A DNA stretch of 64,000 nucleotides from Acidobacteriota bacterium. GTDB lineage: Bacteria; Acidobacteriota; Thermoanaerobaculia; Multivoradales; Multivoraceae. The notes beneath the pieces were generated by a model that worked only from the letters and a program-made list of their open reading frames with translations, ran no database searches and was not told where the DNA came from. The stretch covers positions 22,481 to 86,480 of the forward strand of contig JAPOXA010000165.1 of the NCBI GenBank assembly GCA_026707325.1, given 5' to 3'. Shown one piece after another: positions 1 through 64,000 of this stretch (position 1 is the first letter of the stretch; each line of letters starts with the position of its first letter). A program made the position numbers and the translations under genes.

Positions 1-112
1 GGACGCGAGAAGGCGAGCGTGGTCCGCGATCTTCCTGACCAACCATGTCTTCCGGTACTTCGAGAATCACACGGCTTACGGCCATGCGTTTGCTGCTGAA
101 GCGTGTCGCCGC

Positions 113-1147
113 GTGGCGGACCTTTCCGTAGCCGTGGCGGAAGCCTATGGCTACCCAGTGATCATGTCTAGCTGGATAAGGATCGGCGACCTGATCGAAG
201 GTCTAGGCGCACTCAGAAAGGAAGTAGGACGCGACATCCTGCCATTGCCGACCAAGGAGATAGACGAGTTCGACGGCTCGACCATCTTCAAGGTTCGGAT
301 GCCAGTCACCGGAGTGATCGAGACCGTGACCGAGAGAGAGGCCGTGTTCTTCGGGCGCAGGCGGCTCAAGAACGCGGAACATGAACTCCTCCTCGCCGTG
401 CAGGCTCTTGTCGTGCGCGACAACCCTCTCAACCTCGAAGACTGTGCAAGCCACCTGCGAATGTCCGAGAAGTGGCTCAAGGAGGCAGCCGGCTACATCG
501 TCGGGTCAAGGGCGTTCGCCACCGAAGTCGAGATGTTTCGACTCTGCATCGACGTCATGATCGACAGGCTGAACAAGCTGCCGATATCGAAGAAGATGCC
601 CAACGCCTACGACCGTTTCTGCGATCACCTGCACGAGGTCTTTGCCGACAGGGAAGCCGGACGGGCTTACCTGGAGGATGCGCTATGGCCAGCCGGGCCG
701 CGCTGCCCTTACTGCAAAGGCGACAACGTCAGGCGATCGACCCGGCGCGAGCGCAAGTCCGAGCAGAAGAGCGGCCACAAGCTGATGCTCTATCGGCCGC
801 ACTGGTGCCGAACGTGCGAGCGGCCATTCAAGGTCACGGACAGAACACCGCTCGGTCGACACTTCTACCCGGAACACCTCTCAGCGCGAGCCGCCTTGGT
901 GATCGCGAACTTTTCCGTTCGACAAGCACTCCTGGCTCAAGCCGTCGGAGTTCACGTAACAGTCGTGCGGGTATTCCGAGAACGGATGAGGACCATGGAT
1001 CTGCGGCCGTTCGGCATAGAGGTCCTGGATCCGGCTGTGATTCGGGCCTGGGCGGCTCACGCTTCGCGGGCCGGCAGACGGATCACCTTGGCTTCGGCGA
1101 CGGGATCGTCACTGGACGGCACTTCATCGAGATCGGCGCGAACGTAA
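113..1147 (+). CDS. Zn-ribbon/HTH protein resembling the N-terminal module of IS1595-type transposases (no DDE domain seen)
   Basis: 344-aa ORF; CPYC...CRTC ribbon followed by helical SARAALVIANFSVRQALLAQAVGV segment; rare + strand gene; 3' end overlaps convergent 1057..1596. Confidence 0.4.
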   Translation: MADLSVAVAEAYGYPVIMSSWIRIGDLIEGLGALRKEVGRDILPLPTKEIDEFDGSTIFKVRMPVTGVIETVTEREAVFFGRRRLKNAEHELLLAVQALVVRDNPLNLEDCASHLRMSEKWLKEAAGYIVGSRAFATEVEMFRLCIDVMIDRLNKLPISKKMPNAYDRFCDHLHEVFADREAGRAYLEDALWPAGPRCPYCKGDNVRRSTRRERKSEQKSGHKLMLYRPHWCRTCERPFKVTDRTPLGRHFYPEHLSARAALVIANFSVRQALLAQAVGVHVTVVRVFRERMRTMDLRPFGIEVLDPAVIRAWAAHASRAGRRITLASATGSSLDGTSSRSART

Positions 1148-1596
1148 TCCAACTTCTCGTCCCGATGATCTCCCATGTCGAGGAGGAACGGGTCCTCCTT
1201 TGAGCCGGTGACGGCATCTTCGTCGTAGTAGCCGAGCCAGTCCTGCTGCTCTTGTTCTCTCGTGGCGATGATGTCCGGCAACGCGATGTCGAGCATGATC
1301 TTGGCCTTGATCGCTGGGTGAGCATTCGGGTCTGCGATGATCGCGCCGAGGCCGGCCATCGACCGTGAGCGCAGCCAGTACGCCTGATGCAGACGCGTCT
1401 CGGCTGATTCCGTGTACTCACGCCGGACAACCGCCTGGAAACGCTCATCGTGCTCCCAGCGCCTGACATCCGACTCTTCGACCCCGAGCTCCTTGGCGAT
1501 CTGCGAGTGCGGGAGACCTCGGAACCTCAGGAACGCGGCACGCTCAACGTTCTTGAGTAGATCGACGTCAGGAAGCGGCCGGTCGTCCTTGGGCAT
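1057..1596 (-). CDS. HTH DNA-binding protein (regulator or small-terminase-like)
   Basis: 179-aa ORF; LRFRGLPHSQIAKELGVEESDVRRWE helix-turn-helix; acidic C-terminus. Confidence 0.45.
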   Translation of the reverse strand: MPKDDRPLPDVDLLKNVERAAFLRFRGLPHSQIAKELGVEESDVRRWEHDERFQAVVRREYTESAETRLHQAYWLRSRSMAGLGAIIADPNAHPAIKAKIMLDIALPDIIATREQEQQDWLGYYDEDAVTGSKEDPFLLDMGDHRDEKLDYVRADLDEVPSSDDPVAEAKVIRLPAREA

Positions 1597-1605
1597 GGCC
1601 CAATG

Positions 1606-1851
1606 CTAGCGGATGGCCTTGACGACGTTCTCGAAACGAAGGATGTTGCCCGGAAGCATGTCCGCGGCCCACTGCCCGGGCGGCAGTGCTCGGATCACTT
1701 CGCGCTCCGTGGCTTGACCGCTGTTGAAGTCGATCAGAACCCGGGCGATGGACTCGAGGATGAAGGCGCAAGCCTCGATGTCCATTGCCAGCGAGACGAC
1801 TTGGTCCTTCTCCGGCGGCTTGGTGGAAGCTGGCTCCTCAGCGCCGGTCAC
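1606..1851 (-). CDS. hypothetical protein
   Basis: 81-aa ORF in minus-strand gene train, start overlaps stop of 1848..2129. Confidence 0.35.
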   Translation of the reverse strand: MTGAEEPASTKPPEKDQVVSLAMDIEACAFILESIARVLIDFNSGQATEREVIRALPPGQWAADMLPGNILRFENVVKAIR

Positions 1852-2129
1852 GCCGGCGCTTCCAGGCCGGCGAGCGCCTCGGCAACGGCTTCCGGCTTCT
1901 CAGCCTTCAACTGTTCGATCTTCGCTGCTCTGATTCGAGCACGCCGTTCCCGAGACAGCCTGACGTTGGTCTGCCGGCGAAGCTGCTTTGAGCAGGCGCT
2001 CGAGCAGGTCTTGGTCTTGGGCTGAGCCTCAATCCTCGGCCGAGGAATCTCGTTCTCGCACGAATCGACCGCACACTTGGTGATGACATCTGCCATGAGA
2101 TCTCTCCCCTTATACCGCAAGGCTGACAT
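1848..2129 (-). CDS. small Zn-ribbon protein with basic tail (4-member family in window)
   Basis: CAVDSCENEIP...KTKTCSSACSKQLRRQ motif shared with 38553..38759, 44255..44458, 52109..52642. Confidence 0.5.
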   Translation of the reverse strand: MSALRYKGRDLMADVITKCAVDSCENEIPRPRIEAQPKTKTCSSACSKQLRRQTNVRLSRERRARIRAAKIEQLKAEKPEAVAEALAGLEAPA

Positions 2130-2174
2130 TCGCCGCCAGCCTCAACGGCATTCTAGTCTAGTGGACACCAGCAG

Positions 2175-2624
2175 TCAACCCAATATCCAGATCTTGCTCC
2201 GCCACAAGTGAACGTCATCGCCGAGCTTGCGGAGAACTGACGGCGACCCAGGACGAACCGCACCGAACCGAAACGGCGTGTAGCAGCGGTGATCTCGAGG
2301 ATCGAGCAGCGCGGGTACATGATCCGGCAACTGCCAGTGATTCAACGGGAAACGCCCGGCATCTTTCGGCTGCACGATCTCCCGCAAAGTGCCGACGACG
2401 GCGATGCAGGGTGTCTTCTGGCCTCCGCGTTTGATCAAGGCGACAGAGTTGGCGGCGTAGTGGACCTTTGCGTTGTCGATTCGGACCAGTGCGCCCGGCG
2501 CAGTGTGGTGGTGAGCCCGCGAGTAGATGGGCTGTTGCCGGCGAAGGTCCAGTTGGTGGAATGTCAGGACCCCCGGAAGCCGGAGGTTCGGACGGACGGC
2601 GTAGGCGATGCCGCGGACAGGCAC
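2175..2624 (-). CDS. hypothetical protein
   Basis: 149-aa ORF co-oriented with neighbours; no motif recognised. Confidence 0.35.
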   Translation of the reverse strand: MPVRGIAYAVRPNLRLPGVLTFHQLDLRRQQPIYSRAHHHTAPGALVRIDNAKVHYAANSVALIKRGGQKTPCIAVVGTLREIVQPKDAGRFPLNHWQLPDHVPALLDPRDHRCYTPFRFGAVRPGSPSVLRKLGDDVHLWRSKIWILG

Positions 2625-2858
2625 CTACTCGACGCGCCAGCCCAGCTTCCGCTTTCGGATTGGGGCCCCCGGCCAGCACCCCCTTGGCCAGAAGATGGCG
2701 GAGAAAACGAATGCAGCCGGCACGGTCGGGAGCAACGCCCAGTACCAGCCGTAGTTGATCCACACCAGGACGATGACGGCCGTGTACGCGAGCGCGGCAT
2801 CAACCAGGAGCGACCAGATGAATGTCTTGCGGCCCCGCAGGGCTCCTTCTATGCCCAT
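2625..2858 (-). CDS. small membrane protein
   Basis: 77 aa with two hydrophobic spans (IWSLLVDAALAYTAVIVLVWI, ALLPTVPAAFVFSAIFW). Confidence 0.4.
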   Translation of the reverse strand: MGIEGALRGRKTFIWSLLVDAALAYTAVIVLVWINYGWYWALLPTVPAAFVFSAIFWPRGCWPGAPIRKRKLGWRVE

Positions 2859-3057
2859 CGCTCCCTCCTGTACTGCTGCCTCAGTTCACGTCGCCGGTGA
2901 CGTGCGAGCCGCTTCTTGATCTCGTGCGGCGACCTGGCGCCGCGCGGCCAGATGTAGTGGCGACGCCACGCAACGCACACCCAGTCCATCGCGTCATGCC
3001 CCACTGCCAACCGCTCTTTTCGGCGCATCGAACTATTACCTCGAGATCGACTCGGAC

Positions 3058-3468
3058 CTAGAGCTGGTCGATGTAAACATTCGCCCCTTCCAGTGCAGGG
3101 TTGTCGGCCCACGTCTTGGAGGCGTGGATAGAGGCAACCTGAGAGTCCTTGCTGTAGGCGATGCCGTCGAGAGCATCCATGATCGTCTTGAGCAGGTTAT
3201 CGAGGTCAGGACGCTGCGACACGTACTTGCCGGCAAAGGACCGGCGCTTGACCTTCGGCCAGGACTTCGCCATCAGCAGCGTGAAGTGGACCGTAATGCT
3301 GACCGGGCCTTCTAGCGGCTCGATGGAAGCGGCTTTGGCGTAGCCCTTGACGAGGGCCTCGTAGTCCCTGGTCTTGTTGGGCGTGTAGGTGATTCCGCGG
3401 CGAGTGACGCGGGGACGGCCTTTGCCGACCGGCCTTCCTGGGACAGTGAACTCGTACATCTTCGACAA
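3058..3468 (-). CDS. rusA: RusA-family Holliday junction resolvase
   Basis: MYEFTVPGRPVGKGRPRVT...RPDLDNLLKTIMDALDGIAY, typical RusA motifs; ATG at 3459 is the likelier start. Confidence 0.9.
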   Translation of the reverse strand: MSKMYEFTVPGRPVGKGRPRVTRRGITYTPNKTRDYEALVKGYAKAASIEPLEGPVSITVHFTLLMAKSWPKVKRRSFAGKYVSQRPDLDNLLKTIMDALDGIAYSKDSQVASIHASKTWADNPALEGANVYIDQL

Positions 3469-3521
3469 CTATAGCCAACTCGCCTATCACTTCAGCCATG
3501 ACTTACCCCCCTTTGAGGCTC

Positions 3522-3530
3522 AGTGTATCA
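3522..3530 (-). promoter_or_regulatory. extended -10 promoter (TGATACACT) upstream of rusA block
   Basis: TGn + TACACT read on minus strand, about 55 nt upstream of rusA; followed by GGGGGG Shine-Dalgarno. Confidence 0.35.
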
Positions 3531-3618
3531 CAGTTGTACACCGGCCAACTTGGCCGGTCGCTTGCGGCTGATACATTGACGGAACCAAGCAGTCCCTATC
3601 CTGACTGCCGGTAATCAA

Positions 3619-3649
3619 GAAGCCGCTGGCCTGACCAGCCAGCGGCTTC
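3619..3649 (-). terminator. intrinsic terminator-like hairpin
   Basis: 12-bp perfect stem GAAGCCGCTGGC/GCCAGCGGCTTC, 7-nt loop; followed on minus strand by UUGAUU, on plus by UUCC. Confidence 0.5.
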
Positions 3650-3659
3650 TTCCCGTAGC

Positions 3660-4122
3660 GCTGGCTTCGCCCATCCCTGTCCAGATTGGGGACAGGGTGA
3701 CCACCGCTTACCGCCGTGTACTACCGGCAGGGTGGCCGAACCGCGCGCGCCTCCGTGGGTCCGCCCGTCAGGGCGGTCCGGACAGTCCGGGATGCAGGGC
3801 TGGGCAGAGCCCGGGTTTCAAGGTGGAGGGACCACTCGGGCCTTGAAAGTCCCTGTCGCAATGCCTGGGGGTGTACCCCAGACCCAGCCCGAGTGCGGCT
3901 GCGCGCCGGCCGATTGACGCAGTGAGGCGAGCACCCCTTCGGGATTGTTCCGACGGTGTAGGCGGGGACTGTTCCCACCGCACGTCGGCTCCCAGGCTTT
4001 GGCTCTTCGCTTGTTCTCGACAAGACCAGCCGAGCGTACCACGGGCCATCGAGGGTGTCCACGCCTCGATGGCCCGTGGGAAGGCGGTGCTCGTCTTGTC
4101 GAGGGAAGAGCTAAAGCCAGTG
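3660..4122. ncRNA. candidate large structured RNA or DNA structural element (identity unknown)
   Basis: No credible ORF; nested helices 3995-4008/4105-4118 (13 of 14 pairs), 4016-4026/4093-4103 and 4039-4054/4064-4079 (both perfect), plus at least 6 more local hairpins. Confidence 0.3.
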
Positions 4123-4128
4123 GTCAGG

Positions 4129-4137
4129 ACTGTACCA
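4129..4137 (-). promoter_or_regulatory. extended -10 promoter (TGGTACAGT) pointing into the structured region
   Basis: TGn + TACAGT on minus strand at the right edge of the ORF-free region. Confidence 0.3.
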
Positions 4138-4314
4138 CACTTTGCGTACAACTGACGGTGGCGCTGCTGGCTCGGTTTCTGCACATCGTACAGATCGGAA
4201 GATCAAGCCGCTCGTCGACTTCAACGTACTTGCGCCAGTTCAAGCCGCCAGTGGACCACATGCGACAGGCAGTATCTGGACCAGTCCAGACATGGGCCAC
4301 GCGACTCTTACCGC

Positions 4315-4323
4315 TGCTATGAT
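4315..4323 (+). promoter_or_regulatory. extended -10 promoter (TGCTATGAT), near-leaderless start of 4330..4716
   Basis: TGn + TATGAT ends 6 nt before the ATG at 4330. Confidence 0.35.
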
Positions 4324-4329
4324 CGAGAC

Positions 4330-4716
4330 ATGACCGACTCTGAGGTTTTGCACCATGCGGACGGCCGCACCAGCGTTCCCGAAGACCTCTACAACCACAT
4401 CTTCAACGAGGGCAAGTGCGGCGACTGGTTCTGGTCGTCAGAGAACCGAGACGGCAAGGTTCACCGGACCATCTGGATTCTCGTACCTGCGGTCGGCAAT
4501 CCGGCGACTGGCAAGCCGCTGGCCGATCGAGGACTCGAACTGGCGATCGTGTTCCCGATTCACGGACCGAACAACTGGGCCGAACCAGGCGACATCAACG
4601 GCTGGGACGGGAACGAGGAAGCACCAACGCTGGAGCCGTCGATCTGGGTCAGAGGCGAGACCGACAACCCAGGCTGGCATGGGTTCTTTCGGCACGGCAG
4701 ACTGGTCTCAGCATGA
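4330..4716 (+). CDS. DUF6527-like protein
   Basis: 128 aa; ...INGWDGNEEAPTLEPSIWV...GWHGFFRHGRL resembles the W-x-NG-x3-PT-x-PS / WHG-x-L-x-G signature (from memory). Confidence 0.45.
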   Translation: MTDSEVLHHADGRTSVPEDLYNHIFNEGKCGDWFWSSENRDGKVHRTIWILVPAVGNPATGKPLADRGLELAIVFPIHGPNNWAEPGDINGWDGNEEAPTLEPSIWVRGETDNPGWHGFFRHGRLVSA

Positions 4717-4835
4717 CAGTCTTGGCTGACCACCGCCCCGTTCGACGACGACGATTCCGTTCTCCGGGATCAGCTCGGACTTGATCGCGGCTCGGTTTCC
4801 GCGCAGCGTCAAGCCCGGAGGGCGGTCACTTGGAG

Positions 4836-5945
4836 TCACAGGACTTCCGGGGCGCGGTCCGGGTAGAACGCCATCACCACGTCTGGCTTCTCGAGTCTCC
4901 GCAGAAACACGGGATCGGGGCTCCTTGACGTCCACGCGATGATCTGGTTTTCACCGATCGTCGAGATGACCGGCTGCGACACCTTGAGGTGCCCGACGTT
5001 CGTGGCCGGAGCCAGCACGCTGATCTTGCCGCCCTCGAACTTCGCCGCCGGGATAGCGCACTTCTGGACGGACGTGCTGTGACCCTCCCAGGCCGTCAAC
5101 ACGTCGTCGCCCTTGCGCTCGATGATGAACCGTCCGATTGGCTTCGGCAGCCGGAAGTCCGCGAGGTCCTCCAAGTAGACCTGCACGTTGGCGATCCTCG
5201 ACAGCAGCATCCGCCTCAGGCTGTAGGTCCAGGGCAGAGGCGTATTGGCGATCAGCTTGTAGGCGTGGAAGTACCAGTGCGGGCTCCGTGTCGTTCGGCC
5301 AGCCTCATAGTCCTGCGGCGTGACCGGCGCGGTCGCTTCGTCCCAGGTGCCGTTGATGCGATACGGGACGCCGAGCACTTCGGAGAGAAGCGGGCAGACC
5401 ATCGGATCGGCGATCGACGCGACGTTGGCCCTCATGCCGGTCGGAGGCAGGTACAGGCCGGACAGCTGGCGCACCGGCAAGGTGGTCTTCTCGTCGCCCC
5501 ACACGAACGACATCTCCTTGGGCTTGCGGCTGACGAACACCGACTGCAACGCCAGGAAGATCGTCCACTTGCGGAAGAAATCCCATTCGGGATTGAAGCC
5601 GCGAGCCCAAGCGCCGAGCGCGGCGGCCATGTACACCCGGCCCGTGTACAGGGGCGAGTTGAACTCTCTCAGGCCCCAGCCATAGCTCTTGTACAGATCG
5701 AAGAACTGCTCCAGGCCCGACCAGTCTCCGCGGGCTGCCCGCAGGCCCGGGCAGAAGTTGCCCGAACCGTCGACCATCAGATCGGGCAGAGCATAGTCCT
5801 GAGGCCGACAGTAGTGTGACCACTCGGCGGCCAGGTTGGCCGCTGCGTCGTCGCCGGCAATGGCCTTGGCCCTGTACCACATTCCGACGTCACCAGCGAC
5901 GCGGGCGCCGAGGTTCCGTTCAGTCTCAGAAAGGGATGTCGTCAT
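4836..5945 (-). CDS. hypothetical protein (369 aa)
   Basis: Start MTTSLSETERN at 5945, overlapping ssb 3' end; upstream part of the 494-aa track ORF is Arg-rich read-through. Confidence 0.55.
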   Translation of the reverse strand: MTTSLSETERNLGARVAGDVGMWYRAKAIAGDDAAANLAAEWSHYCRPQDYALPDLMVDGSGNFCPGLRAARGDWSGLEQFFDLYKSYGWGLREFNSPLYTGRVYMAAALGAWARGFNPEWDFFRKWTIFLALQSVFVSRKPKEMSFVWGDEKTTLPVRQLSGLYLPPTGMRANVASIADPMVCPLLSEVLGVPYRINGTWDEATAPVTPQDYEAGRTTRSPHWYFHAYKLIANTPLPWTYSLRRMLLSRIANVQVYLEDLADFRLPKPIGRFIIERKGDDVLTAWEGHSTSVQKCAIPAAKFEGGKISVLAPATNVGHLKVSQPVISTIGENQIIAWTSRSPDPVFLRRLEKPDVVMAFYPDRAPEVL

Positions 5946-6342
5946 CGCCGTCGTCCGGGTTGTAGGGCGGATCTTCGTACTGGCGCGACCGCTCGTTGCG
6001 TCCGCCGGCACTATCGGACTTGCCGAGCATCTGGAAGTTCTCGCAGACGACCTCCGTGCGGTAGCGCTTCTGGCCGGTCTCGCGATCGTCCCAGGAGCGC
6101 GTTTGCAGCCTGCCTTCGACCGACAGCAGCCGACCCCTCTGGAGGTACTGGCCGGCAACCTCGGCCTGACGGCCCCAGCAGACAATATAGTGCCACTCCA
6201 CCTGCTCTTGACGGTTGCCGTCGCGATCCTTCCAGCGCCGCGTGGTGGCGAGCGAGAAGTTGGCGACAGTTTGCCCACTATTCGTGGATCGAATCTCGGG
6301 GTCTCTACCGATGTTCCCAATGAGCAGAACCTTGTTCAACAT
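5926..6342 (-). CDS. ssb: single-stranded DNA-binding protein
   Basis: MLNKVLLIGNIGRDPEIR...OB fold, C-terminal DDGDDDIPF tip. Confidence 0.92.
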   Translation of the reverse strand: MLNKVLLIGNIGRDPEIRSTNSGQTVANFSLATTRRWKDRDGNRQEQVEWHYIVCWGRQAEVAGQYLQRGRLLSVEGRLQTRSWDDRETGQKRYRTEVVCENFQMLGKSDSAGGRNERSRQYEDPPYNPDDGDDDIPF

Positions 6343-6429
6343 GCTTCCAGACCTTTCCGTTCCTGATGCGCTTGGCGACCTTGCCCACAAGTCTTCACGC
6401 CCCAAGCATAGGCGCGTAGGCACCAGTTG

Positions 6430-6654
6430 TCAACGCGATTTCCGAGCATGGATGTCGGACTGCTTCACCCAGGTGTGCCCCCGAGCGTGAGCACGCTTCA
6501 AGGCTTCTTGTCTCGAGCCGGCTACGACGAATCGAGCAGCCCGGTTCGGCTGGCCGGCGAGCGGGTGCCAGACATGGCGCTTGCGGCCGTGGAAGACGAC
6601 CGGCAGCTTATCGGGGAAGATCCGACTCGGATCTCTGAACCAATAGAGATTCAT
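6430..6654 (-). CDS. hypothetical protein
   Basis: 74-aa ORF, co-oriented. Confidence 0.3.
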   Translation of the reverse strand: MNLYWFRDPSRIFPDKLPVVFHGRKRHVWHPLAGQPNRAARFVVAGSRQEALKRAHARGHTWVKQSDIHARKSR

Positions 6655-6782
6655 GGTGTTGCCCTCTCAACTTCTTGACGATGTTCAGCAGACCCGAGCC
6701 GACCCAGGCTGCGCGGCCCGCGGGCGGTGGTCCATGAATGTCTGTCCAGTCAGCCGGCATCGCAGCCTTGGCGGTCATGCCG

Positions 6783-7112
6783 TCAATCGCCATATTGCCT
6801 CCGCAGCGGGTCCTTCATCGTGTGAGTCTTCCGATACGCCCAGGCCGCCGCCCGGGCAAGGACCTGACCGTGACACGGCTTCGGAGCGCAGTGGCACGCG
6901 AGAGTTCTACCGTGAAGGTTGGCCACTGCATGGATCAGGTCCGGTTCGTTCTTGAGTCGTTTCCACAGCCACGCGCGGTAGTGGTTGATCACCTTCAGTC
7001 GGTCGCCGTCCTTGCCGATGATGAATGGGTTGCCCCATCGAGTTTTCCGGTCGATACGAACCGCTCCCTTGGCTTGCGGGGTGCCGAGACGGACGACCCT
7101 TGCCGGCTTCAC
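6783..7112 (-). CDS. DUF4326-like protein
   Basis: RWGNPFIIGKDGDRLKVINHYRAWL...LACHCAPKPCHGQVL matches DUF4326 signature (memory). Confidence 0.7.
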   Translation of the reverse strand: MKPARVVRLGTPQAKGAVRIDRKTRWGNPFIIGKDGDRLKVINHYRAWLWKRLKNEPDLIHAVANLHGRTLACHCAPKPCHGQVLARAAAWAYRKTHTMKDPLRRQYGD

Positions 7113-7297
7113 GGCACGACTTCTCTCGCCTTGTCGATGATGGATTGGGCCTTCTGATGGTTCATGTTTGGAGACTCGAAGCCATGCTTGGCCGCGGTCT
7201 CGTAGAACCTGGTCACTTCATCGGACGTGAACAGATCGAGCAGGTTCTGGGCCAGGTCAGCCAACCGTCGCACGGCGACCCGCTCACGCTTGTTCAC
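7109..7297 (-). CDS. hypothetical protein
   Basis: 62-aa ORF with overlapping stop/start on both sides. Confidence 0.4.
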   Translation of the reverse strand: MNKRERVAVRRLADLAQNLLDLFTSDEVTRFYETAAKHGFESPNMNHQKAQSIIDKAREVVP

Positions 7298-8448
7298 TGA
7301 GACTCCCCATGATTCTCACGCTTCCTCCTGTCGTCGCCCTTCTTCGGGGCCCTCATGATGACGTCGCCGAACGAGGGGGCGAAGGTGCTCGGCCTCTTCG
7401 GTGATGGCGTTGGACTTGATTTTACGGGACGTGGACTGCCGTTGCCAACGCGGCCAAGTTGGCCGGGGACCGCACTGGGCTTCTTCTTCGACTCTGGCTC
7501 CGGCTTGGGTTGGAAGCCCGACACGGCCGTCTTCTCGACGAAGAACGCCTCGCGCAGATGGAGCATCAACTCCTCGATTCCGCGCTCCTGGTGCAGGTCG
7601 TTCGCGTCGCCGCGCTCCGGCGGCATCCACCAGCGGCATCCGGTTCGCTCAGCATAGGAAGCGCCGACCTGATTCGGGTCATGGTCAGCGACCACGAAGT
7701 CGCCGCGTCTGGCGACGTTGAGCAGGTTCGCTGCCGAGAAGGAGACCTTGATCGAGACCTCGTGCTCCATGCGCTTGAGGGCCTCGGCAACGGACAGGGC
7801 TGTCGCGAGACCTTCAACGACCCAGATGCCGCTTCGCGAGCGTCCGTGGGTGTACCGGCCTCCGGTGATGCGGCCGCCTGGGAGGAACCGCTTCTCGCCT
7901 TCGTCGGAGATGGTCTGCGCGGACATGATGTTCAGCTTCCAGTCGCGGATCGGGATGAACAACAGTCCGTCATGAACCAGCCACTTCTGCTCTGGGAAGC
8001 CCTTGTCGGCAAGGTACTGGTGGAGCTTCCACTCGCACTTCTCGATCATCGCCTGGGCGCGTTCCGCCGCGCGGCGGTGACGATCGACCTCTTCCTTCCG
8101 GGCCTCCTTCCTCCGCTTCGCTCGTCGTATGCGTTGCTGCGGAGTCGGAAGCGGGAGATCCCGGCCCCAGACCGTTTCCATGAGTCTGCCGTAGACCGCC
8201 CGTCGCTCGGTGGACGCCAAACCGTCCATGCAACCACGACAACCGACCAGAGTACGGCCATCAAGGTCTCGGACGTGGAAGCGGTCCGTGCCGCCGCATA
8301 GCGGGCAACTGCCGTGCCATTCGCGGCCGGAGCGGACGAGGCCGAGACGCTTCGCCCAGTCCTCTGCCGTGCGATCGAAGTTATACCGAAAGGTTGACAG
8401 CGGAATGCCTACTCGTCGTCGCCCAGTGGCGTGAACGTGACCCGGCAC
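7294..8448 (-). CDS. DNA primase (Zn-finger + Toprim)
   Basis: CPLCGGTDRFHV...GCRGC zinc finger; Toprim-like VVEGLATALSV...VVADHDPNQVG...GDANDL. Confidence 0.8.
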   Translation of the reverse strand: MPGHVHATGRRRVGIPLSTFRYNFDRTAEDWAKRLGLVRSGREWHGSCPLCGGTDRFHVRDLDGRTLVGCRGCMDGLASTERRAVYGRLMETVWGRDLPLPTPQQRIRRAKRRKEARKEEVDRHRRAAERAQAMIEKCEWKLHQYLADKGFPEQKWLVHDGLLFIPIRDWKLNIMSAQTISDEGEKRFLPGGRITGGRYTHGRSRSGIWVVEGLATALSVAEALKRMEHEVSIKVSFSAANLLNVARRGDFVVADHDPNQVGASYAERTGCRWWMPPERGDANDLHQERGIEELMLHLREAFFVEKTAVSGFQPKPEPESKKKPSAVPGQLGRVGNGSPRPVKSSPTPSPKRPSTFAPSFGDVIMRAPKKGDDRRKRENHGESQ

Positions 8449-8696
8449 TGGTTCCCGACCTTGAACTTCTCGCCGTCCTCCTTGCTATAGAGAATCAGCC
8501 TCACGCCGTCGGTGCCGAGTTCGACATGGACCGAGTGCCCAGGCGCAGGCTCCCGGTCATCTTCCCACTCGGACTTGACGATCTCGCCGTAGACGACAAG
8601 GGATTCGAGGTCGCTGGCGACGCCGATGTTCTCCGGCGGCACTTCAGGTTCCTTCATCTGCTTTCTCCTTTTGGTTGAACGGGTCATCGACAACAC
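8409..8696 (-). CDS. hypothetical protein
   Basis: 95-aa ORF; likely start MKEPEV after AAAGGAGAAAGCAG. Confidence 0.4.
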   Translation of the reverse strand: MLSMTRSTKRRKQMKEPEVPPENIGVASDLESLVVYGEIVKSEWEDDREPAPGHSVHVELGTDGVRLILYSKEDGEKFKVGNQCRVTFTPLGDDE

Positions 8697-8775
8697 GGAA
8701 GCCGAACACGTTGCCCTGGATTGCTGACGGGCAGCGCCGCCGCGTTGTTTCGACGATCGGCGACGCGGGTCTTCA

Positions 8776-9063
8776 TCACAGCAGCAGGGAGATCACGCCG
8801 GCCTGAACGAAGGTGAGCACCAGGAAGATTCGGCACCGAGTCAGGATTGAGTGGCAGTTCAGTTCCGCGTGGCACAGAGTAAGCGCCAGTTGCGCCGAGT
8901 TCCAGTCCGTGAGTTCCTTGACCCGTCCAGGATCGACATCGACCTTCTCGACCGGACTCGCGTAGACGCGGTAGATACGCGGCCGGCCCCGAGCGGCGAT
9001 GCCAGCCCAGATCACGGTCGTCAGCCACACAGTCAACGTCAGGATGGCGAGAGCATTCATCAT
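8776..9063 (-). CDS. membrane protein
   Basis: 95 aa, hydrophobic N- and C-terminal spans. Confidence 0.4.
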   Translation of the reverse strand: MMNALAILTLTVWLTTVIWAGIAARGRPRIYRVYASPVEKVDVDPGRVKELTDWNSAQLALTLCHAELNCHSILTRCRIFLVLTFVQAGVISLLL

Positions 9064-9087
9064 CTAGTGACTCCATACCAGTGCTTG

Positions 9088-9477
9088 TCAGTCATCTTGG
9101 ACCACCCAGATGCGCCGGCCGCGCTCCGCTCGGTCAACGGCGGCCATCGCCCTCTTGACGTCCTTGGCCATGCGCTTCTTCAATCTCCGAGCGGACTCGG
9201 CAAACGGAGTGAACACGGTATTGCCGCATGACCAACATCGATGACGCATGAGCAGGCCGCCGGCCGCCGCACCCATGAACTCGTACCGCGACTGGCTCTC
9301 GCAGATAGCGCACCAGTCGACGAAGGTACTGCTGTTCTCATTGCGCTCAATCTTCGACTCCCCGCCTCTGACCATCTCGATCAGGATCTCTTCGGCGACC
9401 TTCTTCAGAATCTCCTCTCGCGTTCCGGTGTAGACCGTTCGGTATTCGCCGGCCGCGAGGTCCATGCCCGCGCTCAC
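9088..9477 (-). CDS. hypothetical protein
   Basis: 129-aa ORF with CAIC...CWSC cysteine pairs. Confidence 0.45.
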   Translation of the reverse strand: MSAGMDLAAGEYRTVYTGTREEILKKVAEEILIEMVRGGESKIERNENSSTFVDWCAICESQSRYEFMGAAAGGLLMRHRCWSCGNTVFTPFAESARRLKKRMAKDVKRAMAAVDRAERGRRIWVVQDD

Positions 9478-9508
9478 GGCGCGAACAGTACGCGCAGCTC
9501 ATAGGGGT

Positions 9509-9754
9509 TCATGGCCGTTCGACCTCCTTCTTCATCAGTGCATCGAGTTCCTTGCGGACCGACGCGGCCTCGGCCTGTTGCTCGAGCCAGTCGGCGCGCA
9601 TCACGTCCAGTTCCTTCCTCACGGCCTCGATTCGCTCGGACAGGTGATGGTGTTCTTCCTGCCGGGCCAGCATCTCGCACGACCGCTCGTTGATGCGGCC
9701 GATCACCGCGTCGAGGCGCTCGGACAGAGCCTTGTAAGCCTCACTCGTCGGCAT
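9509..9754 (-). CDS. coiled-coil protein
   Basis: 81 aa, heptad-like charged sequence. Confidence 0.45.
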   Translation of the reverse strand: MPTSEAYKALSERLDAVIGRINERSCEMLARQEEHHHLSERIEAVRKELDVMRADWLEQQAEAASVRKELDALMKKEVERP

Positions 9755-9784
9755 CGGGGTAGAACATGAAGATCAGGGTGCAAC

Positions 9785-9833
9785 TCATATCGGTAATCTC
9801 CCAGCTTGTCGAAACCCTCAAGGTCTTCCTCGG
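9785..9833. repeat. direct repeat copy (pairs with 10722-10768)
   Basis: tcatatcggtaatc(tc)ccagcttgtcgaaac(c/a)ctcaaggtcttcctcgg on both sides of the PAPS-reductase-like gene. Confidence 0.8.
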
Positions 9834-9876
9834 CGGCCCCTGGCAGCAGATTGACGTCATCGTGCGGACGAGGCTC

Positions 9877-10725
9877 CTAGTCGCCGCAGAAACAACTGAT
9901 CCCCTCGTCGACGGACCCGAGCGGCAACGGCGCCTGCGATTCCGCGATGCGGACGAGGTCGGAATACGACCACGGCTTTTCGAACGATGAACCAACGCCG
10001 CGCTCCTGCGCCATCCACCATTCGGCGAGGGATGGATCCTCCCTGATGAGGGAAACCAACCGCCTCTTCCCCTTCAGGAAACAGAGATCGCAATTGCTCT
10101 GATCGGACCGGAGCGCAAGATCGAAGGGCGACCGATTCCAATACCTGGTGATGTCGCGCTCAGTGACGCCGGCCAACACGAGCGGGTACATGACTCGGCA
10201 CTCCTCCACGAGCGCCATCTTGACGCGACGGGGCTCATCGGAGCGGATGCCGAGCACGTTCACCCACTGGTTGCGAGGCCAGCCGAGCGTCCGATGTACG
10301 TATCGCTCGACCGTGCGGACCTTCAAGTGGGACGTGCAGATCCGCATCTTCGGGTTGGGCAGCATCCCGCGAGAAATCAGCATCTCGAAGGGCTCGCCGG
10401 CGCGGCTGGCCGTCTCGTAGTCGACGACGGCGTAAGTGCCCCGGTAGTCGCCGGCACGTCCGGACGCTTCGGGTCGCCACCGGAACTCGAGCCAGATCAG
10501 CGGCACCGACCACTCGATCTCGATTCGATGCAGGAACTCAAGCGTCTCCTCTCGCTCCTTGCCCGTGTTGGTGAACACCGGCACCACATGAGCAGGCAAG
10601 GCGCCGTCATGGGCGTCGAGAACCGCACGCAGCAGATAGGCGCTGGTGCGACCTCCGGAGATGTTGAGCGCATAGCGCCGAGCGGCGCCGAACGTGTCGG
10701 CCGCTGGCAGATAATAGGGGTTCAT
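9877..10725 (-). CDS. PAPS reductase-like / PP-loop ATP pyrophosphatase family protein
   Basis: ISGGRTSAYLL PP-loop; length and C-terminal Cys pair typical of phage PAPS-reductase-like proteins. Confidence 0.85.
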   Translation of the reverse strand: MNPYYLPAADTFGAARRYALNISGGRTSAYLLRAVLDAHDGALPAHVVPVFTNTGKEREETLEFLHRIEIEWSVPLIWLEFRWRPEASGRAGDYRGTYAVVDYETASRAGEPFEMLISRGMLPNPKMRICTSHLKVRTVERYVHRTLGWPRNQWVNVLGIRSDEPRRVKMALVEECRVMYPLVLAGVTERDITRYWNRSPFDLALRSDQSNCDLCFLKGKRRLVSLIREDPSLAEWWMAQERGVGSSFEKPWSYSDLVRIAESQAPLPLGSVDEGISCFCGD

Positions 10726-10768
10726 ATCGGTAATCCCAGCTTGTCGAAACACTCAAGGTCTTCCTCGG
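10722..10768. repeat. direct repeat copy (pairs with 9785-9833)
   Basis: Encodes the EEDLECFDKLG C-terminus of 10722..11021; second copy lies just after the PAPS-reductase stop. Confidence 0.8.
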
Positions 10769-11021
10769 TCAACTCCGGGAACAGGATCTCGATGCCGCAC
10801 ATGCAGCGGTCCGGCTCGATGTCGGCCGGACAGACCATCGTCGTAGTCGAGCAGACGCGGCATCCGCAGCGGGATACCTGCGGCAGCTTGCCGCACCGCC
10901 CGCAGGGCGGGCGAGAATCGGGGCCGGGCAATGCGAGTGCCCGGCCCCGGAACCGGCCGTCAAGCCGGCTGGACACCACCGAGTCTCGGAGAAAGGACTT
11001 CAAGATGGAGCCCAAAAACAT
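10722..11021 (-). CDS. Cys-rich small protein
   Basis: 99-aa ORF, CGRCG...CGCRVC...CMCG. Confidence 0.4.
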   Translation of the reverse strand: MFLGSILKSFLRDSVVSSRLDGRFRGRALALPGPDSRPPCGRCGKLPQVSRCGCRVCSTTTMVCPADIEPDRCMCGIEILFPELTEEDLECFDKLGLPI

Positions 11022-11079
11022 GTCCCCAAAGATCCTGTCCGCCGCCTACCGCCCCAAGCCGCGACGTGAGGTTGGCGCT

Positions 11080-11124
11080 GCTCAACGACAGGCGAAGTAT
11101 AGCAGAGAGAATCCCTCCTGACCG
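11080..11124 (-). promoter_or_regulatory. class A-like promoter-leader module (weak -35)
   Basis: -10 TATACT (11096-11101), 8 nt, CGTTGAGC box (11080-11087). Confidence 0.4.
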
Positions 11125-11189
11125 GCGCCCCAGACTGGCTCTCCGTGTCATCCGACGGCTCAATCCGGACAGGTTCGGCCACTTCAAGG

Positions 11190-12137
11190 CTACGGGTACA
11201 CGAAGCCGCCGCAATCCTCTGGCGCTATCGGAAACCACGGTTCCGTGAGAGCCAAACTACTGCTGTACGGCGCCTCGGGCGGCTTTCCGTCATTCAACTC
11301 CCAAGCGAAGATCCACTCATTGGTCCGATTGCGAACCACGATCTGCCAGGGCAAGTTGGTCATGCCAGCCGCAAAGAGCCAAGCGTGAACGTAGGTGGTC
11401 GGCGCACGGATGACGCACGGGATGACCTTCACGTCCAGTTCCACGTTCCCGGGGCTGAAGAAGTAGAAGCGAGCCAGCGATGTGTCTCCGGGCGAACTGT
11501 CCAGAATCTTGGCCGGCTTGCCCGATACACCCTCAAGATCCCACTGAGTCCAGTAGTACGCGGTGAGTTCGACGGCTCCATCCAGCAAGCAGATGACCGA
11601 TTCGGTCGGCTCGCAGACATCGGTGCGCCGAGGATCGTTCAGCATCACCGGCGGCCAGAAGTACGATTCTTCGCTGTAGCCCTCCGTGCCATCGCGATAA
11701 CTCCGATGTTCGGTCGCGCGGAACCAGAGAGCAGTTCGGCCGTCTAACGGCGGGCTAAAGACAATGACCTGAGCCACGCAGCGGATACGATCGCCGCTCC
11801 CCCGGCACCGCTCATAGTTCCGGTCCGCCAAGGATCCAGCCGCTGGAAACGAGCAATCCTGGTTCTTCCTCCAGCGAACGGCCATGTCGACGGGAACAGC
11901 GCAGACGTCGAATACGACCCGGTGGTTGAACGTGTTCGCTGTTCGCCCCGCCGTGAAGTACAGCAGGTCAAAGACGAAACCTGGATTCCACGAGCCATCG
12001 GCCGCCCTGCTGTGGAGGCGGTCCTCCTCTGGAACCCTGAACACCCACGACGCATCGAAGTCGTCGATCTCGGTTCCCGCCAGCGTTGACGGCATGGCCA
12101 ACGCGGCCAGTACCACCATGGACTTGAGCCTATTCAT
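11190..12137 (-). CDS. secreted protein of unknown function
   Basis: 315 aa; signal peptide MNRLKSMVVLAALAMPSTLAG. Confidence 0.6.
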   Translation of the reverse strand: MNRLKSMVVLAALAMPSTLAGTEIDDFDASWVFRVPEEDRLHSRAADGSWNPGFVFDLLYFTAGRTANTFNHRVVFDVCAVPVDMAVRWRKNQDCSFPAAGSLADRNYERCRGSGDRIRCVAQVIVFSPPLDGRTALWFRATEHRSYRDGTEGYSEESYFWPPVMLNDPRRTDVCEPTESVICLLDGAVELTAYYWTQWDLEGVSGKPAKILDSSPGDTSLARFYFFSPGNVELDVKVIPCVIRAPTTYVHAWLFAAGMTNLPWQIVVRNRTNEWIFAWELNDGKPPEAPYSSSLALTEPWFPIAPEDCGGFVYP

Positions 12138-12676
12138 CCAGTCACCCCTTTCTGGAAGAGCACCGACCCCTGGATTGGCGCCGGGCTACTCACTTCGGAG
12201 CTGGAGTGGAGGCCCGGGGAGTCGATGCCTCCACGGGCCTCCGGGCCGTCTGTCCGCCCCGAAAAGATGATCGCGTCAGGATCATTGCTCTCCTCTTTTG
12301 TCAGCGTGAACGAGGAAGGTCGATGCCTCCCCGGCCCTCCGGGCGGTCTCAGCGTGAACCGGAAGGTCTTGCCGGCCCACAAGTCAACCAGCGCATCCAG
12401 CTTCGACTCGGCATCCTCCTTCGACATCTCGGACATGCTGTCGAACTCGTCGATGAAGTGCCGAGCCCGAGCAGACATCCGGTATGCGCCGATCACGTTG
12501 CCTTCCTCGTTCACGAAGTGGCAATCGCCCTTGACGTGCGGCCGGCAATCGTCGTTCACGAACCACAGATGCACAACCGACAGCGCCAGCGGACACAGGA
12601 ACGGCTCACCGCAGACGCCGCCGCGGATGGCACCCTCGTCCAGCGTCACAGTGATGTGCCGAGGCCAGCCGTTCAT
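12134..12676 (-). CDS. hypothetical protein (paralog family with 25080..25331 and 26263..26580)
   Basis: ITVTLDEGAIRGGVCGEPFLCPLALSV motif shared by three ORFs. Confidence 0.5.
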   Translation of the reverse strand: MNGWPRHITVTLDEGAIRGGVCGEPFLCPLALSVVHLWFVNDDCRPHVKGDCHFVNEEGNVIGAYRMSARARHFIDEFDSMSEMSKEDAESKLDALVDLWAGKTFRFTLRPPGGPGRHRPSSFTLTKEESNDPDAIIFSGRTDGPEARGGIDSPGLHSSSEVSSPAPIQGSVLFQKGVTG

Positions 12677-12990
12677 ACCTTCACCCCGCCGATCTCCGGA
12701 CAGGCGTAGACCACTTCAAGATCGAATGACAGATCGGAGTCCGAGTCGTCCAGCCTCGGGTAGTAGCGGTTGAAGTAGGCGCCCGTCGGTTGCCCGGGCT
12801 TCGCATAGGTCTTGTACCGAGCCACCGTCAGCAACGGGAACCTCTTGTTCGGGAAGACTCGCTTCTCAGCCTCTTCCCTCGTCTCGAACCCGACCGACCA
12901 ATCGGCCAGCGTCGTAGCCATCCAGGCTTCGCGCGGCTCGCCCTGAACCTCGATCGGCTCCTTGCACCAGTCCTTCTCGAGCGTCTTCAT
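12673..12990 (-). CDS. hypothetical protein
   Basis: 105-aa ORF preceded by AAAGGAGGGTGA. Confidence 0.45.
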   Translation of the reverse strand: MKTLEKDWCKEPIEVQGEPREAWMATTLADWSVGFETREEAEKRVFPNKRFPLLTVARYKTYAKPGQPTGAYFNRYYPRLDDSDSDLSFDLEVVYACPEIGGVKV

Positions 12991-13116
12991 TCACCCTCCT
13001 TTCAGAATCGCGGGGGCGGCCGCACGTCCATGAGTCAACGCCGTTTTACCGAGCCACGGTCACGGCGGCCGACCCCGCGAAAGATCACTCCACCTGAATC
13101 CTCGGATTACTCTCGT

Positions 13117-13458
13117 TCATGTTCCGGCCTCCGCGTAGGCAGCGCGCTTGTCGGCCAACACGGCGCGGAGCGGACGGGCCTCGAAGTCGCCGCCAAGCTC
13201 CGTCAGCGCGTCGTTTCCGGGCCGGTACGGCCACAGCGGGCAACGGCTCGATTCGCAGGCCGCGACCTGGGCGCGCCAACTTCCCGCTCCGCTCGCGCCG
13301 GGATCGTAGATGCACTCCGCACAGAACGCCGCGACCGCCACGCCCATCGCAGGTACTCCGGCCGCCTTGCGGGCACTCGATACGGCGCGCTTGCTGGCCT
13401 GGGCCTTCGCCGCCGCGTCGGCCCGCTGTTTCGACGTCAGGTCGGCAAGACCGCTCAT
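13117..13458 (-). CDS. hypothetical protein
   Basis: 113-aa ORF, stop/start overlap. Confidence 0.4.
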   Translation of the reverse strand: MSGLADLTSKQRADAAAKAQASKRAVSSARKAAGVPAMGVAVAAFCAECIYDPGASGAGSWRAQVAACESSRCPLWPYRPGNDALTELGGDFEARPLRAVLADKRAAYAEAGT

Positions 13459-13676
13459 CGCGCCTCCTCCGGTCTCAGGGCCTTACGAGCCGGTGTCAGC
13501 GGTCCGTCCACTGCCGGCGCCTCAAATCCGCCGGCCGGGTAGCCGGCGCGCCGCTTGACCAGAATCTCGCAGCCGCACTCCCCGCACCGGGCGATCCCTG
13601 CGTAGTCGCCGAGGCACTCGGCCAAGGGCAGGCCGACCAGGGACGCGCCGCACTTCGGGCAAGCGGGATCGTTCAT
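13455..13676 (-). CDS. Zn-ribbon protein
   Basis: MNDPACPKCG...CGECGC; start trimmed to 13676. Confidence 0.4.
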   Translation of the reverse strand: MNDPACPKCGASLVGLPLAECLGDYAGIARCGECGCEILVKRRAGYPAGGFEAPAVDGPLTPARKALRPEEAR

Positions 13677-13720
13677 CGACTCAGCTGCCGCTGAGCCTCG
13701 CAGTCGGCGGCCGCCGGCGC

Positions 13721-14053
13721 TCACGACGCGCCCTCCATGCAATTCTGACAGGTGATCGAGCCCGCCACGATCACCATCGAACCGGGGTACGTCTCCTGAC
13801 ATACACCGCACTGCCAACGATCCATCACAGAATCGTCACCGGACCGCTGGTAGAAGTCGCCACCGTGCCCGGGCGAACCAGACGGCTCCCCGTCGACCAC
13901 CGTCACGCGAGTAGGAGAAACCGCAGCCTCGATCAACTCCAGCAGCGTACCCGCTACCTCCTGACGATGACGCAGACAACAACCGCCCTCAGCCTTCGAT
14001 TGGTTCCAGTCGTGACCGCACCATTCGCAGACGTTCGAGGCAGCCACGCTCAC
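13721..14053 (-). CDS. Cys-rich protein
   Basis: GTG start after GGAGGA; CEWCGH...CGVC...CQNC. Confidence 0.4.
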   Translation of the reverse strand: MSVAASNVCEWCGHDWNQSKAEGGCCLRHRQEVAGTLLELIEAAVSPTRVTVVDGEPSGSPGHGGDFYQRSGDDSVMDRWQCGVCQETYPGSMVIVAGSITCQNCMEGAS

Positions 14054-14442
14054 GGCGTCCTCCGGTCCGCGTCGACACGGTCCAACGGCCGACGCTCGGG
14101 GCCGCCGCCGTACAGCACGCACTCCGGCCGCAAGATGCGGACGCGCAGCACATCGCCGACCTCGACCGCCTCCACCTCGAAGCCGGCGCGCATGGCGGCG
14201 CGGCAGGTACGCTGCGCCTCGGCTCGACTCATCGGCCGGCCGTCACGGCCGTCGGCGTAGCTGCCGGTCCAGCGGGTAACGGTGCGCAAGGCCTCACGAG
14301 CCGGCGTCAGCAGCCCGCCGTCCACTGCCGGCGCATCCAGGAGCGGCCGCTCACCGGCCGCAATCCTCGCCATGCGCTCACGGTCGACGGCATCGCCGGC
14401 GTCCAAGTCCAAACGCGCACCGACGAACGGATCAGCGCTCAT
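14050..14442 (-). CDS. hypothetical protein
   Basis: 130-aa ORF; shares APAVDG-LTPAR-ALR segment with 13455..13676. Confidence 0.45.
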   Translation of the reverse strand: MSADPFVGARLDLDAGDAVDRERMARIAAGERPLLDAPAVDGGLLTPAREALRTVTRWTGSYADGRDGRPMSRAEAQRTCRAAMRAGFEVEAVEVGDVLRVRILRPECVLYGGGPERRPLDRVDADRRTP

Positions 14443-14687
14443 GCCAGCGCCTCGCGAAGACTACGACGCAAAGCGGGATCGCCGGCCAGACGCCGACGCG
14501 CAAGCACGACCGCAGACTCCGCCTCGCGACGCGGAACGCCAGCACCGAGAGACATGCCCGCTCCAGCCGTGCTGTTACCACGCTCGGCTCCGTCGCCGCT
14601 GGACGGGTCCTCGATCAACAACCGGCAAGCCAAACGAATCAGACGCTCGCGGACACCCACCACGCCGACTCCACTCTCACCCGTCAT
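14439..14687 (-). CDS. hypothetical protein
   Basis: Start trimmed to MTGESG. Confidence 0.35.
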   Translation of the reverse strand: MTGESGVGVVGVRERLIRLACRLLIEDPSSGDGAERGNSTAGAGMSLGAGVPRREAESAVVLARRRLAGDPALRRSLREALA

Positions 14688-15048
14688 CCGACACATCACC
14701 TTCATGACAGTCCAAACACTCCCAAGGCACATCAGTGTCCTCGTAACGCAAACGGCCCCCCTCCTCAACTAACTCCTGAACCCAAGACGTCTCAACACCA
14801 CAACCAGGACACAACGGACAAACCGAAACCTCCTCCACGTCCGTGCGAAATACCTCAGCACCCATCCAGCCGCGAGCGTCCACACGAGGATGAGAAGACA
14901 ACAACCCACCCGAACAACCAGAACCCGGCTCTACCGACGGCCGAACAACCTCCCCCACATCCGACGACCCCTCAACGTCCGATGCTGGACGCGAACGATC
15001 AGGAAATATGAGCACTTTGGCGTTGACCATCGCTGTACACTCTACCAT
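14677..15048 (-). CDS. hypothetical Cys-rich protein
   Basis: CPLCPGCG...CLDC; first gene after the terminator at 15086-15128. Confidence 0.4.
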   Translation of the reverse strand: MVECTAMVNAKVLIFPDRSRPASDVEGSSDVGEVVRPSVEPGSGCSGGLLSSHPRVDARGWMGAEVFRTDVEEVSVCPLCPGCGVETSWVQELVEEGGRLRYEDTDVPWECLDCHEGDVSDDG

Positions 15049-15085
15049 ATTTTTTCCCTGGATCCGTGAGGAGGTTGGCCGGCCG

Positions 15086-15128
15086 AAAAGAGGAGGCAAC
15101 GGGATCCGTTGGATCGCGTTGCCTCCTC
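15086..15128 (-). terminator. rho-independent terminator
   Basis: 12-bp stem GAGGAGGCAACG/CGTTGCCTCCTC followed on minus strand by CUUUUCGG; lies after the stop at 15181. Confidence 0.7.
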
Positions 15129-15180
15129 CGGGCCGGGTTGCGCGGGCCGGCCCGGTCCGGGCCGGCCCGCAGCTCCGGGC

Positions 15181-15909
15181 CTAGGCGCCGCCCGCGATGG
15201 ACACGGCGATCGCCACGCTTTCCGCGTCCGCGGCCGCGGCCGCATTTCGGCGGCGCGTGGCCCAGGCTTTCAGCGCGCGGGCCGTTCCCGCCGCGGCCTT
15301 CTCCTCAGGCGTCAGCTCGCGCTTCGGCGGCGGCGGCGTCCAGTCAGGCCCGCGCCGCGTGGCCCAGGCTTTCAGCGCGCGGGCCGTCCCAGCCGCGGCC
15401 TTCTCCTCAGGCGTCAGCTCGCGCTTCGGCGGCGGCGGCGTCCAGTCAGGCCCGCGCCGCGTGGCCCAGGCTTTCAGCGCGCGGGCCGTCCCAGCCGCGG
15501 CCTTCTCCTCAGGCGTCAGCTCGCGCTTCGGCGGCGGCGGCGTCCAGTCAGGCCCGCGGCGAGTCCGCCACGCTTTCAGCGCGCGGGCCGTCCCCTCCAC
15601 GGAGGCCTGGGTGTCGGCCTCCGCCTGGACCGGCTCCGGCTCCGCAGCCGCAGCCCGGTCCAGCGCGTCAGCCAGCGCATCCGTTGCGCGGCGCGTCGGC
15701 TCCGGCTCCGGCTCCGGCTCCGTCTGAGAGCGGACCACGTCGCGGACCGCGTCGTAGAGGCGGCGCCGCTCCACGGCGCCGCCCACCGCGTGGTAGCCCG
15801 TGGTCGTGACGTCGATCCAGCCGACGGGCTCCTCGCCGCACGTCACGACGACGGCCGCACCGTCATCCTCGACCGCGTAGGCAGTGCCGTTGAGCGTGTA
15901 GCTCTTCAT
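15181..15909 (-). CDS. tandem-repeat protein (34-aa KAWATRRGPDW units)
   Basis: Start MKSYTLNG after GGAGAAACGCAATG; 3.5 copies of TARALKAWATRRGPDWTPPPPKRELTPEEKAAAG; paralog of 24345..24980. Confidence 0.6.
   Translation of the reverse strand: MKSYTLNGTAYAVEDDGAAVVVTCGEEPVGWIDVTTTGYHAVGGAVERRRLYDAVRDVVRSQTEPEPEPEPTRRATDALADALDRAAAAEPEPVQAEADTQASVEGTARALKAWRTRRGPDWTPPPPKRELTPEEKAAAGTARALKAWATRRGPDWTPPPPKRELTPEEKAAAGTARALKAWATRRGPDWTPPPPKRELTPEEKAAAGTARALKAWATRRRNAAAAADAESVAIAVSIAGGA
15245..15600. repeat. 102-bp tandem repeat, about 3.5 copies, in-frame
   Basis: Unit starts at 15257, 15359, 15461, 15563. Confidence 0.85.
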
Positions 15910-16081
15910 TGCGTTTCTCCTTGCTGTGGTGGGCCTGGAAGGCCCGTTCTCTGCTCCGGCGGGGCACACCCCCGCACGACATCCAAAACCTCGTTCCCAA
16001 GCGCGTCGCGCGAGACTCTCTGCGGGGTGGTCGTCGCCGACGAACGCGGGCATTCCGTGAATTGGTGGCATCCGGACCATT

Positions 16082-16720
16082 TCACCTGTCTCCGGCGCGG
16101 TGCAGCCGCAGCGCGTCGCGCATCGCGGCGGAAATGCTGGTGCGCGGCTCCGGCACCCACCTCGGTGCGTCAGCGGCCGGAATCGCGCGCCACGTCGTCA
16201 CGTCGACGACCGAGACCTCGAGCACACCGATCACAGCTCCGGACTCCGCCGTGACGTGCAGGAGGTCCGGCCACCTGGAATCGACGTCCAGCTCGAGGAA
16301 CTCGCCATCAATCTCGCGGATGTGCGCCGGCTCGTACCGGGCCGGCTCCGGCGTGGGCTCCGGCGTGGGCTCGGGCTCCGGCTCGGGCTCCGGCTCGGGC
16401 TCCGGCTCGGGCTCCGGCTCGGGCTCCGCCGCATCGCAGCGGTGGCCCGTGTAGGGCTCGCCGCTCCACGGATCCCAGGGCTCGGTGAACTCCGGGTTGC
16501 CCCCCCGTGCGATCCTCACCGCGTCCAGGACCGCCCCGAAGATGCACGTCCGCGAGTGGAGCGGCGGCGACGAACCGTCCAGCGGGACGGCCGCGAACCG
16601 GCGGTTCACCTCTATCGCGGCGATTTCTTCTCCGGACTGGCAGTCAGTCACCGCCAGGAGGTCCGAGTCGGTCGGATCGGCCGCGACGGCGAAAAAGTCG
16701 TTGTCAATGCAGAAGGTCAT
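16082..16720 (-). CDS. hypothetical protein with (PE)n linker
   Basis: Start MTFCIDNDFF after GGAGAAAACGGAATG; central EPEPEP...TPEPTPEP run. Confidence 0.5.
   Translation of the reverse strand: MTFCIDNDFFAVAADPTDSDLLAVTDCQSGEEIAAIEVNRRFAAVPLDGSSPPLHSRTCIFGAVLDAVRIARGGNPEFTEPWDPWSGEPYTGHRCDAAEPEPEPEPEPEPEPEPEPEPTPEPTPEPARYEPAHIREIDGEFLELDVDSRWPDLLHVTAESGAVIGVLEVSVVDVTTWRAIPAADAPRWVPEPRTSISAAMRDALRLHRAGDR
16343..16428. repeat. 12-bp microsatellite (ggctcgggctcc)n encoding (PE)n
   Basis: Read directly; in-frame within 16082..16720. Confidence 0.8.
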
Positions 16721-16765
16721 TCCGTTTTCTCCCTTTGTGGGCCTTCCGGCCCGGTTGTGTTGTCT

Positions 16766-16810
16766 CACCAACGATGAACGGATCGTTGCACAGATCTCAC
16801 AATCCGTCAG
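16766..16810 (-). promoter_or_regulatory. class C promoter with 20-nt palindrome
   Basis: -35 CTGACG, 17 nt, -10 AACGAT; palindrome CAACGATccgttcATCGTTG at 16769-16788. Confidence 0.45.
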
Positions 16811-17121
16811 GCCACCTCTGCCAGCGCGTCCCGACGTCTCCACGTCCGGTCCAGTCTGCGAGTCAGGCGTTCGCAGGCGTCCATCCTCTGCGTTGTCGGC
16901 CGACAGCCGGCCGCAGCGGCCAGCGACCGGGTGGCATCGTCCAGCGCGTCGTCCGCCGCGCGGAGCAACTGCCAGCGCGCGAATGTGACCGCGGTCGCGG
17001 AGTCGACACCCGGCGGCAGCACCAGCCGCTCCGCCGTGCATTCGCGCCCCTCGTCGACCAAGTCCTGGAGCAGGTCCAGGCAGCGGTTCGCGTTGTCCAA
17101 CTTGCGGCTGAAGAAGTTCAT
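16807..17121 (-). CDS. hypothetical protein (paralog of 17323..17613)
   Basis: Start MNFFSRKL after GGGAGAAAACGGAATG; both end in ALAEV. Confidence 0.45.
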   Translation of the reverse strand: MNFFSRKLDNANRCLDLLQDLVDEGRECTAERLVLPPGVDSATAVTFARWQLLRAADDALDDATRSLAAAAGCRPTTQRMDACERLTRRLDRTWRRRDALAEVA

Positions 17122-17322
17122 TCCGTTTTCTCCCTTCGTGAAGTGATTCCTCATTCTCCAGTCTCCTGTCTCACACAGAAGATCCGCGGACAGTCGAGGT
17201 GGTGGTCCGGGTTGACCGGCGTGGCCACCTCGTGGACCAGGACGACAGCTCCCAGCGCGATCGCACCCAGCGACAGCGTGATCACGACGGCGCACAGTCC
17301 GATGACGATCGAATGCCTCACG

Positions 17323-17613
17323 TCAAACCACCTCCGCCAGCGCGGCGTAGCGGCGCCGGCACTCCACGATCGCAGCGACCAGCCGAGCGGGCTCGGCGAC
17401 TCGCCAGACTGCGGGCCACACGTGGGGATCGCGGGCGGCGATCCGCTCCGCGGTGTCCAGGTGGTGATCGATCGTGTCGAGTCTCTGCCAGTTGGGACAC
17501 GTCGTCCGGCGATCCTCCGCGACCAGCCGCTCGAGGATGGTCAGGCACCGGCGCGCCGTGGTCACCGCCCGTGCGGCCTCGGTGTCGGGGGTTGAACGTC
17601 CGATTCGGCTCAT
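17323..17613 (-). CDS. hypothetical protein (paralog of 16807..17121)
   Basis: Start MSRIGRS after GGAGAAAACGGAATG. Confidence 0.45.
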   Translation of the reverse strand: MSRIGRSTPDTEAARAVTTARRCLTILERLVAEDRRTTCPNWQRLDTIDHHLDTAERIAARDPHVWPAVWRVAEPARLVAAIVECRRRYAALAEVV

Positions 17614-17646
17614 TCCGTTTTCTCCTCGCCCCGTCGGGGGCCGCAA

Positions 17647-17689
17647 TCAACGATGAACGGATCGTTGCACAGATCTCACAATCCGTCAA
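17647..17689 (-). promoter_or_regulatory. class C promoter with 20-nt palindrome
   Basis: -35 TTGACG (17684-17689), 17 nt, -10 AACGAT (17661-17666); palindrome 17648-17667. Confidence 0.5.
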
Positions 17690-17699
17690 CCCCCCCCCC
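17690..17699. repeat. C10/G10 homopolymer abutting the -35
   Basis: Ten consecutive C on + strand directly upstream of the TTGACG hexamer. Confidence 0.9.
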
Positions 17700-17724
17700 A
17701 ACAAAAGGGGCCTGGGTAAACCCC

Positions 17725-18003
17725 CGCGGACCACGACCGCGGCCTCCTGGTCGACCGGCGCGGACCACGACCGCGGACCACGACCGCGGACCACGACCGC
17801 GGCCTCCTGGTCGACCGGCGCGGACCACGACCGCGGCCTCCTGGTCGACCGGCGCGGACCACGACCGCGGACCACGACCGCGGACCACGACCGCGGCCTC
17901 CTGGTCGACCGGCGCGGACCACGACCGCGGCCTCCTGGTCGACCGGCGCGGACCACGACCGCGGACCACGACCGCGGACCACGGGACCACGACCGCGGAC
18001 CAC
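17725..18003. repeat. non-coding tandem array of 13-bp (GCGGACCACGACC) and 21-bp (GCGGCCTCCTGGTCGACCGGC) units
   Basis: Order X Y X X X Y gives a 94-bp higher-order period, about 3 copies (17725, 17819, 17913). Confidence 0.9.
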
Positions 18004-18011
18004 GCACGTGA

Positions 18012-18281
18012 CCAATTGAGCTTTCCCTCTTTCCCTTCCTTGACCAATCGAGCTTTCCCCATCCCAGTCCCGGAGCCAATCCCTTCGCCAATCGAGCTTT
18101 CCCCATCCCAGTCCCGGAGCCAATCCCTTCGCCAATCGAGCTTTCCCCATCCCAGTCCCGGAGCCAATCCCTTCGCCAATCGAGCTTTCCCCATCCCAGT
18201 CCCGGAGCCAATCCCTTCGCCAATCGAGCTTTCCCCATCCCAGTCCCGGAGCCAATCCCTTCGCCAATCGAGCTTTCCCTC
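18012..18281. repeat. non-coding 44-bp tandem array, about 5.5 copies
   Basis: Unit ccaatcgagctttccccatcccagtcccggagccaatcccttcg starts at 18044, 18088, 18132, 18176, 18220, 18264. Confidence 0.9.
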
Positions 18282-18395
18282 AGATGCCAAGCGGCCACCC
18301 AGCGGGCCAGCGGACGGTGGACCATGAACCAGCCCTTCGGCCAGTCCCGTGCTTTCCCCCGGAAGCCATTTCCGCTACGGGCAGCAGAGACCAGA

Positions 18396-18617
18396 TCAGA
18401 CTTCCACGACGATCCTCTGGATACGGTCCACGATTTCCATGACCTTGTCGCTGTCGGGGTCGCTGCCAACCATCTCAGCGATGTCGACCGCGGCTTCCAT
18501 CGTTGCCATGACGATGCCTTCCTGAGCATCATCGTTGGTGTGTCCCATCCGTTCCAGGGCCGATTCCGCCAGCAGGCAGATGTTCGTGGCCGGGACGTTC
18601 TTTCGTGTCGTTGCCAT
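18396..18617 (-). CDS. small acidic protein
   Basis: 73-aa ORF behind a class A module. Confidence 0.5.
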   Translation of the reverse strand: MATTRKNVPATNICLLAESALERMGHTNDDAQEGIVMATMEAAVDIAEMVGSDPDSDKVMEIVDRIQRIVVEV

Positions 18618-18648
18618 GTTGCGTTTTCCTTTCGCCCGGTGGGCCTGT

Positions 18649-18692
18649 GTTCAACGTGAGAGAAGTATGGCGGAGTGGATCCCGGCGGTCAA
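18649..18692 (-). promoter_or_regulatory. class A promoter-leader module
   Basis: -35 TTGACC (18687-18692), 17 nt, -10 CATACT (18664-18669), 7 nt, CGTTGAAC (18649-18656). Confidence 0.6.
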
Positions 18693-18786
18693 GCAGCCAC
18701 CCAGCGGGCCAGCGGACCGCGGCGGTGGACCATGAACCAGTTCCGCCGGCTGGCCCGTGGTCTCACTCGTGCTTTCCCTCTTTCCC

Positions 18787-18975
18787 TCAGTCGGCCAGTT
18801 CGACGATCTGGCCCACGGCCATGCCGGGCCGGGCATCCACGATCCGGCGATCGGCTTCGGGATGCAGCTTCTGGCTGATGGCCTTGTAGACACTCGATAT
18901 CCGTGTCCGGCGACCGGATTCGGCTTCGGCTTCGGGATGCAGCTTCTGGCTGATGGCCTTGTAGACATTCGACAT
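18787..18975 (-). CDS. small protein with internal VYKAISQKLHPEA duplication
   Basis: Start MSNVYKA after GGAAGAAAAACGAAATG. Confidence 0.45.
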   Translation of the reverse strand: MSNVYKAISQKLHPEAEAESGRRTRISSVYKAISQKLHPEADRRIVDARPGMAVGQIVELAD

Positions 18976-19005
18976 TTCGTTTTTCTTCCTGCCCGGTGGG
19001 CTGTC

Positions 19006-19049
19006 GTTCAACGTGTTAAGAGTATGGCGGAGTGGATCCCGGCGGTCAA
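19006..19049 (-). promoter_or_regulatory. class A promoter-leader module
   Basis: -35 TTGACC, 17 nt, -10 CATACT, CGTTGAAC box. Confidence 0.6.
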
Positions 19050-19217
19050 GCGGCCACCCAGCGGGGCCAGCGTACCGCGGCGGTGGACCATGGCCGCAGC
19101 CTGTCTACCAATCGAGCCTTCCCGGACCGCGTCGGTGTCGAGCTCACTGGCTGGTTTGTGCTTTCCCCGACAGAATCCCTCACTGTATCGAGCTTTCCCT
19201 GTACGAGGCGAGAGCCC

Positions 19218-19604
19218 TCATTTCGGTTCCCCGTTCAGAGCTTCGGCCCAGGACCGGCGGCTCAGGATGGCTTTCGCTTCGGCGACGTTGATGCTGCGCC
19301 GTTGTGAGTGCTTGACCCGCCTCAATATCTGGGTCGGTTCCGCGCTCAGGTATCCGGAGACTGCATTGATGAACGAGGCCAGCGGCCTGTCCTGCCGCCG
19401 AGAGTTGCATTGGTGGCAGGCCGTAACCAAGTTCGTTTCGTGGTTCCAACCGCCCTTGCTGCGGGGCTTGACGTGATCCAGAGTCAGCCTAGCTTCGTCT
19501 TCCACCGTCGATCCGCAGTAAACGCAGGCCAGACCGTCGCGCATGTAGATCGCCAGTCGTTTCTCCCGGCGAATCCAGTTCATGCCCTGAGTATGTGTCG
19601 TCAT
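19218..19604 (-). CDS. HNH endonuclease
   Basis: CVYCGS...LTLDHVKPRSKGGWNHETNLVTACHQCNSRR. Confidence 0.85.
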   Translation of the reverse strand: MTTHTQGMNWIRREKRLAIYMRDGLACVYCGSTVEDEARLTLDHVKPRSKGGWNHETNLVTACHQCNSRRQDRPLASFINAVSGYLSAEPTQILRRVKHSQRRSINVAEAKAILSRRSWAEALNGEPK

Positions 19605-19637
19605 TCCGTTTTCGTTTCCGGCGGCGTGCCGCCCTGC

Positions 19638-19681
19638 GTTCAACGTGAGAAAAGTATGACTGAGTGGGTCCCGGTTGTCCA
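19638..19681 (-). promoter_or_regulatory. class A promoter-leader module
   Basis: -35 TGGACA, 17 nt, -10 CATACT, CGTTGAAC box. Confidence 0.55.
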
Positions 19682-19712
19682 CGAACCAGGCCCTGCGCGG
19701 GCGAGCCCGCTC

Positions 19713-19952
19713 CTAGTCGAACGCCCGCCGCAGATCGCGACGCGCCGCCCGGAGCTCGAAGCCGTCAAAGGCGCCGCCGAGCATGTGCGCCAAGCAGACC
19801 TCGTCGCGGGACAGGTAGCCGACCACGTTGCCGTCGACGCGAACCGCCCACTCGCTCGCGTCGTCGCAGAAGTCGTCGCAGCACTTGATGGTCAGGATGG
19901 AGCAGGGGTGCCGGCGGCCGTCGCGACTGGGCATCCCGTGAATCGTGGTCAT
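19713..19952 (-). CDS. hypothetical protein
   Basis: 79-aa ORF behind a class A module. Confidence 0.45.
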   Translation of the reverse strand: MTTIHGMPSRDGRRHPCSILTIKCCDDFCDDASEWAVRVDGNVVGYLSRDEVCLAHMLGGAFDGFELRAARRDLRRAFD

Positions 19953-19980
19953 TTCGTTTCCCCTTGCCCTGTGGGCTGTC

Positions 19981-20024
19981 GTTCAACGTGGTAAGAGTAT
20001 GACTGAGTGGATCCCGGCGGTCAA
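19981..20024 (-). promoter_or_regulatory. class A promoter-leader module
   Basis: -35 TTGACC, 17 nt, -10 CATACT, CGTTGAAC box. Confidence 0.6.
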
Positions 20025-20117
20025 CGAACCACCCCAGCGGGGCCAGCGGACCGCGGGCGGTGGACCGCCGCCGGCTCCCAGCGCCAGCCTCGGTCCGATT
20101 CTCGCGTTCAGGCTACT

Positions 20118-20363
20118 TCATCCTCGGACTCCTTCCCGTTCGCTCGCACTTTCCCTCAGTGACAGGCTGGGCTTCCAGATGCCCGACTCCACGAACCGGT
20201 ATCGCTCCAGCATGTCGATCCGCGCTTGCGCGGCCTCCTCCGTGCCGAAGCGCTCGACCGAGAAGTCGCCGCGCATCTCGTTGCCATCGGCATCGATCAG
20301 GCGCCAGTCGCCGCGATTCGCCGCCTCGGCCTCTTCGATCCGATCGTGGACTCGCGACCTCAC
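20118..20363 (-). CDS. hypothetical protein
   Basis: GTG start overlapping the stop of 20360..20485 (GTGA); charged 81-aa product. Confidence 0.4.
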   Translation of the reverse strand: MRSRVHDRIEEAEAANRGDWRLIDADGNEMRGDFSVERFGTEEAAQARIDMLERYRFVESGIWKPSLSLRESASEREGVRG

Positions 20364-20485
20364 GATGACACCACGCGGAACCGAATGGCCATGCTCAAGC
20401 CCAACCCGTGAGCCTGACGCGCCGTGAAGCAGCGGGCCACCGCGACCCACTTGCCGTTGAGCCATTGCTCGAGAATGAACTTCAT
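20360..20485 (-). CDS. 41-aa micro-ORF
   Basis: ATG placed exactly as in other modules (GAGAGAAACGCAATG); below the track size cut-off. Confidence 0.3.
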   Translation of the reverse strand: MKFILEQWLNGKWVAVARCFTARQAHGLGLSMAIRFRVVSS

Positions 20486-20519
20486 TGCGTTTCTCTCTCC
20501 CTGCCCCGGCGGGGCTGCC

Positions 20520-20563
20520 GTTCAACGTGAGAACAGTATGGCAGAGTGGATCCCGGCGGTCAA
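20520..20563 (-). promoter_or_regulatory. class A promoter-leader module
   Basis: -35 TTGACC, 17 nt, -10 CATACT, CGTTGAAC box. Confidence 0.6.
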
Positions 20564-20639
20564 TGCACCACCCAGCAGGGCCGGAAACCTACCGGTCCGC
20601 ACCAGCCGGCGCGCCAGACACGACAGCTCGCACTTTCCC

Positions 20640-20885
20640 TCAACGATCGGCATCGGGTTCGTCCACCGCGCTCCAGAGACCCACAAGCTGCGCCGGCCGC
20701 ATCTCCCGAAACCGGGCCACGGTGAACTCCACGCACAAGCCGTTGCCCAAACCCTCAAACATGGACAACGACCATCGCGTCAGACCATCCAATCGCACCT
20801 TGTTGAGCTCGCGCTTTCCCTCTGGCAATCGAAGCGCATGCTCGTCCACCGTGCTCCAGCCGCCCACTCGCCGAACTCCCGACAT
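20640..20885 (-). CDS. hypothetical protein
   Basis: ATG overlaps the stop of 20885..21271; stop followed by GGGAAAGTGCGAGC box. Confidence 0.4.
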   Translation of the reverse strand: MSGVRRVGGWSTVDEHALRLPEGKRELNKVRLDGLTRWSLSMFEGLGNGLCVEFTVARFREMRPAQLVGLWSAVDEPDADR

Positions 20886-21271
20886 CAGACGACACCCGGC
20901 GAAAAGTCCACCGCGGCCAAGCACTCCCGCGGACTGCCGAAGGACATCGGCGCCACCGGACCGCGAACCTGTACCCAGCGACCCCAACGAGACTCCTTCA
21001 CGCAGACGATCTCCTCGATCACCCACTCGCCAGGACCAACCTGACGCACACCCAGCGGCCGCGCGAAGACCGGCGACCCGGGTACAACGTCCACGATCGG
21101 ACGACGCTCGATCACCGGCTCATCCTGCCCCCAAGCCGCGTCAGGATGCAAGTCGATCAACCGCTCGATCGCCGCCACGAACGCGGGGTCGCTCACGTTC
21201 ACGGGACCAGGCTCCACAGGAACCTGACCAGCTAGCTGAGCGGCCGACAAGGCCACCGCCAACATCTGCAT
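20885..21271 (-). CDS. hypothetical protein
   Basis: Start MQMLAVAL after AGGAGAAAATGCAATG. Confidence 0.5.
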   Translation of the reverse strand: MQMLAVALSAAQLAGQVPVEPGPVNVSDPAFVAAIERLIDLHPDAAWGQDEPVIERRPIVDVVPGSPVFARPLGVRQVGPGEWVIEEIVCVKESRWGRWVQVRGPVAPMSFGSPRECLAAVDFSPGVV

Positions 21272-21306
21272 TGCATTTTCTCCTGTCTGCCCCCGGCGGG
21301 GCTGCC

Positions 21307-21350
21307 GTTCAACGTGAGAACAGTATGACAGGAGTTGTCCGAAGGGCCAA
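21307..21350 (-). promoter_or_regulatory. class A promoter-leader module
   Basis: -35 TTGGCC, 17 nt, -10 CATACT, CGTTGAAC box. Confidence 0.55.
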
Positions 21351-21368
21351 GGAACCACCCAGCAGGGG

Positions 21369-21809
21369 CTAGCGACGTAACGCCCAGGGATCAACGCCAA
21401 GCCGATTGACGATCCGAGGGTCACCGCGCCTCTCCCAGATCGCCTTTCTCTCGGCCACTCGCCCGAATGGCTCGCTCGAGTGCTCGGACATGACCTCGAC
21501 ACTGAAGCTCGGGCCGAGAGGCTGACTCGCACGATGTCGCTCAAGCCGCTTGCGCAGGTCAACGGTCGACCCGATGTAGTAACTGCCATCGGCCCACTCG
21601 AGCTTGTAGACGACACACGGCTTCGAGTGCTCAGGCCTCGGCTTCTGCGCCGGCCCAGCAGCTTTCGCGGCGGCCGCGGTCGCCAGGACCTCGCCCAAAG
21701 ACACGCTCGACTCAGGAGGATGATCGGCGCTGAACCACGTCACAGCCCGCTCACGCTCGGCTAGCCGACCCACGTCAGCAACGGACAGCGGCCCAATCGT
21801 CGGCTTCAC
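21369..21809 (-). CDS. GIY-YIG nuclease domain protein
   Basis: VYKLEWADGSYYIGSTVDLRKRLERH...E...N core motifs. Confidence 0.8.
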   Translation of the reverse strand: MKPTIGPLSVADVGRLAERERAVTWFSADHPPESSVSLGEVLATAAAAKAAGPAQKPRPEHSKPCVVYKLEWADGSYYIGSTVDLRKRLERHRASQPLGPSFSVEVMSEHSSEPFGRVAERKAIWERRGDPRIVNRLGVDPWALRR

Positions 21810-21815
21810 TTGCCC

Positions 21816-21824
21816 ACTATATCA
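21816..21824 (-). promoter_or_regulatory. extended -10 promoter (TGATATAGT), leaderless GTG start
   Basis: -10 ends 6 nt before the GTG at 21809. Confidence 0.45.
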
Positions 21825-21834
21825 AGCCAGAGTG

Positions 21835-21943
21835 CAGAATCTGAACCGTTCTCGGCGAAACGGTGTGGCCAAAAAGTCTCCTATGGGCCGAGCACCCCAA
21901 GTCGGGAATCTGCACCATTTCCGTCCTGGCGGTTCAGATTCCG
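21835..21943. promoter_or_regulatory. three operator-like GAATCTG(A/C)ACC sites
   Basis: 21835-21847 and 21904-21916 direct, 21930-21943 inverted; first overlaps the -35 region of the GIY-YIG promoter. Confidence 0.45.
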
Positions 21944-22364
21944 TCCATAGCCGTTGGCCTATGCAAGCGGCCAACTTGGCCGGTCGCTGCCCTCGGCGGC
22001 CAACTGGTACCGGACCTCGCTAGTGTGCGAACAGGAGAGAGCGCGCAGGTTGGCTCCCGCGCTTTCCCGTTCGTTCCGGGCCACTTTCCCTTGTCGCAGC
22101 AGGCGTTTTTTCTCGTTGGTCGTTTTGGGTTCGTTGTCGTGTCGTGGTCGTTGCGGGTATTGGGTCGGTATCGGGTTCAGGGGTTTTCGTCGTGTGGTTG
22201 GGTCTTTGTCCCGATCCCGATGGTGGTATGTGTCTGGTTCTTGGGGTGTGTCGAGGGGTGTTTCGCGCTTTCCCTGTAGGTATATGTGTACGGGACCGGA
22301 TCCGAAGGCGCTGGTCGGTGGTGCTTGCCTATGTTCTTGGCCGTTTGTGTGGCTTGGGCTCTTG

Positions 22365-22619
22365 CTAGTGCGAGTCGGTGTCGCAACGCCAGCACATGGG
22401 CCGGTCGTGGGTGATCCGGTAGATGCCGCACTTGGGGCAGTCCTTGGTCTTGGCCGCTTTCAGTGCGTCGGTCGCGGTCGGGTATGGGCCGTCTGTTTGT
22501 GCTGGGCCTGTGCGCCTGTACCAGCCGGCCGGGTATCCGTCTGAGGATCGCGGCAGCTTGAGCACGAGTCCGTTGCGCTTGGCTTCGGCGACTCGCTCGG
22601 CGAGTTCGTTGCGGGTCAT
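22365..22619 (-). CDS. small Zn-ribbon protein
   Basis: 84 aa, CPKCG...CWRC. Confidence 0.5.
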   Translation of the reverse strand: MTRNELAERVAEAKRNGLVLKLPRSSDGYPAGWYRRTGPAQTDGPYPTATDALKAAKTKDCPKCGIYRITHDRPMCWRCDTDSH

Positions 22620-22801
22620 CGCGGCGCCTCGTTGGCGCGCTTGCGGGCTCGTCGGCAGTCGTCGATGTAGGCGCCAACGCCGAGAAGCAAGATGGGTACC
22701 AGGATCGGCAACATGATCAGTCGAATAACACGCCTGACCATCAGTGCCTCCACGTCCGGTTTCGTCGGAACAGCTTGCGGAGTCCCGTCCGTGGAGTCCA
22801 C
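22616..22801 (-). CDS. single-pass membrane protein
   Basis: 61 aa, IRLIMLPILVPILLLGVGAYI span. Confidence 0.4.
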   Translation of the reverse strand: MDSTDGTPQAVPTKPDVEALMVRRVIRLIMLPILVPILLLGVGAYIDDCRRARKRANEAPR

Positions 22802-23082
22802 GGCATGGTCACCCTGCCTTCCGCCATTTCGCGGGCGACTCGGGCGACCTTCTGGAAGGTACGAGAGATCGAGTGCGTAGCCGCGTGGTAGGACTCAAGC
22901 TCTCCTTTGTGAGCCGGATCCCGCCTGATGACGATGACCGGGCCACTCCCGAGGTCTTGGTACAGCTTGCCCATCCGTTCGAGCAGTTCGTGCAGTTCGC
23001 ACTCGGCCTCGATGATCTGGTCCCTGTGAGCACGGATGGCATCGATCTCGGTCGCGATCATCACTGACCTTTTCGTGTTCAC
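22741..23082 (-). CDS. hypothetical protein (tandem paralog of 23157..23438)
   Basis: Shared IIEAECEL...LYQDLG.GP..VIR...SYHAATHSISR.FQKVARVAREMAEG. Confidence 0.5.
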   Translation of the reverse strand: MNTKRSVMIATEIDAIRAHRDQIIEAECELHELLERMGKLYQDLGSGPVIVIRRDPAHKGELESYHAATHSISRTFQKVARVAREMAEGRVTMPWTPRTGLRKLFRRNRTWRH

Positions 23083-23156
23083 TTTTGCGTCTCCTTTGCC
23101 CTCGCGGGCGGTCGTTCAACGTGGTAAGAGTCCGGCTGTGGAGTCCACGGCATGAC

Positions 23157-23438
23157 TCAGCCTTCCGCCATTTCGCGGGCGACTCGGGCGACCTTCTGGA
23201 AGGCGCGAGAGATCGAGTGCGTAGCCGCGTGGTAGGACTGAACCTCTTCTCGGTCAGCCGTCTCCGGCCTGATGACGATGGCCGGGCCATTGCCCAGGTC
23301 TTGGTACAGCTCCCGCATCCGAGAAAGCATGGCGCGCAGTTCACACTCGGCCTCGATGATCCGCAGAGTGCGATCGCCGATCTCCGAGATCTCATGGGCG
23401 GTCTGCGCGTCCAACAGAACGCTCGGCTTCACTGACAT
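23157..23438 (-). CDS. hypothetical protein (tandem paralog of 22741..23082)
   Basis: Start MSVKPSV after AGGAAACGCAAAATG. Confidence 0.5.
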   Translation of the reverse strand: MSVKPSVLLDAQTAHEISEIGDRTLRIIEAECELRAMLSRMRELYQDLGNGPAIVIRPETADREEVQSYHAATHSISRAFQKVARVAREMAEG

Positions 23439-23468
23439 TTTGCGTTTCCTTTGCCCTCGCGGGCGGTC

Positions 23469-23512
23469 GTTCAACGTGGTAAGAGTATGACAGCGTTGGT
23501 CCCGGCGGTCAA
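23469..23512 (-). promoter_or_regulatory. class A promoter-leader module
   Basis: -35 TTGACC, 17 nt, -10 CATACT, CGTTGAAC box. Confidence 0.6.
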
Positions 23513-23597
23513 CGAACCACCCCAGCAGGGCCAGCGGACCGCGGGCGGTGGACCCGCGCCGGAAACCAGCGACAGGCCCTCACTTCGTCTTGGCCAG

Positions 23598-23960
23598 CTA
23601 TTCCCTCTTTCCCGCTACCCGGGCATACTGCCCGATAAGCGATCTCAGACGCTCCAGTGCCCGTGTCTCGTCCTTGATGTGGAACAGTTGTTCCGCGATT
23701 GCCAACGGCAAGCCGAGCAGCAAGGCTGCTTCCTCCTCCCACTCCGGCTCGTCGCTCTCGGCGGGGTTGGCCAGAGCCCACTTCTGCGCCTCGTTGCCGA
23801 ACATGGCGATTGACCAGCCAGCCAGGCATCCTGACGTCCCGCACTCGTGGTGATGAAACCAGGAGCTCATGTCGAAGAAGCGTCCTGACGGGAACGGCTC
23901 GTGCTTGACCGGCAGCGTCGAGCAGAACTCGAGCAGCTGCTCGCAGCGTTCGATGTTCAT
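23598..23960 (-). CDS. hypothetical protein (paralog of 25328..25711)
   Basis: MNIERCEQLLEFCSTLP...CGTSGCLAGW shared signature. Confidence 0.55.
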   Translation of the reverse strand: MNIERCEQLLEFCSTLPVKHEPFPSGRFFDMSSWFHHHECGTSGCLAGWSIAMFGNEAQKWALANPAESDEPEWEEEAALLLGLPLAIAEQLFHIKDETRALERLRSLIGQYARVAGKRE

Positions 23961-24172
23961 ACCGCCTCCGGGTAGATGAAGACGACGCCCGTGAAATCAG
24001 GGCAACCCTCGATCTCTTCTTCCCAATGCAGAGCGGTGATACCGACCCGGCCGCCGAGGAACAACTTAGAGATGCTCCTGAATCCTCTATCTTGGACGGC
24101 ATCCTTCTCGTGCTTCTTGAAGAACTCCTCGGCATCGTCGTGTTGCAGCTTCAGTTGCATGGGCTTGGTCAC
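23957..24172 (-). CDS. hypothetical protein
   Basis: 71-aa ORF behind a class A module; start codon uncertain (GTG 24172 or ATG 24160). Confidence 0.45.
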   Translation of the reverse strand: MTKPMQLKLQHDDAEEFFKKHEKDAVQDRGFRSISKLFLGGRVGITALHWEEEIEGCPDFTGVVFIYPEAV

Positions 24173-24203
24173 CTTTCATTTCCTCTCGGCCGCGTGGCCT
24201 GTC

Positions 24204-24247
24204 GTTCAACGTAAGAACAGTATGGCAGAGGGGGTCGCGGCGGTCAA
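24204..24247 (-). promoter_or_regulatory. class A promoter-leader module
   Basis: -35 TTGACC, 17 nt, -10 CATACT, CGTTGAAC box. Confidence 0.6.
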
Positions 24248-24344
24248 CGCGCTACCCAGGGAAGCCGTGGGCGGTGGTCGAGGGCTCGACCCGTTGGCCA
24301 GCCGTCATCGACTGGCGTCTTGGGTCGAGCCCTCTGGGACCGGG

Positions 24345-24980
24345 CTACGCAGCCTCGGCCTCGGCGGCCTCGGCGGCCGCAGCGGCCGCGTTGGCCTTGC
24401 GGGTCACCCAGGCCTTCTTCGCGCGGGCGCTCGCCGCCGCCGCCTTCTCCTCGGGCGTCAGCTCCGGCTTCGGCGCCGGGGGCACCCAGTCGGGACCGCG
24501 CCGCGTGGCCCATGCCTTATGGGCGCGGGCGCTGGCCGCAGCCGCCTTCTCCTCGGGCGTCAGCTCCGGCTTCGGCTCCGGGGCCACCCAGTCGGGACCG
24601 CGCCGCGTGGCCCATGCCTTATGGGCGCGGGCGCTGGCCGCAGCCGCCTTCTCCTCGGGCGTCAGCTCCGGCTTCGGCTCCGGGGCCACCCAGTCGGGAC
24701 CGCGCCGCGTGGCCCATGCCTTATGGGCGCGGGCGCTGGCCGCAGCCGCGACGTCGGCCGCCTCGGACTCGACGTGCGCGGACAGCGCGTCGCGGGCGGC
24801 GTCGTAGAGCCGCTTCCGCTCGGTCGCGTCCTGAACGTCGGCCGTGTAGCCGCCGTCGGCGTCCGTGATCGAGCCCACGCTGTTGCCGTCGACCGTAACG
24901 TCGTAGCCGCCGGCGTTGGCCTCGAGCACGACGGCGAAGGCGACCTCGCCGATCGTCAGGTTGTAGTTCGTGTTCGACAT
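24345..24980 (-). CDS. tandem-repeat protein (34-aa KAWATRRGPDW units)
   Basis: 3.5 copies of ASARAHKAWATRRGPDWVAPEPKPELTPEEKAAA; same architecture as 15181..15909. Confidence 0.6.
   Translation of the reverse strand: MSNTNYNLTIGEVAFAVVLEANAGGYDVTVDGNSVGSITDADGGYTADVQDATERKRLYDAARDALSAHVESEAADVAAAASARAHKAWATRRGPDWVAPEPKPELTPEEKAAAASARAHKAWATRRGPDWVAPEPKPELTPEEKAAAASARAHKAWATRRGPDWVPPAPKPELTPEEKAAAASARAKKAWVTRKANAAAAAAEAAEAEAA
24400..24750. repeat. 102-bp tandem repeat, about 3.5 copies, in-frame
   Basis: Unit starts at 24403, 24505, 24607, 24709. Confidence 0.85.
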
Positions 24981-25038
24981 TCCGTTTTCCTCCTTGGACC
25001 TTTCGGCCCGGTTTGTGTGTGCGGGGTGACTGCCCCGC

Positions 25039-25083
25039 GTTTCAACGTGACAGAAGTATGGCAGGGTGGATCCCAGCGGTCAA
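25039..25083 (-). promoter_or_regulatory. class A promoter-leader module
   Basis: -35 TTGACC, 17 nt, -10 CATACT, CGTTGAAA box; longer leader. Confidence 0.55.
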
Positions 25084-25331
25084 CTATCCATGCCAAGGCA
25101 ACCAGGAGAGATTGGACCGCGGGCGGTGGACCAGCCCATGACGTCAAGGTCCGCCTCGGACTCATGGATGAAGACGCTGTTATTCACTCGCACGCACTTT
25201 CCCGGAAACCGGATACCGAGCAGGATCGCCAGCGGGCAGTTGTCCTCGTCACAAGCGGTCCCGGACATGATCGCTGCTTCGGTCATCTCGACTTCGACGA
25301 TTCCCGGCAGGTTGTACTTGTCGGACCTCAC
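25080..25331 (-). CDS. hypothetical protein (CPLA family)
   Basis: IVEVEMTEAAIMSGTACDEDNCPLAILLG. Confidence 0.45.
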   Translation of the reverse strand: MRSDKYNLPGIVEVEMTEAAIMSGTACDEDNCPLAILLGIRFPGKCVRVNNSVFIHESEADLDVMGWSTARGPISPGCLGMDS

Positions 25332-25711
25332 GGCATCTCTCCGTGCTCGATCAGGTGGCGCAGCGTTGCCATTGCCTCATCGGTGCCGGTGTATAAGAAC
25401 AACGACCCGGCCGTGTAGTCGTCGAGCCCGAGCAGCCGTTGCGCTACGTGCATGTAGCCTGACTTGTCGTCGCTGTAGAACTCGGCTTCCTCGAAGTCGT
25501 CGTCGTCGCCGAACAGGTTGACGGTCCAGCCGGCCAAGCAGCCGGTCGTCCGGCACATGCCTCGTTGCCACCAGATGTGCTGGTTGAAGGTGTCCTGATG
25601 GCCGCCGCGCTGATTGGCGGCGACCTCAAGATCGATTCCGTCCTCGGGATAGATTCCGTGCGGCAGCGCCGAGCAGTGCTCGTACAACTTCTCGAGTCGT
25701 TCAATGTTCAT
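25328..25711 (-). CDS. hypothetical protein (paralog of 23598..23960)
   Basis: MNIERLEKLYEHCSALP...CRTTGCLAGW. Confidence 0.55.
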   Translation of the reverse strand: MNIERLEKLYEHCSALPHGIYPEDGIDLEVAANQRGGHQDTFNQHIWWQRGMCRTTGCLAGWTVNLFGDDDDFEEAEFYSDDKSGYMHVAQRLLGLDDYTAGSLFLYTGTDEAMATLRHLIEHGEMP

Positions 25712-25716
25712 GGCCA

Positions 25717-25932
25717 TCACGGCCTCCCCTCAACGTGACCGTTGTCGTTCAACACCCAGGATTGGACCGCCATGCCGGCGAACCAGAACATCAGCATGGC
25801 CGCACCGATCATCAGGATGAACCGCCGCGGTTCGGCTCCCTCCTTGATCTCGACCGCGGCGATTGCACAGTGGATAACACCAAGCGCCATGTATGAGCCG
25901 AAGATCAACAGACTAGGCCGGTAGGGCTTCAT
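25717..25932 (-). CDS. membrane protein
   Basis: 71 aa, two hydrophobic spans. Confidence 0.45.
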   Translation of the reverse strand: MKPYRPSLLIFGSYMALGVIHCAIAAVEIKEGAEPRRFILMIGAAMLMFWFAGMAVQSWVLNDNGHVEGRP

Positions 25933-25977
25933 CGGTCGAACCTTTCGGTTTTGTAGACGACCAAGTAGCCGTTGTCG

Positions 25978-26211
25978 CTAGACATCGCAGGCCACCCCCC
26001 AGTCGTCGGGTTGGTCGGAGAGTTCCATCGCGGCCTGGGCTCGCGACGCTGCTTCGGCGTCGTAGGGCCGCTCACGGCTGCACGTCTGGTCCTTGTACCA
26101 GCCACAGCCGAACTTCTGGAAGCGGGCTGAGTTGTGCATGTAGCCGCCCTCCTCCTCGTGGAACTCGTAGGTGTCGATCGGTTCGCCGCAATGCGGGCAG
26201 GGCACGTCCAT
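25978..26211 (-). CDS. Zn-binding small protein
   Basis: MDVPCPHCGEPI... Confidence 0.5.
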   Translation of the reverse strand: MDVPCPHCGEPIDTYEFHEEEGGYMHNSARFQKFGCGWYKDQTCSRERPYDAEAASRAQAAMELSDQPDDWGVACDV

Positions 26212-26262
26212 TTCGTTTCTCCTGTCAGTGGGTTGTAGTGAGATTCTTCATCAAACCGACAT

Positions 26263-26580
26263 TCAGTTCCTGATGAACTCGAAGCTGACTCCGCGCCAGC
26301 GGTCAATGAAATCTTCACGATCTCGCTCCGTGACCAACCTGTCGAACTCAACCACGAACTCGCCGGCTCGTTTTGGCATGGGGTAGTCCGCACCCGCGAA
26401 GGCGCTGCGCTTGACCGACTCGAAGATCCCGGCTGCTTGGACGCCAACAATGATATCCGCCGCATTAGGGAAGACCTCGGCGATCTTGAGCGCCAAAGCG
26501 CAGCGCCTGCCACTGCCGCAGACACCGTTCTCGATGCAGCCGCGGTCGATCGTGACCGTGAACCTGTCGGGGCAGTTCAC
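26263..26580 (-). CDS. hypothetical protein (CPLA family)
   Basis: GTG start overlapping upstream stop; FTVTIDRGCIENGVCGSGRRCALALK. Confidence 0.5.
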   Translation of the reverse strand: MNCPDRFTVTIDRGCIENGVCGSGRRCALALKIAEVFPNAADIIVGVQAAGIFESVKRSAFAGADYPMPKRAGEFVVEFDRLVTERDREDFIDRWRGVSFEFIRN

Positions 26581-26831
26581 ACCGTCTCCTCTCGTTCGAG
26601 CAGCATCGCGAACGCGCTCCAGAACTGAGGCTCGCCGCAGGCTTCGCACTCGACTCCGGCAGCGTCCTGATCGTCAGGCACGTCCTCGAAGCCGCAGTCG
26701 AGGCACAAGCCTTCGTTGGCGACGAACATCTGATTGATCCGTTCGATCGGCACTTCGTGAATGCGCTCGACGGCGCTGGCCAGATGGCCGGCCTGCCGGT
26801 AGTCGTTGGGGTCCGCGTTCATGTTCTGCAT
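26577..26831 (-). CDS. hypothetical protein
   Basis: 84-aa ORF behind a class A module; CLDCG...CEACG. Confidence 0.5.
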   Translation of the reverse strand: MQNMNADPNDYRQAGHLASAVERIHEVPIERINQMFVANEGLCLDCGFEDVPDDQDAAGVECEACGEPQFWSAFAMLLEREETV

Positions 26832-26860
26832 TTCATTTCCTCTCGGCCGCGTGGCCTGTC

Positions 26861-26904
26861 GTTCAACGTGAGAGAAGTATGGCAGTGGGGGTCCCGGCGG
26901 TCAA
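26861..26904 (-). promoter_or_regulatory. class A promoter-leader module
   Basis: -35 TTGACC, 17 nt, -10 CATACT, CGTTGAAC box. Confidence 0.6.
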
Positions 26905-27044
26905 CGGACGAGCCAGAGCGGCCGGAAGGTTCATGTACGTGGGCGGTGGACGGGATTCTGGGCCAGCAGGGGTTCGTAGGCGTCCTGCATATCGGCCCGA
27001 CCACCATCAGCCTTCATCTCGGCCAATGCCAGATACTCCCCGTC

Positions 27045-27136
27045 ACGCACAGTCACAAGCGCGCGCACTTTCCCGATTTGCCATACGCACTTTCCCCCTC
27101 AGCCTTCGACGTCAATGATGAACAAGGTATCGTCGA
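27045..27136. repeat. direct repeat copy (pairs with 27317-27408)
   Basis: About 92 bp including two GGGAAAGTGCG boxes and the last 12 codons of 27099..27290. Confidence 0.85.
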
Positions 27137-27290
27137 CACTGATCCTCAGTTCTCTGACACAGTGCTCGGTCGCAAGAGAGAGCAGTTCCTGGCCCACGTC
27201 GTAGACCTTCCTGGCAAACTCGAACTCCTTGCCCTTGACCTGCGTGAGCTTGACCTCGGCGACGACCTTCAGCATCTTGACATCAGCCAC
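27099..27290 (-). CDS. hypothetical protein
   Basis: 63-aa ORF ending ...DDTLFIIDVEG. Confidence 0.45.
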   Translation of the reverse strand: MADVKMLKVVAEVKLTQVKGKEFEFARKVYDVGQELLSLATEHCVRELRISVDDTLFIIDVEG

Positions 27291-27316
27291 ATCATCCTCC
27301 TTAACATCTGGGCGTT

Positions 27317-27408
27317 ACGCACGGTCACAAGCGCGCGCACTTTCCCCATTTGTCATGCGCACTTTCCCCCTCAGCCTTCGACGTCGATGATGAACACGGT
27401 GTCGTCAT
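27317..27408. repeat. direct repeat copy (pairs with 27045-27136)
   Basis: Carries a start-less ...DDTVFIIDVEG stub just after the C39-like gene. Confidence 0.85.
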
Positions 27409-27860
27409 CCCTCGTACCCGTGGACCAAGACCACTCCGTCCCAGTGACAGCCGAACAGGTCGACCGTCATCTGGAGTCGTCCCAGTGAAGGATCGTCGAT
27501 GGTCATCTCGGACCACATCCGCACGGACTGAATGACGGCAACGCGCACTGACCGGATCACGGCGAAGTGGTCGCCGTGGACGTGAGCGATCGCCGGCATC
27601 GGTATGTCCTCGAGACGGTCTTCCGGCACCCGTAGCCCCTGGCACTTCAAGCCTCGAGCCTCGATCGCCTTCTTGACCTTCAACATCGTGGCTCCTTGTG
27701 GGCCGCACTCCATTTCCGCGTGCAGGCTCACAAGATCGCTCTCGATCCCGTAGTGACCAAGGAACATCTTGGCAGCGGCCGGACCACAGCCAGTTCGGCA
27801 GTGCTGCCGGATTGCTTCCGGTGGCTGGCGCTCGGCCAGTGACTCATGCCAGAACATCAA
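27405..27860 (-). CDS. stand-alone peptidase C39-like domain protein
   Basis: QHCRTGCGPAAAKMFLGHYG...PAIAHVHGDHFAVI resembles C39 Cys/His motifs (memory). Confidence 0.65.
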   Translation of the reverse strand: MMFWHESLAERQPPEAIRQHCRTGCGPAAAKMFLGHYGIESDLVSLHAEMECGPQGATMLKVKKAIEARGLKCQGLRVPEDRLEDIPMPAIAHVHGDHFAVIRSVRVAVIQSVRMWSEMTIDDPSLGRLQMTVDLFGCHWDGVVLVHGYEG

Positions 27861-27862
27861 TG

Positions 27863-28273
27863 CTACCGGCCAACTTGGCCGGCCAGTTCACCGTCGGTTG
27901 GTATGCGGCGAAGCCCCCGGGCTGCCCGCGCGAAAGCGATCAGCGGCCGCTTCGTCCTGAAGAGCTGGTCGCGTTCAAGCTTCAGGATCTTGGGTCCGCC
28001 CGGGAACGGAGCGATGGCTGTTCTCTCGATGTTAGACAGGAGTTCGTAGCCGAGTTCCGGCTCGCCCATCCCGTGGTCACAAAGGCCGAACAGCCTGCCG
28101 TCCGGCCACAGTTCGGTGAACAGCCAGGTTTGCGGACCGTATGGATTGAATACCTTGATGACTGGAACGTGCTCGGGTGTGTCTCCACCCGTCTCGTTCA
28201 GCATCGTCTCGGTCGCTTCGGCGTTCCGCATCAACTTGTCGCGGATCGCCTTCGTGAAGATCATTCGCTGCAT
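27863..28273 (-). CDS. DUF2958-like protein
   Basis: VKVFNPYGPQTWLFTELWPDGRLFGLCDHGMGEPELGYELLSNIE. Confidence 0.8.
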   Translation of the reverse strand: MQRMIFTKAIRDKLMRNAEATETMLNETGGDTPEHVPVIKVFNPYGPQTWLFTELWPDGRLFGLCDHGMGEPELGYELLSNIERTAIAPFPGGPKILKLERDQLFRTKRPLIAFARAARGLRRIPTDGELAGQVGR

Positions 28274-28455
28274 TGTGTTTCTCCTTGGCCAGGACTTGGC
28301 CATGTCCTGCTGCCGTCCGGCGTCCACACGAGGTCTTCGTGGTACTCCATGTACTCACGCTCGACGACAGCAAGGGCGTGTCTCGCACTCCTGGCGGTAC
28401 TCCTCGAAGGAGATACCGGAAGGTTCACCGCACCGGCCGCCAGCCGCAACGGCAC

Positions 28456-28920
28456 TCATGTCGCTTCCTCGGCGTTTAGCGATTTGACCGCCTCCTTGTA
28501 GAGCCGACGCAGGATGGTACGGGCGTCTCTGATGTCCTGGATCCTCGCCTGCAACTGACGAGAGACCAAACCGAGTTCGATCTGATCGCGCTCCAACTTG
28601 TCGAGTCGATCACGAAGACGGGACAGGACACGCATCTGCCAAGCGCACCGCTCGAACGGCGTGATCAGCGGCACCCAGATCATGCCGAACCGCGTGAAGC
28701 CATCATGAACGTTGTCCAGGTTGTGGACCTCAAGCCGAGCATCGACGCCTTCACCGTCGCTCAGCCCCAGGTTCTTGGGGTCCTGGTTCTCGAACAGGTG
28801 GAGGGCAATCTCGGCTGCCTCTCGGGCGCACTGCGCCTTGATCTCCGTGGCCCAACGAGTGGAACCCGCAGTCGGTGTCGGATGGCCTAGCAACGTCTCG
28901 GTGACTCCGTAGACGTTCAT
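28456..28920 (-). CDS. hypothetical protein
   Basis: Start MNVYGV; upstream part of the track ORF is alternate-frame read-through. Confidence 0.5.
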   Translation of the reverse strand: MNVYGVTETLLGHPTPTAGSTRWATEIKAQCAREAAEIALHLFENQDPKNLGLSDGEGVDARLEVHNLDNVHDGFTRFGMIWVPLITPFERCAWQMRVLSRLRDRLDKLERDQIELGLVSRQLQARIQDIRDARTILRRLYKEAVKSLNAEEAT

Positions 28921-29222
28921 GCCGCCCCCTCGAGCCGGAACACGACACCGCGCGGCCTGACTCCGTGGATCTCGACTGCGGTTTCGTAGCGCAGCCGGCC
29001 GACCGAAACTCCGTGCTGGATGACGTTCACGACGTCGTCCGGCTTCGGGTAGAACGAATCGATCCGGAAGTCCTCGTGCTTCATTCCCATGTTGTCGCAC
29101 CAGTGGTCGATGCAGCGCATGGTGAACTCGTGATCGTCGAAGGCCCGGTGAAAGTAGAACTTTCCACTCCACGGAGCTCGGTGATAGACCTCGAATCTCG
29201 GGGCGTGATGATGACTGGACAT
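28917..29222 (-). CDS. hypothetical protein
   Basis: Start MSSHHHA after AGGAGAAACGCAATG. Confidence 0.5.
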   Translation of the reverse strand: MSSHHHAPRFEVYHRAPWSGKFYFHRAFDDHEFTMRCIDHWCDNMGMKHEDFRIDSFYPKPDDVVNVIQHGVSVGRLRYETAVEIHGVRPRGVVFRLEGAA

Positions 29223-29251
29223 TGCGTTTCTCCTGCCGCGTTGCGGCTGTC

Positions 29252-29295
29252 GTTCAACGTAGGAAGATCCTACGCGAGCGGATCGCAGTTGTCCA
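29252..29295 (-). promoter_or_regulatory. class B promoter-leader module
   Basis: -35 TGGACA, 17 nt, -10 TAGGAT, 7 nt, CGTTGAAC. Confidence 0.55.
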
Positions 29296-29347
29296 CTCGT
29301 AAGGACTGTTCGGTTGAGGATCAGCGGTCCGCGGCCGTGGTCAAGAG

Positions 29348-29602
29348 TCAAGGTTCAGTGCCAGTGAAAGCGCCGGCCAACTCGGACTCGAGAATGCTGC
29401 CGCATCTAAGGCATGTCACTCGAGTTCGCGGCTCTTGGTCGAAGGGAATACGCACGGGCTTTCGGTCGGGCCGATGATGCCAGGCATCTTCAAGATCGAC
29501 GAACGCGCGGATCGTGTGGCCGAACCGCTTGAGCTCAACTCCACAGACGGCGTGTTGAGCCAGTTGGCCTGGCTGAATCGCATGGGTCTTCTTGCTGGAC
29601 AT
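29348..29602 (-). CDS. hypothetical protein
   Basis: 84-aa ORF after GGAGAAACGCAATG. Confidence 0.45.
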   Translation of the reverse strand: MSSKKTHAIQPGQLAQHAVCGVELKRFGHTIRAFVDLEDAWHHRPDRKPVRIPFDQEPRTRVTCLRCGSILESELAGAFTGTEP

Positions 29603-29685
29603 TGCGTTTCTCCGGTCGGCTTAGGCCGGAGGGATCGGCAGCAGTAGCAGTACCGACCCCTCCGACCCAGCCTCGTTGAACGACC

Positions 29686-30057
29686 CTACCGTGGGTCGAG
29701 AGAAGACTGGTGTTCGCGCGCCGCCTTCCGCGCCGCGGCCTTGATCTTCGTGTACTCGTCGTCGAGATCACGAGCCTTGCAGGCGATCATGGCAAGATGC
29801 GCGACAGTGACAGGTCCGTAGGCCAAGCAGAGGCCCCGGATACGTTCGTGGCAGACGGCAAGGTCCGTGTGGTGATCTATGACCTTCCGGACGATCGGAT
29901 CGTTCTTGTCGTCCTCGTCATCGGGCAACGGATGCTCTTCGCCGTTCACCCACAACATGCCCTTGGCCTCGGCCGCAAGTTCACGCTCGAACTCTTCGAT
30001 CGTTCGGGGGTTCAGGAATGGAATACTCTGGCTCATCGACCACGTCGCCCTCTTCAT
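29686..30057 (-). CDS. hypothetical protein
   Basis: ATG overlaps upstream stop (TGATG). Confidence 0.45.
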   Translation of the reverse strand: MKRATWSMSQSIPFLNPRTIEEFERELAAEAKGMLWVNGEEHPLPDDEDDKNDPIVRKVIDHHTDLAVCHERIRGLCLAYGPVTVAHLAMIACKARDLDDEYTKIKAAARKAAREHQSSLDPR

Positions 30058-30368
30058 CAGTCCGCCATCCTTCCCAGCCGGCCAGTCCAAGTTTCGCGTG
30101 TCATCCGACTGACCCTAGCCTCGGCCCGGGCTGTGTCCCGCCGCCACTTCTCAGCCGCAGCCTTGTTCAGCTTCCGGCGCTGTGCCGGCGTGACCCCGGC
30201 CTTGATGTCCCTGATCTTCCACTGCGCATCGGTAAGTTCGTTGCCGACCCGAAGCATCTCGTCGTGAAGTTCTGAGCTGTAGCCGCGCCGACGCCGCTCA
30301 CACAGGTCGTCGTACTGCTTCTTGAGCCTTACGACATGAGCCTCCCACTGAGCCAGTGTTCGTGCCAC
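30057..30368 (-). CDS. hypothetical protein
   Basis: GTG start after GGGGGAAAGAAG; basic coiled-coil-like. Confidence 0.45.
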   Translation of the reverse strand: MARTLAQWEAHVVRLKKQYDDLCERRRRGYSSELHDEMLRVGNELTDAQWKIRDIKAGVTPAQRRKLNKAAAEKWRRDTARAEARVSRMTRETWTGRLGRMAD

Positions 30369-30443
30369 CTTCTTTCCCCCTTATCCAAACAGTGAGCCCG
30401 GCACCGTTTCGATCGCAGATTGACTTCGCTGACGCGGGCTGTC

Positions 30444-30487
30444 GTTCAACGTGACAGAAGTATGGAAGAAGAGTTCCGGCTGGTCAA
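30444..30487 (-). promoter_or_regulatory. class A promoter-leader module
   Basis: -35 TTGACC, 17 nt, -10 CATACT, CGTTGAAC box. Confidence 0.55.
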
Positions 30488-30571
30488 CTCAGGCACGAGA
30501 TGAGACTGGCGCTCGCGCGCATTCCCGGGCAAGACGATGACGGCACTGCTTGCGGCGTTCCTCCGGCTTCA

Positions 30572-30928
30572 TCAGTGGGAACACCCCATCTCGTTCTCGG
30601 TGTCTTCGGCGATTGCGTGAGCGAGGGCATCCGCCGCCTCGCCGACCGTGAGCTGCGCGTTCAGATCGTCGACCAGATCCTTCTTGAAATGATGGAACCG
30701 TATCTCGAACGGCTGACAGTTCACGATCATCAGCAAGATCAGACGGCCCATGCGGCGCTTGTCGCCCTCCGCTGCGTAGTAGATGTCCCGGTCGTCACCG
30801 TAGGACGTCTCCGTGTACAGGACCCAACCGCACTGCTCGCAGTTGATCTCCTTGGGCTCGCTGGCCGATTGCCGCTCGAAGCTAAGCAAGCTGAGACAAC
30901 TGGCGCACCGGCACTCGACCGGCCTCAA
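30572..30928 (-). CDS. hypothetical Cys-containing protein
   Basis: Proposed TTG start overlapping the preceding stop; CRCASC...CEQCG. Confidence 0.35.
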   Translation of the reverse strand: MRPVECRCASCLSLLSFERQSASEPKEINCEQCGWVLYTETSYGDDRDIYYAAEGDKRRMGRLILLMIVNCQPFEIRFHHFKKDLVDDLNAQLTVGEAADALAHAIAEDTENEMGCSH

Positions 30929-31043
30929 AAGGGCACCTCGTCGCAAGAGGATTGCCGATGATCCTCGTTGAAGCCACGGGCCAACTTCTCCGCGTAGACT
31001 TCGTCTTCGTACATACCCCAACCTTGTTCCTCGCGTTCTTCTT

Positions 31044-31355
31044 CTAGCGGATCGGGCAAGTTCCTGAACCGCTCGTTCGTGTAGATGCGGATGCCGCTCT
31101 TGCGTGTAGCCCACGCCTTCTTCGTGGCGTTACAATCTCGTCGATGCTCGACAGGTGACTAGGCAGGCATCCCTTGTTGCACCTGAGCCATCCCGCATAG
31201 CGTTCGGAACGAACCGAGAAACGGACGTCGGGCCAACGATCTCGAAGGTAGCCCCTTATCAGAGACGCAACATCAACGAGACCAATGGATGGGGCCACAC
31301 CGGAACTCGTGTACTTGCTTCGTGCTTCCTCAACGATCTTCCTGGCGCTTGGCAT
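31044..31355 (-). CDS. hypothetical protein; C-terminal part doubtful
   Basis: N-terminal 75 aa look protein-like (WPDVRFSVRSERYAG); the tail is Arg-rich while the -1 frame (31158 down to 30925) reads as a plausible protein. Confidence 0.35.
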   Translation of the reverse strand: MPSARKIVEEARSKYTSSGVAPSIGLVDVASLIRGYLRDRWPDVRFSVRSERYAGWLRCNKGCLPSHLSSIDEIVTPRRRRGLHARAASASTRTSGSGTCPIR

Positions 31356-31551
31356 TCAGCACCTCCTTGTCGAATCCTCGTGCGGCACAGGACAGAATCT
31401 CGATCGCCAGCCCCGCACTTACCTTTCCGGAGTCGAGCAGCTTCTCTAGACTTGGCCAGCCATCGCCGGTTGCCTTTCGCAGCCACTCACGCTTCATGTA
31501 CTCGCGTTCTTCCGACTCCTTGAGGAGCCGACCATCCTTGCTCATGGTCAT
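31330..31551 (-). CDS. hypothetical protein
   Basis: 73-aa ORF. Confidence 0.4.
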   Translation of the reverse strand: MTMSKDGRLLKESEEREYMKREWLRKATGDGWPSLEKLLDSGKVSAGLAIEILSCAARGFDKEVLNAKRQEDR

Positions 31552-31554
31552 GGC

Positions 31555-31728
31555 CTAGAAGCTCAGGTCCTCGAGTGGCGAGTCGAGGCCCGAGCATTCG
31601 ATGACCTCAACGACCTCTTCGCACTCGACGATTATGTCGGCGACTTCGGCACCCTCGATCACGTCAAAGGTCTCCACCAGTTCGAGGCCGCAGGCAATGA
31701 CGAGGATGCGTTCGATCAGCTTCCACAT
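31555..31728 (-). CDS. small acidic protein
   Basis: 57 aa from MWKLIERILV. Confidence 0.35.
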   Translation of the reverse strand: MWKLIERILVIACGLELVETFDVIEGAEVADIIVECEEVVEVIECSGLDSPLEDLSF

Positions 31729-32201
31729 CTCCGCTCTTCCCGAAATCTCTCGAGCAGACCACGCCAGAAGTCCTTGACCTCTTCGGTGTGGTTCGGGTAC
31801 TCGGCCGCGTGCTTGAGAGAGCCGAAGTAGTCGGCCTCCGCCATCTCGACGAGGAACTGCGCCGAGTTCTCGTACTCTCCAGCCTTTGCGTAGAAGGAAA
31901 ACACCTTCTTGTGGGCATCCTCCCAAACTAGAGACCCGCTATCGGTGGCGCGTTCACGGAAGAAGGCTTCGCTCTGGCACAGACTCTCCATCCTGCCAAC
32001 GATCACGTCAAAGCAGTTCTTGACGCGACGATGGAACCGGCCGCACATGGCCGGATTACTGGCGTGTCTGGCCTTGCCGCAGGCGAAGCCGAAGTCCTCG
32101 ATCTCTTGCAAGTTGCGTCGAACCGACTTCAGATCGGACAATACCGCACGGTAGTTGATTCGGACAGTTTCTTCCTCTGTCGCCAGAGGGATGCTGGACA
32201 T
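31716..32201 (-). CDS. hypothetical protein
   Basis: Start MSSIPLATEE after AGGAGGACCGCAATG. Confidence 0.5.
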   Translation of the reverse strand: MSSIPLATEEETVRINYRAVLSDLKSVRRNLQEIEDFGFACGKARHASNPAMCGRFHRRVKNCFDVIVGRMESLCQSEAFFRERATDSGSLVWEDAHKKVFSFYAKAGEYENSAQFLVEMAEADYFGSLKHAAEYPNHTEEVKDFWRGLLERFREERRCGS

Positions 32202-32231
32202 TGCGGTCCTCCTTGCCCCGAGTAGGGCCTC

Positions 32232-32276
32232 GTTCAACGATGAGAGGATCCTACGTCAGAGGGTCGCGGGTGTCAA
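32232..32276 (-). promoter_or_regulatory. class B promoter-leader module
   Basis: -35 TTGACA, 17 nt, -10 TAGGAT, 8 nt, CGTTGAAC. Confidence 0.6.
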
Positions 32277-32561
32277 CTCTCTGCGCGTCACCGGCCGCAA
32301 CGACATCGAGTAGATGCACCGTGGCCCTGGGCCGACCATGATGGCGTACTCGTCGTAGTCCATCGCCTCGATGTGGACAAAGTGGCCTCGAACAATCAAC
32401 TCATCCAGCGTCTCGATCTCGCTGTCATCGTCCAGCCGCATCTTGCGGCCTTTCGGGTAGCGATCGCACGGACCATCCGGCCGCTCCTCGATCTCGCGCT
32501 TGAAGCGGTCGCAAAGATCGCGCCAGAACCGATACCAGCGTCGCGTGAAGAAGGCGAGCAC
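32256..32561 (-). CDS. hypothetical protein
   Basis: 101-aa ORF; 3' end runs into the downstream promoter. Confidence 0.45.
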   Translation of the reverse strand: MLAFFTRRWYRFWRDLCDRFKREIEERPDGPCDRYPKGRKMRLDDDSEIETLDELIVRGHFVHIEAMDYDEYAIMVGPGPRCIYSMSLRPVTRRELTPATL

Positions 32562-32848
32562 TAGACGAACTCGATTCTCATGACCTGGACCGTCGCTTTG
32601 TCGTCTTTGGCGTACTCCAGCCGGCCCCTGACGACGATCGAAGACCTGTCTCGGGCTTTCTCGAGCAACCTCGCAGTGCCGCCGAACGCGCGGCAGGTAT
32701 GGACCTCGGAGCCCTGACCCACCGTGCCGTCGTTGTTCCGCCAGCGTCGGTGAGTCTCGACTCCCAGGAAGGTGATCGGCGTACCGTTGGACGCCGTTGG
32801 CGTCTTGGCAGGCCCGTGGACCTTGCCAACCAGTGTGACCCTGTTCAC
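32561..32848 (-). CDS. short OB-fold SSB-like protein lacking an acidic tail
   Basis: MNRVTLVGKVHGPAKTP...VETHRRWRNNDG...VHTCRAFGGTA...VVRGRLEY resembles an SSB OB core. Confidence 0.6.
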   Translation of the reverse strand: MNRVTLVGKVHGPAKTPTASNGTPITFLGVETHRRWRNNDGTVGQGSEVHTCRAFGGTARLLEKARDRSSIVVRGRLEYAKDDKATVQVMRIEFV

Positions 32849-32987
32849 TGCGTTTCTCCTATCGTCGTGGACGCAGCCTCGCCAGACTCCGATCGATGTA
32901 TGTTCCCATCCTCAGCGCCAACTGGCGCATCTTCTCGTCTTCGCTTGCCGCTGAGCCGGTGCAACCTGGCCCTATCGTTGCCGATCG

Positions 32988-33155
32988 TCATTCGCCGGCA
33001 CTCGGACGGCCGACCTGGTTCCTGACCAGCTCCGGAAGCAACAGAAAAACCAGAAGACCGGGCAGGATTTTCCACACGAACAGCCACAAGGCCGTGGCGC
33101 ACAAGGCGATCGTGATGATCGCTACAACGATGTCGCCAGCACTCTTTGATTCCAT
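32988..33155 (-). CDS. 55-aa membrane micro-protein
   Basis: MESKSAGDIVVAIITIALCATALWLFVWKILPGLLVFLLLPE... after GGAAAGGAGGAAACGGAAAGC; below the track cut-off. Confidence 0.4.
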   Translation of the reverse strand: MESKSAGDIVVAIITIALCATALWLFVWKILPGLLVFLLLPELVRNQVGRPSAGE

Positions 33156-33243
33156 GCTTTCCGTTTCCTCCTTTCCGCGTTTGTCTCGCGGCGTAGTTGT
33201 CCCCGACTTTGAGAATGGTGGCAGGAAGGATCGCGGGTGTCAA

Positions 33244-33292
33244 CTCAGTTGTACACCACATCGGAGACTGTCTACCTCGCGGTATAAGCCCC
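33244..33292 (-). mobile_element. solo copy of the TnpB-element left end
   Basis: GGGGCTTATACCGCGAGGTAGACAGTCTCCGATGTGGTGTACAACTGA (minus strand) matches the first 49 nt of the three full elements. Confidence 0.7.
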
Positions 33293-33295
33293 TGC

Positions 33296-33571
33296 TCATT
33301 CATCACCCTCGGCCAGTGCCTTGCTGGCCAGACCACAGTATTCCGACACGTCGTCCAGGAAGTTCTCGACGTGCTCGATGGTCAAGCGCCGGTCGTCCTC
33401 ATCGCAGTCCGGCTGCGAGTCGAGGTGGCGATCGAACGCGCGCCAAGACGGCTCAAGCAGACGGCCGGCCTGGAACTCGAGTTCGGTTTGCAGGTCGTAG
33501 TCGGTTTGGTGTTCAACCTTGCCGTCTACGAGAAGTCGAGCTTCAAGCTCGATCCTGACGTTCTTCGTCAT
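33296..33571 (-). CDS. hypothetical protein
   Basis: Start MTKNVRIE preferred. Confidence 0.45.
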   Translation of the reverse strand: MTKNVRIELEARLLVDGKVEHQTDYDLQTELEFQAGRLLEPSWRAFDRHLDSQPDCDEDDRRLTIEHVENFLDDVSEYCGLASKALAEGDE

Positions 33572-33601
33572 GCGTTGAATGCGAGCCCCTTTTCGCGTGA
33601 A

Positions 33602-33646
33602 GTTCAACGACATGAAGATCCTACTTGCGCGGATCGCAGTTGTCAA
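33602..33646 (-). promoter_or_regulatory. class B promoter-leader module
   Basis: -35 TTGACA (33641-33646), 17 nt, -10 TAGGAT (33618-33623), CGTTGAAC (33602-33609). Confidence 0.6.
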
Positions 33647-33706
33647 CTCACGACAGCACTGCCGAACAAGGATCGCGGGCGGTGGCCGAGATGTCGCACC
33701 TGACTT

Positions 33707-36700
33707 CTAGGCGTCGGCCTGTTGACGCTTCCAACGGAGGTACTGCTGCCGGCAATATTTGTCGACCCGGACGTCGGGATCGCGCCAGATGACCTCGAAC
33801 TCTCGGTGGCACTTCCGCCCCATGAGGTCCCAATACTTCGCTCGTGCGATCTTGTTCGCTTTCTCAATGTTCGTCGGTGAAATGCGGCAGGCGATCGCGC
33901 ACAGTTCCGGCCAGATGTCGAGACTCGGCGGCCACGGAAGGTAGTCGTCTTCGCCATCGACGCCTCGAACCTCTGTCAGTTCGCCTGGACGGGACACGAG
34001 CTTTCCCCTTGGGCGCACTCGAGTAGCGCCGCAGGCTGGACATGACTCCATGTCTTTCTCGAGTACGAAACCGCACCGGCACCGCATCTCCGCAGCCTTG
34101 CGCTTGTAGCTCACCGTGCTGACGCGCCTGGGGCGTGTACTCAGCTTTGGACAGCCCTCTGCGAAGAACCTGAAGATCTCGTCCATGAACCGGAGGTAGT
34201 TGCCCGAGTTATGAGTCAGGAGCCCTTCCACAGTGAAGCGATTTCTGGGTCCGGCTCCACGAATGTCCCATACCTCCCTTTCGGTTTCAACGACGGCAGG
34301 GACCACCGTTCGGCGATCTCTTCGTCCGTCAAGCCCTCGACCATCAACGCTCTGAGCGTGGCATCTCGATAGCGGACCTCCGGGTACTTGATCTTGAACG
34401 CATTCATACGCGGAGACCACTTGGTTCCGCGCCTGTTGTTCGTGTTGAGAATCCGAGTAGCCCAACGCAGGTTCCCAGGCTCGTAGTGACCGTCGTTCTC
34501 GACCCGGTCTAGATCGGGCAACGGAGGCTCGGGCACTCCTAGATGAGCGACGACCCATCGCGCGGCAACGGCCACCGACTTCCAGCGAAACTCGATGCCA
34601 CGACCGCCATAGTTGTCGTATCCAACCGCGTTGGGGTTTGTGCAGCGCTGCTTCGCCGCGGCAAGACGCGCGTACAGCCACGAGGGGTAAGCCTTCGGCC
34701 GTGCCTGATTGCACCATCGGCAACCCTGGCTGCGGCCTCGTCTTAGATTCTGATACGAGACGACGGAGCGAAAGCCACAGGTCACGCACTCGCAGATGAC
34801 GTACAGCTTCCTTTCGTCTCGATGGCCCAGACGAAGAGCCGTAGCGGAAACGACCTTGACTGAGCCTAAGCGCTTGCCCTCCAAATCCGGTCTCTGCGAT
34901 TCCAAGGCGTCGATCCGCGGCCTCCCGTAGCGTGGCCCAGCCTTCTGATGTGTAGACCTTGTGATCTTCAGTTCCGATGAGTCCTGCATACTCGATGACC
35001 TTCCGCCTGCCAACGCGGACAGCGCCACAATGATGAACCCACTCAACGCCGTCCCAAAGCAGATCGGTGCCTAGTATATCTCGAATACACTGCAACCCAC
35101 GATCTCTTGTTAGCACTCGCTGGTCAGCCGCAATGCAGTGGTCGATGAGCAAGCCGTACTTCTTGCCTGAAGCGGCGCGCATGACCCGGCCGAGACGCTG
35201 AATCTCCAGGTCGACTGCCTTCCTCAGTGTGTAGGCGTCGATCATGACTCGGGTCTGCGGCACGTCGAAGCCCTTGGCCAACGACGAACAAGAGATAAGA
35301 CCTAGGTACTTTCCCTCTCTGTACGCATCAATGATCGGCTGCTTCTCCTTCCACTTCTGCTTGTAGGTGATCGAGCGGAAGTCATGGCCACGACGCTGGA
35401 ACCGCTGTGCGAGGTCCTGGCAATCCGCCACTGATGGACAGAAGACGATCGTCTGCACTGGCTGGCCGTAGAACTGGTCGCACCGCGCCTCCCACTCACC
35501 GAGGATGTCGCCCGTGATTGCCTGGACACGCCGGCCGAGGTCTTCTCGAACGTACTCCCCATCGCTCTTGCGCTGAACACCAACCGTGTTGACCTGGATG
35601 TTGGGGGCAACCACTTTGATCGGACTCAGGTAGCTGCGCCTGACCAGTTCGTTCGTGTTCGAGGCATTCACCACGTCCTGGTAGTGCTTGCCGCACTTGA
35701 ACGGCGTTGCCGACAGACCGAGCAGCGTGATGTCCTTCTCCCTGATCTGGCGCAAGATAGAAGTCCACATCGTGTGACAGTTGCCAGCCACGCAGACTTT
35801 CCCGTTTCGGCGAACCACAATCGCCCCGGAAGGAACTTCGACGCAGTAAACGGGGCCACAGTACGGCACCCTCGACCTTCGGGCAGTCTGAGTTGAAACG
35901 CTGTCAACATTCCAGCCAATGAAGAGACGCCAAATGTCTCTGTGCTGCTCAGACTCATGGACCTGCCGAGTCTTTCGGCAACGGCAACCAGCGATAGCAG
36001 CCAGCGCCTGATAGTAGTCGGCGACCGACTCATCGGCCGTCGAGAAATAGCCCAACCCCTCTGAAACCTCGCTACCGTCCCAGTGCAGCATCTCCTTCAG
36101 CACTGCCAGCGCTGACGACGCGGACATCGAACCAGGAGGCATCAGGCTCGGAAGATGCAGCATGGCAGCGTCAACTCCATACACGAAGAACCGTCGCTTT
36201 GCTCGATTGCACTTTCCCTCTTTCCACGAGAAGCTACCGCGCTTCATGAGCGCTAGGAACCGGTCGATCTTCCGCTGGCGACTGAATGAGAAAGCCAGCG
36301 TCGCTCTTCCATCTGCCCATCTATAATGAAGGTTGCCGTCCGCCTGAAACGCAATCGCCAGCCTGTGGAATGTCCGAAGCTCCACGGGTGGCATCGACGA
36401 CTTTCCTGAAACAGGGATGCGCCGATAACCATTCAGCTTGACATCCTTGGCACGGTCTTTGTGGACTCTACCAACGGGAGTAGTCGTAACGACATCATGG
36501 TTCGGTGTCACCAGAAGATCGGCATGTCGATGCTGGATGTGAACAAGCTCTCCATCGAAGTTCTGCTTGATCTTCCTGGCCGGACTCGTGAAGTCGATGC
36601 TGCCATCTGAGTGCCACTGCGCGACTTTCTCGCTGCCAAGATCAGCGAAGGGCACAAAGCCAGATTCCGTCAAAATCTCCGTGCTCGCGTGAAAACACTC

Positions 36701-37117
36701 GTCGATGACCACAAGATCGGGAGGCTCTTCGCGTCCCGTGACCTTGTTGATGTAGTCGAAACCTCGACGGATCAGGGTCTGAGCCGAGCAGATCACCGTG
36801 CGGGACCAAAGGCCACGGGTCATTCCGTGCATGAGCACCCCGTGGCGGATCCCATAGCTGGAGAACCGTCGGCTGGTCTGGCGCACCAGTTCACGCTGGT
36901 CACAGATGAAGAGAGAGTGGCTCCCCTTCGTCTGTGACGACTTGATGATCGCCATCGACATTTCGGTCTTTCCCGATCCTGGCGGAGCGCAGAGGACCAG
37001 CCGCTTAGCGCCGGCCCGGTACTTTCGCCGAAGCTCGTTGACCGCTGTGATCTGGTAGTCGTAGAGGGTCAGACCAGATGCCGGCTGACCCGACTCATCA
37101 AGCGTGATCTGGCTCAA
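33707..37117 (-). CDS. SF2 (DECH-box) phage helicase interrupted by two inteins
   Basis: APPGSGKT (I), VVIDE|intein|CH (II), LSAT (III), QRLGRVMR (VI); C-terminal CRCG...CPACG ribbon. Confidence 0.9.
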   Translation of the reverse strand: MSQITLDESGQPASGLTLYDYQITAVNELRRKYRAGAKRLVLCAPPGSGKTEMSMAIIKSSQTKGSHSLFICDQRELVRQTSRRFSSYGIRHGVLMHGMTRGLWSRTVICSAQTLIRRGFDYINKVTGREEPPDLVVIDECFHASTEILTESGFVPFADLGSEKVAQWHSDGSIDFTSPARKIKQNFDGELVHIQHRHADLLVTPNHDVVTTTPVGRVHKDRAKDVKLNGYRRIPVSGKSSMPPVELRTFHRLAIAFQADGNLHYRWADGRATLAFSFSRQRKIDRFLALMKRGSFSWKEGKCNRAKRRFFVYGVDAAMLHLPSLMPPGSMSASSALAVLKEMLHWDGSEVSEGLGYFSTADESVADYYQALAAIAGCRCRKTRQVHESEQHRDIWRLFIGWNVDSVSTQTARRSRVPYCGPVYCVEVPSGAIVVRRNGKVCVAGNCHTMWTSILRQIREKDITLLGLSATPFKCGKHYQDVVNASNTNELVRRSYLSPIKVVAPNIQVNTVGVQRKSDGEYVREDLGRRVQAITGDILGEWEARCDQFYGQPVQTIVFCPSVADCQDLAQRFQRRGHDFRSITYKQKWKEKQPIIDAYREGKYLGLISCSSLAKGFDVPQTRVMIDAYTLRKAVDLEIQRLGRVMRAASGKKYGLLIDHCIAADQRVLTRDRGLQCIRDILGTDLLWDGVEWVHHCGAVRVGRRKVIEYAGLIGTEDHKVYTSEGWATLREAADRRLGIAETGFGGQALRLSQGRFRYGSSSGPSRRKEAVRHLRVRDLWLSLRRLVSESKTRPQPGLPMVQSGTAEGLPLVAVRASCRGEAALHKPQRGWIRQLWRSWHRVSLEVGGRCRAMGRRSSRSARASVARSRPGRERRSLRAWEPALGYSDSQHEQQARNQVVSAYECVQDQVPGGPLSRCHAQSVDGRGLDGRRDRRTVVPAVVETEREVWDIRGAGPRNRFTVEGLLTHNSGNYLRFMDEIFRFFAEGCPKLSTRPRRVSTVSYKRKAAEMRCRCGFVLEKDMESCPACGATRVRPRGKLVSRPGELTEVRGVDGEDDYLPWPPSLDIWPELCAIACRISPTNIEKANKIARAKYWDLMGRKCHREFEVIWRDPDVRVDKYCRQQYLRWKRQQADA
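34208..35137 (-). other. intein 2 (310 codons) in helicase
   Basis: Starts CIAADQRVLT after LLIDH, block B GTEDHKVYT, ends VWDIRG...FTVEGLLTHN followed by S. Confidence 0.75.
34216..34989 (-). CDS. HNH-family homing endonuclease encoded in an alternate frame inside intein 2
   Basis: GKRLGSVKVV...CECVTCG...CRWCN...YGGRGIEFRW...LDRVENDGHYEPGNLRWATRILNTNN; frame differs from the helicase frame. Confidence 0.6.
   Translation of the reverse strand: MQDSSELKITRSTHQKAGPRYGRPRIDALESQRPDLEGKRLGSVKVVSATALRLGHRDERKLYVICECVTCGFRSVVSYQNLRRGRSQGCRWCNQARPKAYPSWLYARLAAAKQRCTNPNAVGYDNYGGRGIEFRWKSVAVAARWVVAHLGVPEPPLPDLDRVENDGHYEPGNLRWATRILNTNNRRGTKWSPRMNAFKIKYPEVRYRDATLRALMVEGLTDEEIAERWSLPSLKPKGRYGTFVEPDPEIASLWKGS
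35780..36697 (-). other. intein 1 (306 codons) in helicase motif II
   Basis: Starts CFHASTEILT after VVIDE, ends KVCVAGN followed by CH; LAGLIDADG-like LAIAFQADGN and LKEMLHWDGS. Confidence 0.8.
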
Positions 37118-37419
37118 AGCTCAAGTAACCTTGCCAGTTCTTCCAACTGCCACGGCTCGAATGACTCCCCTGCCAACAGTGCGCCACCCGACAACGGCGT
37201 CTCGTCGGTCACAACCCGGACTCGACGAGCCACCTGCTCAAGATCACCGCGTATGTCCTTCACCGGACCGACCTTGATCTGCTCTTCCTGGGTCAGCAGG
37301 CGGCGCAGGTGAAACACAGGCCAGCCGCGCGGATCGAAAGACAACTCCGTGTCGATGTCTTCCGCACCCAGGCCGCCAAGCTGACCACGAGCGATCGCCA
37401 GAAGCTTCCGCTCTGGCAT
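37114..37419 (-). CDS. hypothetical protein
   Basis: 101-aa ORF, stop overlaps the helicase start. Confidence 0.45.
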   Translation of the reverse strand: MPERKLLAIARGQLGGLGAEDIDTELSFDPRGWPVFHLRRLLTQEEQIKVGPVKDIRGDLEQVARRVRVVTDETPLSGGALLAGESFEPWQLEELARLLEL

Positions 37420-37635
37420 AGGAGCCTTGATCGAGACGTGCCAGACCGGCCCGCCGAAACCTTGCTCGATTCACTCGTAGCCAGCGTTGACGGTGAGATT
37501 CACCGTGTAGCGGACCGCTGGCGGAACCTTGACTAACCGACCGTAGCGAGGGCGAACCGTCTCGCAGGCCAGATAGCAAGGGTACGCCAGCGCAGTCCGC
37601 TGGTGAGGACGGAGCTTTCTCACTCGAGCGTGACC

Positions 37636-38556
37636 CTAGCTCTTCTTCGCAGGGGCCTTCCTAGCGCCAGCCTTCTTCTTGGCCGGAGCAGCCTTCTTGG
37701 CCGGAGCAGCCTTCTCCGCTGGCGGAGCCTTCTTGACCTCGACCGCCTGGCCATCAGTCAACTGGCGGATCTGCTTGTCCTTGTCGCGCATCCGGTAGTT
37801 CAGCCGGCGGTTCTCGCGAGTGAGTTCTTCGTTCTTCGTCCGAAGCTCCTCGATCTCGCTGTCCTTGCGACGGATGACCGCCTGGAGGTCTTCGATCGTG
37901 GACACCGAAGACTCGAAACCGTCAGCAACCCGAGCATCGTCCTGAAGCTGGTTGATGATCTGGTTCTTCTCCTCGACCGTGGTCGAGCAAATGCGGAGAT
38001 CCCGCTTCAACTCCTCGTTCTCCTCGATCAGATGATCGCGCTCGATGATGCGCTTCTCGGCTGCCGTCAGCTTCGGCGCTTCCTCGGCCGCCACGTCGAC
38101 CGACGGAGTCTCAGTATCTTCCGGCGCCGAAGCCGGCGGCAGAGCCTTGAAAGCTTCGGAGACCGAACTGAAGGACTCAACCTGCTCCAGGGTGAAGCTC
38201 TGATGGAAGTGACGGTAGCGCCGCTCGGTGCGCTCCTTCATGCCGACCGTCTCGACCCACTCACGCCACGACTCGTGCTCGACGTCGCTGTCCTCCTGGT
38301 GTGCCTTGTCGTACTTCTCCTTCAGCGCGCCCAGCAGCCGACCGACGTGCCAGACCTCGGGAACGCTCCGACGCCTCAGCGTGTCGAACACTGCCTGACG
38401 CTTTCGGATGTGCTCCGCGATGTCGGACATCGACATCGAAGCTGTGTCGAGGTCGACCGGGTCGGCCTCAAGAATGGTGATCAGAGCCGGGCTCTGGATT
38501 TCAGCCTCAGCCGAGTCGTCCTGCGCGGCCTGCACGGCCTCTTTCTCGTTGCTCAT
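37636..38556 (-). CDS. DUF3102-like coiled-coil protein with Lys/Ala/Pro-rich tail
   Basis: VWHVGRLLGALKEKY...WREWVE...ERTERRYRHF; C-terminal KKAPPAEKAAPAKKAAPAKKKAGARKAPAKKS. Confidence 0.55.
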   Translation of the reverse strand: MSNEKEAVQAAQDDSAEAEIQSPALITILEADPVDLDTASMSMSDIAEHIRKRQAVFDTLRRRSVPEVWHVGRLLGALKEKYDKAHQEDSDVEHESWREWVETVGMKERTERRYRHFHQSFTLEQVESFSSVSEAFKALPPASAPEDTETPSVDVAAEEAPKLTAAEKRIIERDHLIEENEELKRDLRICSTTVEEKNQIINQLQDDARVADGFESSVSTIEDLQAVIRRKDSEIEELRTKNEELTRENRRLNYRMRDKDKQIRQLTDGQAVEVKKAPPAEKAAPAKKAAPAKKKAGARKAPAKKS

Positions 38557-38759
38557 TGAGCATTCTCCTTGTGGCGCTGTTCTTGTTTGCGACGCTTGCG
38601 AAAGCGCCTCTGCCTCTTTGTGCCCAAGCGACGTTCGCGCCGAGACGAACACTCAGGGCTACAAGTCTTGACGTGAGGATAGGACTGCCGGCGAGACTCC
38701 TTGATCGCCCTGCCGCATTCGCTACAGCCACCCCACAAAAAACGAACCAGCCGAATCAT
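38553..38759 (-). CDS. small Zn-ribbon protein with basic tail (family member)
   Basis: CSECGRAIKESRRQSYPHVKTCSPECSSRRERR. Confidence 0.45.
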   Translation of the reverse strand: MIRLVRFLWGGCSECGRAIKESRRQSYPHVKTCSPECSSRRERRLGTKRQRRFRKRRKQEQRHKENAQ

Positions 38760-38787
38760 GCGATCCGCCACTACGCGCGGCCGCACC

Positions 38788-39693
38788 CTATACATCGGCG
38801 ACCTCCTTGACCGTCGCGTACTCGCTGGCAGGCTTGCGGAAGTCCTCGGCGTAAGCATCGAACTCCTCGTCGGTCCCGTCGAACAGACCGCGGGCAAGTC
38901 GCTTGAAATCGACCGAACCCTTCTTTTCGACCATGCTCACCTGTACGCCTGATGCTCGACCGACACCCAAGGAAATGATCCGGCTACGGAGATCCTTCAA
39001 CTCGGCATCAGCCTCTTCCTTCACGCTCTTGGCGGCGAGCCAACGTGGAGCCAGGCTCTCCCACTCTTCGGACGGGGCTACGAACTGCTTGCCACCAGCG
39101 CGGAACCGCTCCCACTCGGACTTGAGCGCGGGCCAGTCAGGATCGAGTTCTTCGACCGGAATGTCGACGATGGTGTAGTCGAGTGCGTTCACCCACACGA
39201 CTACAGAGCAGAGCTTTCCCCTCTCCTGGAGGACCCCGCGCTGTTGAACCAGTTGCCACCAGAGGTGCGCCGGCAGCGCGTCTTTCGGCAGCATCCTCTC
39301 GCACTTGCGAGCCGCCACCATGAGCCTGGACTTGCTGCCCTGCTTGGCGATCGGACTCTTGATCTCCCACCAGTGACCCTCTTCCTCAAGCCACGAATCG
39401 AGTGACACCGAGTTGCTGCCGCGCTCGAAGAACGCTGCCGGAGGCAGACCCAGGTACTCCCGGACCTCCTCTTCCTTGCGGTGACCGTGGTCAAACGCCC
39501 TCTGCGCGAACTCGGACGGATCATCAGCGAGTCCGACCTTGGCAACCCGCAGGTCTTCCCAGGTCTTCATGTCGGCGTAGTACGCCGGCTGGCCCATGAT
39601 CACCGCAGCCTCCGACGCGCCGCACAGACGATCACGCCACGAGTGCCACTCCTCAGTTCCGTGCTCCAGATCGCGCTCGATCAGTTCGCTCAC
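38788..39693 (-). CDS. YqaJ-type (lambda Exo-like) recombination exonuclease
   Basis: GTEEWHSWRDRLCGASEAAVIMG...WWEIKSP... typical YqaJ motifs. Confidence 0.85.
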   Translation of the reverse strand: MSELIERDLEHGTEEWHSWRDRLCGASEAAVIMGQPAYYADMKTWEDLRVAKVGLADDPSEFAQRAFDHGHRKEEEVREYLGLPPAAFFERGSNSVSLDSWLEEEGHWWEIKSPIAKQGSKSRLMVAARKCERMLPKDALPAHLWWQLVQQRGVLQERGKLCSVVVWVNALDYTIVDIPVEELDPDWPALKSEWERFRAGGKQFVAPSEEWESLAPRWLAAKSVKEEADAELKDLRSRIISLGVGRASGVQVSMVEKKGSVDFKRLARGLFDGTDEEFDAYAEDFRKPASEYATVKEVADV

Positions 39694-40103
39694 TTGATCT
39701 CCGCAGGCGTGATCTCAAGCGGGTCGCATTCGATCTCCGCCGCGATTTCACGGACAGCCTCCTCGAAGTATTCGTTGAAGTCCTGTTGCGACATCGACTC
39801 AAAGTCCGTGGACCGGAGCTTGAAGTAGACCCGATCCGAGTCCGCAGAGATCACTTCGTCGAACATCTTGAGTTGGAACAGGATCCACTGATGGAGTTCG
39901 TGCTTTGTGCGCCAGCGGCCCGTCGCCTCGACCACGTTGGTCAGCATGGCCCAGTACAGACGATGGTGCCTGAGACTGCGGCCTTTCCTGAGTCCGATCA
40001 GGAACGACTCGCCGGGCTTGGGTGGTGGCTCCCCGGTCGGAAAGCACTTCACCGTGAACGATCGCTCGTTCACTTCCGTGATTCGACCGGGATACCACTT
40101 CAC
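39690..40103 (-). CDS. hypothetical protein (possibly DUF1367-like)
   Basis: GTG start overlapping upstream stop; ...RHHRLYWAMLTNVV...STDFESMSQQDFNEYFE. Confidence 0.45.
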   Translation of the reverse strand: MKWYPGRITEVNERSFTVKCFPTGEPPPKPGESFLIGLRKGRSLRHHRLYWAMLTNVVEATGRWRTKHELHQWILFQLKMFDEVISADSDRVYFKLRSTDFESMSQQDFNEYFEEAVREIAAEIECDPLEITPAEIK

Positions 40104-40432
40104 TTCTTCTTCGCGGCAGCCTTCTTGGCCGGCTGCTTTGACGGCTCCGGCACAGGCGCAGGCTCGACGAACTCGAGGTCTCCCTGGTTCTTGAGGAACT
40201 TCTCCTCGGCGATCCGGTGGATGTCGTCGAAGTACGCCTGGATGGCGCGGCGTGTCTCGGACTTCGCGGTTCGCAACTTCTCCCATGTCTTACCGCCGAC
40301 CTGGGCGGCTGCTTCAGCGTGGGCCTTGCATGTCCAGCCAGCGGCACTGCCGCGTAACTCGGCCACAACAGCCTGCCGGAAGATCACGGGAACCGTGATC
40401 TGCTTCTCGCCAAACGCGATCTTGCTCTTCAA
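40100..40432 (-). CDS. hypothetical protein with KKAAAKKK tail
   Basis: 110-aa ORF. Confidence 0.45.
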   Translation of the reverse strand: MKSKIAFGEKQITVPVIFRQAVVAELRGSAAGWTCKAHAEAAAQVGGKTWEKLRTAKSETRRAIQAYFDDIHRIAEEKFLKNQGDLEFVEPAPVPEPSKQPAKKAAAKKK

Positions 40433-40452
40433 CCCACTTTCCCTCCTTTGGG

Positions 40453-40788
40453 TCAGAACGGGATGTCCTCATCCTCGTTCCCGGTTTGCCGGCTCGGAGC
40501 CAGCTTCTGCACTTCGGCCCGAATGGCCGCGTGTTCCTCTTCTCTGGCTAGCTGAACCGCCCGCTGTACGCGCTCCGCAACCATCTTCTCGCGGTACCAG
40601 ATGTTCTTCCGGTAGTCACGCGCTTTGACCAGGATCTCGCTCTCTTTCGGAATAATCTCGCGAGCCTCGACCAACAGAGCGCACTCGGACTTGCTGATGT
40701 CCAGCCGCAGTTGCTCGTCGGACGGCTCTTCGGCCATCAGCCGGTTCAGGTGATCCTCGAATGAGCCTGGAGCCGGCCTCTCACTCAT
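40453..40788 (-). CDS. small protein ending in an SSB-like DEDIPF tip
   Basis: 111 aa, no OB-fold features, C-terminus ...GNEDEDIPF. Confidence 0.55.
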   Translation of the reverse strand: MSERPAPGSFEDHLNRLMAEEPSDEQLRLDISKSECALLVEAREIIPKESEILVKARDYRKNIWYREKMVAERVQRAVQLAREEEHAAIRAEVQKLAPSRQTGNEDEDIPF

Positions 40789-41566
40789 CCGAGCTTTCCC
40801 TCTGGGCCTCTTGGTCAGCGCTCAGACGATCCTTGATCCCCTTGACCTGGCGCGCGATCTCTTCTTTCGCCTGGTCGGTCAAGCGGCTGATACCGTCACG
40901 GTTGTTCTCGACCAGCTTGAGCCGGCGCTCGTCGTCGATCGTGTCGTCGGAGACGCTCCGCATGATCAGTTTGTAGAACTCGGCCGCAGCTTCCTTCTTG
41001 GTCTTGAACTTGCCCTGGCTTCGCAGAACAAGGTCAGGGCCGACAGTCCACTTTCCCGCAGGGGCTCTAGCAGCCGCGGGCGGTGGTCCATCTGCTTTCG
41101 AGTCGTCCGTGTCCCGCTCGCCGGTCGCCAGCAACGTCTTCGGCCGCAGGTAATACTTGGCGGCGTAGGTTCGCACCGAGCCGAGAGACTGGGCGTCACG
41201 CAGCCGCTCCATCACAGTGATGCGCTCCGTCTTGTCCTCTGCCGGCGCTTCACCGTTTGGAGTCATCGCCATGTCGTAAGTGGCCTTGATCCAGGGAGCT
41301 TCCGGCTTCTCTCCAGAGCGCGGAGTGAACGGTTGGATGACCTCGAGTTCTTTCTGATCCATCCAGAGACCTAGCCCCGCAGCAGCAAGAGACGGCCGAA
41401 CCGCCTTGAAGACGGCATCGGCCGATGAATAGTCGTAGCCCTTGTGGCTGTTCCTGGCATCGAACACCGCTGTCGAGGGCATCGCCAACATGGCGGCGGA
41501 AAGACCTTGCCCTTCCACCGGACGCTCCGCTTCGTCGCCCTGTTCGGGCTGCTTCTTCTCCGTCAT
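40781..41566 (-). CDS. ERF-family single-strand annealing protein
   Basis: YDYSSADAVFKAVRPSLAAAGLGL...QSLGSVRTYAAKYYL...DTDDS. Confidence 0.75.
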   Translation of the reverse strand: MTEKKQPEQGDEAERPVEGQGLSAAMLAMPSTAVFDARNSHKGYDYSSADAVFKAVRPSLAAAGLGLWMDQKELEVIQPFTPRSGEKPEAPWIKATYDMAMTPNGEAPAEDKTERITVMERLRDAQSLGSVRTYAAKYYLRPKTLLATGERDTDDSKADGPPPAAARAPAGKWTVGPDLVLRSQGKFKTKKEAAAEFYKLIMRSVSDDTIDDERRLKLVENNRDGISRLTDQAKEEIARQVKGIKDRLSADQEAQRESSDE

Positions 41567-41664
41567 GGACCCCCCTAAGGTCGGTTGAGCACCCACCGTA
41601 ACAGGACCGTGACGGAGCCGTCAAGGGGTTCGCGACCCATCGTTCTGGCGTGGATGCGCCGGCC

Positions 41665-41985
41665 TCAGGCCAGGGCCTCGCGGGCGACGTCAATCGCTGC
41701 CTGCGCCCGGTCCAGCACCTCGCGCAACTCGTCCGAGTCCACGTCCACTATCAGCCGCTCGCCATCCCACAGCCCGGCACTTTCCAGGTCGGTCAGGACG
41801 GCCGCGGCGGTAGCACCGTCGAACGGCGCGCCCCGGTTCGGGCAGGCGAACCAGTAGCGCGGACCGCTCGCCGGGTCCTGGTAGCGCACAAGGTGCGCGT
41901 CATGGCGCTTCGCCACGGCGTCCACCGCGACGGCCACGTGGTCGGGGACCCGGCCGCTGCCGAGTCCGAAGAAGTGCTCGCTCAT
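41665..41985 (-). CDS. hypothetical protein
   Basis: 106-aa ORF. Confidence 0.45.
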   Translation of the reverse strand: MSEHFFGLGSGRVPDHVAVAVDAVAKRHDAHLVRYQDPASGPRYWFACPNRGAPFDGATAAAVLTDLESAGLWDGERLIVDVDSDELREVLDRAQAAIDVAREALA

Positions 41986-42131
41986 CGTCCGCCCCTTTCC
42001 TGCGCCGCCCGGCAGGCGGCGGCAATCAGGTCGTGGAAGGCTTCCTCTGCCGGCAACAGCCGGATGTTTCTCGCGGTCACCCGGCCGTCCGGCTGGACCA
42101 TCCGCTTGCGCGAGATGCAGACTACTTGCAT
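41982..42131 (-). CDS. 49-aa micro-protein
   Basis: ATG after GAAAGGAGATCGCA. Confidence 0.4.
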   Translation of the reverse strand: MQVVCISRKRMVQPDGRVTARNIRLLPAEEAFHDLIAAACRAAQERGGR

Positions 42132-42144
42132 TGCGATCTCCTTT

Positions 42145-42462
42145 CTACTCGCCGATGGCGACCTGGGCGGCGAACACCGCCAGTTCGGCATCGCGCTTCG
42201 ACCTGAATCGATCTTCGAGCATGATGTAGGTGTCTGTCAGAGTGCGGTACTGAGCGCGCCAGGGAGCCACCACGGGCTTTACGTCACGCCCCGGGATGTA
42301 GAGGTTCCGTTCCTTCCAGACTCGACCTATAACGAAGCCTGTGTGATCCTCGACCGGCTCGTAGACCTTCGCAGACCTCATGCTCCAGATATCGGGCTTT
42401 GGCATGGTCCGCTGGCGATCGGCATTCACGACGCACTGCTTCTTGTTGACGTAAAAGCCCAT
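42145..42462 (-). CDS. hypothetical protein
   Basis: Start MGFYVNKK overlapping upstream stop. Confidence 0.45.
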   Translation of the reverse strand: MGFYVNKKQCVVNADRQRTMPKPDIWSMRSAKVYEPVEDHTGFVIGRVWKERNLYIPGRDVKPVVAPWRAQYRTLTDTYIMLEDRFRSKRDAELAVFAAQVAIGE

Positions 42463-42971
42463 CAGCCAGCCTCCGGCGGTCCAGGAGCGACCGGGATGTA
42501 GTTGACCTCGTGACGGAACGCAGCTGTGGCCCGCTGCCACTCCCGGCCAAGCGACTCCTCACACTCGATCGCTTGCCGCAACAGCTTGGCGAGACAATCC
42601 GCGAGATCAGCCGGGTCTTCCTCATCGACGTTGACGCGATTCAGCGTCGCCATCGTGGTCTTGATCGCCGAGTCAAGCTGACGCAACCGCAGCAGATAGC
42701 CGGCCATGCCTTCGATGCGGTCACGAAGGTCACCGCCAAAACGGCGACGGTACGGCTCAACCGGATCATGCTCTTCATCCTGGTATACCCGTCCTTCACA
42801 GGTGGCGACCAACCGATAGATCGTGCACTTCCGACCTTCCGGGAAGCACTCTTGCGCAAACTCGACCGCGTCATCGACGCGAGCAAACATGCCAGCCTTG
42901 GTGCCGAGAGAACCTGCCTCGATCCAGTAGACGGACGGATCGCTCTCGATCTTCGTTTCTGTGGGGCTCAT
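42462..42971 (-). CDS. hypothetical protein whose ATG lies in the TnpB-element end
   Basis: MSPTETKIESDPSVYW...; ATG overlaps the tnpB TGA (ATGA) at 42968-42971. Confidence 0.5.
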   Translation of the reverse strand: MSPTETKIESDPSVYWIEAGSLGTKAGMFARVDDAVEFAQECFPEGRKCTIYRLVATCEGRVYQDEEHDPVEPYRRRFGGDLRDRIEGMAGYLLRLRQLDSAIKTTMATLNRVNVDEEDPADLADCLAKLLRQAIECEESLGREWQRATAAFRHEVNYIPVAPGPPEAG

Positions 42972-44207
42972 ACCGAAAGATTGACGGCGGAAGCCGCCAG
43001 CCTCAACGGCATGTATTGACGGATCACCGAGGTGGCCAGCGCCAACGCCTCTCCCCGCCCAGTTGCCCCTGCTCCAGAGGCCAGTATGTTGCGAGCAGCG
43101 TTCAGGTCCGCGTGATCGCGGTACCCGCACTCGCAACGAAACACGGTTCGACGACGCTCACCGCGAGCGCCGCAACCAGCACAAGACACCGAAGTGCCGG
43201 ATGGGTTCACCGCAACCGTAGAGGCGGCCTTGTAGCCGATCTTGGCGAGCAGTCCACCCCAGCCTGGCTTGAGGTTCTCACGGTTCAGGCCATGCTTGCC
43301 GCGACCCTTGCGGGACATCGCCTTGACCTTCAGCGCCTCATGGCAGACGAGACCAGCGGTGTCCGCAAGGCAACGACTGACGTGATGCTGCCAGTTCTTT
43401 CGCACGTTCCGCAGCTTCCGCTCGGTCTTGGCCTTCCGGTAACGAGCCACGGCCCGACGACCGGAACCCTTCTTCCGACGAGACATCATCCGCTGATACC
43501 GCTTCTTCCGCGCTTCCAGACGATTCACGTCCGTGAACGGCATGATCTGGCCGGTAGAGCAGGCCACAGCGCGGCTCGCGTGGTTCAGGTCGATGCCGAT
43601 GGACAAGCCGTTGTCTTCCGGCTCCTCGTCCGGCACCGAGTAGCAGACCGTCGCGTAGTACCGCCCAAGCTCTCGTTTCACGACCACCTTCACCGGGTCG
43701 CCGTCAGGATACGGATTCGAGCCGACGATCTGGACCCATCCGAGCTTCGGTATCCACAGGCGGCCGGAGCGGATGCGGATGTCCTGCGGGATCGTGAACG
43801 TGTCGTTCCAACGCTTGAAACGAGGATGACCACCTTGACCCTTGAAGTAGCGAGACCACGCCTCCGACTGATACTTAAGCGAGTACCGGACCACACCGAA
43901 CGGCTGCTCAGACAACCACGGGTGCTCACGACGAAGACCAGGCATCCGCTTGCCGAGAGCGAAGAACGAGGTTGAAGGCTTCTCCACGCCGTACATCTCG
44001 TGCAGAAGCATGTCCTCTTCGTTCTCCGAAAGAACCTTGTTCCAGACGAAGCGGCACGCCTGCATCACACCATCGAGACGAGACGCCATGCCCCGGCTGC
44101 CTGGACGCAAGCGGTAAATCACCTGACGGTGCATTCCGTTCATTGTACTAGAGTTGACGTCAGTTGTACACCGCATCGGAGACGGTCTACCTTGCGGTAT
44201 AAGCCCC
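42963..44207 (-). mobile_element. TnpB-only IS element, copy 1 (1245 bp)
   Basis: Ends GGGGCTTATACCG(C/A)AAGGT(A/T)GAC inverted; internal promoter TGTACA-17-TACAAT at 44142-44170. Confidence 0.8.
42968..44143 (-). CDS. tnpB: TnpB RNA-guided endonuclease, RuvC residues intact
   Basis: SIGIDLN, VCHEALKVKAM, CAGCG...CECG, HADLNAARNI; start MNGMHRQ. Confidence 0.88.
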   Translation of the reverse strand: MNGMHRQVIYRLRPGSRGMASRLDGVMQACRFVWNKVLSENEEDMLLHEMYGVEKPSTSFFALGKRMPGLRREHPWLSEQPFGVVRYSLKYQSEAWSRYFKGQGGHPRFKRWNDTFTIPQDIRIRSGRLWIPKLGWVQIVGSNPYPDGDPVKVVVKRELGRYYATVCYSVPDEEPEDNGLSIGIDLNHASRAVACSTGQIMPFTDVNRLEARKKRYQRMMSRRKKGSGRRAVARYRKAKTERKLRNVRKNWQHHVSRCLADTAGLVCHEALKVKAMSRKGRGKHGLNRENLKPGWGGLLAKIGYKAASTVAVNPSGTSVSCAGCGARGERRRTVFRCECGYRDHADLNAARNILASGAGATGRGEALALATSVIRQYMPLRLAASAVNLSV

Positions 44208-44254
44208 GGACGAGTCCTTGCGTATAGCGATTGTCCACTGCTAGTCTCGAACCC

Positions 44255-44458
44255 ATGAAGTGCGAAGTCTGCCCGAAAGAGATCCCGCCCGAACGTCTAG
44301 AGGTTCAGCCGAAAACGAAGACGTGCTCAGCCGTCTGCACCAAGGAACGGCAGCGCCGGATGAACCGACTGCTCTCGCGAAAGAGACGCGAGAAGCAGCG
44401 CATCCTTCGCCGGCGCAAGAAGCAGGCGATGGAACGGAAGGCTGCGTCAGGCGACTAG
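44255..44458 (+). CDS. small Zn-ribbon protein with basic tail (family member)
   Basis: MKCEVCPKEIPPERLEVQPKTKTCSAVCTKERQRR; + strand, 48 nt from the element end. Confidence 0.5.
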   Translation: MKCEVCPKEIPPERLEVQPKTKTCSAVCTKERQRRMNRLLSRKRREKQRILRRRKKQAMERKAASGD

Positions 44459-44469
44459 ACCGGTAGTTG

Positions 44470-45126
44470 TCACGGCTCTTCGTTGACCCCCAGTCGCTGG
44501 AGCAACCCGTTCGCGATCTGTTCCGAGTCTTCGCCGTAGTCAGCAGCAAGACTCGTGAGCAGCGATTCCAGTTCCTCCTTGGTGATCTTGAACCGATACG
44601 GCCCGATCACCGCGTTCAGGCCGGCCTCGCGCTTCTTGGGCTTGACTGGCTCGGCCTCTTCTTCCGCTTCGTCAGCCGCCTCATCTTCTAAGCCAGCTTC
44701 CCATTCCAGTTCGTCTGTGAACGCATCGGCCGGGAACCATTCCTCAATCTCGACAGCCTCGGCAACCTCTGGAACCGTGGCGGCAAGGTCAACCTCTTTC
44801 AGTTCTTCGAGTTCGGTTTCCAGCCGGTCGAAGTCCCACTGTGAATACTCGAGGATGCGATTGTCGATGATCCGAAGCGCCCTGATCTCTTCGTCGCCCA
44901 GGTTATCGGCGACGTGCACCGGCAGCGTTTCCATCTCGAGACGCTGCGCGGCGCGGAACGTGACGTGGCCCATGCAAATGACGTGATCCTTGTCGAGCAC
45001 AATCGCCTGACGCACTCCGAAGGTTTGCATCGACCGGGCAACCGCTTCGACTGCCTCTTCGGTGATCAGCCGCGGATTCCGGTCGTACTCCCGAATCTCC
45101 GAGAGCGGCATGTCTACCACCTTCAT
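44470..45126 (-). CDS. ParB N-terminal (ParB/Srx) domain protein
   Basis: LSEIREYDRNPRLITEEAVEAVARSMQTFGVRQAIVL...GHVTFRAAQRL; acidic C-terminal half. Confidence 0.8.
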   Translation of the reverse strand: MKVVDMPLSEIREYDRNPRLITEEAVEAVARSMQTFGVRQAIVLDKDHVICMGHVTFRAAQRLEMETLPVHVADNLGDEEIRALRIIDNRILEYSQWDFDRLETELEELKEVDLAATVPEVAEAVEIEEWFPADAFTDELEWEAGLEDEAADEAEEEAEPVKPKKREAGLNAVIGPYRFKITKEELESLLTSLAADYGEDSEQIANGLLQRLGVNEEP

Positions 45127-45671
45127 GCCGTGGCCTCCTTGTTCACCAGCGACCTGAACATCCGGCGCTTCAACTCAGCCTCAGCGTCTTCCATCAACGG
45201 ATACTCCTTATCGAAGGCCCAGACCCAGGACACGATCTCGTCCAGCTTCTCGAGGCGGATCTTGCTGCCGATGCTGATGTACCAGCGCGGCTGCTCGTCT
45301 TCCCAGAGGCGCATCACTTCCAGGTCCTCCTGGAGGTTCAGCGAGTCGATCTCACGCTGCAAACCGAACGGGTCCCAGCGGGCGAACTCGGCGCTGCGAT
45401 TGTCGACGAGCCGGTAAGCCTTGATCTGCTCGGGCGTCAGTTCCGACGCGACATGCACCGGAAGCTTCTTGATGCCGAGCTTCTTGGCGGCAACCAATCG
45501 AGCGTGACCAGCAACGATGACGCCCTCCTCGTCCACGACAATGCATCGGCGTATACCGAACCTGTCGATCGACTCGGCAACTGCCGAGATCAAGGTATCC
45601 TGGAGAAACCTCGGGTTGTTATGGTATGGGATCACCTTGTCGATGTCCCACATTTCGATCTTGAAGCTCAT
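45123..45671 (-). CDS. ParB N-terminal (ParB/Srx) domain protein
   Basis: IDKVIPYHNNPRFL...SIDRFGIRRCIVVDEEGVIVAGHARLVAAKKLG. Confidence 0.8.
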   Translation of the reverse strand: MSFKIEMWDIDKVIPYHNNPRFLQDTLISAVAESIDRFGIRRCIVVDEEGVIVAGHARLVAAKKLGIKKLPVHVASELTPEQIKAYRLVDNRSAEFARWDPFGLQREIDSLNLQEDLEVMRLWEDEQPRWYISIGSKIRLEKLDEIVSWVWAFDKEYPLMEDAEAELKRRMFRSLVNKEATA

Positions 45672-45847
45672 ACTGTTAGCTCCGCCGCTGGTTGGCAGCC
45701 GGCCAACGGCACAGATTGACGGATAACGGAGGTGGCGAGCGCCTTGCCGGCTTCGCCGGGCCGCTGCCCCGGCTGCCTGGACGCAAGCGGTAAATCACCT
45801 GACGGTACATTCCGTTCATTGTACTAGAGTTGGCCTCAGTTGTCCAC
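45669..45847 (-). mobile_element. internally deleted TnpB-element remnant
   Basis: Keeps promoter TGGACA-17-TACAAT (45818-45846), first about 20 tnpB codons and about 110 nt of the right end; outermost left end missing. Confidence 0.7.
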
Positions 45848-46489
45848 GCGGCCAGGGTAGCAGGTGAACCAAAAGTAGTCGGTCCGGCCTGCGATCTTGT
45901 GCAGACGGGGAATACCGCCGTAGCGCCGCATCCAGGCTTCCGTCTCCATCCGGAACTTGTCTAGCTGCTCGTGTGCCGCGCGCTGGTTGAGAACGGGTGC
46001 ATACTCCATCGCCCTCCAACTGAACGGGCGTCGTCGGCGCGAGATCGCAATGCGGATGCTCACCGTCAGGATAACCTCCACCTTCTCGGTGAAGCGAGCC
46101 CGCTTCATGAAGTGCATCACGGCCCGGAACGGGTTGCTGTACGCGTCGAAGTCCGCGTAGCCGAACTCGACGTCAGACGGGAACGGCAACTGCTCCGCCG
46201 CCTTGTGGATCATGTGGGAGCCCGGGAAAGCGGTCCGGCAGTGCAGCGCAGCGGCCTTCTTGATGTCACAGCCGTAGATGCGACCTGGAGGGTACGGCAC
46301 GAGCTTTCCCAGTTCGCCGTAGCCAGAGAACGGCATGAAGATAGCTGATTCCGGGTCAGCCTCGGCGAGAGCCTGACGCCTCATACCCACCTTCGAGGCG
46401 ATGTCCTGCGAACTGGTCTTCCGGGCGTAGACGACGAGATCCGATTCCTTTGGGGCGCTGGCACCCCCCAGTCTGGTTCGCCGTGCCAT
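45836..46489 (-). CDS. putative methyltransferase-like partner of the Gp37/Gp68 protein (TcmP-like?)
   Basis: FMPFSGYGELG and YADFDAYSNPF resemble SAM-MTase motifs I and IV; directly downstream of the DUF5131 gene. Confidence 0.4.
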   Translation of the reverse strand: MARRTRLGGASAPKESDLVVYARKTSSQDIASKVGMRRQALAEADPESAIFMPFSGYGELGKLVPYPPGRIYGCDIKKAAALHCRTAFPGSHMIHKAAEQLPFPSDVEFGYADFDAYSNPFRAVMHFMKRARFTEKVEVILTVSIRIAISRRRRPFSWRAMEYAPVLNQRAAHEQLDKFRMETEAWMRRYGGIPRLHKIAGRTDYFWFTCYPGRVDN

Positions 46490-46494
46490 TGCCT

Positions 46495-48364
46495 CTACAC
46501 GAACAGTGCTGCCTGCGGCTCTGGCTCAGGAACCAGACCGGGAACCGGAAGGGCGCTCGGGGGAATCTGGCGGATGATCTCACCGTCGATGCGTCCGCCG
46601 CCCTTGCCGTCCTTGTCGAGTTTCCTGGCTTCGGCCGTCGTCATGCCTACCTCTCTGACAAGCGGGTTGCTCAGATAGGTGCCCCATTGCTTGAAGAAGA
46701 AGGCAACGCCAAGCTCTGCACACTCGTCACGGTTTTGCCTTGCCCACTCAGGCTTGTTCGTGCGAGCCCCTGGCCCGCTCTCTCCACCGTAGATGGACAG
46801 GTCCGGGTACGTCGAGTGGTCCTTCATGCTGATCGGACCTAGAGCTGGCTCGTAGCTGATGAAGCGGATGGCGGCTGGAACTGCGGCAAGGATCGGCCAG
46901 CGAAGATCGTAGTGATTCTGGTCCTCAGCCGAGATGCCGAGCCAGACGTTCTTGTAGCCGAAGCCCCAGTCGTCTGGAAGCATCCGCTCGATCGACTGCG
47001 GCCTCTTGGTCAGCAGCAGCCAGTCGAGGTTCGGAGTCTCGCGAATGAGTGGCCAGAGGTCTTCACGGGCACCTTCCGGCGCTCTCGAGTCGAAGACGTC
47101 GGCGAGGCTCGCGCAGAAGACTCGGTGGCGACGCCGCTCCTTCTCAGCCTTGCGATTCCAGGATAGCGGCTTGCGCCAGTAGGATGCCGATGTCCGTTTG
47201 CGGGCACCCTTCGGCCCCCACGTCGACCAACCGTAGCGGTTCGCTAGCGATTCTGCGTAGCAGTTGTGGGTGACGAAGCCGTTCGCCATGAACGTCCTGG
47301 TGCTGGTCTGGATGTCGATCAACTCTCTGTTGCCCAGTGCAGACAGGCCAGTAACTGGCGACTCCCTTGCAAGAAGACGATGCCCAAGACATGAATCTGT
47401 CTTGTAAGAGAGAGCTGGCTGCGTCATGCCGAAGAAGCGGCCACGCTCAGCGACATCTCCATAAAGCCGAGCGTGACCGCAGTGGCCAACGTAAGCTTCA
47501 ACTCGGAAGTCAAAACCCAGACAAACGCCTGCGTCGACTACTCGGCCAAGAAGCTCGTGGTCAGTATTGCCAATCGTCAGGCTGCTGAGCTTTCTCCCAC
47601 TGGACAAGTAGCTGCCGGATGACCCTTCGGCGTCGAACATTCCAGCCAGCCAGCCGCGATCGTAGTCGTTGTTACGTGGACACTCCATAGCTGACTTGAC
47701 CCGAAGAAGAGAATCCGGCCTCCTTGATTCAACCTTGAGCATCTCACTTCCGGTGCCGCCATCAAACCCTTGGACCTCCAAGTCAACAGCCCAGAGATCA
47801 CTGAAGTAGCACACCAGACGCTCCAGAATCTCTATCTGGTCGGCAGCAATAGCGACACGCCAATAGGACTGCCTGGATTCCGAGCTCCTGAACGTACCAT
47901 CGCCAGCCGTCATGCCAGCTATGTAGCCTCGCTTGTAGTCGTTCGACTTCTGCTCTCTAGCTACACAATGGATGTAGCGCAGCCTATGTCCAAGCTGGAA
48001 AGCGCTCGGATTCCTCCAGCGCCAACGGCCGCCTCCTGGCGGAGACGCCCAGAAAGGATGATCTGTGGAAGCGACGATCGACCCGTCAAGAGTAGAGAGT
48101 TCAACAGCCGGCTTCTTTACCGACCAAATCTTCTCGACTACCGAAACTTCCAATGCCTTACTAGCACTGCTCTCGGGAATAGCCAAAAGCTCGTCGCCGG
48201 TCTTGACGTCCCGGAGTGGCCTCCACGTCCAATCGCGGTACAGAATAAGAGTGTCAGGATCTAAGCAATGATCGCAACCCGCGCTGACCTTGGAACAGCC
48301 GATCCAAGGGTTAATTCCAGGTGCTGTCCGACCACTCTATCTTTGTGACCTCACCCATCGGCAT
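46495..48364 (-). CDS. Gp37/Gp68 (DUF5131) family protein with a LAGLIDADG intein and a +1 frame break near the 5' end
   Basis: MPMGEVTKIEWSDSTWN stop, then +1 frame NPWIGCSKVSAGCDH|C-intein-N|CYAESLANRYGW... Confidence 0.75.
47263..48267 (-). other. intein (335 codons) with LAGLIDADG endonuclease domain
   Basis: Starts CLDPDTLIL, YIAGMTAGDGTF and WLAGMFDAEGS motifs, ends NGFVTHN followed by C. Confidence 0.8.
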
Positions 48365-48417
48365 CACCACCCCTCGACGGCACGAAGGTGCCGTGACTGT
48401 TTGCTTTCATGCCTTGG

Positions 48418-48446
48418 AGTGTATACGAGTAGATCGCAGTTGTCCA
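48418..48446 (-). promoter_or_regulatory. class B-type promoter without leader box
   Basis: -35 TGGACA (48441-48446), 17 nt, -10 TACACT (48418-48423); 54 nt upstream of the ATG at 48364. Confidence 0.5.
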
Positions 48447-48531
48447 CTCAGGTGTTGGGCGTAGATTTTGCCGTGCCCCAGATTGGCCGCGATCCTGACG
48501 TCCCGGACCGGAATGTCCTTTGCTGCCCAAG

Positions 48532-48651
48532 TCATCGAGGATACGACCACTTCTTCGTACAGCCGCAGGTGCCGCACTGGTGGCAGCCGCCGCAACCACA
48601 GCAAAGCGTGTAGTGCCCACAGGAGCCGCAGCGGATCGTCGTGATGGTCAT
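48532..48651 (-). CDS. 39-aa cysteine-rich micro-ORF
   Basis: MTITTIRCGSCGHYTLCCGCGGCHQCGTCGCTKKWSYPR; ATG overlaps the upstream stop; below the track cut-off. Confidence 0.3.
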   Translation of the reverse strand: MTITTIRCGSCGHYTLCCGCGGCHQCGTCGCTKKWSYPR

Positions 48652-48887
48652 CCGCGCACCTGATTCGACAGCCACCCGAGAACCGTCTCAGCGATGTGGG
48701 AAGGTCCGCCGATCACGCCCCAGGAATGCTGGCCGCCGACGCCAGAACAGAACCCGCGGGCAACGCGAGCGTCGTCCGGTGCTACCTCCGAACGCACGAA
48801 CTCGAGCGAGGCCGCGTGGCAGTTCTTGGCCCAGGGCTCAAGGCTGACTCCGACTGCCTCGATGATCTGCTTGTCTTCAAGCTGCAT
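48648..48887 (-). CDS. hypothetical protein
   Basis: Start MQLEDKQ. Confidence 0.4.
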   Translation of the reverse strand: MQLEDKQIIEAVGVSLEPWAKNCHAASLEFVRSEVAPDDARVARGFCSGVGGQHSWGVIGGPSHIAETVLGWLSNQVRG

Positions 48888-50712
48888 TCCGCCCCTCCAA
48901 TAGTTCGAGCATCGCCGCGATTCCAGGGATGATCGACAGGTAGTTCGACCGGGCCTCGCGGTTCTCCATGTAGTAGACAAGGTCTTCGGGATCCGCTTCC
49001 TTGAGCCGCAGATGGGTGAAGCTCTGACCCCAGCCGTCGTTACTTGACTCTGGCAGCATCACCTTGGCGTCGAACTCGCGCTCGCGGTAGCTCCACTTCC
49101 GATACCACCCGTCTGTGTCGTGGTAGCCCCAAGAGCCACCTTCGACTGGAACCTTGATGTAGTGGCGATCCTTCTGCCGCCGCGCGATGCTGACGCCGAT
49201 CCGCTCCTTGGGCGTGAAGTACCGCTCAGGGTTATGCCAGTGGCGACTCCAGCATCCAGGCGCGTTCTCGGCGGTGATCAGCTTGTCCCAGTAGCAGGCG
49301 ACCTCGTCGCCGCTCTCGATCTTGTCGTTGTGGTACTTGATCCACTGCCAGAAGTTGGGCCGACCATCGGCGAGCACTTTCTCCTTGTCGTGGACGAACC
49401 GGAAGAAGCGTTCCTGCGACTCGATGGAGTACAGATTGGGCCGGCCTCCCTCGAACTGACCTAGAAGGCCCAGCCGATCGCTCAGACCTGACAGCAGGAT
49501 CAGGATGCGTCGGTAGTACAGCGCGAGTTCGTCGGCCTCGTGCTTCTTTCCGGGATACTCCAGGCTCTCAGGTGTGATCACGTATGCCTTGCGCTTGAAG
49601 AACGAGTCGCCCTTGACGTGGAACGGCTCCTCGAACTCACCTTCGTTCGGGAACAACTGGTGCATGATCTTTATGCTAGAGAACACGGCGTGAAGGTTCT
49701 CGCCGTCTCGGATCAGCAGGAATGCGCGCTTGTACTCCTTGTTCAGGTTCGCTTCCAGCCACGGGTCTTTCGTGCCGTAGTCCTTGAGATTGCGTCGGAT
49801 CTGCATGGCCACAACGGCTCGCTCAGCCGGAATGACGCGCTCGACCAGCTTCGGGTCCTCATTGAGTTGCTTCCCGAATGCCTGCATGTCCCTGAAATCC
49901 GCTCCGCCCCGATGAAGGTGGATCAGCGATTCCTCGTCCATGTAGAGACGGCGCTGGAACAGGCAGACAGGCTCCGACGGCTTCGCGCCGGTGCCTTCCT
50001 TGAAGGTGCGCACCACGACGCCGTTGCCCGTATAGAGGCCGATGGTTTGGAGCTTGGAGCTGATCTTCTTGAGCTGGCCTTGCACGGCGTCGCTCATGAT
50101 CTCTGCCACCATCGACTGTTCTTCGAGGAACTTCCGCACCGGCTCCATTGAGGCTTCGACCCGTTCGAGTTGAGCGGTGGCATCCTCCGCGTAGGCGGTC
50201 AGCTTCACCATCGAGTCTTGAGCCTTTTCCACTGACTCCAGATTGGTCGGTGCAGCCGGATTGCTCGGCAGAAGGGCCAGTTGATCGTTGACTTCGCTTT
50301 GGGCAGCCGCAAGCAATCTCTGGCGCTTGACCGCACCTTCAGGATCGTGCTCGTATTCGTCGATGAAATCGTCAACGAGATAGCGACGGTGCTGGTCCAT
50401 GTAGCGATCGCGACCGCCCCAGTTGTCGTACTTCCTCCACAGATCGGGATGCTGCACAACGGTAACGCTGTGCGGCTCCTTGTCGACGGTATGGACCTTC
50501 GACAGGATCACGAGTTCGCCGGCCGCAGCTTCGCGGCCGTGGCGAGCTTTCCAGTACGACCCGAGCGGGAGTTCGACATACGAATCGACCCGCTCCACCG
50601 TCTGGAGCTTGGCAATCTCAGTGGTCACCGAGACACCGACGATTGAGTCTAGGCGACTCTCCGGTCTTGTTCCGCGGACGATCGACTGGAGAACGATGGC
50701 GTGAACAACCAT
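48877..50712 (-). CDS. large hypothetical protein (about 610 aa)
   Basis: Long ORF with normal composition; start uncertain (ATG 50712 or downstream GTG). Confidence 0.55.
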   Translation of the reverse strand: MVVHAIVLQSIVRGTRPESRLDSIVGVSVTTEIAKLQTVERVDSYVELPLGSYWKARHGREAAAGELVILSKVHTVDKEPHSVTVVQHPDLWRKYDNWGGRDRYMDQHRRYLVDDFIDEYEHDPEGAVKRQRLLAAAQSEVNDQLALLPSNPAAPTNLESVEKAQDSMVKLTAYAEDATAQLERVEASMEPVRKFLEEQSMVAEIMSDAVQGQLKKISSKLQTIGLYTGNGVVVRTFKEGTGAKPSEPVCLFQRRLYMDEESLIHLHRGGADFRDMQAFGKQLNEDPKLVERVIPAERAVVAMQIRRNLKDYGTKDPWLEANLNKEYKRAFLLIRDGENLHAVFSSIKIMHQLFPNEGEFEEPFHVKGDSFFKRKAYVITPESLEYPGKKHEADELALYYRRILILLSGLSDRLGLLGQFEGGRPNLYSIESQERFFRFVHDKEKVLADGRPNFWQWIKYHNDKIESGDEVACYWDKLITAENAPGCWSRHWHNPERYFTPKERIGVSIARRQKDRHYIKVPVEGGSWGYHDTDGWYRKWSYREREFDAKVMLPESSNDGWGQSFTHLRLKEADPEDLVYYMENREARSNYLSIIPGIAAMLELLEGRNAA

Positions 50713-50975
50713 TGCTCGAATCCGTCGCCGATGAAGCCATTGGACTCCACCCACTCGCGTAGTGGCCGAGTGCGCCTGAGAAGGCCGTAGGCCCTCTCTG
50801 CGGCTGCCTTCCAGGAGACCCGGCCCGGCTGGACTACTCGCTGCACTTTGAGTCCGTCAGCGTCCATCTCTCCGCACTCGATGAGTGCCTGACGGAGCTC
50901 GCCCTCACGCTCTTCGGCGCGGGTCAGTTCGGTCTTGGCCTCAAGCCAGTCCTGGGCCAGTTGAGCCCTGTCCAT
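50649..50975 (-). CDS. hypothetical protein
   Basis: Start MDRAQLAQDW after GGGGGAAAG. Confidence 0.45.
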   Translation of the reverse strand: MDRAQLAQDWLEAKTELTRAEEREGELRQALIECGEMDADGLKVQRVVQPGRVSWKAAAERAYGLLRRTRPLREWVESNGFIGDGFEQWLFTPSFSSRSSAEQDRRVA

Positions 50976-51006
50976 CTTTCCCCCTTTCTGCCTCTGCATA
51001 CAGCAG

Positions 51007-51050
51007 GTTCAACGTGAGAGAAGTATGGCAGAGGGGGTCCCGGTTGTCCA
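51007..51050 (-). promoter_or_regulatory. class A promoter-leader module
   Basis: -35 TGGACA, 17 nt, -10 CATACT, CGTTGAAC box. Confidence 0.55.
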
Positions 51051-51425
51051 CACACCACCTTCCCGGGAAGTGCCGCAAGGTGCCCGCCAAAGCCCCTGCT
51101 GTCTCGCCTGGGCCTCCTCCCGGGCTCGGCGAATCTCGGCGCGTCGCTCCTCGCGCTCCCGCCGCCGCGACGCCTCGGCGTCGTCCAGGCCGAAGAGCCA
51201 TTTGTCGGCGGTGGCGTCCAGTTCCGTGTGCGGCCGAGCACTCCAGGTCCTGACGATACCAAGGGCCGCGTCGGCCATCGCCTCCAGATGGCGTTGCATC
51301 AGCAACAGCGCCGCCGCTTCCGCTGCGCGGCGAGAGTTGAACGGCGTGCCTCGGGACGTATCCGGCAGGTCGTTCCGCAGCTCCCACGGCCAGTCAGCAT
51401 CACCCGTGGGCCGCACCTCGATCAC
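51009..51425 (-). CDS. hypothetical protein
   Basis: 138-aa ORF; last codons run through the promoter. Confidence 0.45.
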   Translation of the reverse strand: MIEVRPTGDADWPWELRNDLPDTSRGTPFNSRRAAEAAALLLMQRHLEAMADAALGIVRTWSARPHTELDATADKWLFGLDDAEASRRREREERRAEIRRAREEAQARQQGLWRAPCGTSREGGVWTTGTPSAILLSR

Positions 51426-51904
51426 CGGCTCAGCCTCTCGGACAGCGCGAAAACGGCTCGACGAATCGGGGCCAACAGGCGCGGATCGTAGATGTGCCCG
51501 ACCTGCATGTCGCTGCCGATCAGCGTGTCAGTGGGGCCGCGACCATGAGCGGAGAGTATCTCCAGCGCGCCGGCCGCGACGCCGCCGTCAGGTTGCGGGC
51601 CATGTGGCATACACCACAGGACGTGACGATGCATCCCGGCCGCGTTGAGCGCGATGTGGGCGTCGCGGACCGCCTCCCACATGATGTCCATGCCGATCAG
51701 GAGCGGTTGGCCTCCCTGCCGCCTGACCTCGCGACCGCCGGCCAGCAGGAGCGCCCCGTCTCCGCAAGCGGGGTCGAAGACGGCGTACTCGTCGGCTGTG
51801 TCCTGGACCTCGATCGCCAGCCGGGACAGCATGGCCCCGCCCACCGCCCCGGTGTAGAACGCACCGTCACTGGTTCGCCGGGTGCCTCGGCGGCCGCTGC
51901 TCAT
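51422..51904 (-). CDS. truncated N6-adenine methyltransferase-like protein (motifs X and I only)
   Basis: GAFYTGAVGGAML...VFDPACGDGALLLA; no NPPY/F-type catalytic motif in 160 aa. Confidence 0.55.
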   Translation of the reverse strand: MSSGRRGTRRTSDGAFYTGAVGGAMLSRLAIEVQDTADEYAVFDPACGDGALLLAGGREVRRQGGQPLLIGMDIMWEAVRDAHIALNAAGMHRHVLWCMPHGPQPDGGVAAGALEILSAHGRGPTDTLIGSDMQVGHIYDPRLLAPIRRAVFALSERLSR

Positions 51905-51908
51905 TGTC

Positions 51909-52112
51909 TCACCAGAGCGCCCGCTGAGGTTCGCAGTCCGGGCATGTCCGCTGCTTGCGCGTCGTCTCAGTCTGCGGACACTGAGCGACCAGGTAACGAC
52001 CGCACATCGAGCAGGATCCGGTGACCCAGATCCAGTCAGGACGAATGCCGCGACGCCGCAGATGCTCGAGCTCGCTCATCGGACGCTTTCTCTTCACCTC
52101 GTCCATCCTCAC
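51909..52112 (-). CDS. small Zn-finger protein
   Basis: CSMCG...CPDC. Confidence 0.4.
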   Translation of the reverse strand: MRMDEVKRKRPMSELEHLRRRGIRPDWIWVTGSCSMCGRYLVAQCPQTETTRKQRTCPDCEPQRALW

Positions 52113-52642
52113 CGGCTCAGCCTCTCCAGGATCTCGGACAGCGCGATCTCGATGCGGTCCAGCCGCCTGCCGATCGACTCGGGCTGCTCACCGGCTGGCT
52201 CCATGCTGACCGGATCCGAGTTGCCGACGATGTGCTTGTGTGTGGCCCGCCGCTTCTCGGCCGGCCACGGCCGGTAGGCACCGTTCCGTGCGATCGCTTC
52301 GCGACGCTTCTTCGCCCGTTGCCGGCGGCGGTCCGCGATCCGACGACACGTCTCGGAGCACCGTTTCGCGTGATCCGGCCGCGACGTCTCGAATGTGGAC
52401 GAGCAGATGTCACAGGTCGCGGTGTGCAGGGCCTGGGGACCGACAAACCTGATCGGCCCCTGGTCCACGATCGTCGCGTCGGGCGCCCGCGCAGCCGCGC
52501 GTTCTCGCTCGCGGGTCTGGTGCACCGCGATCTCTCCGGCGTGACCGTTGAGGATGCGCTCGGCCTGCTGCTGCCGCGTCTTGTCCTCGCCGGGTTGTCG
52601 GTTGTGCCGCGAGCGATGCGGCTTGTGTGTCTGGCGCGCCAT
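52109..52642 (-). CDS. basic protein with family Zn-ribbon (CDIC...AKRCSETC)
   Basis: ATG at 52642 abuts the TnpB-element end at 52643. Confidence 0.5.
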   Translation of the reverse strand: MARQTHKPHRSRHNRQPGEDKTRQQQAERILNGHAGEIAVHQTRERERAAARAPDATIVDQGPIRFVGPQALHTATCDICSSTFETSRPDHAKRCSETCRRIADRRRQRAKKRREAIARNGAYRPWPAEKRRATHKHIVGNSDPVSMEPAGEQPESIGRRLDRIEIALSEILERLSR

Positions 52643-53887
52643 GGGGCTTATACCGAAAGGTTGACAGCAGCAGCTGCCAGCCTCAACGGCACGTATTGAC
52701 GGATCACCGAGGTGGCCAGCGCCAACGCCTCTCCCCGCCCAGTTGCCCCTGCTCCAGAGGCCAGTATGTTGCGAGCAGCGTTCAGGTCCGCGTGATCGCG
52801 GTACCCGCACTCGCAACGAAACACGGTTCGACGACGCTCACCGCGAGCGCCGCAACTAGAACAAGACACCGAAGTGCCGGACGGGTTTACCGCAGCCTTC
52901 GAGGCAGCCTTGTAGCCGATCTTGTCGAGAAGACCCGACCATCCCGGCTTGAGGTTCTCGCGGTTCAGACCATGCTTGCCGCGACCCTTGCGGGACATCG
53001 CCTTGACCTTCAGAGCCTCGTGACACACGAGACCAGCGGTGTCCGCGAGGCAACGGCTGACGTGGTGCTGCCAGTTCTTCCTCGTGTTCCTCAGCTTCCG
53101 CTCGGTCTTGGCCTTCCGGTGACGAGCCACGGCGCGGCGACCGGAACCCTTCTTCCGTCTCGACATCATCCGCTGATACCGCTTTTTCCGCGCTTCCAGG
53201 CGATCCACTTCTGGGAACGGCATGATCTCGCCAGTGGAACAGGCCACGGCGCGGGCAGCATGATTCAGGTCGATGCCGATGGACAAGCCGTTGTCTTCCG
53301 GCGCCTCATCCGGCACCGAGTAACAGACTGTCGCGTAGTACCGGCCGAGCTCCCGCTTCACGACCACCTTCACGGGCTCGCCGTCAGGATACGGATTCGA
53401 GCCGACGAGTCGAACCCAACCGAGCTTCGGTATCCATAGACGACTGGAGCGGATACGGATGCCTTGGGGAATCGTGAACGTGTCGTTCCAACGCTTGAAA
53501 CGAGGACGACCACCCTGACCCTTGAAAAAGCGAGACCACGCCTCCGACTGATACTTCAGTGTGTAGCGAACCACGGCACATGGCTGCTCTACCAACCACT
53601 CGTGATTGCGACGAAGAGAGGCTACACGCTTGCCCATCGTGAAAAACGAGGTGGATGGCTTCTCCACGCCGTACATCTCGTGCAACAACATGTCCTCTTC
53701 GTTCTCCGAAAGAACCTTGTTCCAGACGAAGCGGCACGCCTGCATCACACCATCGAGACGAGACGCCATGCCCCGGCTGCCTGGACGCAAGCGGTAAATA
53801 ACCTGACGGTGCATTCCGTTCATTGTACCAGAGTTGACGTCAGTTGTACACCGCATCGGAGACGGTCTACCTTGCGATATAAGCCCC
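52643..53887 (-). mobile_element. TnpB-only IS element, copy 2 (1245 bp)
   Basis: Same termini and length as copy 1; 19 nt after the stop of 53907..54179. Confidence 0.8.
52648..53823 (-). CDS. tnpB: TnpB RNA-guided endonuclease
   Basis: By eye roughly 90 percent identical to copy 1; D/E/D and Zn-finger motifs intact. Confidence 0.88.
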   Translation of the reverse strand: MNGMHRQVIYRLRPGSRGMASRLDGVMQACRFVWNKVLSENEEDMLLHEMYGVEKPSTSFFTMGKRVASLRRNHEWLVEQPCAVVRYTLKYQSEAWSRFFKGQGGRPRFKRWNDTFTIPQGIRIRSSRLWIPKLGWVRLVGSNPYPDGEPVKVVVKRELGRYYATVCYSVPDEAPEDNGLSIGIDLNHAARAVACSTGEIMPFPEVDRLEARKKRYQRMMSRRKKGSGRRAVARHRKAKTERKLRNTRKNWQHHVSRCLADTAGLVCHEALKVKAMSRKGRGKHGLNRENLKPGWSGLLDKIGYKAASKAAVNPSGTSVSCSSCGARGERRRTVFRCECGYRDHADLNAARNILASGAGATGRGEALALATSVIRQYVPLRLAAAAVNLSV

Positions 53888-53906
53888 GTCTGGGGCATTA
53901 GGGGTT

Positions 53907-54179
53907 CTACGGCTTCTCCGGCGTCCGACCGTGAACCCGCAAGGTCACCGATGTCCCGTCGCTGAATCGGAGCCATGCCTCTCGCGAGCCCAGGAGGAGG
54001 CCGAGGAGCTCGCCCCGGCCTCCCGTCAGTTGATCGAGCGTCACCAGCCCTCCTTCGACGCCGTGCTCATCCGTCAGGCGCACCGCGTCCAGCGGGAGAG
54101 AGATCGCCACCTGCGCGACGGTTTCCGCCAGCGTCGGCCCCGTGAACGCGGACCGAGGTTCCATGGGCACCGGATTCAC
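53907..54179 (-). CDS. hypothetical protein
   Basis: 90-aa ORF. Confidence 0.4.
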   Translation of the reverse strand: MNPVPMEPRSAFTGPTLAETVAQVAISLPLDAVRLTDEHGVEGGLVTLDQLTGGRGELLGLLLGSREAWLRFSDGTSVTLRVHGRTPEKP

Positions 54180-54180
54180 C

Positions 54181-56412
54181 CTAGTCGCCCCCGCTGAACT
54201 TCCAGTCGCTGTAGTTCACGCCGTCGGGGCCGCGCGCGCCCACCTGGACGCCGATCACCGTCGATCCGGTCAGCTCGCCCTCGATCGGAAAGACCACGCG
54301 GCGGCGCGAGCGGTCGCCGGCCGGCTCCGGGCGGTAGCCGACGTGCTGCGTCTTGACCTCGCGCGGGAACTGACCCCGCTGGAGTCGATTCTCGTAGCTG
54401 ATGTTCGCGCGTCGCGGCCGGCAATCGATTGTTGACCCCGGCTCGATGATCCAGGTCGGGCAGTGGATGTTCGGCTCCTCGGCGAACATCATCACGCGGA
54501 TCACGAAGGAGAGCTCGTCGTCGGAGAGGTCAGTCCAGGTGATGTCGAGGTCGTAGTAGCCGGGCTCGCCCCAGGCCCAATACGCCGTGATCCTCGGCGC
54601 TCGCGGGATGTCCCAGGTGAGGTCGCTGTACGCCGCGAGGTACATCGACGTGCGGTTCAGCGCTCCGGCCGCGTCGTAGAGGTACACGCTGTGCTTGGCC
54701 TTGTTCTTCGCCTTCAAGTCCGGGCTGGCGTTCGGCCAGTCCGGATGGTGCATGTCGTTCCGCGAACTGCCCAGGTGCCACATGGTCCCCGGATGCAGCA
54801 TCACGCCCTTCTTCATCGTCGGCTTCTTCCCGCGCAGGCCGTAGGGCGCCAGCCAGCCCTCGCCGGGGTTGCGCTTGTGAACGAGCCAGATGTCCGGGTT
54901 GGAGAAGAACGGCAATCGGCGGTAGTCGGAGTTGACCGGGTAACCCATGATCGTCAGCGCGCCCGTTTTCTGGGCGCGCCGGTCGGGATACGGACCCCGG
55001 AGCCGACCGCGGTAGCTCAACGCGCCCGTGCACGCCCGGTTCTCGGAGCGCTCTTTCGCGCTGTCGCACCACATGCCATGTTCCGCCTTGACCCACGGAT
55101 TGATGAAGACCCCGTGCCCGTTCCGATGCGTCGGCCAGCCGGAGTAGGGCATCGGATGCCAGCTCTCGTCGGGCCGGGCCGGGACGCGCACGCTGTCGTC
55201 ATAGGGACCGTAGTTCGGCAGCTGCCGGGCGTGATTGAGGCCGAGGTTGTGACCGATCTCATGGGCGAACGTGAACGCCGCTTCGTAGTGCGAGATGCCC
55301 TGGATCGACGAGCCGAACGCGCTGCGCAGGTTCCTGATCGCGCAGCCCAGATCCGTGAAGCCGTAGGTCTGGTCCATCACCGTCCACCAGCGGTTCTCCT
55401 GATTCAGGTCGGTTTCGCGGATTAGGCTCGCCTGGCCGCAGAGGCCGCGAGAGTCATTGGCGCCGTTCCAGGAGACCACGTGAACGAGATCGGCCTGATA
55501 TTGGTGGCGCAGGGCCTGGATCCGCATCGGGTAGCGGCTGATCGTCCAGTCCATGTTGCGCCACTGGGTCCGGCGGGCGCCGGTCTCCCTGATCTCCTCG
55601 GTGGTGAGGCCGGCGATGCCGTCCAGCCCGTCGATCGGCGACGGCTCGATGCCGACCAGCCGGAGCGATGCGCCGGTCTGGGAGTTGCGCAGGATTCGGT
55701 TCATGTTGGCGAACCAATATTCGAGCACCGAGTGGATGCCGTCTCGCTCGTCGCCCCACCGCTGCGCGTTCGGCGTCGTGATGACGAGCACGTCGATCTC
55801 GCGGTGGCCGTCTCGCGGCTCGAATGTCGAGCTCGACACCGCGACGGACGGACCGTTGCCCGCTCGGGGCAAGCCTCGGGCGAGTGGGTTCATCTCCGGC
55901 GGAATGACGGCGCGCTCCGCCTCCGCCACGTGATCCACGCCGCACCAGTGCTCGGACCGCTCGAACGTCGGTACCTCGCCGATGGTCCCGCGGCCGTCCG
56001 GGCCGACGTCGAGCGCGTAGTGGACTCCACCGAGCCAGAGGTCACCGATGACGCCCGATTCCGTGATCGAAAACAGCGTCGGCTCGCCCTGGGCGCCGAG
56101 TGGGCCGCCGGACCACGTCCCCGGGGCGCGGTGCATGGCCAGGTGTTGCTCGTGGCGCCCGTCGGGACGCGGCAGCAGGACCGAGTCCGGACCGGACCTG
56201 AGCTGGGCCATGTCCACCTCGACAGGCACGCCCTGAACGCGAACGGACGGCCCGAAGCCGTCCGATGTGGAATACGAAGCGACCATGCCGGCGTCGTCCG
56301 GTTCCCATTGCGCCTCGAACAGCAGTTGACCGCGCGCCGACGTCGACACCAGCAAGCCGGCGGCCAGCGCGAGGCACGCGAGAAACAGTCTACGCGCGGT
56401 GCGGCGCGACAT
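54181..56412 (-). CDS. secreted zinc metalloprotease (HExxH, reprolysin/M12B-like)
   Basis: Signal peptide MSRRTARRLFLACLALAAGLLVSTSARG; FAHEIGHNLGLNHA. Confidence 0.8.
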   Translation of the reverse strand: MSRRTARRLFLACLALAAGLLVSTSARGQLLFEAQWEPDDAGMVASYSTSDGFGPSVRVQGVPVEVDMAQLRSGPDSVLLPRPDGRHEQHLAMHRAPGTWSGGPLGAQGEPTLFSITESGVIGDLWLGGVHYALDVGPDGRGTIGEVPTFERSEHWCGVDHVAEAERAVIPPEMNPLARGLPRAGNGPSVAVSSSTFEPRDGHREIDVLVITTPNAQRWGDERDGIHSVLEYWFANMNRILRNSQTGASLRLVGIEPSPIDGLDGIAGLTTEEIRETGARRTQWRNMDWTISRYPMRIQALRHQYQADLVHVVSWNGANDSRGLCGQASLIRETDLNQENRWWTVMDQTYGFTDLGCAIRNLRSAFGSSIQGISHYEAAFTFAHEIGHNLGLNHARQLPNYGPYDDSVRVPARPDESWHPMPYSGWPTHRNGHGVFINPWVKAEHGMWCDSAKERSENRACTGALSYRGRLRGPYPDRRAQKTGALTIMGYPVNSDYRRLPFFSNPDIWLVHKRNPGEGWLAPYGLRGKKPTMKKGVMLHPGTMWHLGSSRNDMHHPDWPNASPDLKAKNKAKHSVYLYDAAGALNRTSMYLAAYSDLTWDIPRAPRITAYWAWGEPGYYDLDITWTDLSDDELSFVIRVMMFAEEPNIHCPTWIIEPGSTIDCRPRRANISYENRLQRGQFPREVKTQHVGYRPEPAGDRSRRRVVFPIEGELTGSTVIGVQVGARGPDGVNYSDWKFSGGD

Positions 56413-56638
56413 CCGCGCCACCTGCACCGTGCATCCGGTCGGGCCATAGCTCCTCATCGTCACGCTCCTTTGCAGTGGTTTGTGATCCGACACGAACATC
56501 ATATACGCCGGGGTCTCATGGACCCCGCCGCGCAGCATCCGCAACGGTGCTACGCTCTGATCGCTCATCGTCGATCCTCCATGGTTGATCGGCGGTCAGC
56601 CCGCCGGGCCGCGGGGCTCCTCTCGCCCCGCCCCGGCA

Positions 56639-56809
56639 TTATACACACTCCCGTTCATCCGATTCCACCGAGACGACGGCACCGTCGGACGGCATCACGC
56701 CGTGGGTGGCGTAGGTCGCGTCCAGGTCGTCCGGTCCGTAGATCTCCTCGCAGCGTGGCACGTCGTGACCGTCGTCGCTGACTGCATCGATGCGGTAGGT
56801 GGTCGTCAT
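56639..56809 (-). CDS. 56-aa acidic micro-protein
   Basis: MTTTYRIDAV...; same upstream element and MTTT start as 56866..57435. Confidence 0.35.
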   Translation of the reverse strand: MTTTYRIDAVSDDGHDVPRCEEIYGPDDLDATYATHGVMPSDGAVVSVESDERECV

Positions 56810-56865
56810 TGTTCATGCACCTCCTGGGTTGTTCTCTTCCTGTCTCGCTGGATCGCCGCGACGTA

Positions 56866-57435
56866 CTACGACACGATGCCCATGTCGTCGCCGAGCGCTT
56901 GGAGCTCGTCCGCGTACTCGTCGCCGAGGATCGCGGCATGCTCGGCGGGGGTGATGGCGCGGACCGCGTGGCCCGGCACCCACTGCCGGCACGGCTCCCA
57001 AGCGGCGCGAAAAGCGTCCGAGTAAGGCGCGCCGGCGTCCGCCGCCCAATAGAAGGTTTCGTCGATCTGTTCGATGGTCGCTGTGGTCGGAATCGGACAG
57101 TAGCGGCCGACGATCACGGGATCCGACCAGCTATAGGTCACGGCCGCGCCGGGGACCGGCATCCCATCAATCCGTCGTTCGGCGCGCACCAGCACCGGCA
57201 GATCCGGCGTCAGTTTCGGCGCGCCAGGGAGCCAGGCAACCCCATTGCGCGTACACGGCCGGTCGAACCCCCATGCGTTGTCGGGCACCTGATGCGCCGC
57301 GACCGTGGCCGCGACCCGTGCGAACACATACTCGCGGCCCTGCGCAGCCTCGTCCTCGGGAAATTCGATCTCCTCGATGGCGGTAGCGGTCGGGATCGTC
57401 TCGGTCATAGTGGGTTCGTCGTGGGTGGTCGTCAT
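56866..57435 (-). CDS. protein carrying one tail-fibre repeat module
   Basis: GREYVFARVAATVAAHQVPDNAWGFDRPCTRNGVAWLPGAPKLTPDLPVLVRAERRIDG matches units in 61160..64000. Confidence 0.55.
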   Translation of the reverse strand: MTTTHDEPTMTETIPTATAIEEIEFPEDEAAQGREYVFARVAATVAAHQVPDNAWGFDRPCTRNGVAWLPGAPKLTPDLPVLVRAERRIDGMPVPGAAVTYSWSDPVIVGRYCPIPTTATIEQIDETFYWAADAGAPYSDAFRAAWEPCRQWVPGHAVRAITPAEHAAILGDEYADELQALGDDMGIVS

Positions 57436-57537
57436 TGTTCGTCCTCCTTGTGTTGGGATGTTCTCTTACTGTCTCTCTGGATCGCCACGACGTACTCGGT
57501 GCCGCGCGCCGTGTCTTGGTGCAGCGTCACGCCGCCG

Positions 57538-57726
57538 TCATCGCAGCGAACCGATCATGACTTTCGGCTCGACACCGTACATGGCGGCCTGGATCAGCCG
57601 GCGCAAGAACCCGGACCGGCTGTATCTCGCCGTCTCGGTGGGGTCGGACGACGGAAGTTCGAGGTGCTTGTCAACCCATGCGACCTCGGCGTTGTCGAGG
57701 TAAATGACGATGCGGTTCTTGTTCAT
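57538..57726 (-). CDS. possible ribbon-helix-helix protein
   Basis: MNKNRIVIYLDNAEVAWVDKHL... beta-strand then helices. Confidence 0.35.
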   Translation of the reverse strand: MNKNRIVIYLDNAEVAWVDKHLELPSSDPTETARYSRSGFLRRLIQAAMYGVEPKVMIGSLR

Positions 57727-57968
57727 GCTGATTCCTTTTCGCGGTGGAATAGACAGGTGGTGCACAAGCAATCTGTCGCCGACTCGGTGATTTTTGCCTC
57801 GACGCCAAACCTGGCGTGCCTTGCGCTCGCAGCCGTGTCGAATGTCGGCCTGCGCCGGATGAAGTGCACGTACGAGCACCGCCGGCAGGGGCGGCAGTCA
57901 TCGCTGAGGGTGCGGTGGTGCCACATCTGACCGCAGAGCGTGTACCTCGGATCTACCTCGTCGCGCAT
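57723..57968 (-). CDS. hypothetical Cys-rich protein
   Basis: Start MRDEVDP. Confidence 0.35.
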   Translation of the reverse strand: MRDEVDPRYTLCGQMWHHRTLSDDCRPCRRCSYVHFIRRRPTFDTAASARHARFGVEAKITESATDCLCTTCLFHREKESA

Positions 57969-57979
57969 GTGCAGAATTG

Positions 57980-58204
57980 TCAATCTGTGTTCCTCCGGTG
58001 TTTTGGCCACTGGGCCAACGTGGCCTGCGGCCGGCACCCGGACGGGTCCCGCAAGGCGGTTCCGCCAGGTCCATCGGCGTTGAAGTCGAACAATTTGGCA
58101 GCCAGCGCACTCGCGGACTTGTTACCGTAGGCGGCGCAGTCATGCAGCAGGACGAGCACCTCGTCAAGCCGCTCCGTCACCGCCCGTTCGCTTGGGTGCT
58201 TCAA
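57980..58204 (-). CDS. hypothetical protein starting 3 nt after the TnpB-element end
   Basis: TTG start at 58204; element end at 58208. Confidence 0.4.
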   Translation of the reverse strand: MKHPSERAVTERLDEVLVLLHDCAAYGNKSASALAAKLFDFNADGPGGTALRDPSGCRPQATLAQWPKHRRNTD

Positions 58205-58207
58205 GGT

Positions 58208-59452
58208 GGGGCTTATACCGAAAGGTTGACAGCGGCAGCTGCCAGCCTCAACGGCACGTATTGACGGATCACAGAGGTGGCCAGCGCCAACGCCTCTCCC
58301 CGCCCAGTTGCCCCTGCTCCAGAGGCCAGTATGTTACGAGCAGCGTTCAGGTCCGCGTGATCGCGGTACCCGCACTCGCAGCGAAACACGGTTCGACGAC
58401 GCTCACCACGAGCGCCGCAACTAGAACAAGACACCGAAGTGCCGGATGGGTTCACCGCAACCGTAGAACCGGCCTTGTAGCCGATCTTGTCGAGAAGACC
58501 CGACCACCCCGGCTTGAGGTTCTCGCGGTTCAGACCATGCTTGCCCCGACCCTTGCGGGACATCGCCTTGACCTTCAGAGCCTCGTGGCACACGAGACCA
58601 GCAGTATCAGCGAGACATCGGCTCACGTGGTGTTGCCAGTTCTTTCGCACGTTCCGCAGCTTCCGCTCCGTCTTGGCCTTCCGGTAACGAGCCACGGCGC
58701 GGCGACCGGAACCCTTCTTCCGTCTCGACATCATCCGCTGATACCGCTTTTTCCGCGCTTCCAGGCGATCCACTTCTGGGAACGGCATGATCTCGCCAGT
58801 GGAACAGGCCACGGCGCGGTCGGCATGGTTCAGGTCGATGCCGATGGACAAGCCGTTGTCTTCCGGCGCCTCATCTGGCACCGAGTAGCAGACCGTCGCG
58901 TAGTACCGCCCAAGCTCCCGCTTCACGACCACCTTCACCGGCTCGCCGTCAGAATACGGGTTCGAGCCGAGGAGTCGTACCCAGCCAAGCTTCGGTATCC
59001 AGAGGCGGCCAGCTCGGATGCGGATGTCCTGGGGAATCGTGAACGTGTCGTTCCAACGCTTGAAACGGGGCCGACCACGATCACCCTTGAAGAAGCCCCG
59101 CCATGCCTCCGACTGATACTTCAGCGCATACCGAACCACTGCGCACGGCTGCTCAGACAACCACGGGTGTTCACGACGAAGACCAGGCATCCGCTTGCCG
59201 AGAGCGAAGAACGAGGTTGAAGGCTTCTCCACGCCGTACATCTCGTGCAGAAGCATGTCCTCTTCGTTCTCCGAAAGAACCTTGTTCCAGACGAAGCGGC
59301 ACGCCTGCATCACACCATCGAGACGAGACGCCATGCCCCGGCTGCCTGGACGCAAGCGGTAAATCACCTGACGGTACATTCCGTTCATTGTACTAGAGTT
59401 GACGTCAGTTGTCCACCGCATTGGAGCCTGTCTACCTTGCGGTATAAGCCCC
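58208..59452 (-). mobile_element. TnpB-only IS element, copy 3 (1245 bp)
   Basis: Same termini and length; 7 nt after the dam stop. Confidence 0.8.
58213..59388 (-). CDS. tnpB: TnpB RNA-guided endonuclease
   Basis: Intact motifs; start MNGMYRQ. Confidence 0.88.
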   Translation of the reverse strand: MNGMYRQVIYRLRPGSRGMASRLDGVMQACRFVWNKVLSENEEDMLLHEMYGVEKPSTSFFALGKRMPGLRREHPWLSEQPCAVVRYALKYQSEAWRGFFKGDRGRPRFKRWNDTFTIPQDIRIRAGRLWIPKLGWVRLLGSNPYSDGEPVKVVVKRELGRYYATVCYSVPDEAPEDNGLSIGIDLNHADRAVACSTGEIMPFPEVDRLEARKKRYQRMMSRRKKGSGRRAVARYRKAKTERKLRNVRKNWQHHVSRCLADTAGLVCHEALKVKAMSRKGRGKHGLNRENLKPGWSGLLDKIGYKAGSTVAVNPSGTSVSCSSCGARGERRRTVFRCECGYRDHADLNAARNILASGAGATGRGEALALATSVIRQYVPLRLAAAAVNLSV

Positions 59453-59459
59453 CTGTTAC

Positions 59460-60591
59460 TCACGGCGCGGCGAACAGCGGCCGTTGTCGGTCGTTCAGGC
59501 AGGCGGGGCTGAACAGAATGGCGTCTCGTTTTCGCCGCGCGGCCTCGGTGTTGGGGCCACCAAACGCCCGCGTCTGCACCGTCCATCCCGGCGGCGCTTG
59601 CACATCGCCGTCATGGGCGCAGTAGGCGATGCGGTGGCGGTCGCCGTGTTCCTGCGCCCACTGCCAAGCAGCAGCCGCCACATCATCCGACGTGGCGTCC
59701 AGGTCAGAGCGGTACAGGCTGTCGGAACGGTTGCCGGTGGCATAGGGCGGGTCCAGGAACACGCACCGCGTGGCGCGTTCGCCGGGTCCCGTGCGGGTGT
59801 CTGCCAGAACAGTCGGGGTCAGGGCAGCGGTCCAGTCGCGGTTCAGGACGACCACCGCTTGAAGCCGCGCGGCAAGCGCCTCGAACCAGGGCAACAGAGC
59901 GGACCCGTGGGGCATCGTCAGTCGCTGCTCGCTGACACCCTGTACGCCTACCGACGAGAAGATCGTCGGCATCTGCGACCGCTGCTTCGACACGCCCGCG
60001 CCTGCGCCCACATCCTTGCAGACCTTCGGCATCTGCCCGCGCTGCGCGCTGACACCGCGCCCGTTGCCGGGGTCGAGGTGAATGTAGGGGCGCTTCTCGT
60101 GCGGCAGGTTCTTCCGCTGCCTGCTGATCTCGGAACCGCCGCCCACCTGTGCGTCTTTCATCTTCGGCATCTGGTCCACGTCCAGCGCGCACCAACCGCC
60201 GCCGATCCAGATGCTGATACCCCAGACCCACCAGCCCGCCGCCTTCGCGTCAAAGTAGTCCGGGTCCTCGCTTAACCGGTGTGCGTGGTCCTGGACCCAA
60301 CGGCGCAGCCATGCATGGCGTGCGGTCAGGTCCTGGTGAATCGTGGGCCAGTCCGCCCAATGCGCGACCGCTTCGGGGTCCGTTCGCAGGGCGCGCCAAA
60401 AATTGCACAATGCACCGTCCGTGTCGCAAATCACCTCACGTGGCGCGGGGTTCGGGTTTGCCAAGAGCACTGCGAGCGAACCCGCGAACGGCTCGGCGTA
60501 GACGTCAGCTTGCCCGAAGCGCGCCCACACGTCTCGCGCCCAGCGGGATTTCCCGCCGTAGTCAATAGGGGAACGGCGCGGTCAGCGCCAT
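59460..60591 (-). CDS. Dam-type (D12 class) N6-adenine DNA methyltransferase with a +1 frame break after codon 9
   Basis: MALTAPFPY stop, then +1 frame DYGGKSRWA...YAEPFAGSLAV...FLDPPY. Confidence 0.75.
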
Positions 60592-60632
60592 TCCCCATCC
60601 TCCCCTCTACGTGTACGCACGTGCGACCTTGC

Positions 60633-60676
60633 TTTCAACGTCAGAGAAGTATGACAGAGTGTGTTCCAGTTGTCCA
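60633..60676 (-). promoter_or_regulatory. class A promoter-leader module
   Basis: -35 TGGACA, 17 nt, -10 CATACT, CGTTGAAA box. Confidence 0.55.
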
Positions 60677-60722
60677 CGATCCAGGTCCTGCGCGGGCGAG
60701 CCCGCAGTGGTGGGGCCGACGA

Positions 60723-61163
60723 TCAGGCGGCCGAATCCACAATCGAGACGAGGTACGCGCCGTCCGCGAGCTCGCCGAACTCAAGGCCGTCGAGCGTTGC
60801 CGCCAGATACGACGCCTCGCCCGACCCCACTTGGAGCGCGACGGTCTCGATGCCGAGATTGCAGAGCCACCCGGCAATGTGAGCACCGTCGATCTCGCCG
60901 TGCGCCTCGACTTCCGCCGTCACCAGGTCGTCGTCGAACACGATCGTCGCGATGCCATCCACCGCCACGTCGTCCCGGGTGGCGACCAGAACGCGGCGGG
61001 TCAATCCATCCGGCTGCTCGCGGTAGTCGTCCGTCTGATCCAGGGTCAGTTGATGCGAGACGATTCGGTCGCACTCGACGTAGGTCGGGGGCGCGTCCAG
61101 GTGCTCGCACAGCTCGAACAGGATCTGCTCGTCGCCGGGTTGAAGCTGGCGATAGAGCGTCAT
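60723..61163 (-). CDS. hypothetical protein
   Basis: ATG overlaps the tail-fibre stop (TCATGA). Confidence 0.45.
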   Translation of the reverse strand: MTLYRQLQPGDEQILFELCEHLDAPPTYVECDRIVSHQLTLDQTDDYREQPDGLTRRVLVATRDDVAVDGIATIVFDDDLVTAEVEAHGEIDGAHIAGWLCNLGIETVALQVGSGEASYLAATLDGLEFGELADGAYLVSIVDSAA

Positions 61164-64000
61164 GAGCTGCTGTAGAGCCGGAACGCGCTGTAAACGCCGG
61201 TGGACATGACCGCGTAGATCGTCTGCAACGGGCCGTTCCCGGTGAGCGCAGCGGAGACGAAATACCGTCGGTACGTTCCCCGCGCCACCGAAACCGGGGT
61301 CGGCGGGCCGCCCGCGAGCGGAGGCGACATCGCCCAGACGCCATTGGTGTAGGAGCCCCGAGTCGTGCCGGTGCCGAGGTTCGGTCGGCCCGCCCACATG
61401 TCGGCGTCGGTCGACGAGAAAAAGGCGCCCGTGGAGATCAGGCGCGCCCGATTCGCGCTGCTGCCATACGACTGGAACCATTGCTCGTCGCCGCTGGAGA
61501 TGTACGCGCCGGCCCCGCCACCGCCGACCCACGGCGCACTGGTCCATGCGCTGACGGTGCCCTCGCGTTCGGCCGCCGCCACGTTCGGATCGTTTCTGAC
61601 CGTCGGAACCACCTGTTGCCAGCTCGACCAGTCGCCCCAGCGGAACACGGGGGCCGCCCTCGCGGGCGTTCTCGCGGTCACGCGCACCCAGGACGAGCTC
61701 CCGCCGGCGTTGAACGCCTGGACCTCGATCTGATAGCTCGTGTCGACGGTCAGACCTCGGATCGTCGTGTCACGGCTCAGGCCGGATGATTGATGGGTTG
61801 TCCAGGCGCCGGTCGAACCCGCGCGATAACGGACGCGGTAGCCGGTGGGATCGCCGCCGGTGTTCGGGGCGGCGAACCTGACACGGAACTGTTGCGCGGC
61901 CGGAGTCGCTGTCAGAGAGCGGATCGGACCCGGCGCGTCCGGCGCGTCCGGCGCGGCCACGGTCGTCACGCTGTACGTCGGCGTTGCCGACTCCGATCCT
62001 CTGGTCACGACGCATCGATACGGAACGCTGTCGCTGTACCTGCTGGAACTCGTCACGGTCAGTTGCCGCCCGCTACCGAGGACGGCGGCCTGGCCGACGA
62101 TGTACCAGGCGTAGCTGAGTGAGCCGCTACCGCCGGTGTAGGTCACCGACAACACGACCGTGGCCGACCGCGGGACCGGATTCGCCGGCGAGGCCGTGAT
62201 CGAGGCGGAGAACGCGGCGGTCGGCGTAACGGTGATCGTCGCTGACCACGGCCCCAGGACATTGCCCGCAACCGCGCGGACCTGGAACTGCTGCGCGACA
62301 TCGTTCAGCAGGCCGGTGCGCGTCGCGGTCAGGACATTGCCGAGCGTGACCGTCAGCCATACCCGCGTCGGGCTGTCGCCTTGGCGGTAGCGGTAGTGGT
62401 AGGCGGTCGCTCCCGTCACGCGACCCCATGACAGCACGACGCGGGCGTTCCCCGGAATGCCCCGGACCGTGGGAGCGGCGAGGGTAACGGCCGCACCAGT
62501 GAGGGTGATCAGGACGCGGGCCGGAGCCGAGATGAATGTCTCGCCCGCCACCGTTTTCACCGATTCGACCGTGACCACCATGTTGCCGGGCACCGTGTGG
62601 TCCCAGCCGACGGGATTGGACACCTCGTCGCCCGAATCGACGTCCTCGAAGAACTGCGTGTAGCCGGTGCCGCCGACGATCTGGATGCCGACCCGGTAGC
62701 TGTCGGCGCCGTCGACGTCGTTCCAGGTCGGCGTGACCCGGATCGAGCGGACTCTTCCGGCGCCGAGGACCGGATACGGCGCCGAGTAGGTGCCGGTCGC
62801 CTTCAACCCGCCGGGCACGGCCAAGCTCAGGCCGTACCGACCCACGATCACCGGCGAGCTCCAGCCGGTCCAGCCGTTAGCTGGCAGGGACGACGGCGGC
62901 GTATCGCCCTTGTCCGGGGTTCCGGGCACCCGGCGCTCGCAGCGCACCAGCACCGGCAGATCCGGCGTCAGGTCCGGAGCTCCGTCCGTCCACGCGAGCC
63001 CATTGCGGATCTCGGGCGTGTCGAACGCCCAGTCGTCCTCAGGCACCTGGTTCGCGGCCACGGTCGCGGCCACCCGCGCAAAGACATACTCGCGGCCCTG
63101 AGCGCTTTCCCCGTCCTCGCCCTTGGCCCCGGGCACGCCGTCGCGGCCGTAGTGGCCGACGATGACCGGAGTGCTCCAGTTCGCCGCCACGGCATCGCCG
63201 GCACTCGGCGAACCGTCGAGCTCGCGCTCGGCGCGGAACAGGTTGCTCGCGTCGGCGGTGATTCCGGGCGAACCGTCATGCCAGGTCAGGCCGCCGACCG
63301 TGCCCTGCCGCTCGTAACCCCAGTCGTTGTCGGGGAGCTGATTCGAGGGGATCGAGGACGCGGACGACGCGGCGAATGCGTATTCGACCCCGATGCCGGC
63401 GGCTCCGGGCGCGCCGTCATCGCCCCTGGCCCCCGGGACGCCGGCATCGCCCTTGTCGCCTTTCGGGCCATAGCGACCGACGATGGTTGGCTCGTCCCAA
63501 TCGTCGGAAACGGCGGCGCCCTTGGTCGGGGAACCAACGATGTCGCGCTCGCAGCGGAACAGCACGGGATTGGCCAGCGTCACCGAGGGCGCACCGTCGT
63601 GCCACGCTTTGCCGTTGACCGTCGTCGGCTCGTCGAAGCCCCAAGTGTTCAGCGGACGCTGATTCGTCGGCAGCGAGTCGCCCGAATGGACGCAGAAGAT
63701 GTACTCGCGGCCGTGTGCGTCCTCCCCGTCCGCGCCCGGGACCCCGTCCTCGCCGAACCGGCCGACGACGACGGGCGCGTCCCAGTCGTCGGAAACGGCG
63801 GCGCCGACGGCAGGCACGCCTTCGATCTCGCGCTCGCATCTGAGCAGGATCGGTTTCGCCGCCGTCAGCGTCGGCGCGCCGTCTTGCCAGGCAACGCCGT
63901 TACGGGTCGCCGGCTGGTCGAACCCCCAGGTGTTGAGCGGCAACTGATTCTGGTTGACCGCGTTCCGATCATGGGCCGCGAAGATGTACTCGTAGCCGTG
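61160..64000 (-). CDS. tail fibre protein, 5'-partial (collagen-like triplets, repeated domain, FN3-like domains)
   Basis: GPKGDKGDAGVPGARGDDGAPGAAG; at least 5 repeats of ...NTWGFD.P...NG.AW.DGAP...; FN3-like PGPIRSLTATPAAQQFRVRF...; frame open to the window edge. Confidence 0.8.
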   Translation of the reverse strand, partial: HGYEYIFAAHDRNAVNQNQLPLNTWGFDQPATRNGVAWQDGAPTLTAAKPILLRCEREIEGVPAVGAAVSDDWDAPVVVGRFGEDGVPGADGEDAHGREYIFCVHSGDSLPTNQRPLNTWGFDEPTTVNGKAWHDGAPSVTLANPVLFRCERDIVGSPTKGAAVSDDWDEPTIVGRYGPKGDKGDAGVPGARGDDGAPGAAGIGVEYAFAASSASSIPSNQLPDNDWGYERQGTVGGLTWHDGSPGITADASNLFRAERELDGSPSAGDAVAANWSTPVIVGHYGRDGVPGAKGEDGESAQGREYVFARVAATVAANQVPEDDWAFDTPEIRNGLAWTDGAPDLTPDLPVLVRCERRVPGTPDKGDTPPSSLPANGWTGWSSPVIVGRYGLSLAVPGGLKATGTYSAPYPVLGAGRVRSIRVTPTWNDVDGADSYRVGIQIVGGTGYTQFFEDVDSGDEVSNPVGWDHTVPGNMVVTVESVKTVAGETFISAPARVLITLTGAAVTLAAPTVRGIPGNARVVLSWGRVTGATAYHYRYRQGDSPTRVWLTVTLGNVLTATRTGLLNDVAQQFQVRAVAGNVLGPWSATITVTPTAAFSASITASPANPVPRSATVVLSVTYTGGSGSLSYAWYIVGQAAVLGSGRQLTVTSSSRYSDSVPYRCVVTRGSESATPTYSVTTVAAPDAPDAPGPIRSLTATPAAQQFRVRFAAPNTGGDPTGYRVRYRAGSTGAWTTHQSSGLSRDTTIRGLTVDTSYQIEVQAFNAGGSSSWVRVTARTPARAAPVFRWGDWSSWQQVVPTVRNDPNVAAAEREGTVSAWTSAPWVGGGGAGAYISSGDEQWFQSYGSSANRARLISTGAFFSSTDADMWAGRPNLGTGTTRGSYTNGVWAMSPPLAGGPPTPVSVARGTYRRYFVSAALTGNGPLQTIYAVMSTGVYSAFRLYSSS

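What the first reader, a model, noticed from the sequence alone, without database searches (positions are those of the whole stretch)
18012..18281. 44-bp tandem array (5.5 copies) whose unit carries the GGGAAAGC box found after many stop codons
The minus-strand unit is GGGGAAAGCTCGATTGGCGAAGGGATTGGCTCCGGGACTGGGAT. It has an internal roughly 12-bp sub-period (GATTGGCGAAGG, GATTGGCTCCGG, GACTGGGATGGG). A 44-bp period is not divisible by 3, so the array is non-coding. It begins right after an orphan copy of the promoter-upstream element (18287-18330) and a TGAGGGAAAGC junction identical to the one that follows several stop codons. It therefore looks like an expansion of a normal intergenic box. 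Together with the 13/21-bp array it fills the 0.6 kb between gene 18396..18617 and the promoter at 17647-17689.
Basis: seen in the sequence. Interest (0 to 1): 0.6.

Follow-up and report, generated by a model that had tools for sequence, protein, structure and literature searches.

The report
Phage intergenic 44-bp tandem repeat
A perfect, roughly five-fold repeat of a 44-base box sits in a gene-free gap of an uncultured 106-kb bacteriophage; it is real and non-coding, but it looks like a young, unstable duplication of one of the phage's own intergenic motifs rather than a new kind of element.

Summary
The array is real. TRF finds it at 18044-18279 with period 44, 5.4 copies and 100% identity, followed by a degenerate tail to about 18012.

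The window lies on a 106.4-kb contig that closes on itself and carries terminase, portal and virion genes, so it is a phage. A CRISPR array in the same genome bin has six spacers against it.

The array is non-coding. ORFs that cross it show no codon-position signal, and no gene was called there in other assemblies.

Its unit is a paralogue of a strand-specific box, GGGAAAG-YNCG(-ATTGG). That box occurs 41 times on the sense strand and 3 times on the other. It sits singly or in pairs just after stop codons of the early micro-gene cassettes and is kept at matching positions in a diverged relative.

Four other assemblies of the same phage (99.5-100% identical flanks) all carry the array. They break, leave N gaps, or collapse to 1.4 copies exactly there, so copy number is unresolved or variable.

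I found no mark of an origin (AT-rich stretch, DnaA box, initiator gene), no RNA family match and no stable fold.

Best reading: a young, slippage-generated minisatellite of an intergenic box, lying in a recombination scar at the end of the early cassette chain. A function as a multi-site binding platform is possible but untested. Interest is low to moderate.

The parts
18044..18279 (-). 44-bp tandem array: 5.4 perfect copies of GGGGAAAGCTCGATTGGCGAAGGGATTGGCTCCGGGACTGGGAT
   Evidence: TRF; sequence; unique in the genome; most G-skewed 236-nt window of the phage on the sense strand, +0.51
18009..18043 (-). Degenerate tail of the array: end of the last partial unit (…GGTCAAGGAA), then GGGAAAGA and GGGAAAGCTCAATTGGTCA
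   Evidence: identical in assembly L027
18280..18282 (-). TGA of the TGAGGGAAAG junction. It looks like a relict stop codon plus box from a lost cassette
   Evidence: TGAGGGAAAG also lies at 20642, 20158 and 18789
18287..18330 (-). Orphan promoter-upstream element. It is homologous to the elements upstream of the promoters at 18692, 19049, 20024 and 23512 but lacks the promoter core
   Evidence: alignment A5
18320..18362 (-). Single-copy post-stop box GGGGGAAAGCACGGGACTGGCCGAAGGGCTGG with a short hairpin, about 40 nt after the stop of the 73-aa gene. It is a paralogue of the array unit
17725..18004 (-). Neighbouring array of 13-bp (GTCGTGGTCCGCG) and 21-bp units with a 94-bp super-period, 2.8 perfect copies
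   Evidence: TRF; a different allele in L027/L029
17690..17699 (-). G10 tract abutting the -35 TTGACG. Its length is the same in all five assemblies
17647..17689 (-). Promoter-like TTGACG with a palindrome (CAACGAT-N6-ATCGTTG) upstream of the 96-aa gene. A second copy lies at about 16766-16808
18396..18617 (-). 73-aa ORFan gene, the last cassette driven by a class-A promoter (TTGACC-N17-CATACT at 18692-18664)
17323..17613 (-). 96-aa ORFan gene downstream of the arrays, predicted to be a three-helix bundle

Best explanation
The array is a non-coding, very young minisatellite (VNTR-type tandem duplication) in the early region of an uncultured ~106-kb tailed phage.

Its 44-nt unit copies one of the phage's own dispersed, strand-specific intergenic boxes, GGGAAAG-YNCG(-ATTGG). 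This purine-rich, Shine-Dalgarno-like motif normally sits singly or in pairs right after stop codons, ahead of the next cassette's terminator/promoter module.

The array lies in a recombination scar. An upstream element has lost its promoter and gene and is fused to a 'TGA-GGGAAAG' gene end. This scar sits at the downstream end of the chain of class-A promoter cassettes.

Inferred mechanism: two 16-nt box copies (GGGAAAGCTCGATTGG) 44 nt apart served as substrate for slipped-strand mispairing or unequal recombination. That produced head-to-tail copies that are still identical and that expand and contract easily.

Any effect is quantitative. The array presents 6-9 copies of a site that elsewhere occurs once or twice. 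It would therefore load more of whatever factor reads that box and separate the last early cassette from the differently controlled 96-aa operon.

Shown: the array is real and perfect, non-coding, homologous to the dispersed box, in this strand and position context, and present in five assemblies. Inferred: the slippage origin, the instability and any barrier or titration effect.
For: The array is perfect and unique to this locus.

The contig is a phage. It has a 498-bp terminal overlap, a terminase large subunit, a portal and a virion protein, and nearly all genes lie on one strand.

The box is strongly strand-biased, 41 versus 3, and lies directly after stop codons. It is kept at orthologous post-stop positions in a relative that is 75-90% identical, L031.

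The unit aligns with single-copy boxes.

Homology of the orphan upstream element ends at the -35.

The class-A promoter series ends at 18692, just upstream.

ORFs crossing the array carry no coding signal.

Assembly L027 shows the 1.4-copy, two-box state. L028 and L033 have N gaps inside the array, and the L029 and L030 contigs end at the array borders. The neighbouring 13/21 array has a truly different allele in L027/L029, including a 14-nt variant unit.

The phage's other tandem repeats follow the same rule as other fast-evolving repeat systems. Genic periods are 24 and 102 (divisible by 3) and intergenic periods are 44 and 13/21/94 (not divisible). Borg elements show the same pattern in PMC9879509.
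Against: True copy-number variation of the 44-bp array is therefore not shown. The 1.4-copy state in L027 may be an assembler collapse: L029 carries the same allele, and its contig breaks at the array.

The position is not obviously random. The array sits at a promoter-class boundary, next to a second array and a G10 tract, and it is the most G-skewed stretch of the phage. That is compatible with a selected function.

The factor that reads the box is unknown.

No diverged relative covering this locus was found, so conservation of the array itself cannot be judged.
Confidence: 0.55

Rival explanations
1. The array is a selected protein-binding platform. With the 13/21-bp array, it would load many copies of a phage or host DNA-binding protein. 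It would act as an operator/enhancer or a roadblock ('stoperator-like' insulator) for the promoter at 17689-17650, at the boundary between early cassettes and the next expression class.
For: The boxes have one orientation and sit after stop codons. Box spacings outside the array are 22, 22, 22, 32 and 44 nt, close to whole helical turns. Both arrays lie directly upstream of a promoter that carries a palindrome. The class-A promoter series ends here. The box is kept in a diverged relative.
Against: No DNA-binding protein is recognisable nearby. The 96-aa product models as a plain three-helix bundle with no significant structural match, the 73-aa model is poor, and there are no Pfam or PHROG hits. 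The box is absent from the promoters themselves. No integrase or repressor was seen in the proteins scanned. Two of the three 22-nt spacings come from one duplicated segment. Perfect copies point to recent origin rather than long maintenance.
Confidence: 0.2
2. The array is an iteron-type origin of phage DNA replication.
For: There are two adjacent arrays of direct repeats in a 0.8-kb gene-free gap. A primase (7294-8448) and a helicase (33707-37117) lie on the same contig.
Against: No AT-rich unwinding stretch adjoins the arrays; the lowest 60-nt GC anywhere in the phage is 0.42-0.48 and none of those stretches abuts them. No DnaA box lies within 7 kb. There is no initiator-like gene next to the arrays and no GC-skew switch. 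The unit is 44 nt rather than the usual 17-22 nt. The array is derived from a box that is scattered over about 10 kb.
Confidence: 0.07
3. The array acts as RNA. Transcribed in the sense direction, it gives a G-rich, unstructured repeat carrying about 24 GGGA / Shine-Dalgarno-like motifs. Such an RNA could titrate ribosomes or an RNA-binding protein, or it could form G-quadruplexes or R-loops that stop transcription.
For: The box is sense-strand specific. GGGAAAG serves as the ribosome-binding site of real genes (ATG at 40788) and of two 13-codon mini-ORFs. The sense RNA is less folded than shuffled controls, z = +2.6, so the motifs would be exposed. There is one G4 motif per unit, with loops up to 12 nt, and the strongest sense-strand G skew of the phage.
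Against: There is no Rfam match. G4Hunter stays below 1.5 in the array. No promoter lies inside or directly upstream of the array, because the orphan element lacks its core. A hairpin follows the 73-aa gene, so the array may be poorly transcribed. No expression data could be consulted.
Confidence: 0.1
4. The copy number, though not the array itself, is an assembly artefact. The true locus would hold a different number of units, or a mixture.
For: Every other assembly fails here, with N gaps in L028 and L033, contig ends in L029 and L030, and 1.4 copies in L027. Coding repeats nearby also differ between assemblies: products of 208 and 174 aa in L027 and L029, against about 243 aa here.
Against: This genome contains a contig with an exact 7.9-kb terminal overlap, and C200 has a 498-bp overlap. 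Short-read assemblers do not produce these, which suggests long accurate reads that would span 236 nt (inference). L028 and L033 each read about 2.3 units into the array from either side, so more than 3 units are present in those samples as well.
Confidence: 0.15

Closest known systems
Perfect tandem direct repeats (TRs) of Borg extrachromosomal elements (PMC9879509)
   Same: Both have perfect head-to-tail copies and flanking partial repeats. Intergenic unit lengths are mostly not divisible by 3 while genic ones are. Unit number varies within populations. The repeats are largely confined to the extrachromosomal element; here this unit is absent from the rest of the bin, although that bin holds other tandem arrays.
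   Different: Borg TRs are A-rich, occur in hundreds per genome and are not described as copies of a dispersed regulatory box. Here the repeat is G-rich, the phage has only two intergenic and three genic arrays, and the unit clearly derives from a dispersed motif.
MIRU-VNTR loci of mycobacteria (own knowledge: 40-100-bp interspersed intergenic units, tandemly repeated at some loci with strain-variable copy number)
   Same: Both have a unit of about 44 nt and intergenic placement between co-oriented genes with one orientation. The same motif occurs dispersed as single copies and tandemly amplified at one locus.
   Different: This is a phage, not a chromosome, and there is no sequence similarity. 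MIRUs overlap stop and start codons and can encode mini-peptides. Variation in copy number is not yet shown here.
PeSL composite terminator/early-promoter cassettes of T4-type phages (PMC2839356, PMC4122927)
   Same: The surroundings match: a chain of tiny ORFan genes, each preceded by a highly conserved hairpin-plus-early-promoter module. Indels between relatives are bounded by the motifs. The orphan element plus TGA-box junction looks like a scar of that kind of recombination.
   Different: PeSLs are not tandem arrays. The promoter sequence here (TTGACC-N17-CATACT-N6-ACGTTGAAC) and the post-stop box are unrelated to those of T4. The phage is not T4-like; its terminase is about 30% identical to those of Gordonia phages.
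Stoperators of Cluster A mycobacteriophages (PMC9283540, PMC6550527)
   Same: Both are short asymmetric motifs, present in many copies, with one orientation relative to transcription, in short intergenic gaps near stop codons.
   Different: Stoperators share their sequence with the operator at the early lytic promoter and are read by an immunity repressor of a temperate phage. Here the box is not in the promoters, no repressor or integrase was found, the sequence is unrelated, and stoperators are not tandemly amplified.
Iteron arrays of plasmid and phage origins (own knowledge: lambda ori, P1 oriR/incA)
   Same: Both are direct repeats in a non-coding gap with spacing near whole helical turns.
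   Different: Here there is no adjacent AT-rich region, initiator gene or DnaA box. The unit is twice the usual length, and the copies are perfect.

Membership tests
VNTR / perfect tandem repeat of a mobile element (MIRU-like, Borg-TR-like) | Head-to-tail copies of one unit in an intergenic region | tested here: met
   TRF gives period 44, 5.4 copies, 100% identity. The array lies in a 782-nt gene-free gap.
VNTR / perfect tandem repeat of a mobile element (MIRU-like, Borg-TR-like) | Related single copies of the unit dispersed elsewhere in the same genome | tested here: met
   Boxes at 19199-19160, 19123-19100, 18358-18329 and 18027 align with the unit.
VNTR / perfect tandem repeat of a mobile element (MIRU-like, Borg-TR-like) | Copy number differs between closely related genomes | tested here: inconclusive
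   This assembly has 5.4 copies and L027 has 1.4. L028 and L033 have gaps, and L029 breaks at the border. The neighbouring 13/21 array does have a distinct allele.
VNTR / perfect tandem repeat of a mobile element (MIRU-like, Borg-TR-like) | Flanking partial repeat; intergenic period not divisible by 3 while genic periods are | tested here: met
   There is a partial last unit plus a degenerate tail. Intergenic periods are 44 and 13/21/94; genic periods are 24 and 102.
Iteron-type replication origin | AT-rich unwinding element next to the repeats | tested here: not met
   No 60-nt window below 0.42 GC exists anywhere in the phage, and none of the lowest windows abuts the arrays.
Iteron-type replication origin | Cognate initiator gene adjacent, or repeats inside it | tested here: not met
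   The flanking genes are ORFans with no Pfam or PHROG family. The primase is 9 kb away and the helicase 16 kb away.
Iteron-type replication origin | Supports replication | not testable with these tools
   This needs an experiment or a read-depth profile.
Stoperator system | Asymmetric motif, many copies, one orientation, near stop codons | tested here: met
   The box occurs 41 times on the sense strand and 3 on the other. Post-stop placement is shown.
Stoperator system | Same motif forms the operator of the early lytic promoter and is read by an immunity repressor of a temperate phage | tested here: not met
   The 17 aligned promoters contain no GGGAAAG box. No integrase or repressor family appeared in the proteins scanned.
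PeSL-type terminator/promoter cassette | Conserved hairpin plus early promoter repeated between small ORFs; indels bounded by the motif | tested here: met
   This holds for the surrounding region, not for the array. There are 17 promoter copies and upstream hairpins in some modules. A ~180-nt duplication relative to L031 is bounded by boxes.
PeSL-type terminator/promoter cassette | The element itself contains a promoter | tested here: not met
   There is no promoter-like site inside the array, and the orphan element lacks its -35/-10.
CRISPR array | Repeats separated by unique spacers | tested here: not met
   The units are contiguous with no spacers.
CsrB/RsmZ-type sponge RNA or any Rfam family | Match to a curated model; GGA motifs presented in hairpin loops | tested here: not met
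   There is no Rfam hit at gathering score or at E<=1 other than a chance snoRNA match. The predicted fold is weaker than shuffled controls.
Protein-coding repeat | Codon-position composition of real genes; frame kept | tested here: not met
   GC1/2/3 is 0.65-0.71 and flat in all ORFs across the arrays, whereas neighbouring genes have GC2 0.38-0.58 and GC3 0.76-0.84. No gene was called there in L027, L028 or L032.

The most novel reading that the evidence does not exclude
The 44-bp array and the adjoining 13/21-bp array would together form a dedicated cis-acting platform at the early/middle boundary of this phage. It would be either an array of orientation-specific transcription roadblocks or the phage's replication origin. 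It would be built by amplifying the phage's own post-stop box and promoter-upstream motif, with copy number tuned by slippage.
Probability: 0.2. Interest if true: 0.55.

Novelty: new member of a known kind. Interest (0 to 1): 0.3.

Why it matters
In itself it matters little. Perfect intergenic tandem repeats that expand from a short direct repeat are a known class, and nothing here shows a new mechanism.

It is useful in three ways. First, it marks where short-read assemblies of this phage fail, so copy numbers at this locus in public MAGs should not be trusted. Second, it shows a dispersed regulatory-looking box caught in the act of amplification inside a PeSL-like cassette region of a high-GC phage, outside the T4 group where such cassettes were described. 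Third, the box itself may be the better target for follow-up: it is strand-specific, sits after stop codons, resembles a Shine-Dalgarno sequence and is kept in a diverged relative. The array is a natural multi-copy version of it for binding or reporter tests.

Tried and rejected
- **Relatives by DNA:** blastn of 17000-19500 against the phage and plasmid collections found nothing. In 40 related genomes only weak matches to the GC-rich 13/21 repeats appeared.
- **Relatives by flanking proteins:** there were no relatives in viral contigs. Among 5.8 billion proteins, only identical copies were found.
- **Promoter-pattern scans** of the viral, metagenome and genome collections returned 0 hits, although the pattern works on local loci. 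A 16-mer of the unit in viral contigs gave only single, chance-level hits.
- **Protein scans of public collections:** the primase in genome contigs and the conserved 128-aa protein in metagenome contigs found nothing.
- **Only diverged relative:** L031 (6.6 kb) ends about 2 kb short of the array locus.
- **Rfam:** no match. **tRNAs:** none.
- **RNA folding:** the array folds worse than shuffled controls on both strands. Folds of the upstream elements are inconsistent between copies.
- **Origin marks:** none were found.
- **G-quadruplex:** only a weak motif is present.
- **Neighbouring proteins:** the 96-aa protein models as a generic three-helix bundle with no significant PDB match, and the 73-aa model has low confidence. 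The two supposedly paralogous small proteins show no BLASTP similarity as I delimited them.
- **Withdrawn observations:** I first read 10-12-nt palindromes in the 13/21 units. A direct search shows only CCGCGG and GGTCGACC, so I withdrew this. The 13-nt GGTCC spacing is shared with only one upstream element.
- **CRISPR spacer clustering next to the arrays:** only 2 of 6 good matches lie nearby, so this is not a hotspot.

Full report
**1. The observation**

Tandem Repeats Finder reports 18044..18279 with period 44, 5.4 copies, 100% matches and no indels. On the minus strand the array is preceded by TGA (18282-18280). It is followed by a partial unit and a degenerate tail: GGGGAAAGCTCGATTGGTCAAGGAA-GGGAAAGA-GGGAAAGCTCAATTGGTCA, down to about 18009. 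The 12-nt sub-period is visible by eye. The unit occurs nowhere else in the 5.1-Mb genome. Directly downstream lies the second array, 17725-18004, made of 13- and 21-nt units with a perfect 94-nt super-period.

**2. Where it is**

The window is C200:22481-86480 of a 209-contig, 68% GC genome. C200 is 106,915 bp and 63% GC, and its two ends overlap exactly by 498 bp. It encodes a terminase large subunit, a portal and a virion protein. It also encodes a primase, a helicase, RusA, a YqaJ-like exonuclease, a DUF5131 protein with a LAGLIDADG insert, HNH and GIY-YIG endonucleases, three TnpB copies and a 2350-aa fibre-like protein. Almost all of these lie on the minus strand. It is therefore a complete or near-complete phage genome of about 106.4 kb, not host chromosome.

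Its terminase is only about 30% identical to the best database phages, which infect Gordonia.

A CRISPR array on contig C181 of the same bin has a 37-nt repeat and 38 spacers. Six spacers match the phage with at most one mismatch. This links phage and host.

**3. The surroundings**

Seventeen promoter-like sites on the minus strand share a remarkably fixed pattern: TTGACC or TGGACA, 17 nt, CATACT or a close variant, then in most of them NNNNN-CACGTTGAAC, a short hairpin and a purine-rich ribosome-binding site. The TTGACC class runs from 30487 to 18692, each copy ahead of a tiny ORFan gene. The 73-aa gene just upstream of the array is the last of the series.

Downstream of the arrays the next promoter-like site is TTGACG at 17689. 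It carries a palindrome that recurs at about 16780. The arrays therefore sit at a boundary between two promoter classes.

A subset of the class-A promoters is preceded by a GC-rich element, GGTCCACCGCC(C)GCGGTCCGCTGGCCC(C)GCTGGG(G)TGG. The copy at 18330-18287 aligns with these up to the TTG of the -35. It then continues into TCTGAGGGAAAGCTCG instead of a promoter. This is a junction between an upstream element and something that looks like a gene end.

**4. The box**

GGGAAAG occurs 41 times on the sense (minus) strand of the phage and 3 times on the other. That is 0.41 per kb against 0.08 per kb in the rest of the bin. GGGAAAGC occurs 20 times in the window against 2.3 expected.

Outside the array the boxes lie just after stop codons: 27368/27346, 27096/27074, 20639, 20155, 19199/19167/19123, 18786/18778 and 18358. 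They are often paired at 22 nt, and the consensus is GGGAAAG-YNCG.

TGAGGGAAAG, the stop codon fused to the box, occurs four times, one of them at the head of the array.

In L031, a 6.6-kb metagenome contig 75-90% identical to the window over 20233-26227, the same promoter module is present. The boxes are kept at orthologous post-stop positions while the flanks diverge. The box as such therefore appears to be under constraint.

The motif also serves as the ribosome-binding site of a real gene (ATG at 40788) and of two paralogous 13-codon mini-ORFs. It is Shine-Dalgarno-like.

**5. The unit is a copy of that box**

The unit GGGAAAGCTCGATTGGCGAAGGGATTGGCTCCGGGA aligns with three single-copy boxes:
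- GGGAAAGCTCGATACAGTGAGGGATTCTGTCGGGGA after the HNH gene
- GGGAAGGCTCGATTGG at 19123
- GGGGGAAAGCACGGGACTGGCCGAAGGGCTGG after the 73-aa gene

**6. Not coding and not a known RNA**

All six frames are open across both arrays, so the '44 is not divisible by 3' argument does not settle the matter. However, ORFs crossing the arrays have flat GC1/GC2/GC3 of 0.65-0.71, while neighbouring genes show GC2 0.38-0.58 and GC3 0.76-0.84. Gene callers on three other assemblies called nothing there.

Rfam gives nothing. The sense RNA folds worse than shuffled controls, z = +2.6, and the antisense RNA has z = +4.6.

The sense strand of the array is 45% G. It is the most G-skewed 236-nt window of the phage, +0.51 against a mean of 0.05 and sd of 0.08. 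Each unit contains one loose G4 motif, but G4Hunter stays below 1.5.

**7. Other assemblies of the same phage**

Exact-protein look-ups found the locus in four other assemblies. Flanks are 99.5-100% identical.

| Locus | Source | State at the arrays |
|---|---|---|
| L027 | NCBI GCA_034428695.1 | 1.4 units; a different 13/21 array (X X Y X Y X X X X' X, where X' has an extra T) |
| L029 | MEGAHIT-style k141 contig | same 13/21 allele as L027; contig ends exactly at the border between the two arrays |
| L028/L032 | ERZ23500222 | 2.3 units, then 100 N |
| L033 | ERZ23497053 | N gap, then 2.4 units; truncated 13/21 array |
| L030 | ERZ23497053 | starts right after the 13/21 array |

The array is therefore reproducibly present, and its copy number is either variable or simply not resolvable from short reads. 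L027's 1.4 copies may be a collapse. The 13/21 allele difference cannot be a collapse.

This genome bin contains a contig with an exact 7.9-kb terminal overlap. That suggests long accurate reads and makes 5.4 units credible here, but this is an inference.

The 1.4-copy state is itself informative. Two GGGAAAGCTCGATTGG copies 44 nt apart are the classical substrate for slipped-strand or unequal-exchange expansion.

**8. Tests of functional readings**

*Origin.* I found no AT-rich stretch beside the arrays, no DnaA box within 7 kb, no skew switch and no initiator-like neighbour.

*Binding platform.* Orientation, position and near-helical spacings of 22, 32 and 44 nt are compatible with this reading. 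However, no DNA-binding protein could be recognised nearby. The 96-aa product models as a three-helix bundle (pLDDT 82) without any significant PDB match, and the 73-aa model is poor.

*RNA sponge or G4.* This is possible only if the array is transcribed. The orphan element lacks a promoter, no promoter-like site lies in the array, and a hairpin follows the 73-aa gene.

**9. Comparison with known systems**

The closest match is the class of perfect, fast-evolving tandem repeats of extrachromosomal elements. Borg TRs are the example: intergenic units mostly not divisible by 3, flanking partial repeats and variable number (PMC9879509). MIRU-type VNTRs are also close (own knowledge).

The surrounding cassette architecture works like the PeSL terminator/promoter cassettes of T4-type phages (PMC2839356, PMC4122927). 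The junction at the head of the array looks like a scar of that kind of recombination.

The dispersed box resembles stoperators in orientation and placement (PMC9283540). It fails the defining link to a promoter operator and an immunity repressor.

**10. Verdict**

'Non-coding' and 'expansion of an intergenic box' are supported. 'Origin' or 'binding site' is not supported but is not excluded either.

The most likely reading (about 0.55) is a young, unstable minisatellite of a cis-acting box in a recombination scar, with at most a quantitative effect. It is a new member of a known kind, and interest is about 0.3.

Noticed in passing
genome contig C181:13134-15958 (outside the window); protospacers at window 17074-17109, 16451-16486, 30240-30277, 62838-62873, 64755-64789 and C200:105139-105174: A CRISPR array in the same bin has the 37-nt repeat CTGTCGCCGGGGTTCACCCCCCGGCCTTCGTTGAGCG and 38 spacers. 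Six spacers match this phage with 0-1 mismatch, which links host and phage.
   Followed up: partly
whole contig C200 (window = C200:22481-86480): The contig closes on itself with a 498-bp exact terminal overlap, giving a unit length of 106,417 bp. It is a complete-looking phage genome with nearly all genes on one strand. Its best terminase relatives are only about 30% identical.
   Followed up: yes
window 15181-15909 and 24345-24980 (minus): Two paralogous proteins carry 3.4 copies of a 34-aa repeat, ARALKAWATRRGPDW...PEEKAAA. The KAWATRRGPDW core gives a weak match to the MvaT DNA-binding domain. The product is about 243 aa here, 208 aa in L027 and 174 aa in L029. A relative with 80% identity exists in L031.
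   Followed up: partly
window 27356-27315 and 27084-27043 (minus): Two paralogous 13-codon mini-ORFs (MTNGESARACDRA and MANRESARACDCA) start 5 nt after a GGGGGAAAG box that directly follows a stop codon. Their length is kept despite four substitutions.
   Followed up: no
window 17690-17699: The G10 tract abutting the -35 TTGACG has the same length in all five assemblies, so no length variation is seen.
   Followed up: yes
window 30487-18692 (minus), also 60676, 51050, 19681: A highly fixed promoter module is repeated about 17 times: TTGACC or TGGACA, N17, CATACT or a variant, then CACGTTGAAC in most copies. It is conserved in the diverged contig L031 but absent from three public collections scanned by pattern.
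   Followed up: partly
window 20640-20820: About 180 nt are present here but absent from L031. The segment is a duplication of a gene end plus box (GGTGGACGA...GAGGGAAAG[CT]GCGAGC). This suggests that the boxes bound rearrangements.
   Followed up: no
window 42968-44176, 52648-53976, 58213-59586 (minus): The phage carries three TnpB/Cas12f-like OrfB genes that are 90-92% identical over about 1.25 kb.
   Followed up: no
window 46495-48186 (minus) and L009:17317-19881 (minus): The DUF5131 protein carries a LAGLIDADG domain insert, which looks intein-like. The 854-aa terminase matches its families in two separated blocks, so it may also hold an insert.
   Followed up: no
window ~15125-15085 and ~15029-14680 (minus): A clean intrinsic terminator (GGAGGAGGCAACG...CGTTGCCTCCTCTTTT) is followed by a G/T-rich gene of odd composition with Cys-rich motifs. 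It is the second most G-skewed stretch of the phage.
   Followed up: no
genome contig C150 (34,438 bp): The contig has an exact 7,933-bp terminal overlap. It is either a circular element assembled from long reads or an element with long terminal repeats.
   Followed up: no
window 22095-22360 (minus): This is the most C-over-G skewed stretch of the phage on the sense strand (-0.39), inside a 555-nt gene-free gap that also holds three GGGAAAG boxes.
   Followed up: no

What the first reader, a model, noticed from the sequence alone, without database searches (positions are those of the whole stretch)
34216..35046. HNH endonuclease gene overprinted in a different reading frame inside helicase intein 2
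The helicase frame stays open through intein 2. However, its residues from about 750 to 944 are an Arg/Ser/Pro-rich string with no domain-like character. A shifted frame over the same DNA encodes a convincing phage HNH-type endonuclease (GKRLGSVKVV, CECVTCG, CRWCN, YGGRGIEFRW, LDRVENDGHYEPGNLRWATRILNTNN). That ORF stops 8 nt before the intein C-terminal Asn codon. Only the roughly 75 N-terminal and 25 C-terminal intein residues look like splicing blocks. The homing enzyme therefore appears to be a separate, out-of-frame gene nested in a mini-intein, while selection keeps the host frame stop-free for about 200 codons. Inteins normally carry the endonuclease in frame.
Basis: partly seen in the sequence, partly recalled or inferred. 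Interest (0 to 1): 0.6.

Follow-up and report, generated by a model that had tools for sequence, protein, structure and literature searches.

The report
Helicase intein with out-of-frame nuclease gene
A self-splicing protein insert (intein) in this phage's helicase gene carries its homing-nuclease gene in a shifted reading frame of the same DNA; selection keeps both frames open, and hundreds of other phages share the layout, which was first described for other inteins in 2025-2026.

Summary
The SF2 helicase ORF (33707..37117, minus strand, 1136 aa) carries two inteins. Intein 2 (helicase aa 661-970, 35137..34208) has about 90 N-terminal and 30 C-terminal residues that fold as a mini-intein. 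Its middle ~190 residues are Arg/Ser-rich and predicted disordered. The +1 frame of that DNA encodes a 257-aa phage HNH-type homing endonuclease (ATG 34989 to TGA 34216).

This is not a sequencing artefact. The host frame has 0 stops where about 10 are expected (P about 1e-5 to 7e-4).

The layout is shared. In 83 of 87 loci carrying a homologue of the nuclease, it lies +1 inside an open 750-1200-aa ORF, either a helicase or a family A DNA polymerase. In the middle stretch, substitutions fall on third positions of the nuclease frame.

A 520-aa intein-free helicase allele (92% identical, no gaps) matches the predicted spliced product exactly.

Many relatives have an AAGGAGGT ribosome site plus ATG built into the intein's block-B codons. 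This copy has only a weaker GGAAGG.

The general kind, an out-of-frame endonuclease gene inside an intein, is already published (Gosselin et al. 2025; Phillips et al. 2026). This element belongs to a different and much larger intein/nuclease family.

Splicing, internal translation start and nuclease activity are inferred, not shown.

The parts
33707..37117 (-). SF2 (ResIII/DEAD + Helicase_C) phage helicase precursor ORF, 1136 aa, with two inteins. The predicted spliced product is 520 aa.
   Evidence: Pfam ResIII 4e-17 and Helicase_C 2e-11; phrog_16 DNA helicase 8e-50. The spliced sequence aligns without gaps to the 520-aa intein-free homologue P0121 at 92% identity.
34208..35137 (-). Intein 2: helicase aa 661-970, 310 aa, Cys1 ... 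His-Asn followed by Ser+1. It sits just after helicase motif VI (GLLIDH|SGNYLRF).
   Evidence: Blocks: A CIAADQRVLT, B TEDH, F/G VWDIRGAGPRNRFTVEGLLTHN. In the AF2 model, residues 1-80 have pLDDT of 92 or more and 281-310 have 84-96. Foldseek matches Ssp DnaB, DnaX, Npu DnaE and Mtu RecA mini-inteins at probability 1.0. The boundaries are fixed by the intein-free allele.
34216..34989 (-). Nested HNH-type homing endonuclease gene, 257 aa, in the +1 frame relative to the helicase. ATG 34989 is the likely start; the open frame runs back to TTG 35046. Stop is TGA 34218-34216.
   Evidence: phrog_374 HNH endonuclease 4.4e-28. AF2 mean pLDDT 87. BFVD Foldseek hits to phage HNH/AP2 homing endonucleases at E about 1e-11. 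875 homologues, and this copy keeps all 15 invariant residues.
34996..35004 (-). Weak Shine-Dalgarno-like GGAAGG(T), formed by the Arg-Lys-Val codons of the intein, 8-9 nt upstream of ATG 34989.
   Evidence: The sequence reads ggcGGAAGGTcatcgagtATG. In relatives the same position is AAGGAGGT (Lys-Glu-Val codons). A strong SD is found in 22 of 32 contexts with the ATG and 0 of 21 without it (Fisher 2.5e-7). Other genes of this phage use AAGGAGG-type sites.
34862..34989 (-). N-terminal true dual-coding overlap of about 43 codons. The host frame encodes conserved intein block B and the end of the N-splicing lobe (intein residues 50-92). The +1 frame encodes the HNH N-terminal tail.
   Evidence: Host-frame alignment A2/A3 is conserved to about residue 92. 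HNH residues 1-30 have low pLDDT, and their conservation (M.DS.QPQTT.S) mirrors YAGLTATPDH.
34286..34870 (-). Host-frame read-through linker (helicase aa ~750-944). It is Arg/Ser-rich, not conserved and predicted disordered. Only the +1 (HNH) frame is under amino-acid constraint here.
   Evidence: pLDDT about 40-55. Mean HNH-frame identity to relatives is 42% against 22% in the host frame, and substitutions concentrate at HNH codon position 3. Composition.
34208..34290 (-). C-terminal dual-coding overlap of about 25 codons. The host frame encodes intein blocks F/G. The +1 frame encodes the HNH tail KPKGRYGTFVEPDPEIASLWKGS*.
   Evidence: The tail is conserved across the HNH family as a shadow of R.VWDILNAGP..RFT..GLLVHN.
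35780..36697 (-). Intein 1 (helicase aa 141-446, 306 aa), which splits the DECH box (VVIDE|CHTMW). No alternative-frame ORF was seen in it.
   Evidence: TIGR01445 intein_Nterm at 0.0024, below its cut-off. PHROG matches to intein-bearing RNR/PhoH/ThyX families. Boundaries fixed by the intein-free allele.

Best explanation
Intein 2 of this phage helicase is a class-1 mini-intein. The loop between its splicing blocks B and F holds a complete homing-endonuclease gene, on the same strand but in the +1 frame.

**Proposed mechanism**
- Ribosomes translating the helicase read straight through the nuclease gene in the host frame.
- This yields a ~190-residue basic, disordered linker that connects the two lobes of the splicing domain.
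- The intein then excises itself, linker included, and restores the 520-aa helicase.
- A minority of ribosomes start internally at ATG 34989, which is formed by a conserved Tyr codon (tAT Gnn) eight codons before block B and preceded by GGAAGG.
- These ribosomes make a free 257-aa nuclease with a Zn-ribbon and an I-HmuI/AP2-like HNH module.
- The nuclease would cut intein-less helicase alleles in co-infecting relatives and so drive homing of the whole unit.

**What is shown here**
- The two-frame anatomy.
- Selection against host-frame stops.
- Amino-acid constraint on the HNH frame only in the middle stretch.
- A HINT fold at the two ends.
- Exact boundaries, from an intein-free allele.
- Conservation of the layout across a large family of helicase and PolA inteins.

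**What is inferred**
- Splicing.
- Internal initiation.
- Nuclease activity and homing.
For: - **Anatomy and family hits:**
- **Coding signal:** the frame switches to the HNH frame in the middle stretch.
- **Stop avoidance in this copy:** P = 1e-5 to 7e-4.
- **Shared layout:** 83 of 87 homologous loci have the HNH +1 inside an open 750-1200-aa ORF. These ORFs are SF2 helicases (49) and family A polymerases (24).
- **Stop avoidance across the family:** over 69 distinct copies, expected host-frame stops have a median of 12.4 and observed stops are 0. None of 4786 AA/AG/GA codons is preceded by a T-ending codon, against 3275 of 13344 elsewhere.
- **Selection:** in the close pair L013/L018, differences per HNH codon position are 0.16/0.09/0.52, with HNH identity 84% against host-frame identity 40%.
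- **Structure:** the AF2 intein model has folded ends and a disordered middle, and Foldseek matches mini-inteins. The AF2 HNH model has pLDDT 87 and matches phage HNH/AP2 homing endonucleases.
- **Boundaries:** the intein-free allele P0121 is 520 aa, 92% identical and gapless. At the DNA level the spliced sequence and the allele are both 1563 nt.
- **Start site:** SD and ATG co-vary, Fisher 2.5e-7.
- **Other elements excluded:** no intron or other Rfam family, and no internal promoter.
Against: - There is no expression, splicing or cleavage evidence.
- This copy's ribosome site (GGAAGG) is weaker than the AAGGAGGT of many relatives. Its closest relatives (L007, L008) lack this ATG and must start further upstream.
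- Neither the HNH nor intein 2 reaches any Pfam or NCBIfam model. No solved structure matches the HNH.
- By my reading of the motif (LDRVENDGHYEPGNLRW), the canonical first His of HNH is an invariant Arg. The nearby His168 is Asn in the Sodalis phage relative. Catalysis therefore cannot be assumed.
- Two relatives (L005, L026) have a broken host frame.
Confidence: 0.85

Rival explanations
1. Assembly or sequencing artefact. Two compensating indels have shifted an ordinary in-frame HNH domain out of the intein frame.
For: Two relatives do show single frame breaks (L005; L026).
Against: If the HNH were really in frame, the present host frame would be a random alternative frame with about 10 expected stops. 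It has none. The same +1 offset recurs in 83 of 87 independent loci, including finished phage genomes such as Streptococcus phage Javan113 and Gardnerella phage AB1.
Confidence: 0.01
2. The nuclease is not translated from its own start. It is made by programmed +1 ribosomal frameshifting out of the helicase/intein frame, giving an N-extein/N-intein/HNH fusion.
For: The overlap is on the same strand. This copy's SD is weak, and its nearest relatives lack the ATG at this position. In this copy the HNH frame is open for 19 codons upstream of the ATG.
Against: In many relatives an HNH-frame stop lies 1-2 codons upstream of the ATG, and a canonical AAGGAGGT sits 8 nt before it. SD and ATG co-vary. 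HNH residues 1-30 are unstructured tail, consistent with a free N-terminus. I did not search systematically for a conserved slippery site.
Confidence: 0.06
3. In this particular phage the nested gene is an inactive relic or a non-cutting DNA-binding protein. The intein then persists only because precise loss is rare.
For: The SD is weak. The canonical HNH His is replaced by Arg throughout the family. There are no Pfam or PDB matches. The homing-cycle model predicts such decay after fixation.
Against: The ORF is intact and keeps all 15 invariant family residues. Third-position-biased substitution shows purifying selection on the HNH frame in the family. An intein-free allele at 86% nt identity exists, so targets for homing are present in related phages.
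Confidence: 0.08
4. The insert is a group I intron carrying an HNH ORF, as the equivalent insert in Sodalis phage SO-1 is annotated in RefSeq.
For: The RefSeq note on SO-1 gp38/gp39 reads 'type I self-splicing intron'. HNH genes are common in phage group I introns.
Against: The host frame is open and kept so by selection. The ends fold as a HINT domain with Cys1, TxxH and HN|S. The insert is exactly 930 nt (310 codons), bounded at codon edges relative to the empty allele. No Rfam intron family matches at E up to 1.
Confidence: 0.01

Closest known systems
Actinobacteriophage inteins with an out-of-frame, same-strand endonuclease VII-like homing endonuclease (Gosselin, Arsenault and Gogarten, bioRxiv 10.1101/2025.01.02.630785)
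   Same: An intein splicing domain whose middle region is unstructured in the host frame, while another frame of the same strand encodes an HNH-superfamily homing endonuclease. A free-standing endonuclease is proposed to have invaded a mini-intein.
   Different: - Their inteins are about 265 aa, beginning CMTGDTPV and ending LVSHN.
- Their nuclease is a short ~100-aa endonuclease VII type (DHDH...LC..CN), described as being in 'frame 3'.
- Here the intein family is unrelated in sequence, and the nuclease is a 257-aa Zn-ribbon plus I-HmuI/AP2-like protein in the +1 frame.
- Here its start, SD and stop are embedded in splicing blocks B and G.
- Here the hosts are helicase and PolA of phages from many phyla.
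Cyanobacterial dnaX intein with an out-of-frame LAGLIDADG endonuclease (Phillips, DeSimone and Gogarten, bioRxiv 10.64898/2026.09.14.751524; first proposed by Gorbalenya 1998, cited there)
   Same: The endonuclease frame is under purifying selection, while the overlapping intein frame is free to vary provided it stays open. The layout is interpreted as secondary invasion of a mini-intein.
   Different: It has a LAGLIDADG enzyme, is cellular (cyanobacterial) rather than phage, and uses a different frame relation.
ShiLan domain: hidden out-of-frame HNH in a mycobacteriophage DNA methylase (Arsenault et al., Genes 2025, PMC11855218)
   Same: The insert is read through without stops in the host frame, and a shifted frame encodes an HNH. 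The same question arises of how the hidden gene is translated.
   Different: ShiLan has no splicing domain and is thought to remain in the mature protein. No RBS was found and leaderless GTG initiation was proposed. Here a complete HINT domain flanks the gene, and relatives carry a canonical SD plus ATG.
[quoted passage not shown]
   Same: [quoted passage not shown]
   Different: There the host gene is broken into two ORFs and relies on trans-splicing. Here the host frame stays continuous, so cis-splicing is possible. This is the unbroken alternative outcome in their model.

Membership tests
Class 1 intein (HINT splicing domain) | N-terminal nucleophile (Cys/Ser1, block A) | tested here: met
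   Cys661 begins CIAADQRVLT. Cys1 is invariant in 50 aligned relatives.
Class 1 intein (HINT splicing domain) | Block B TxxH motif | tested here: met
   TEDH at intein residues 56-59. T56 and H59 are invariant.
Class 1 intein (HINT splicing domain) | C-terminal His-Asn followed by a Cys/Ser/Thr +1 extein residue | tested here: met
   ...LLTHN|SGNYLRF. Asn310 is invariant.
Class 1 intein (HINT splicing domain) | HINT fold | tested here: met
   The AF2 ends have pLDDT 84-96. Foldseek matches Ssp DnaB, DnaX, Npu DnaE and Mtu RecA mini-inteins at probability 1.0, E 1e-4 to 1e-3, target TM 0.41-0.56. Sequence models do not detect it: no Pfam or NCBIfam hit, and no PDB hit by sequence profile.
Class 1 intein (HINT splicing domain) | Precise removal restores a conserved, colinear host protein | tested here: met
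   The spliced 520-aa product aligns to intein-free P0121 (520 aa) with 0 gaps and 92% identity.
Class 1 intein (HINT splicing domain) | Protein splicing demonstrated | not testable with these tools
   Needs expression of the precursor.
HNH (beta-beta-alpha-metal) homing endonuclease | Significant similarity to HNH endonuclease families | tested here: met
   phrog_374 at 4.4e-28, phrog_3377 at 4.8e-17, phrog_2081 at 2.7e-11. BFVD Foldseek matches proteins annotated as phage HNH or AP2 homing endonucleases at E about 1e-11. Pfam HNH_3 matches only 2 of 53 members, at 0.12.
HNH (beta-beta-alpha-metal) homing endonuclease | Canonical catalytic His / Asn / His(Asn) triad | tested here: inconclusive
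   The model has beta 159-162, beta 174-177 and helix 179-184. Asn173 is invariant, and Asn182 and Asn185 nearly so. By my own alignment to the HNH_3 consensus (from memory), the first His position is the invariant Arg162. His168 in the hairpin is Asn in Sodalis phage gp39.
HNH (beta-beta-alpha-metal) homing endonuclease | Site-specific cleavage of the empty allele | not testable with these tools
   An empty allele exists for the assay (L088).
Intein with out-of-frame homing endonuclease ('non-canonical intein' in the sense of Gosselin et al. 2025) | Endonuclease ORF lies between the splicing blocks, in a frame other than the intein's, and the host frame is uninterrupted | tested here: met
Intein with out-of-frame homing endonuclease ('non-canonical intein' in the sense of Gosselin et al. 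2025) | Homology to the published endonuclease VII-type examples | tested here: not met
   The published alignment shows a different intein and a DHDH-type endonuclease VII. phrog_1035 (endonuclease VII) is only a weak hit at 4.8e-5. The design is the same but the lineage is different.

The most novel reading that the evidence does not exclude
The window is one member of a single, old and very large lineage of phage inteins. At least 550 stretches in IMG/VR and 875 protein clusters belong to it. The hosts are SF2 helicases and family A polymerases of phages of Firmicutes, Actinobacteria and Acidobacteria-linked hosts.

In this lineage the homing endonuclease has been kept permanently as a +1-frame overlapping gene. 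Its ribosome-binding site and start codon are written into the block-B codons, and its stop codon into block G. On this reading the two-frame layout is a stable, selected design: nuclease dosage is uncoupled from the host protein, and a disordered linker is tolerated by splicing. It would not be a brief intermediate on the way to a fused or split intein.

The same unit has also hopped between at least four staggered insertion points within eight residues of one helicase motif.
Probability: 0.4. Interest if true: 0.6.

Novelty: new member of a known kind. Interest (0 to 1): 0.45.

Why it matters
- **Annotation.** Gene callers and curated models miss this unit. There are no Pfam or NCBIfam hits. 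Metagenome pipelines call the nuclease and cut the helicase, and RefSeq calls the equivalent insert in Sodalis phage SO-1 an intron.
- **Intein evolution.** It is a concrete case for the 'splicing domain first, endonuclease invades later' view. A mini-intein apparently tolerates a ~190-residue unstructured insert.
- **Overlapping genes.** It is a clean natural example of long same-strand dual coding. One frame is constrained only to avoid stops, which gives a measurable signature: no T-ending codon before AA/AG/GA codons.
- **Testability.** An empty allele (L088) and E. coli phage relatives (Dhillonvirus) make splicing, internal initiation and homing directly testable.
- **Scale.** The size of this family contradicts the current description of such layouts as rare.

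Tried and rejected
- **Close relatives of the nuclease.** The single-sequence scan of IMG/VR found none. The alignment-based scan was needed.
- **Curated protein models.** Pfam and NCBIfam gave nothing for the HNH or for intein 2, even at E up to 1.
- **Solved structures.** The PDB profile search and Foldseek-PDB gave no meaningful match for the nuclease. The PDB profile search found nothing for the intein; only the fold comparison did.
- **First AF2 submission.** It was rebuilt without them.
- **Crude start-site survey of the window.** Most 'first start codon' calls were wrong, so only clear ATG genes were used to show that the phage uses AAGGAGG-type sites.
- **Internal promoter.** None was found in front of the nested gene.
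- **Group I intron.** Considered and rejected.
- **Gorbalenya 1998.** The paper could not be read and is cited second-hand.
Full report
**1. The observation**

On the minus strand, ORF 33707..37117 is open for 1136 codons and encodes an SF2 helicase. It matches ResIII at 4e-17, Helicase_C at 2e-11 and phrog_16 'DNA helicase' at 8e-50. ORF 34216..35046 lies inside it, shifted by +1.

Its product matches PHROG HNH endonuclease families: phrog_374 at 4.4e-28, phrog_3377 at 4.8e-17 and phrog_2081 at 2.7e-11. No Pfam model matches it.

In the exteins the GC-rich codon position is position 3 (about 0.75). Between host residues ~750 and ~950 it moves to host position 1, which is position 3 of the HNH frame. 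That stretch of the host-frame product is 18% Arg with net charge +23. Only small details differ: 35046 is TTG, not ATG.

**2. Is the open host frame more than chance?**

I held the HNH protein fixed and redrew synonymous codons, using either extein or own codon usage. The host frame stays free of stops with P = 7e-4 to 1e-5. None of the 64 HNH codons that begin AA, AG or GA follows a T-ending codon, whereas 45 of 211 other codons do. The third frame has 11 stops.

This also bears on the paired-indel artefact. If the HNH were truly in frame, the present host frame would be a random alternative frame and would carry about 10 stops.

**3. Boundaries and identity of the intein**

Intein 2 is helicase residues 661-970 (35137..34208). 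It runs from Cys1 in CIAADQRVLT through TEDH (block B) to VWDIRGAGPRNRFTVEGLLTHN, followed by Ser.

Removing intein 2 and intein 1 (aa 141-446, which splits the DECH box) gives a 520-aa protein. A metagenomic protein of exactly 520 aa, P0121, aligns to it without a single gap at 92% identity. At the DNA level the two are 1563 nt each and 86% identical. P0121 sits on a contig with the same neighbouring gene types, L088. A close relative with both sites empty therefore exists, and the junctions are exact.

An AF2 model of intein 2 in the host frame was built on 48 relatives.
- Residues 1-80 have pLDDT of 92 or more.
- Residues 281-310 have pLDDT 84-96.
- Residues ~90-280 have pLDDT about 40-55.

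Foldseek matches the folded part to mini-inteins at probability 1.0: Ssp DnaB, Spirulina DnaX, Npu DnaE and the Mtu RecA splicing domain. Sequence models do not see it. It has no Pfam or NCBIfam hit and no PDB hit by sequence profile. No Rfam family, including introns, matches the region.

**4. The nested protein**

An AF2 model built on 53 homologues has mean pLDDT 87. The first ~30 residues are unstructured and the rest is folded, including a beta-beta-alpha unit at 159-184. Against predicted viral structures it matches proteins annotated as phage HNH or AP2 homing endonucleases at E about 1e-11. Nothing in the PDB matches, by fold or by sequence profile.

One caveat concerns the motif, LDRVENDGHYEPGNLRW. 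By my own alignment to the usual HNH_3 consensus (from memory), an invariant Arg occupies the position of the first catalytic His. The neighbouring His168 is Asn in a more distant relative. Nuclease activity is therefore inferred from family annotation and from the element's distribution. It is not read from a canonical active site.

**5. Relatives**

tblastn against phage genomes places the best hits inside annotated DNA polymerase I genes of Streptococcus and Gardnerella phages. In Javan113 and vB_Gva_AB1 the HNH is +1 relative to an uninterrupted ~960-aa polymerase ORF. The flanking intein blocks are very like those here: CIAEGELVLT ... TPDH ... YDIRNAGPHHRFTVSNKLVHN|C.

The protein database holds 875 homologues at E<1e-5. 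Nearly all are 240-285 aa and were called as separate genes. Their conserved N-terminus (M.DS.QPQTT.S) and C-terminus (KPKG.YGT.STPDP.IASL.KDS*) are the +1-frame shadows of intein block B and blocks F/G.

An alignment-based scan of IMG/VR found 550 related stretches, of which 80 were fetched. Together with seven other loci, the 87 break down as follows:
- 83 have the HNH +1 inside an open 750-1200-aa ORF.
- 1 has it at +2 (Sodalis phage SO-1).
- 1 has the N-part of the host fused to the HNH frame (L026).
- 2 are free-standing (L073, L085).

The covering ORFs are SF2 helicases like this one (49), family A polymerases (24), or unassigned (10).

Over 69 distinct copies with GC 38-63%, expected host-frame stops have a median of 12.4 and observed stops are zero. 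None of 4786 AA/AG/GA codons follows a T-ending codon, against 3275 of 13344 elsewhere. The third frame has a median of 13 stops.

**6. Which frame is under selection**

In the central stretch, the window's HNH-frame identity to relatives averages 42%, against 22% in the host frame. In the close pair L013/L018, differences per HNH codon position are 0.16/0.09/0.52, with HNH identity 84% against host-frame identity 40%.

The middle of the intein is thus constrained as an HNH gene. In the host frame it is constrained only to remain open. At both ends the overlap is truly dual-coding: about 43 codons over block B and the end of the N-lobe, and about 25 codons over blocks F/G.

**7. How the nuclease is probably made**

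The +1-frame ATG at 34989 is created by a conserved intein Tyr codon (tAT Gnn), eight codons before the block-B Thr. In 32 of 53 distinct family contexts this ATG is present. In 22 of those, a strong SD lies about 8 nt upstream, typically AAGGAGGT spelled by Lys-Glu-Val codons. None of the 21 contexts without the ATG has one (Fisher 2.5e-7). In many of the ATG copies an HNH-frame stop lies 1-2 codons upstream.

This argues for internal initiation rather than frameshifting. In this window the site is weaker: GGAAGG from Arg-Lys-Val codons. Clear ATG genes of this phage use AAGGAGG-type sites. No promoter-like site precedes the nested gene, so it is presumably read from the helicase mRNA. The window's closest relatives (L007, L008) lack this ATG and must start further upstream, so the start is not fixed across the family.

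**8. What is known**

The design is published.
- Gosselin, Arsenault and Gogarten (bioRxiv 2025) report actinobacteriophage inteins with an out-of-frame, same-strand endonuclease VII-like gene, and antisense LAGLIDADG and Vsr-like genes. They propose invasion of inteins by free-standing endonucleases.
- Their aligned sequences show a different intein and a short DHDH-type endonuclease VII. The element here is not their lineage.
- Phillips et al. (bioRxiv 2026) show the same frame-specific selection for an out-of-frame LAGLIDADG gene in the cyanobacterial dnaX intein. They trace the idea to Gorbalenya 1998, a paper I could not read.
- Arsenault et al. 2025 describe a hidden out-of-frame HNH in a methylase insert that lacks splicing domains.
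- Dassa et al. 2009 describe the broken-gene outcome, a split intein plus a free-standing endonuclease.
- Earlier notes of this scan report the same layout in PolA and TerL inteins of 64 or more genomes. I treat these as leads only.

**9. Verdict**

It is a new member, from a distinct and very large family, of a recently described kind. The mechanism steps (cis-splicing with a disordered 190-residue linker, internal initiation, homing) are inferred and directly testable. Interest is moderate. A specialist would not be surprised by the layout itself. The size, age and host range of this family would be of interest, as would the embedded SD/ATG and the staggered helicase insertion points.

Noticed in passing
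window 34208-35137 compared with loci L008-L056 (junction alignment): Related inteins carrying the same nuclease family occupy four staggered insertion points within eight residues of the same helicase segment after motif VI: GKK|F, GKKF|G, GLLI|D and LIDH|S in the numbering of the empty allele. Each has Cys or Ser at +1. The unit appears to have re-inserted at shifted positions in one conserved target.
   Followed up: partly
L088 (JGI 3300012932, Ga0157522_1014962), 4001-5563: A closely related phage contig has the helicase with both intein sites empty (520 aa, 92% aa and 86% nt identity). Nucleotide identity is lowest (0.75-0.78) in the 120 nt around the intein-2 site. This could reflect co-conversion or target-site divergence.
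   Followed up: partly
window 35780-36697 (-): Intein 1 splits the DECH box (VVIDE|CHTMW). It is 306 aa with an apparently in-frame middle domain. Only sub-threshold intein model hits were found, and no long alternative-frame ORF was seen.
   Followed up: partly
L002 = Sodalis phage SO-1 NC_013600.1, gp38/gp39 (locus 1349-4537 and 2833-3591): RefSeq annotates the polymerase insert as a 'type I self-splicing intron' with an HNH gene. In fact the polymerase frame is open (1062 aa) through a different intein (CLHRHTQVLT ... FLVAHN|C). The nested nuclease is in the +2 frame and has the motif DRIDTDGNYEPGNLRF, with no His. This looks like an independent instance of the same design, and the annotation is probably wrong.
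   Followed up: partly
L005 (ENA MUNK22 scaffold_228) 3949-3955; L026 (IMG/VR 3300002307_001609) 2309-4255: Two relatives break the rule. L005 has a 1-nt frame break inside the N-intein (VWDGVDF* / LDHCG). L026 has the N-extein and N-intein fused in frame to the HNH. These are either assembly errors, pseudogenes, or steps towards split or fused forms.
   Followed up: no
Protein database hits P0001-P0120: Most homologues of the nuclease sit on contigs of only about 1 kb. This suggests that assemblies often break at this polymorphic insert. Gene callers also report the nuclease frame and lose the host gene.
   Followed up: no
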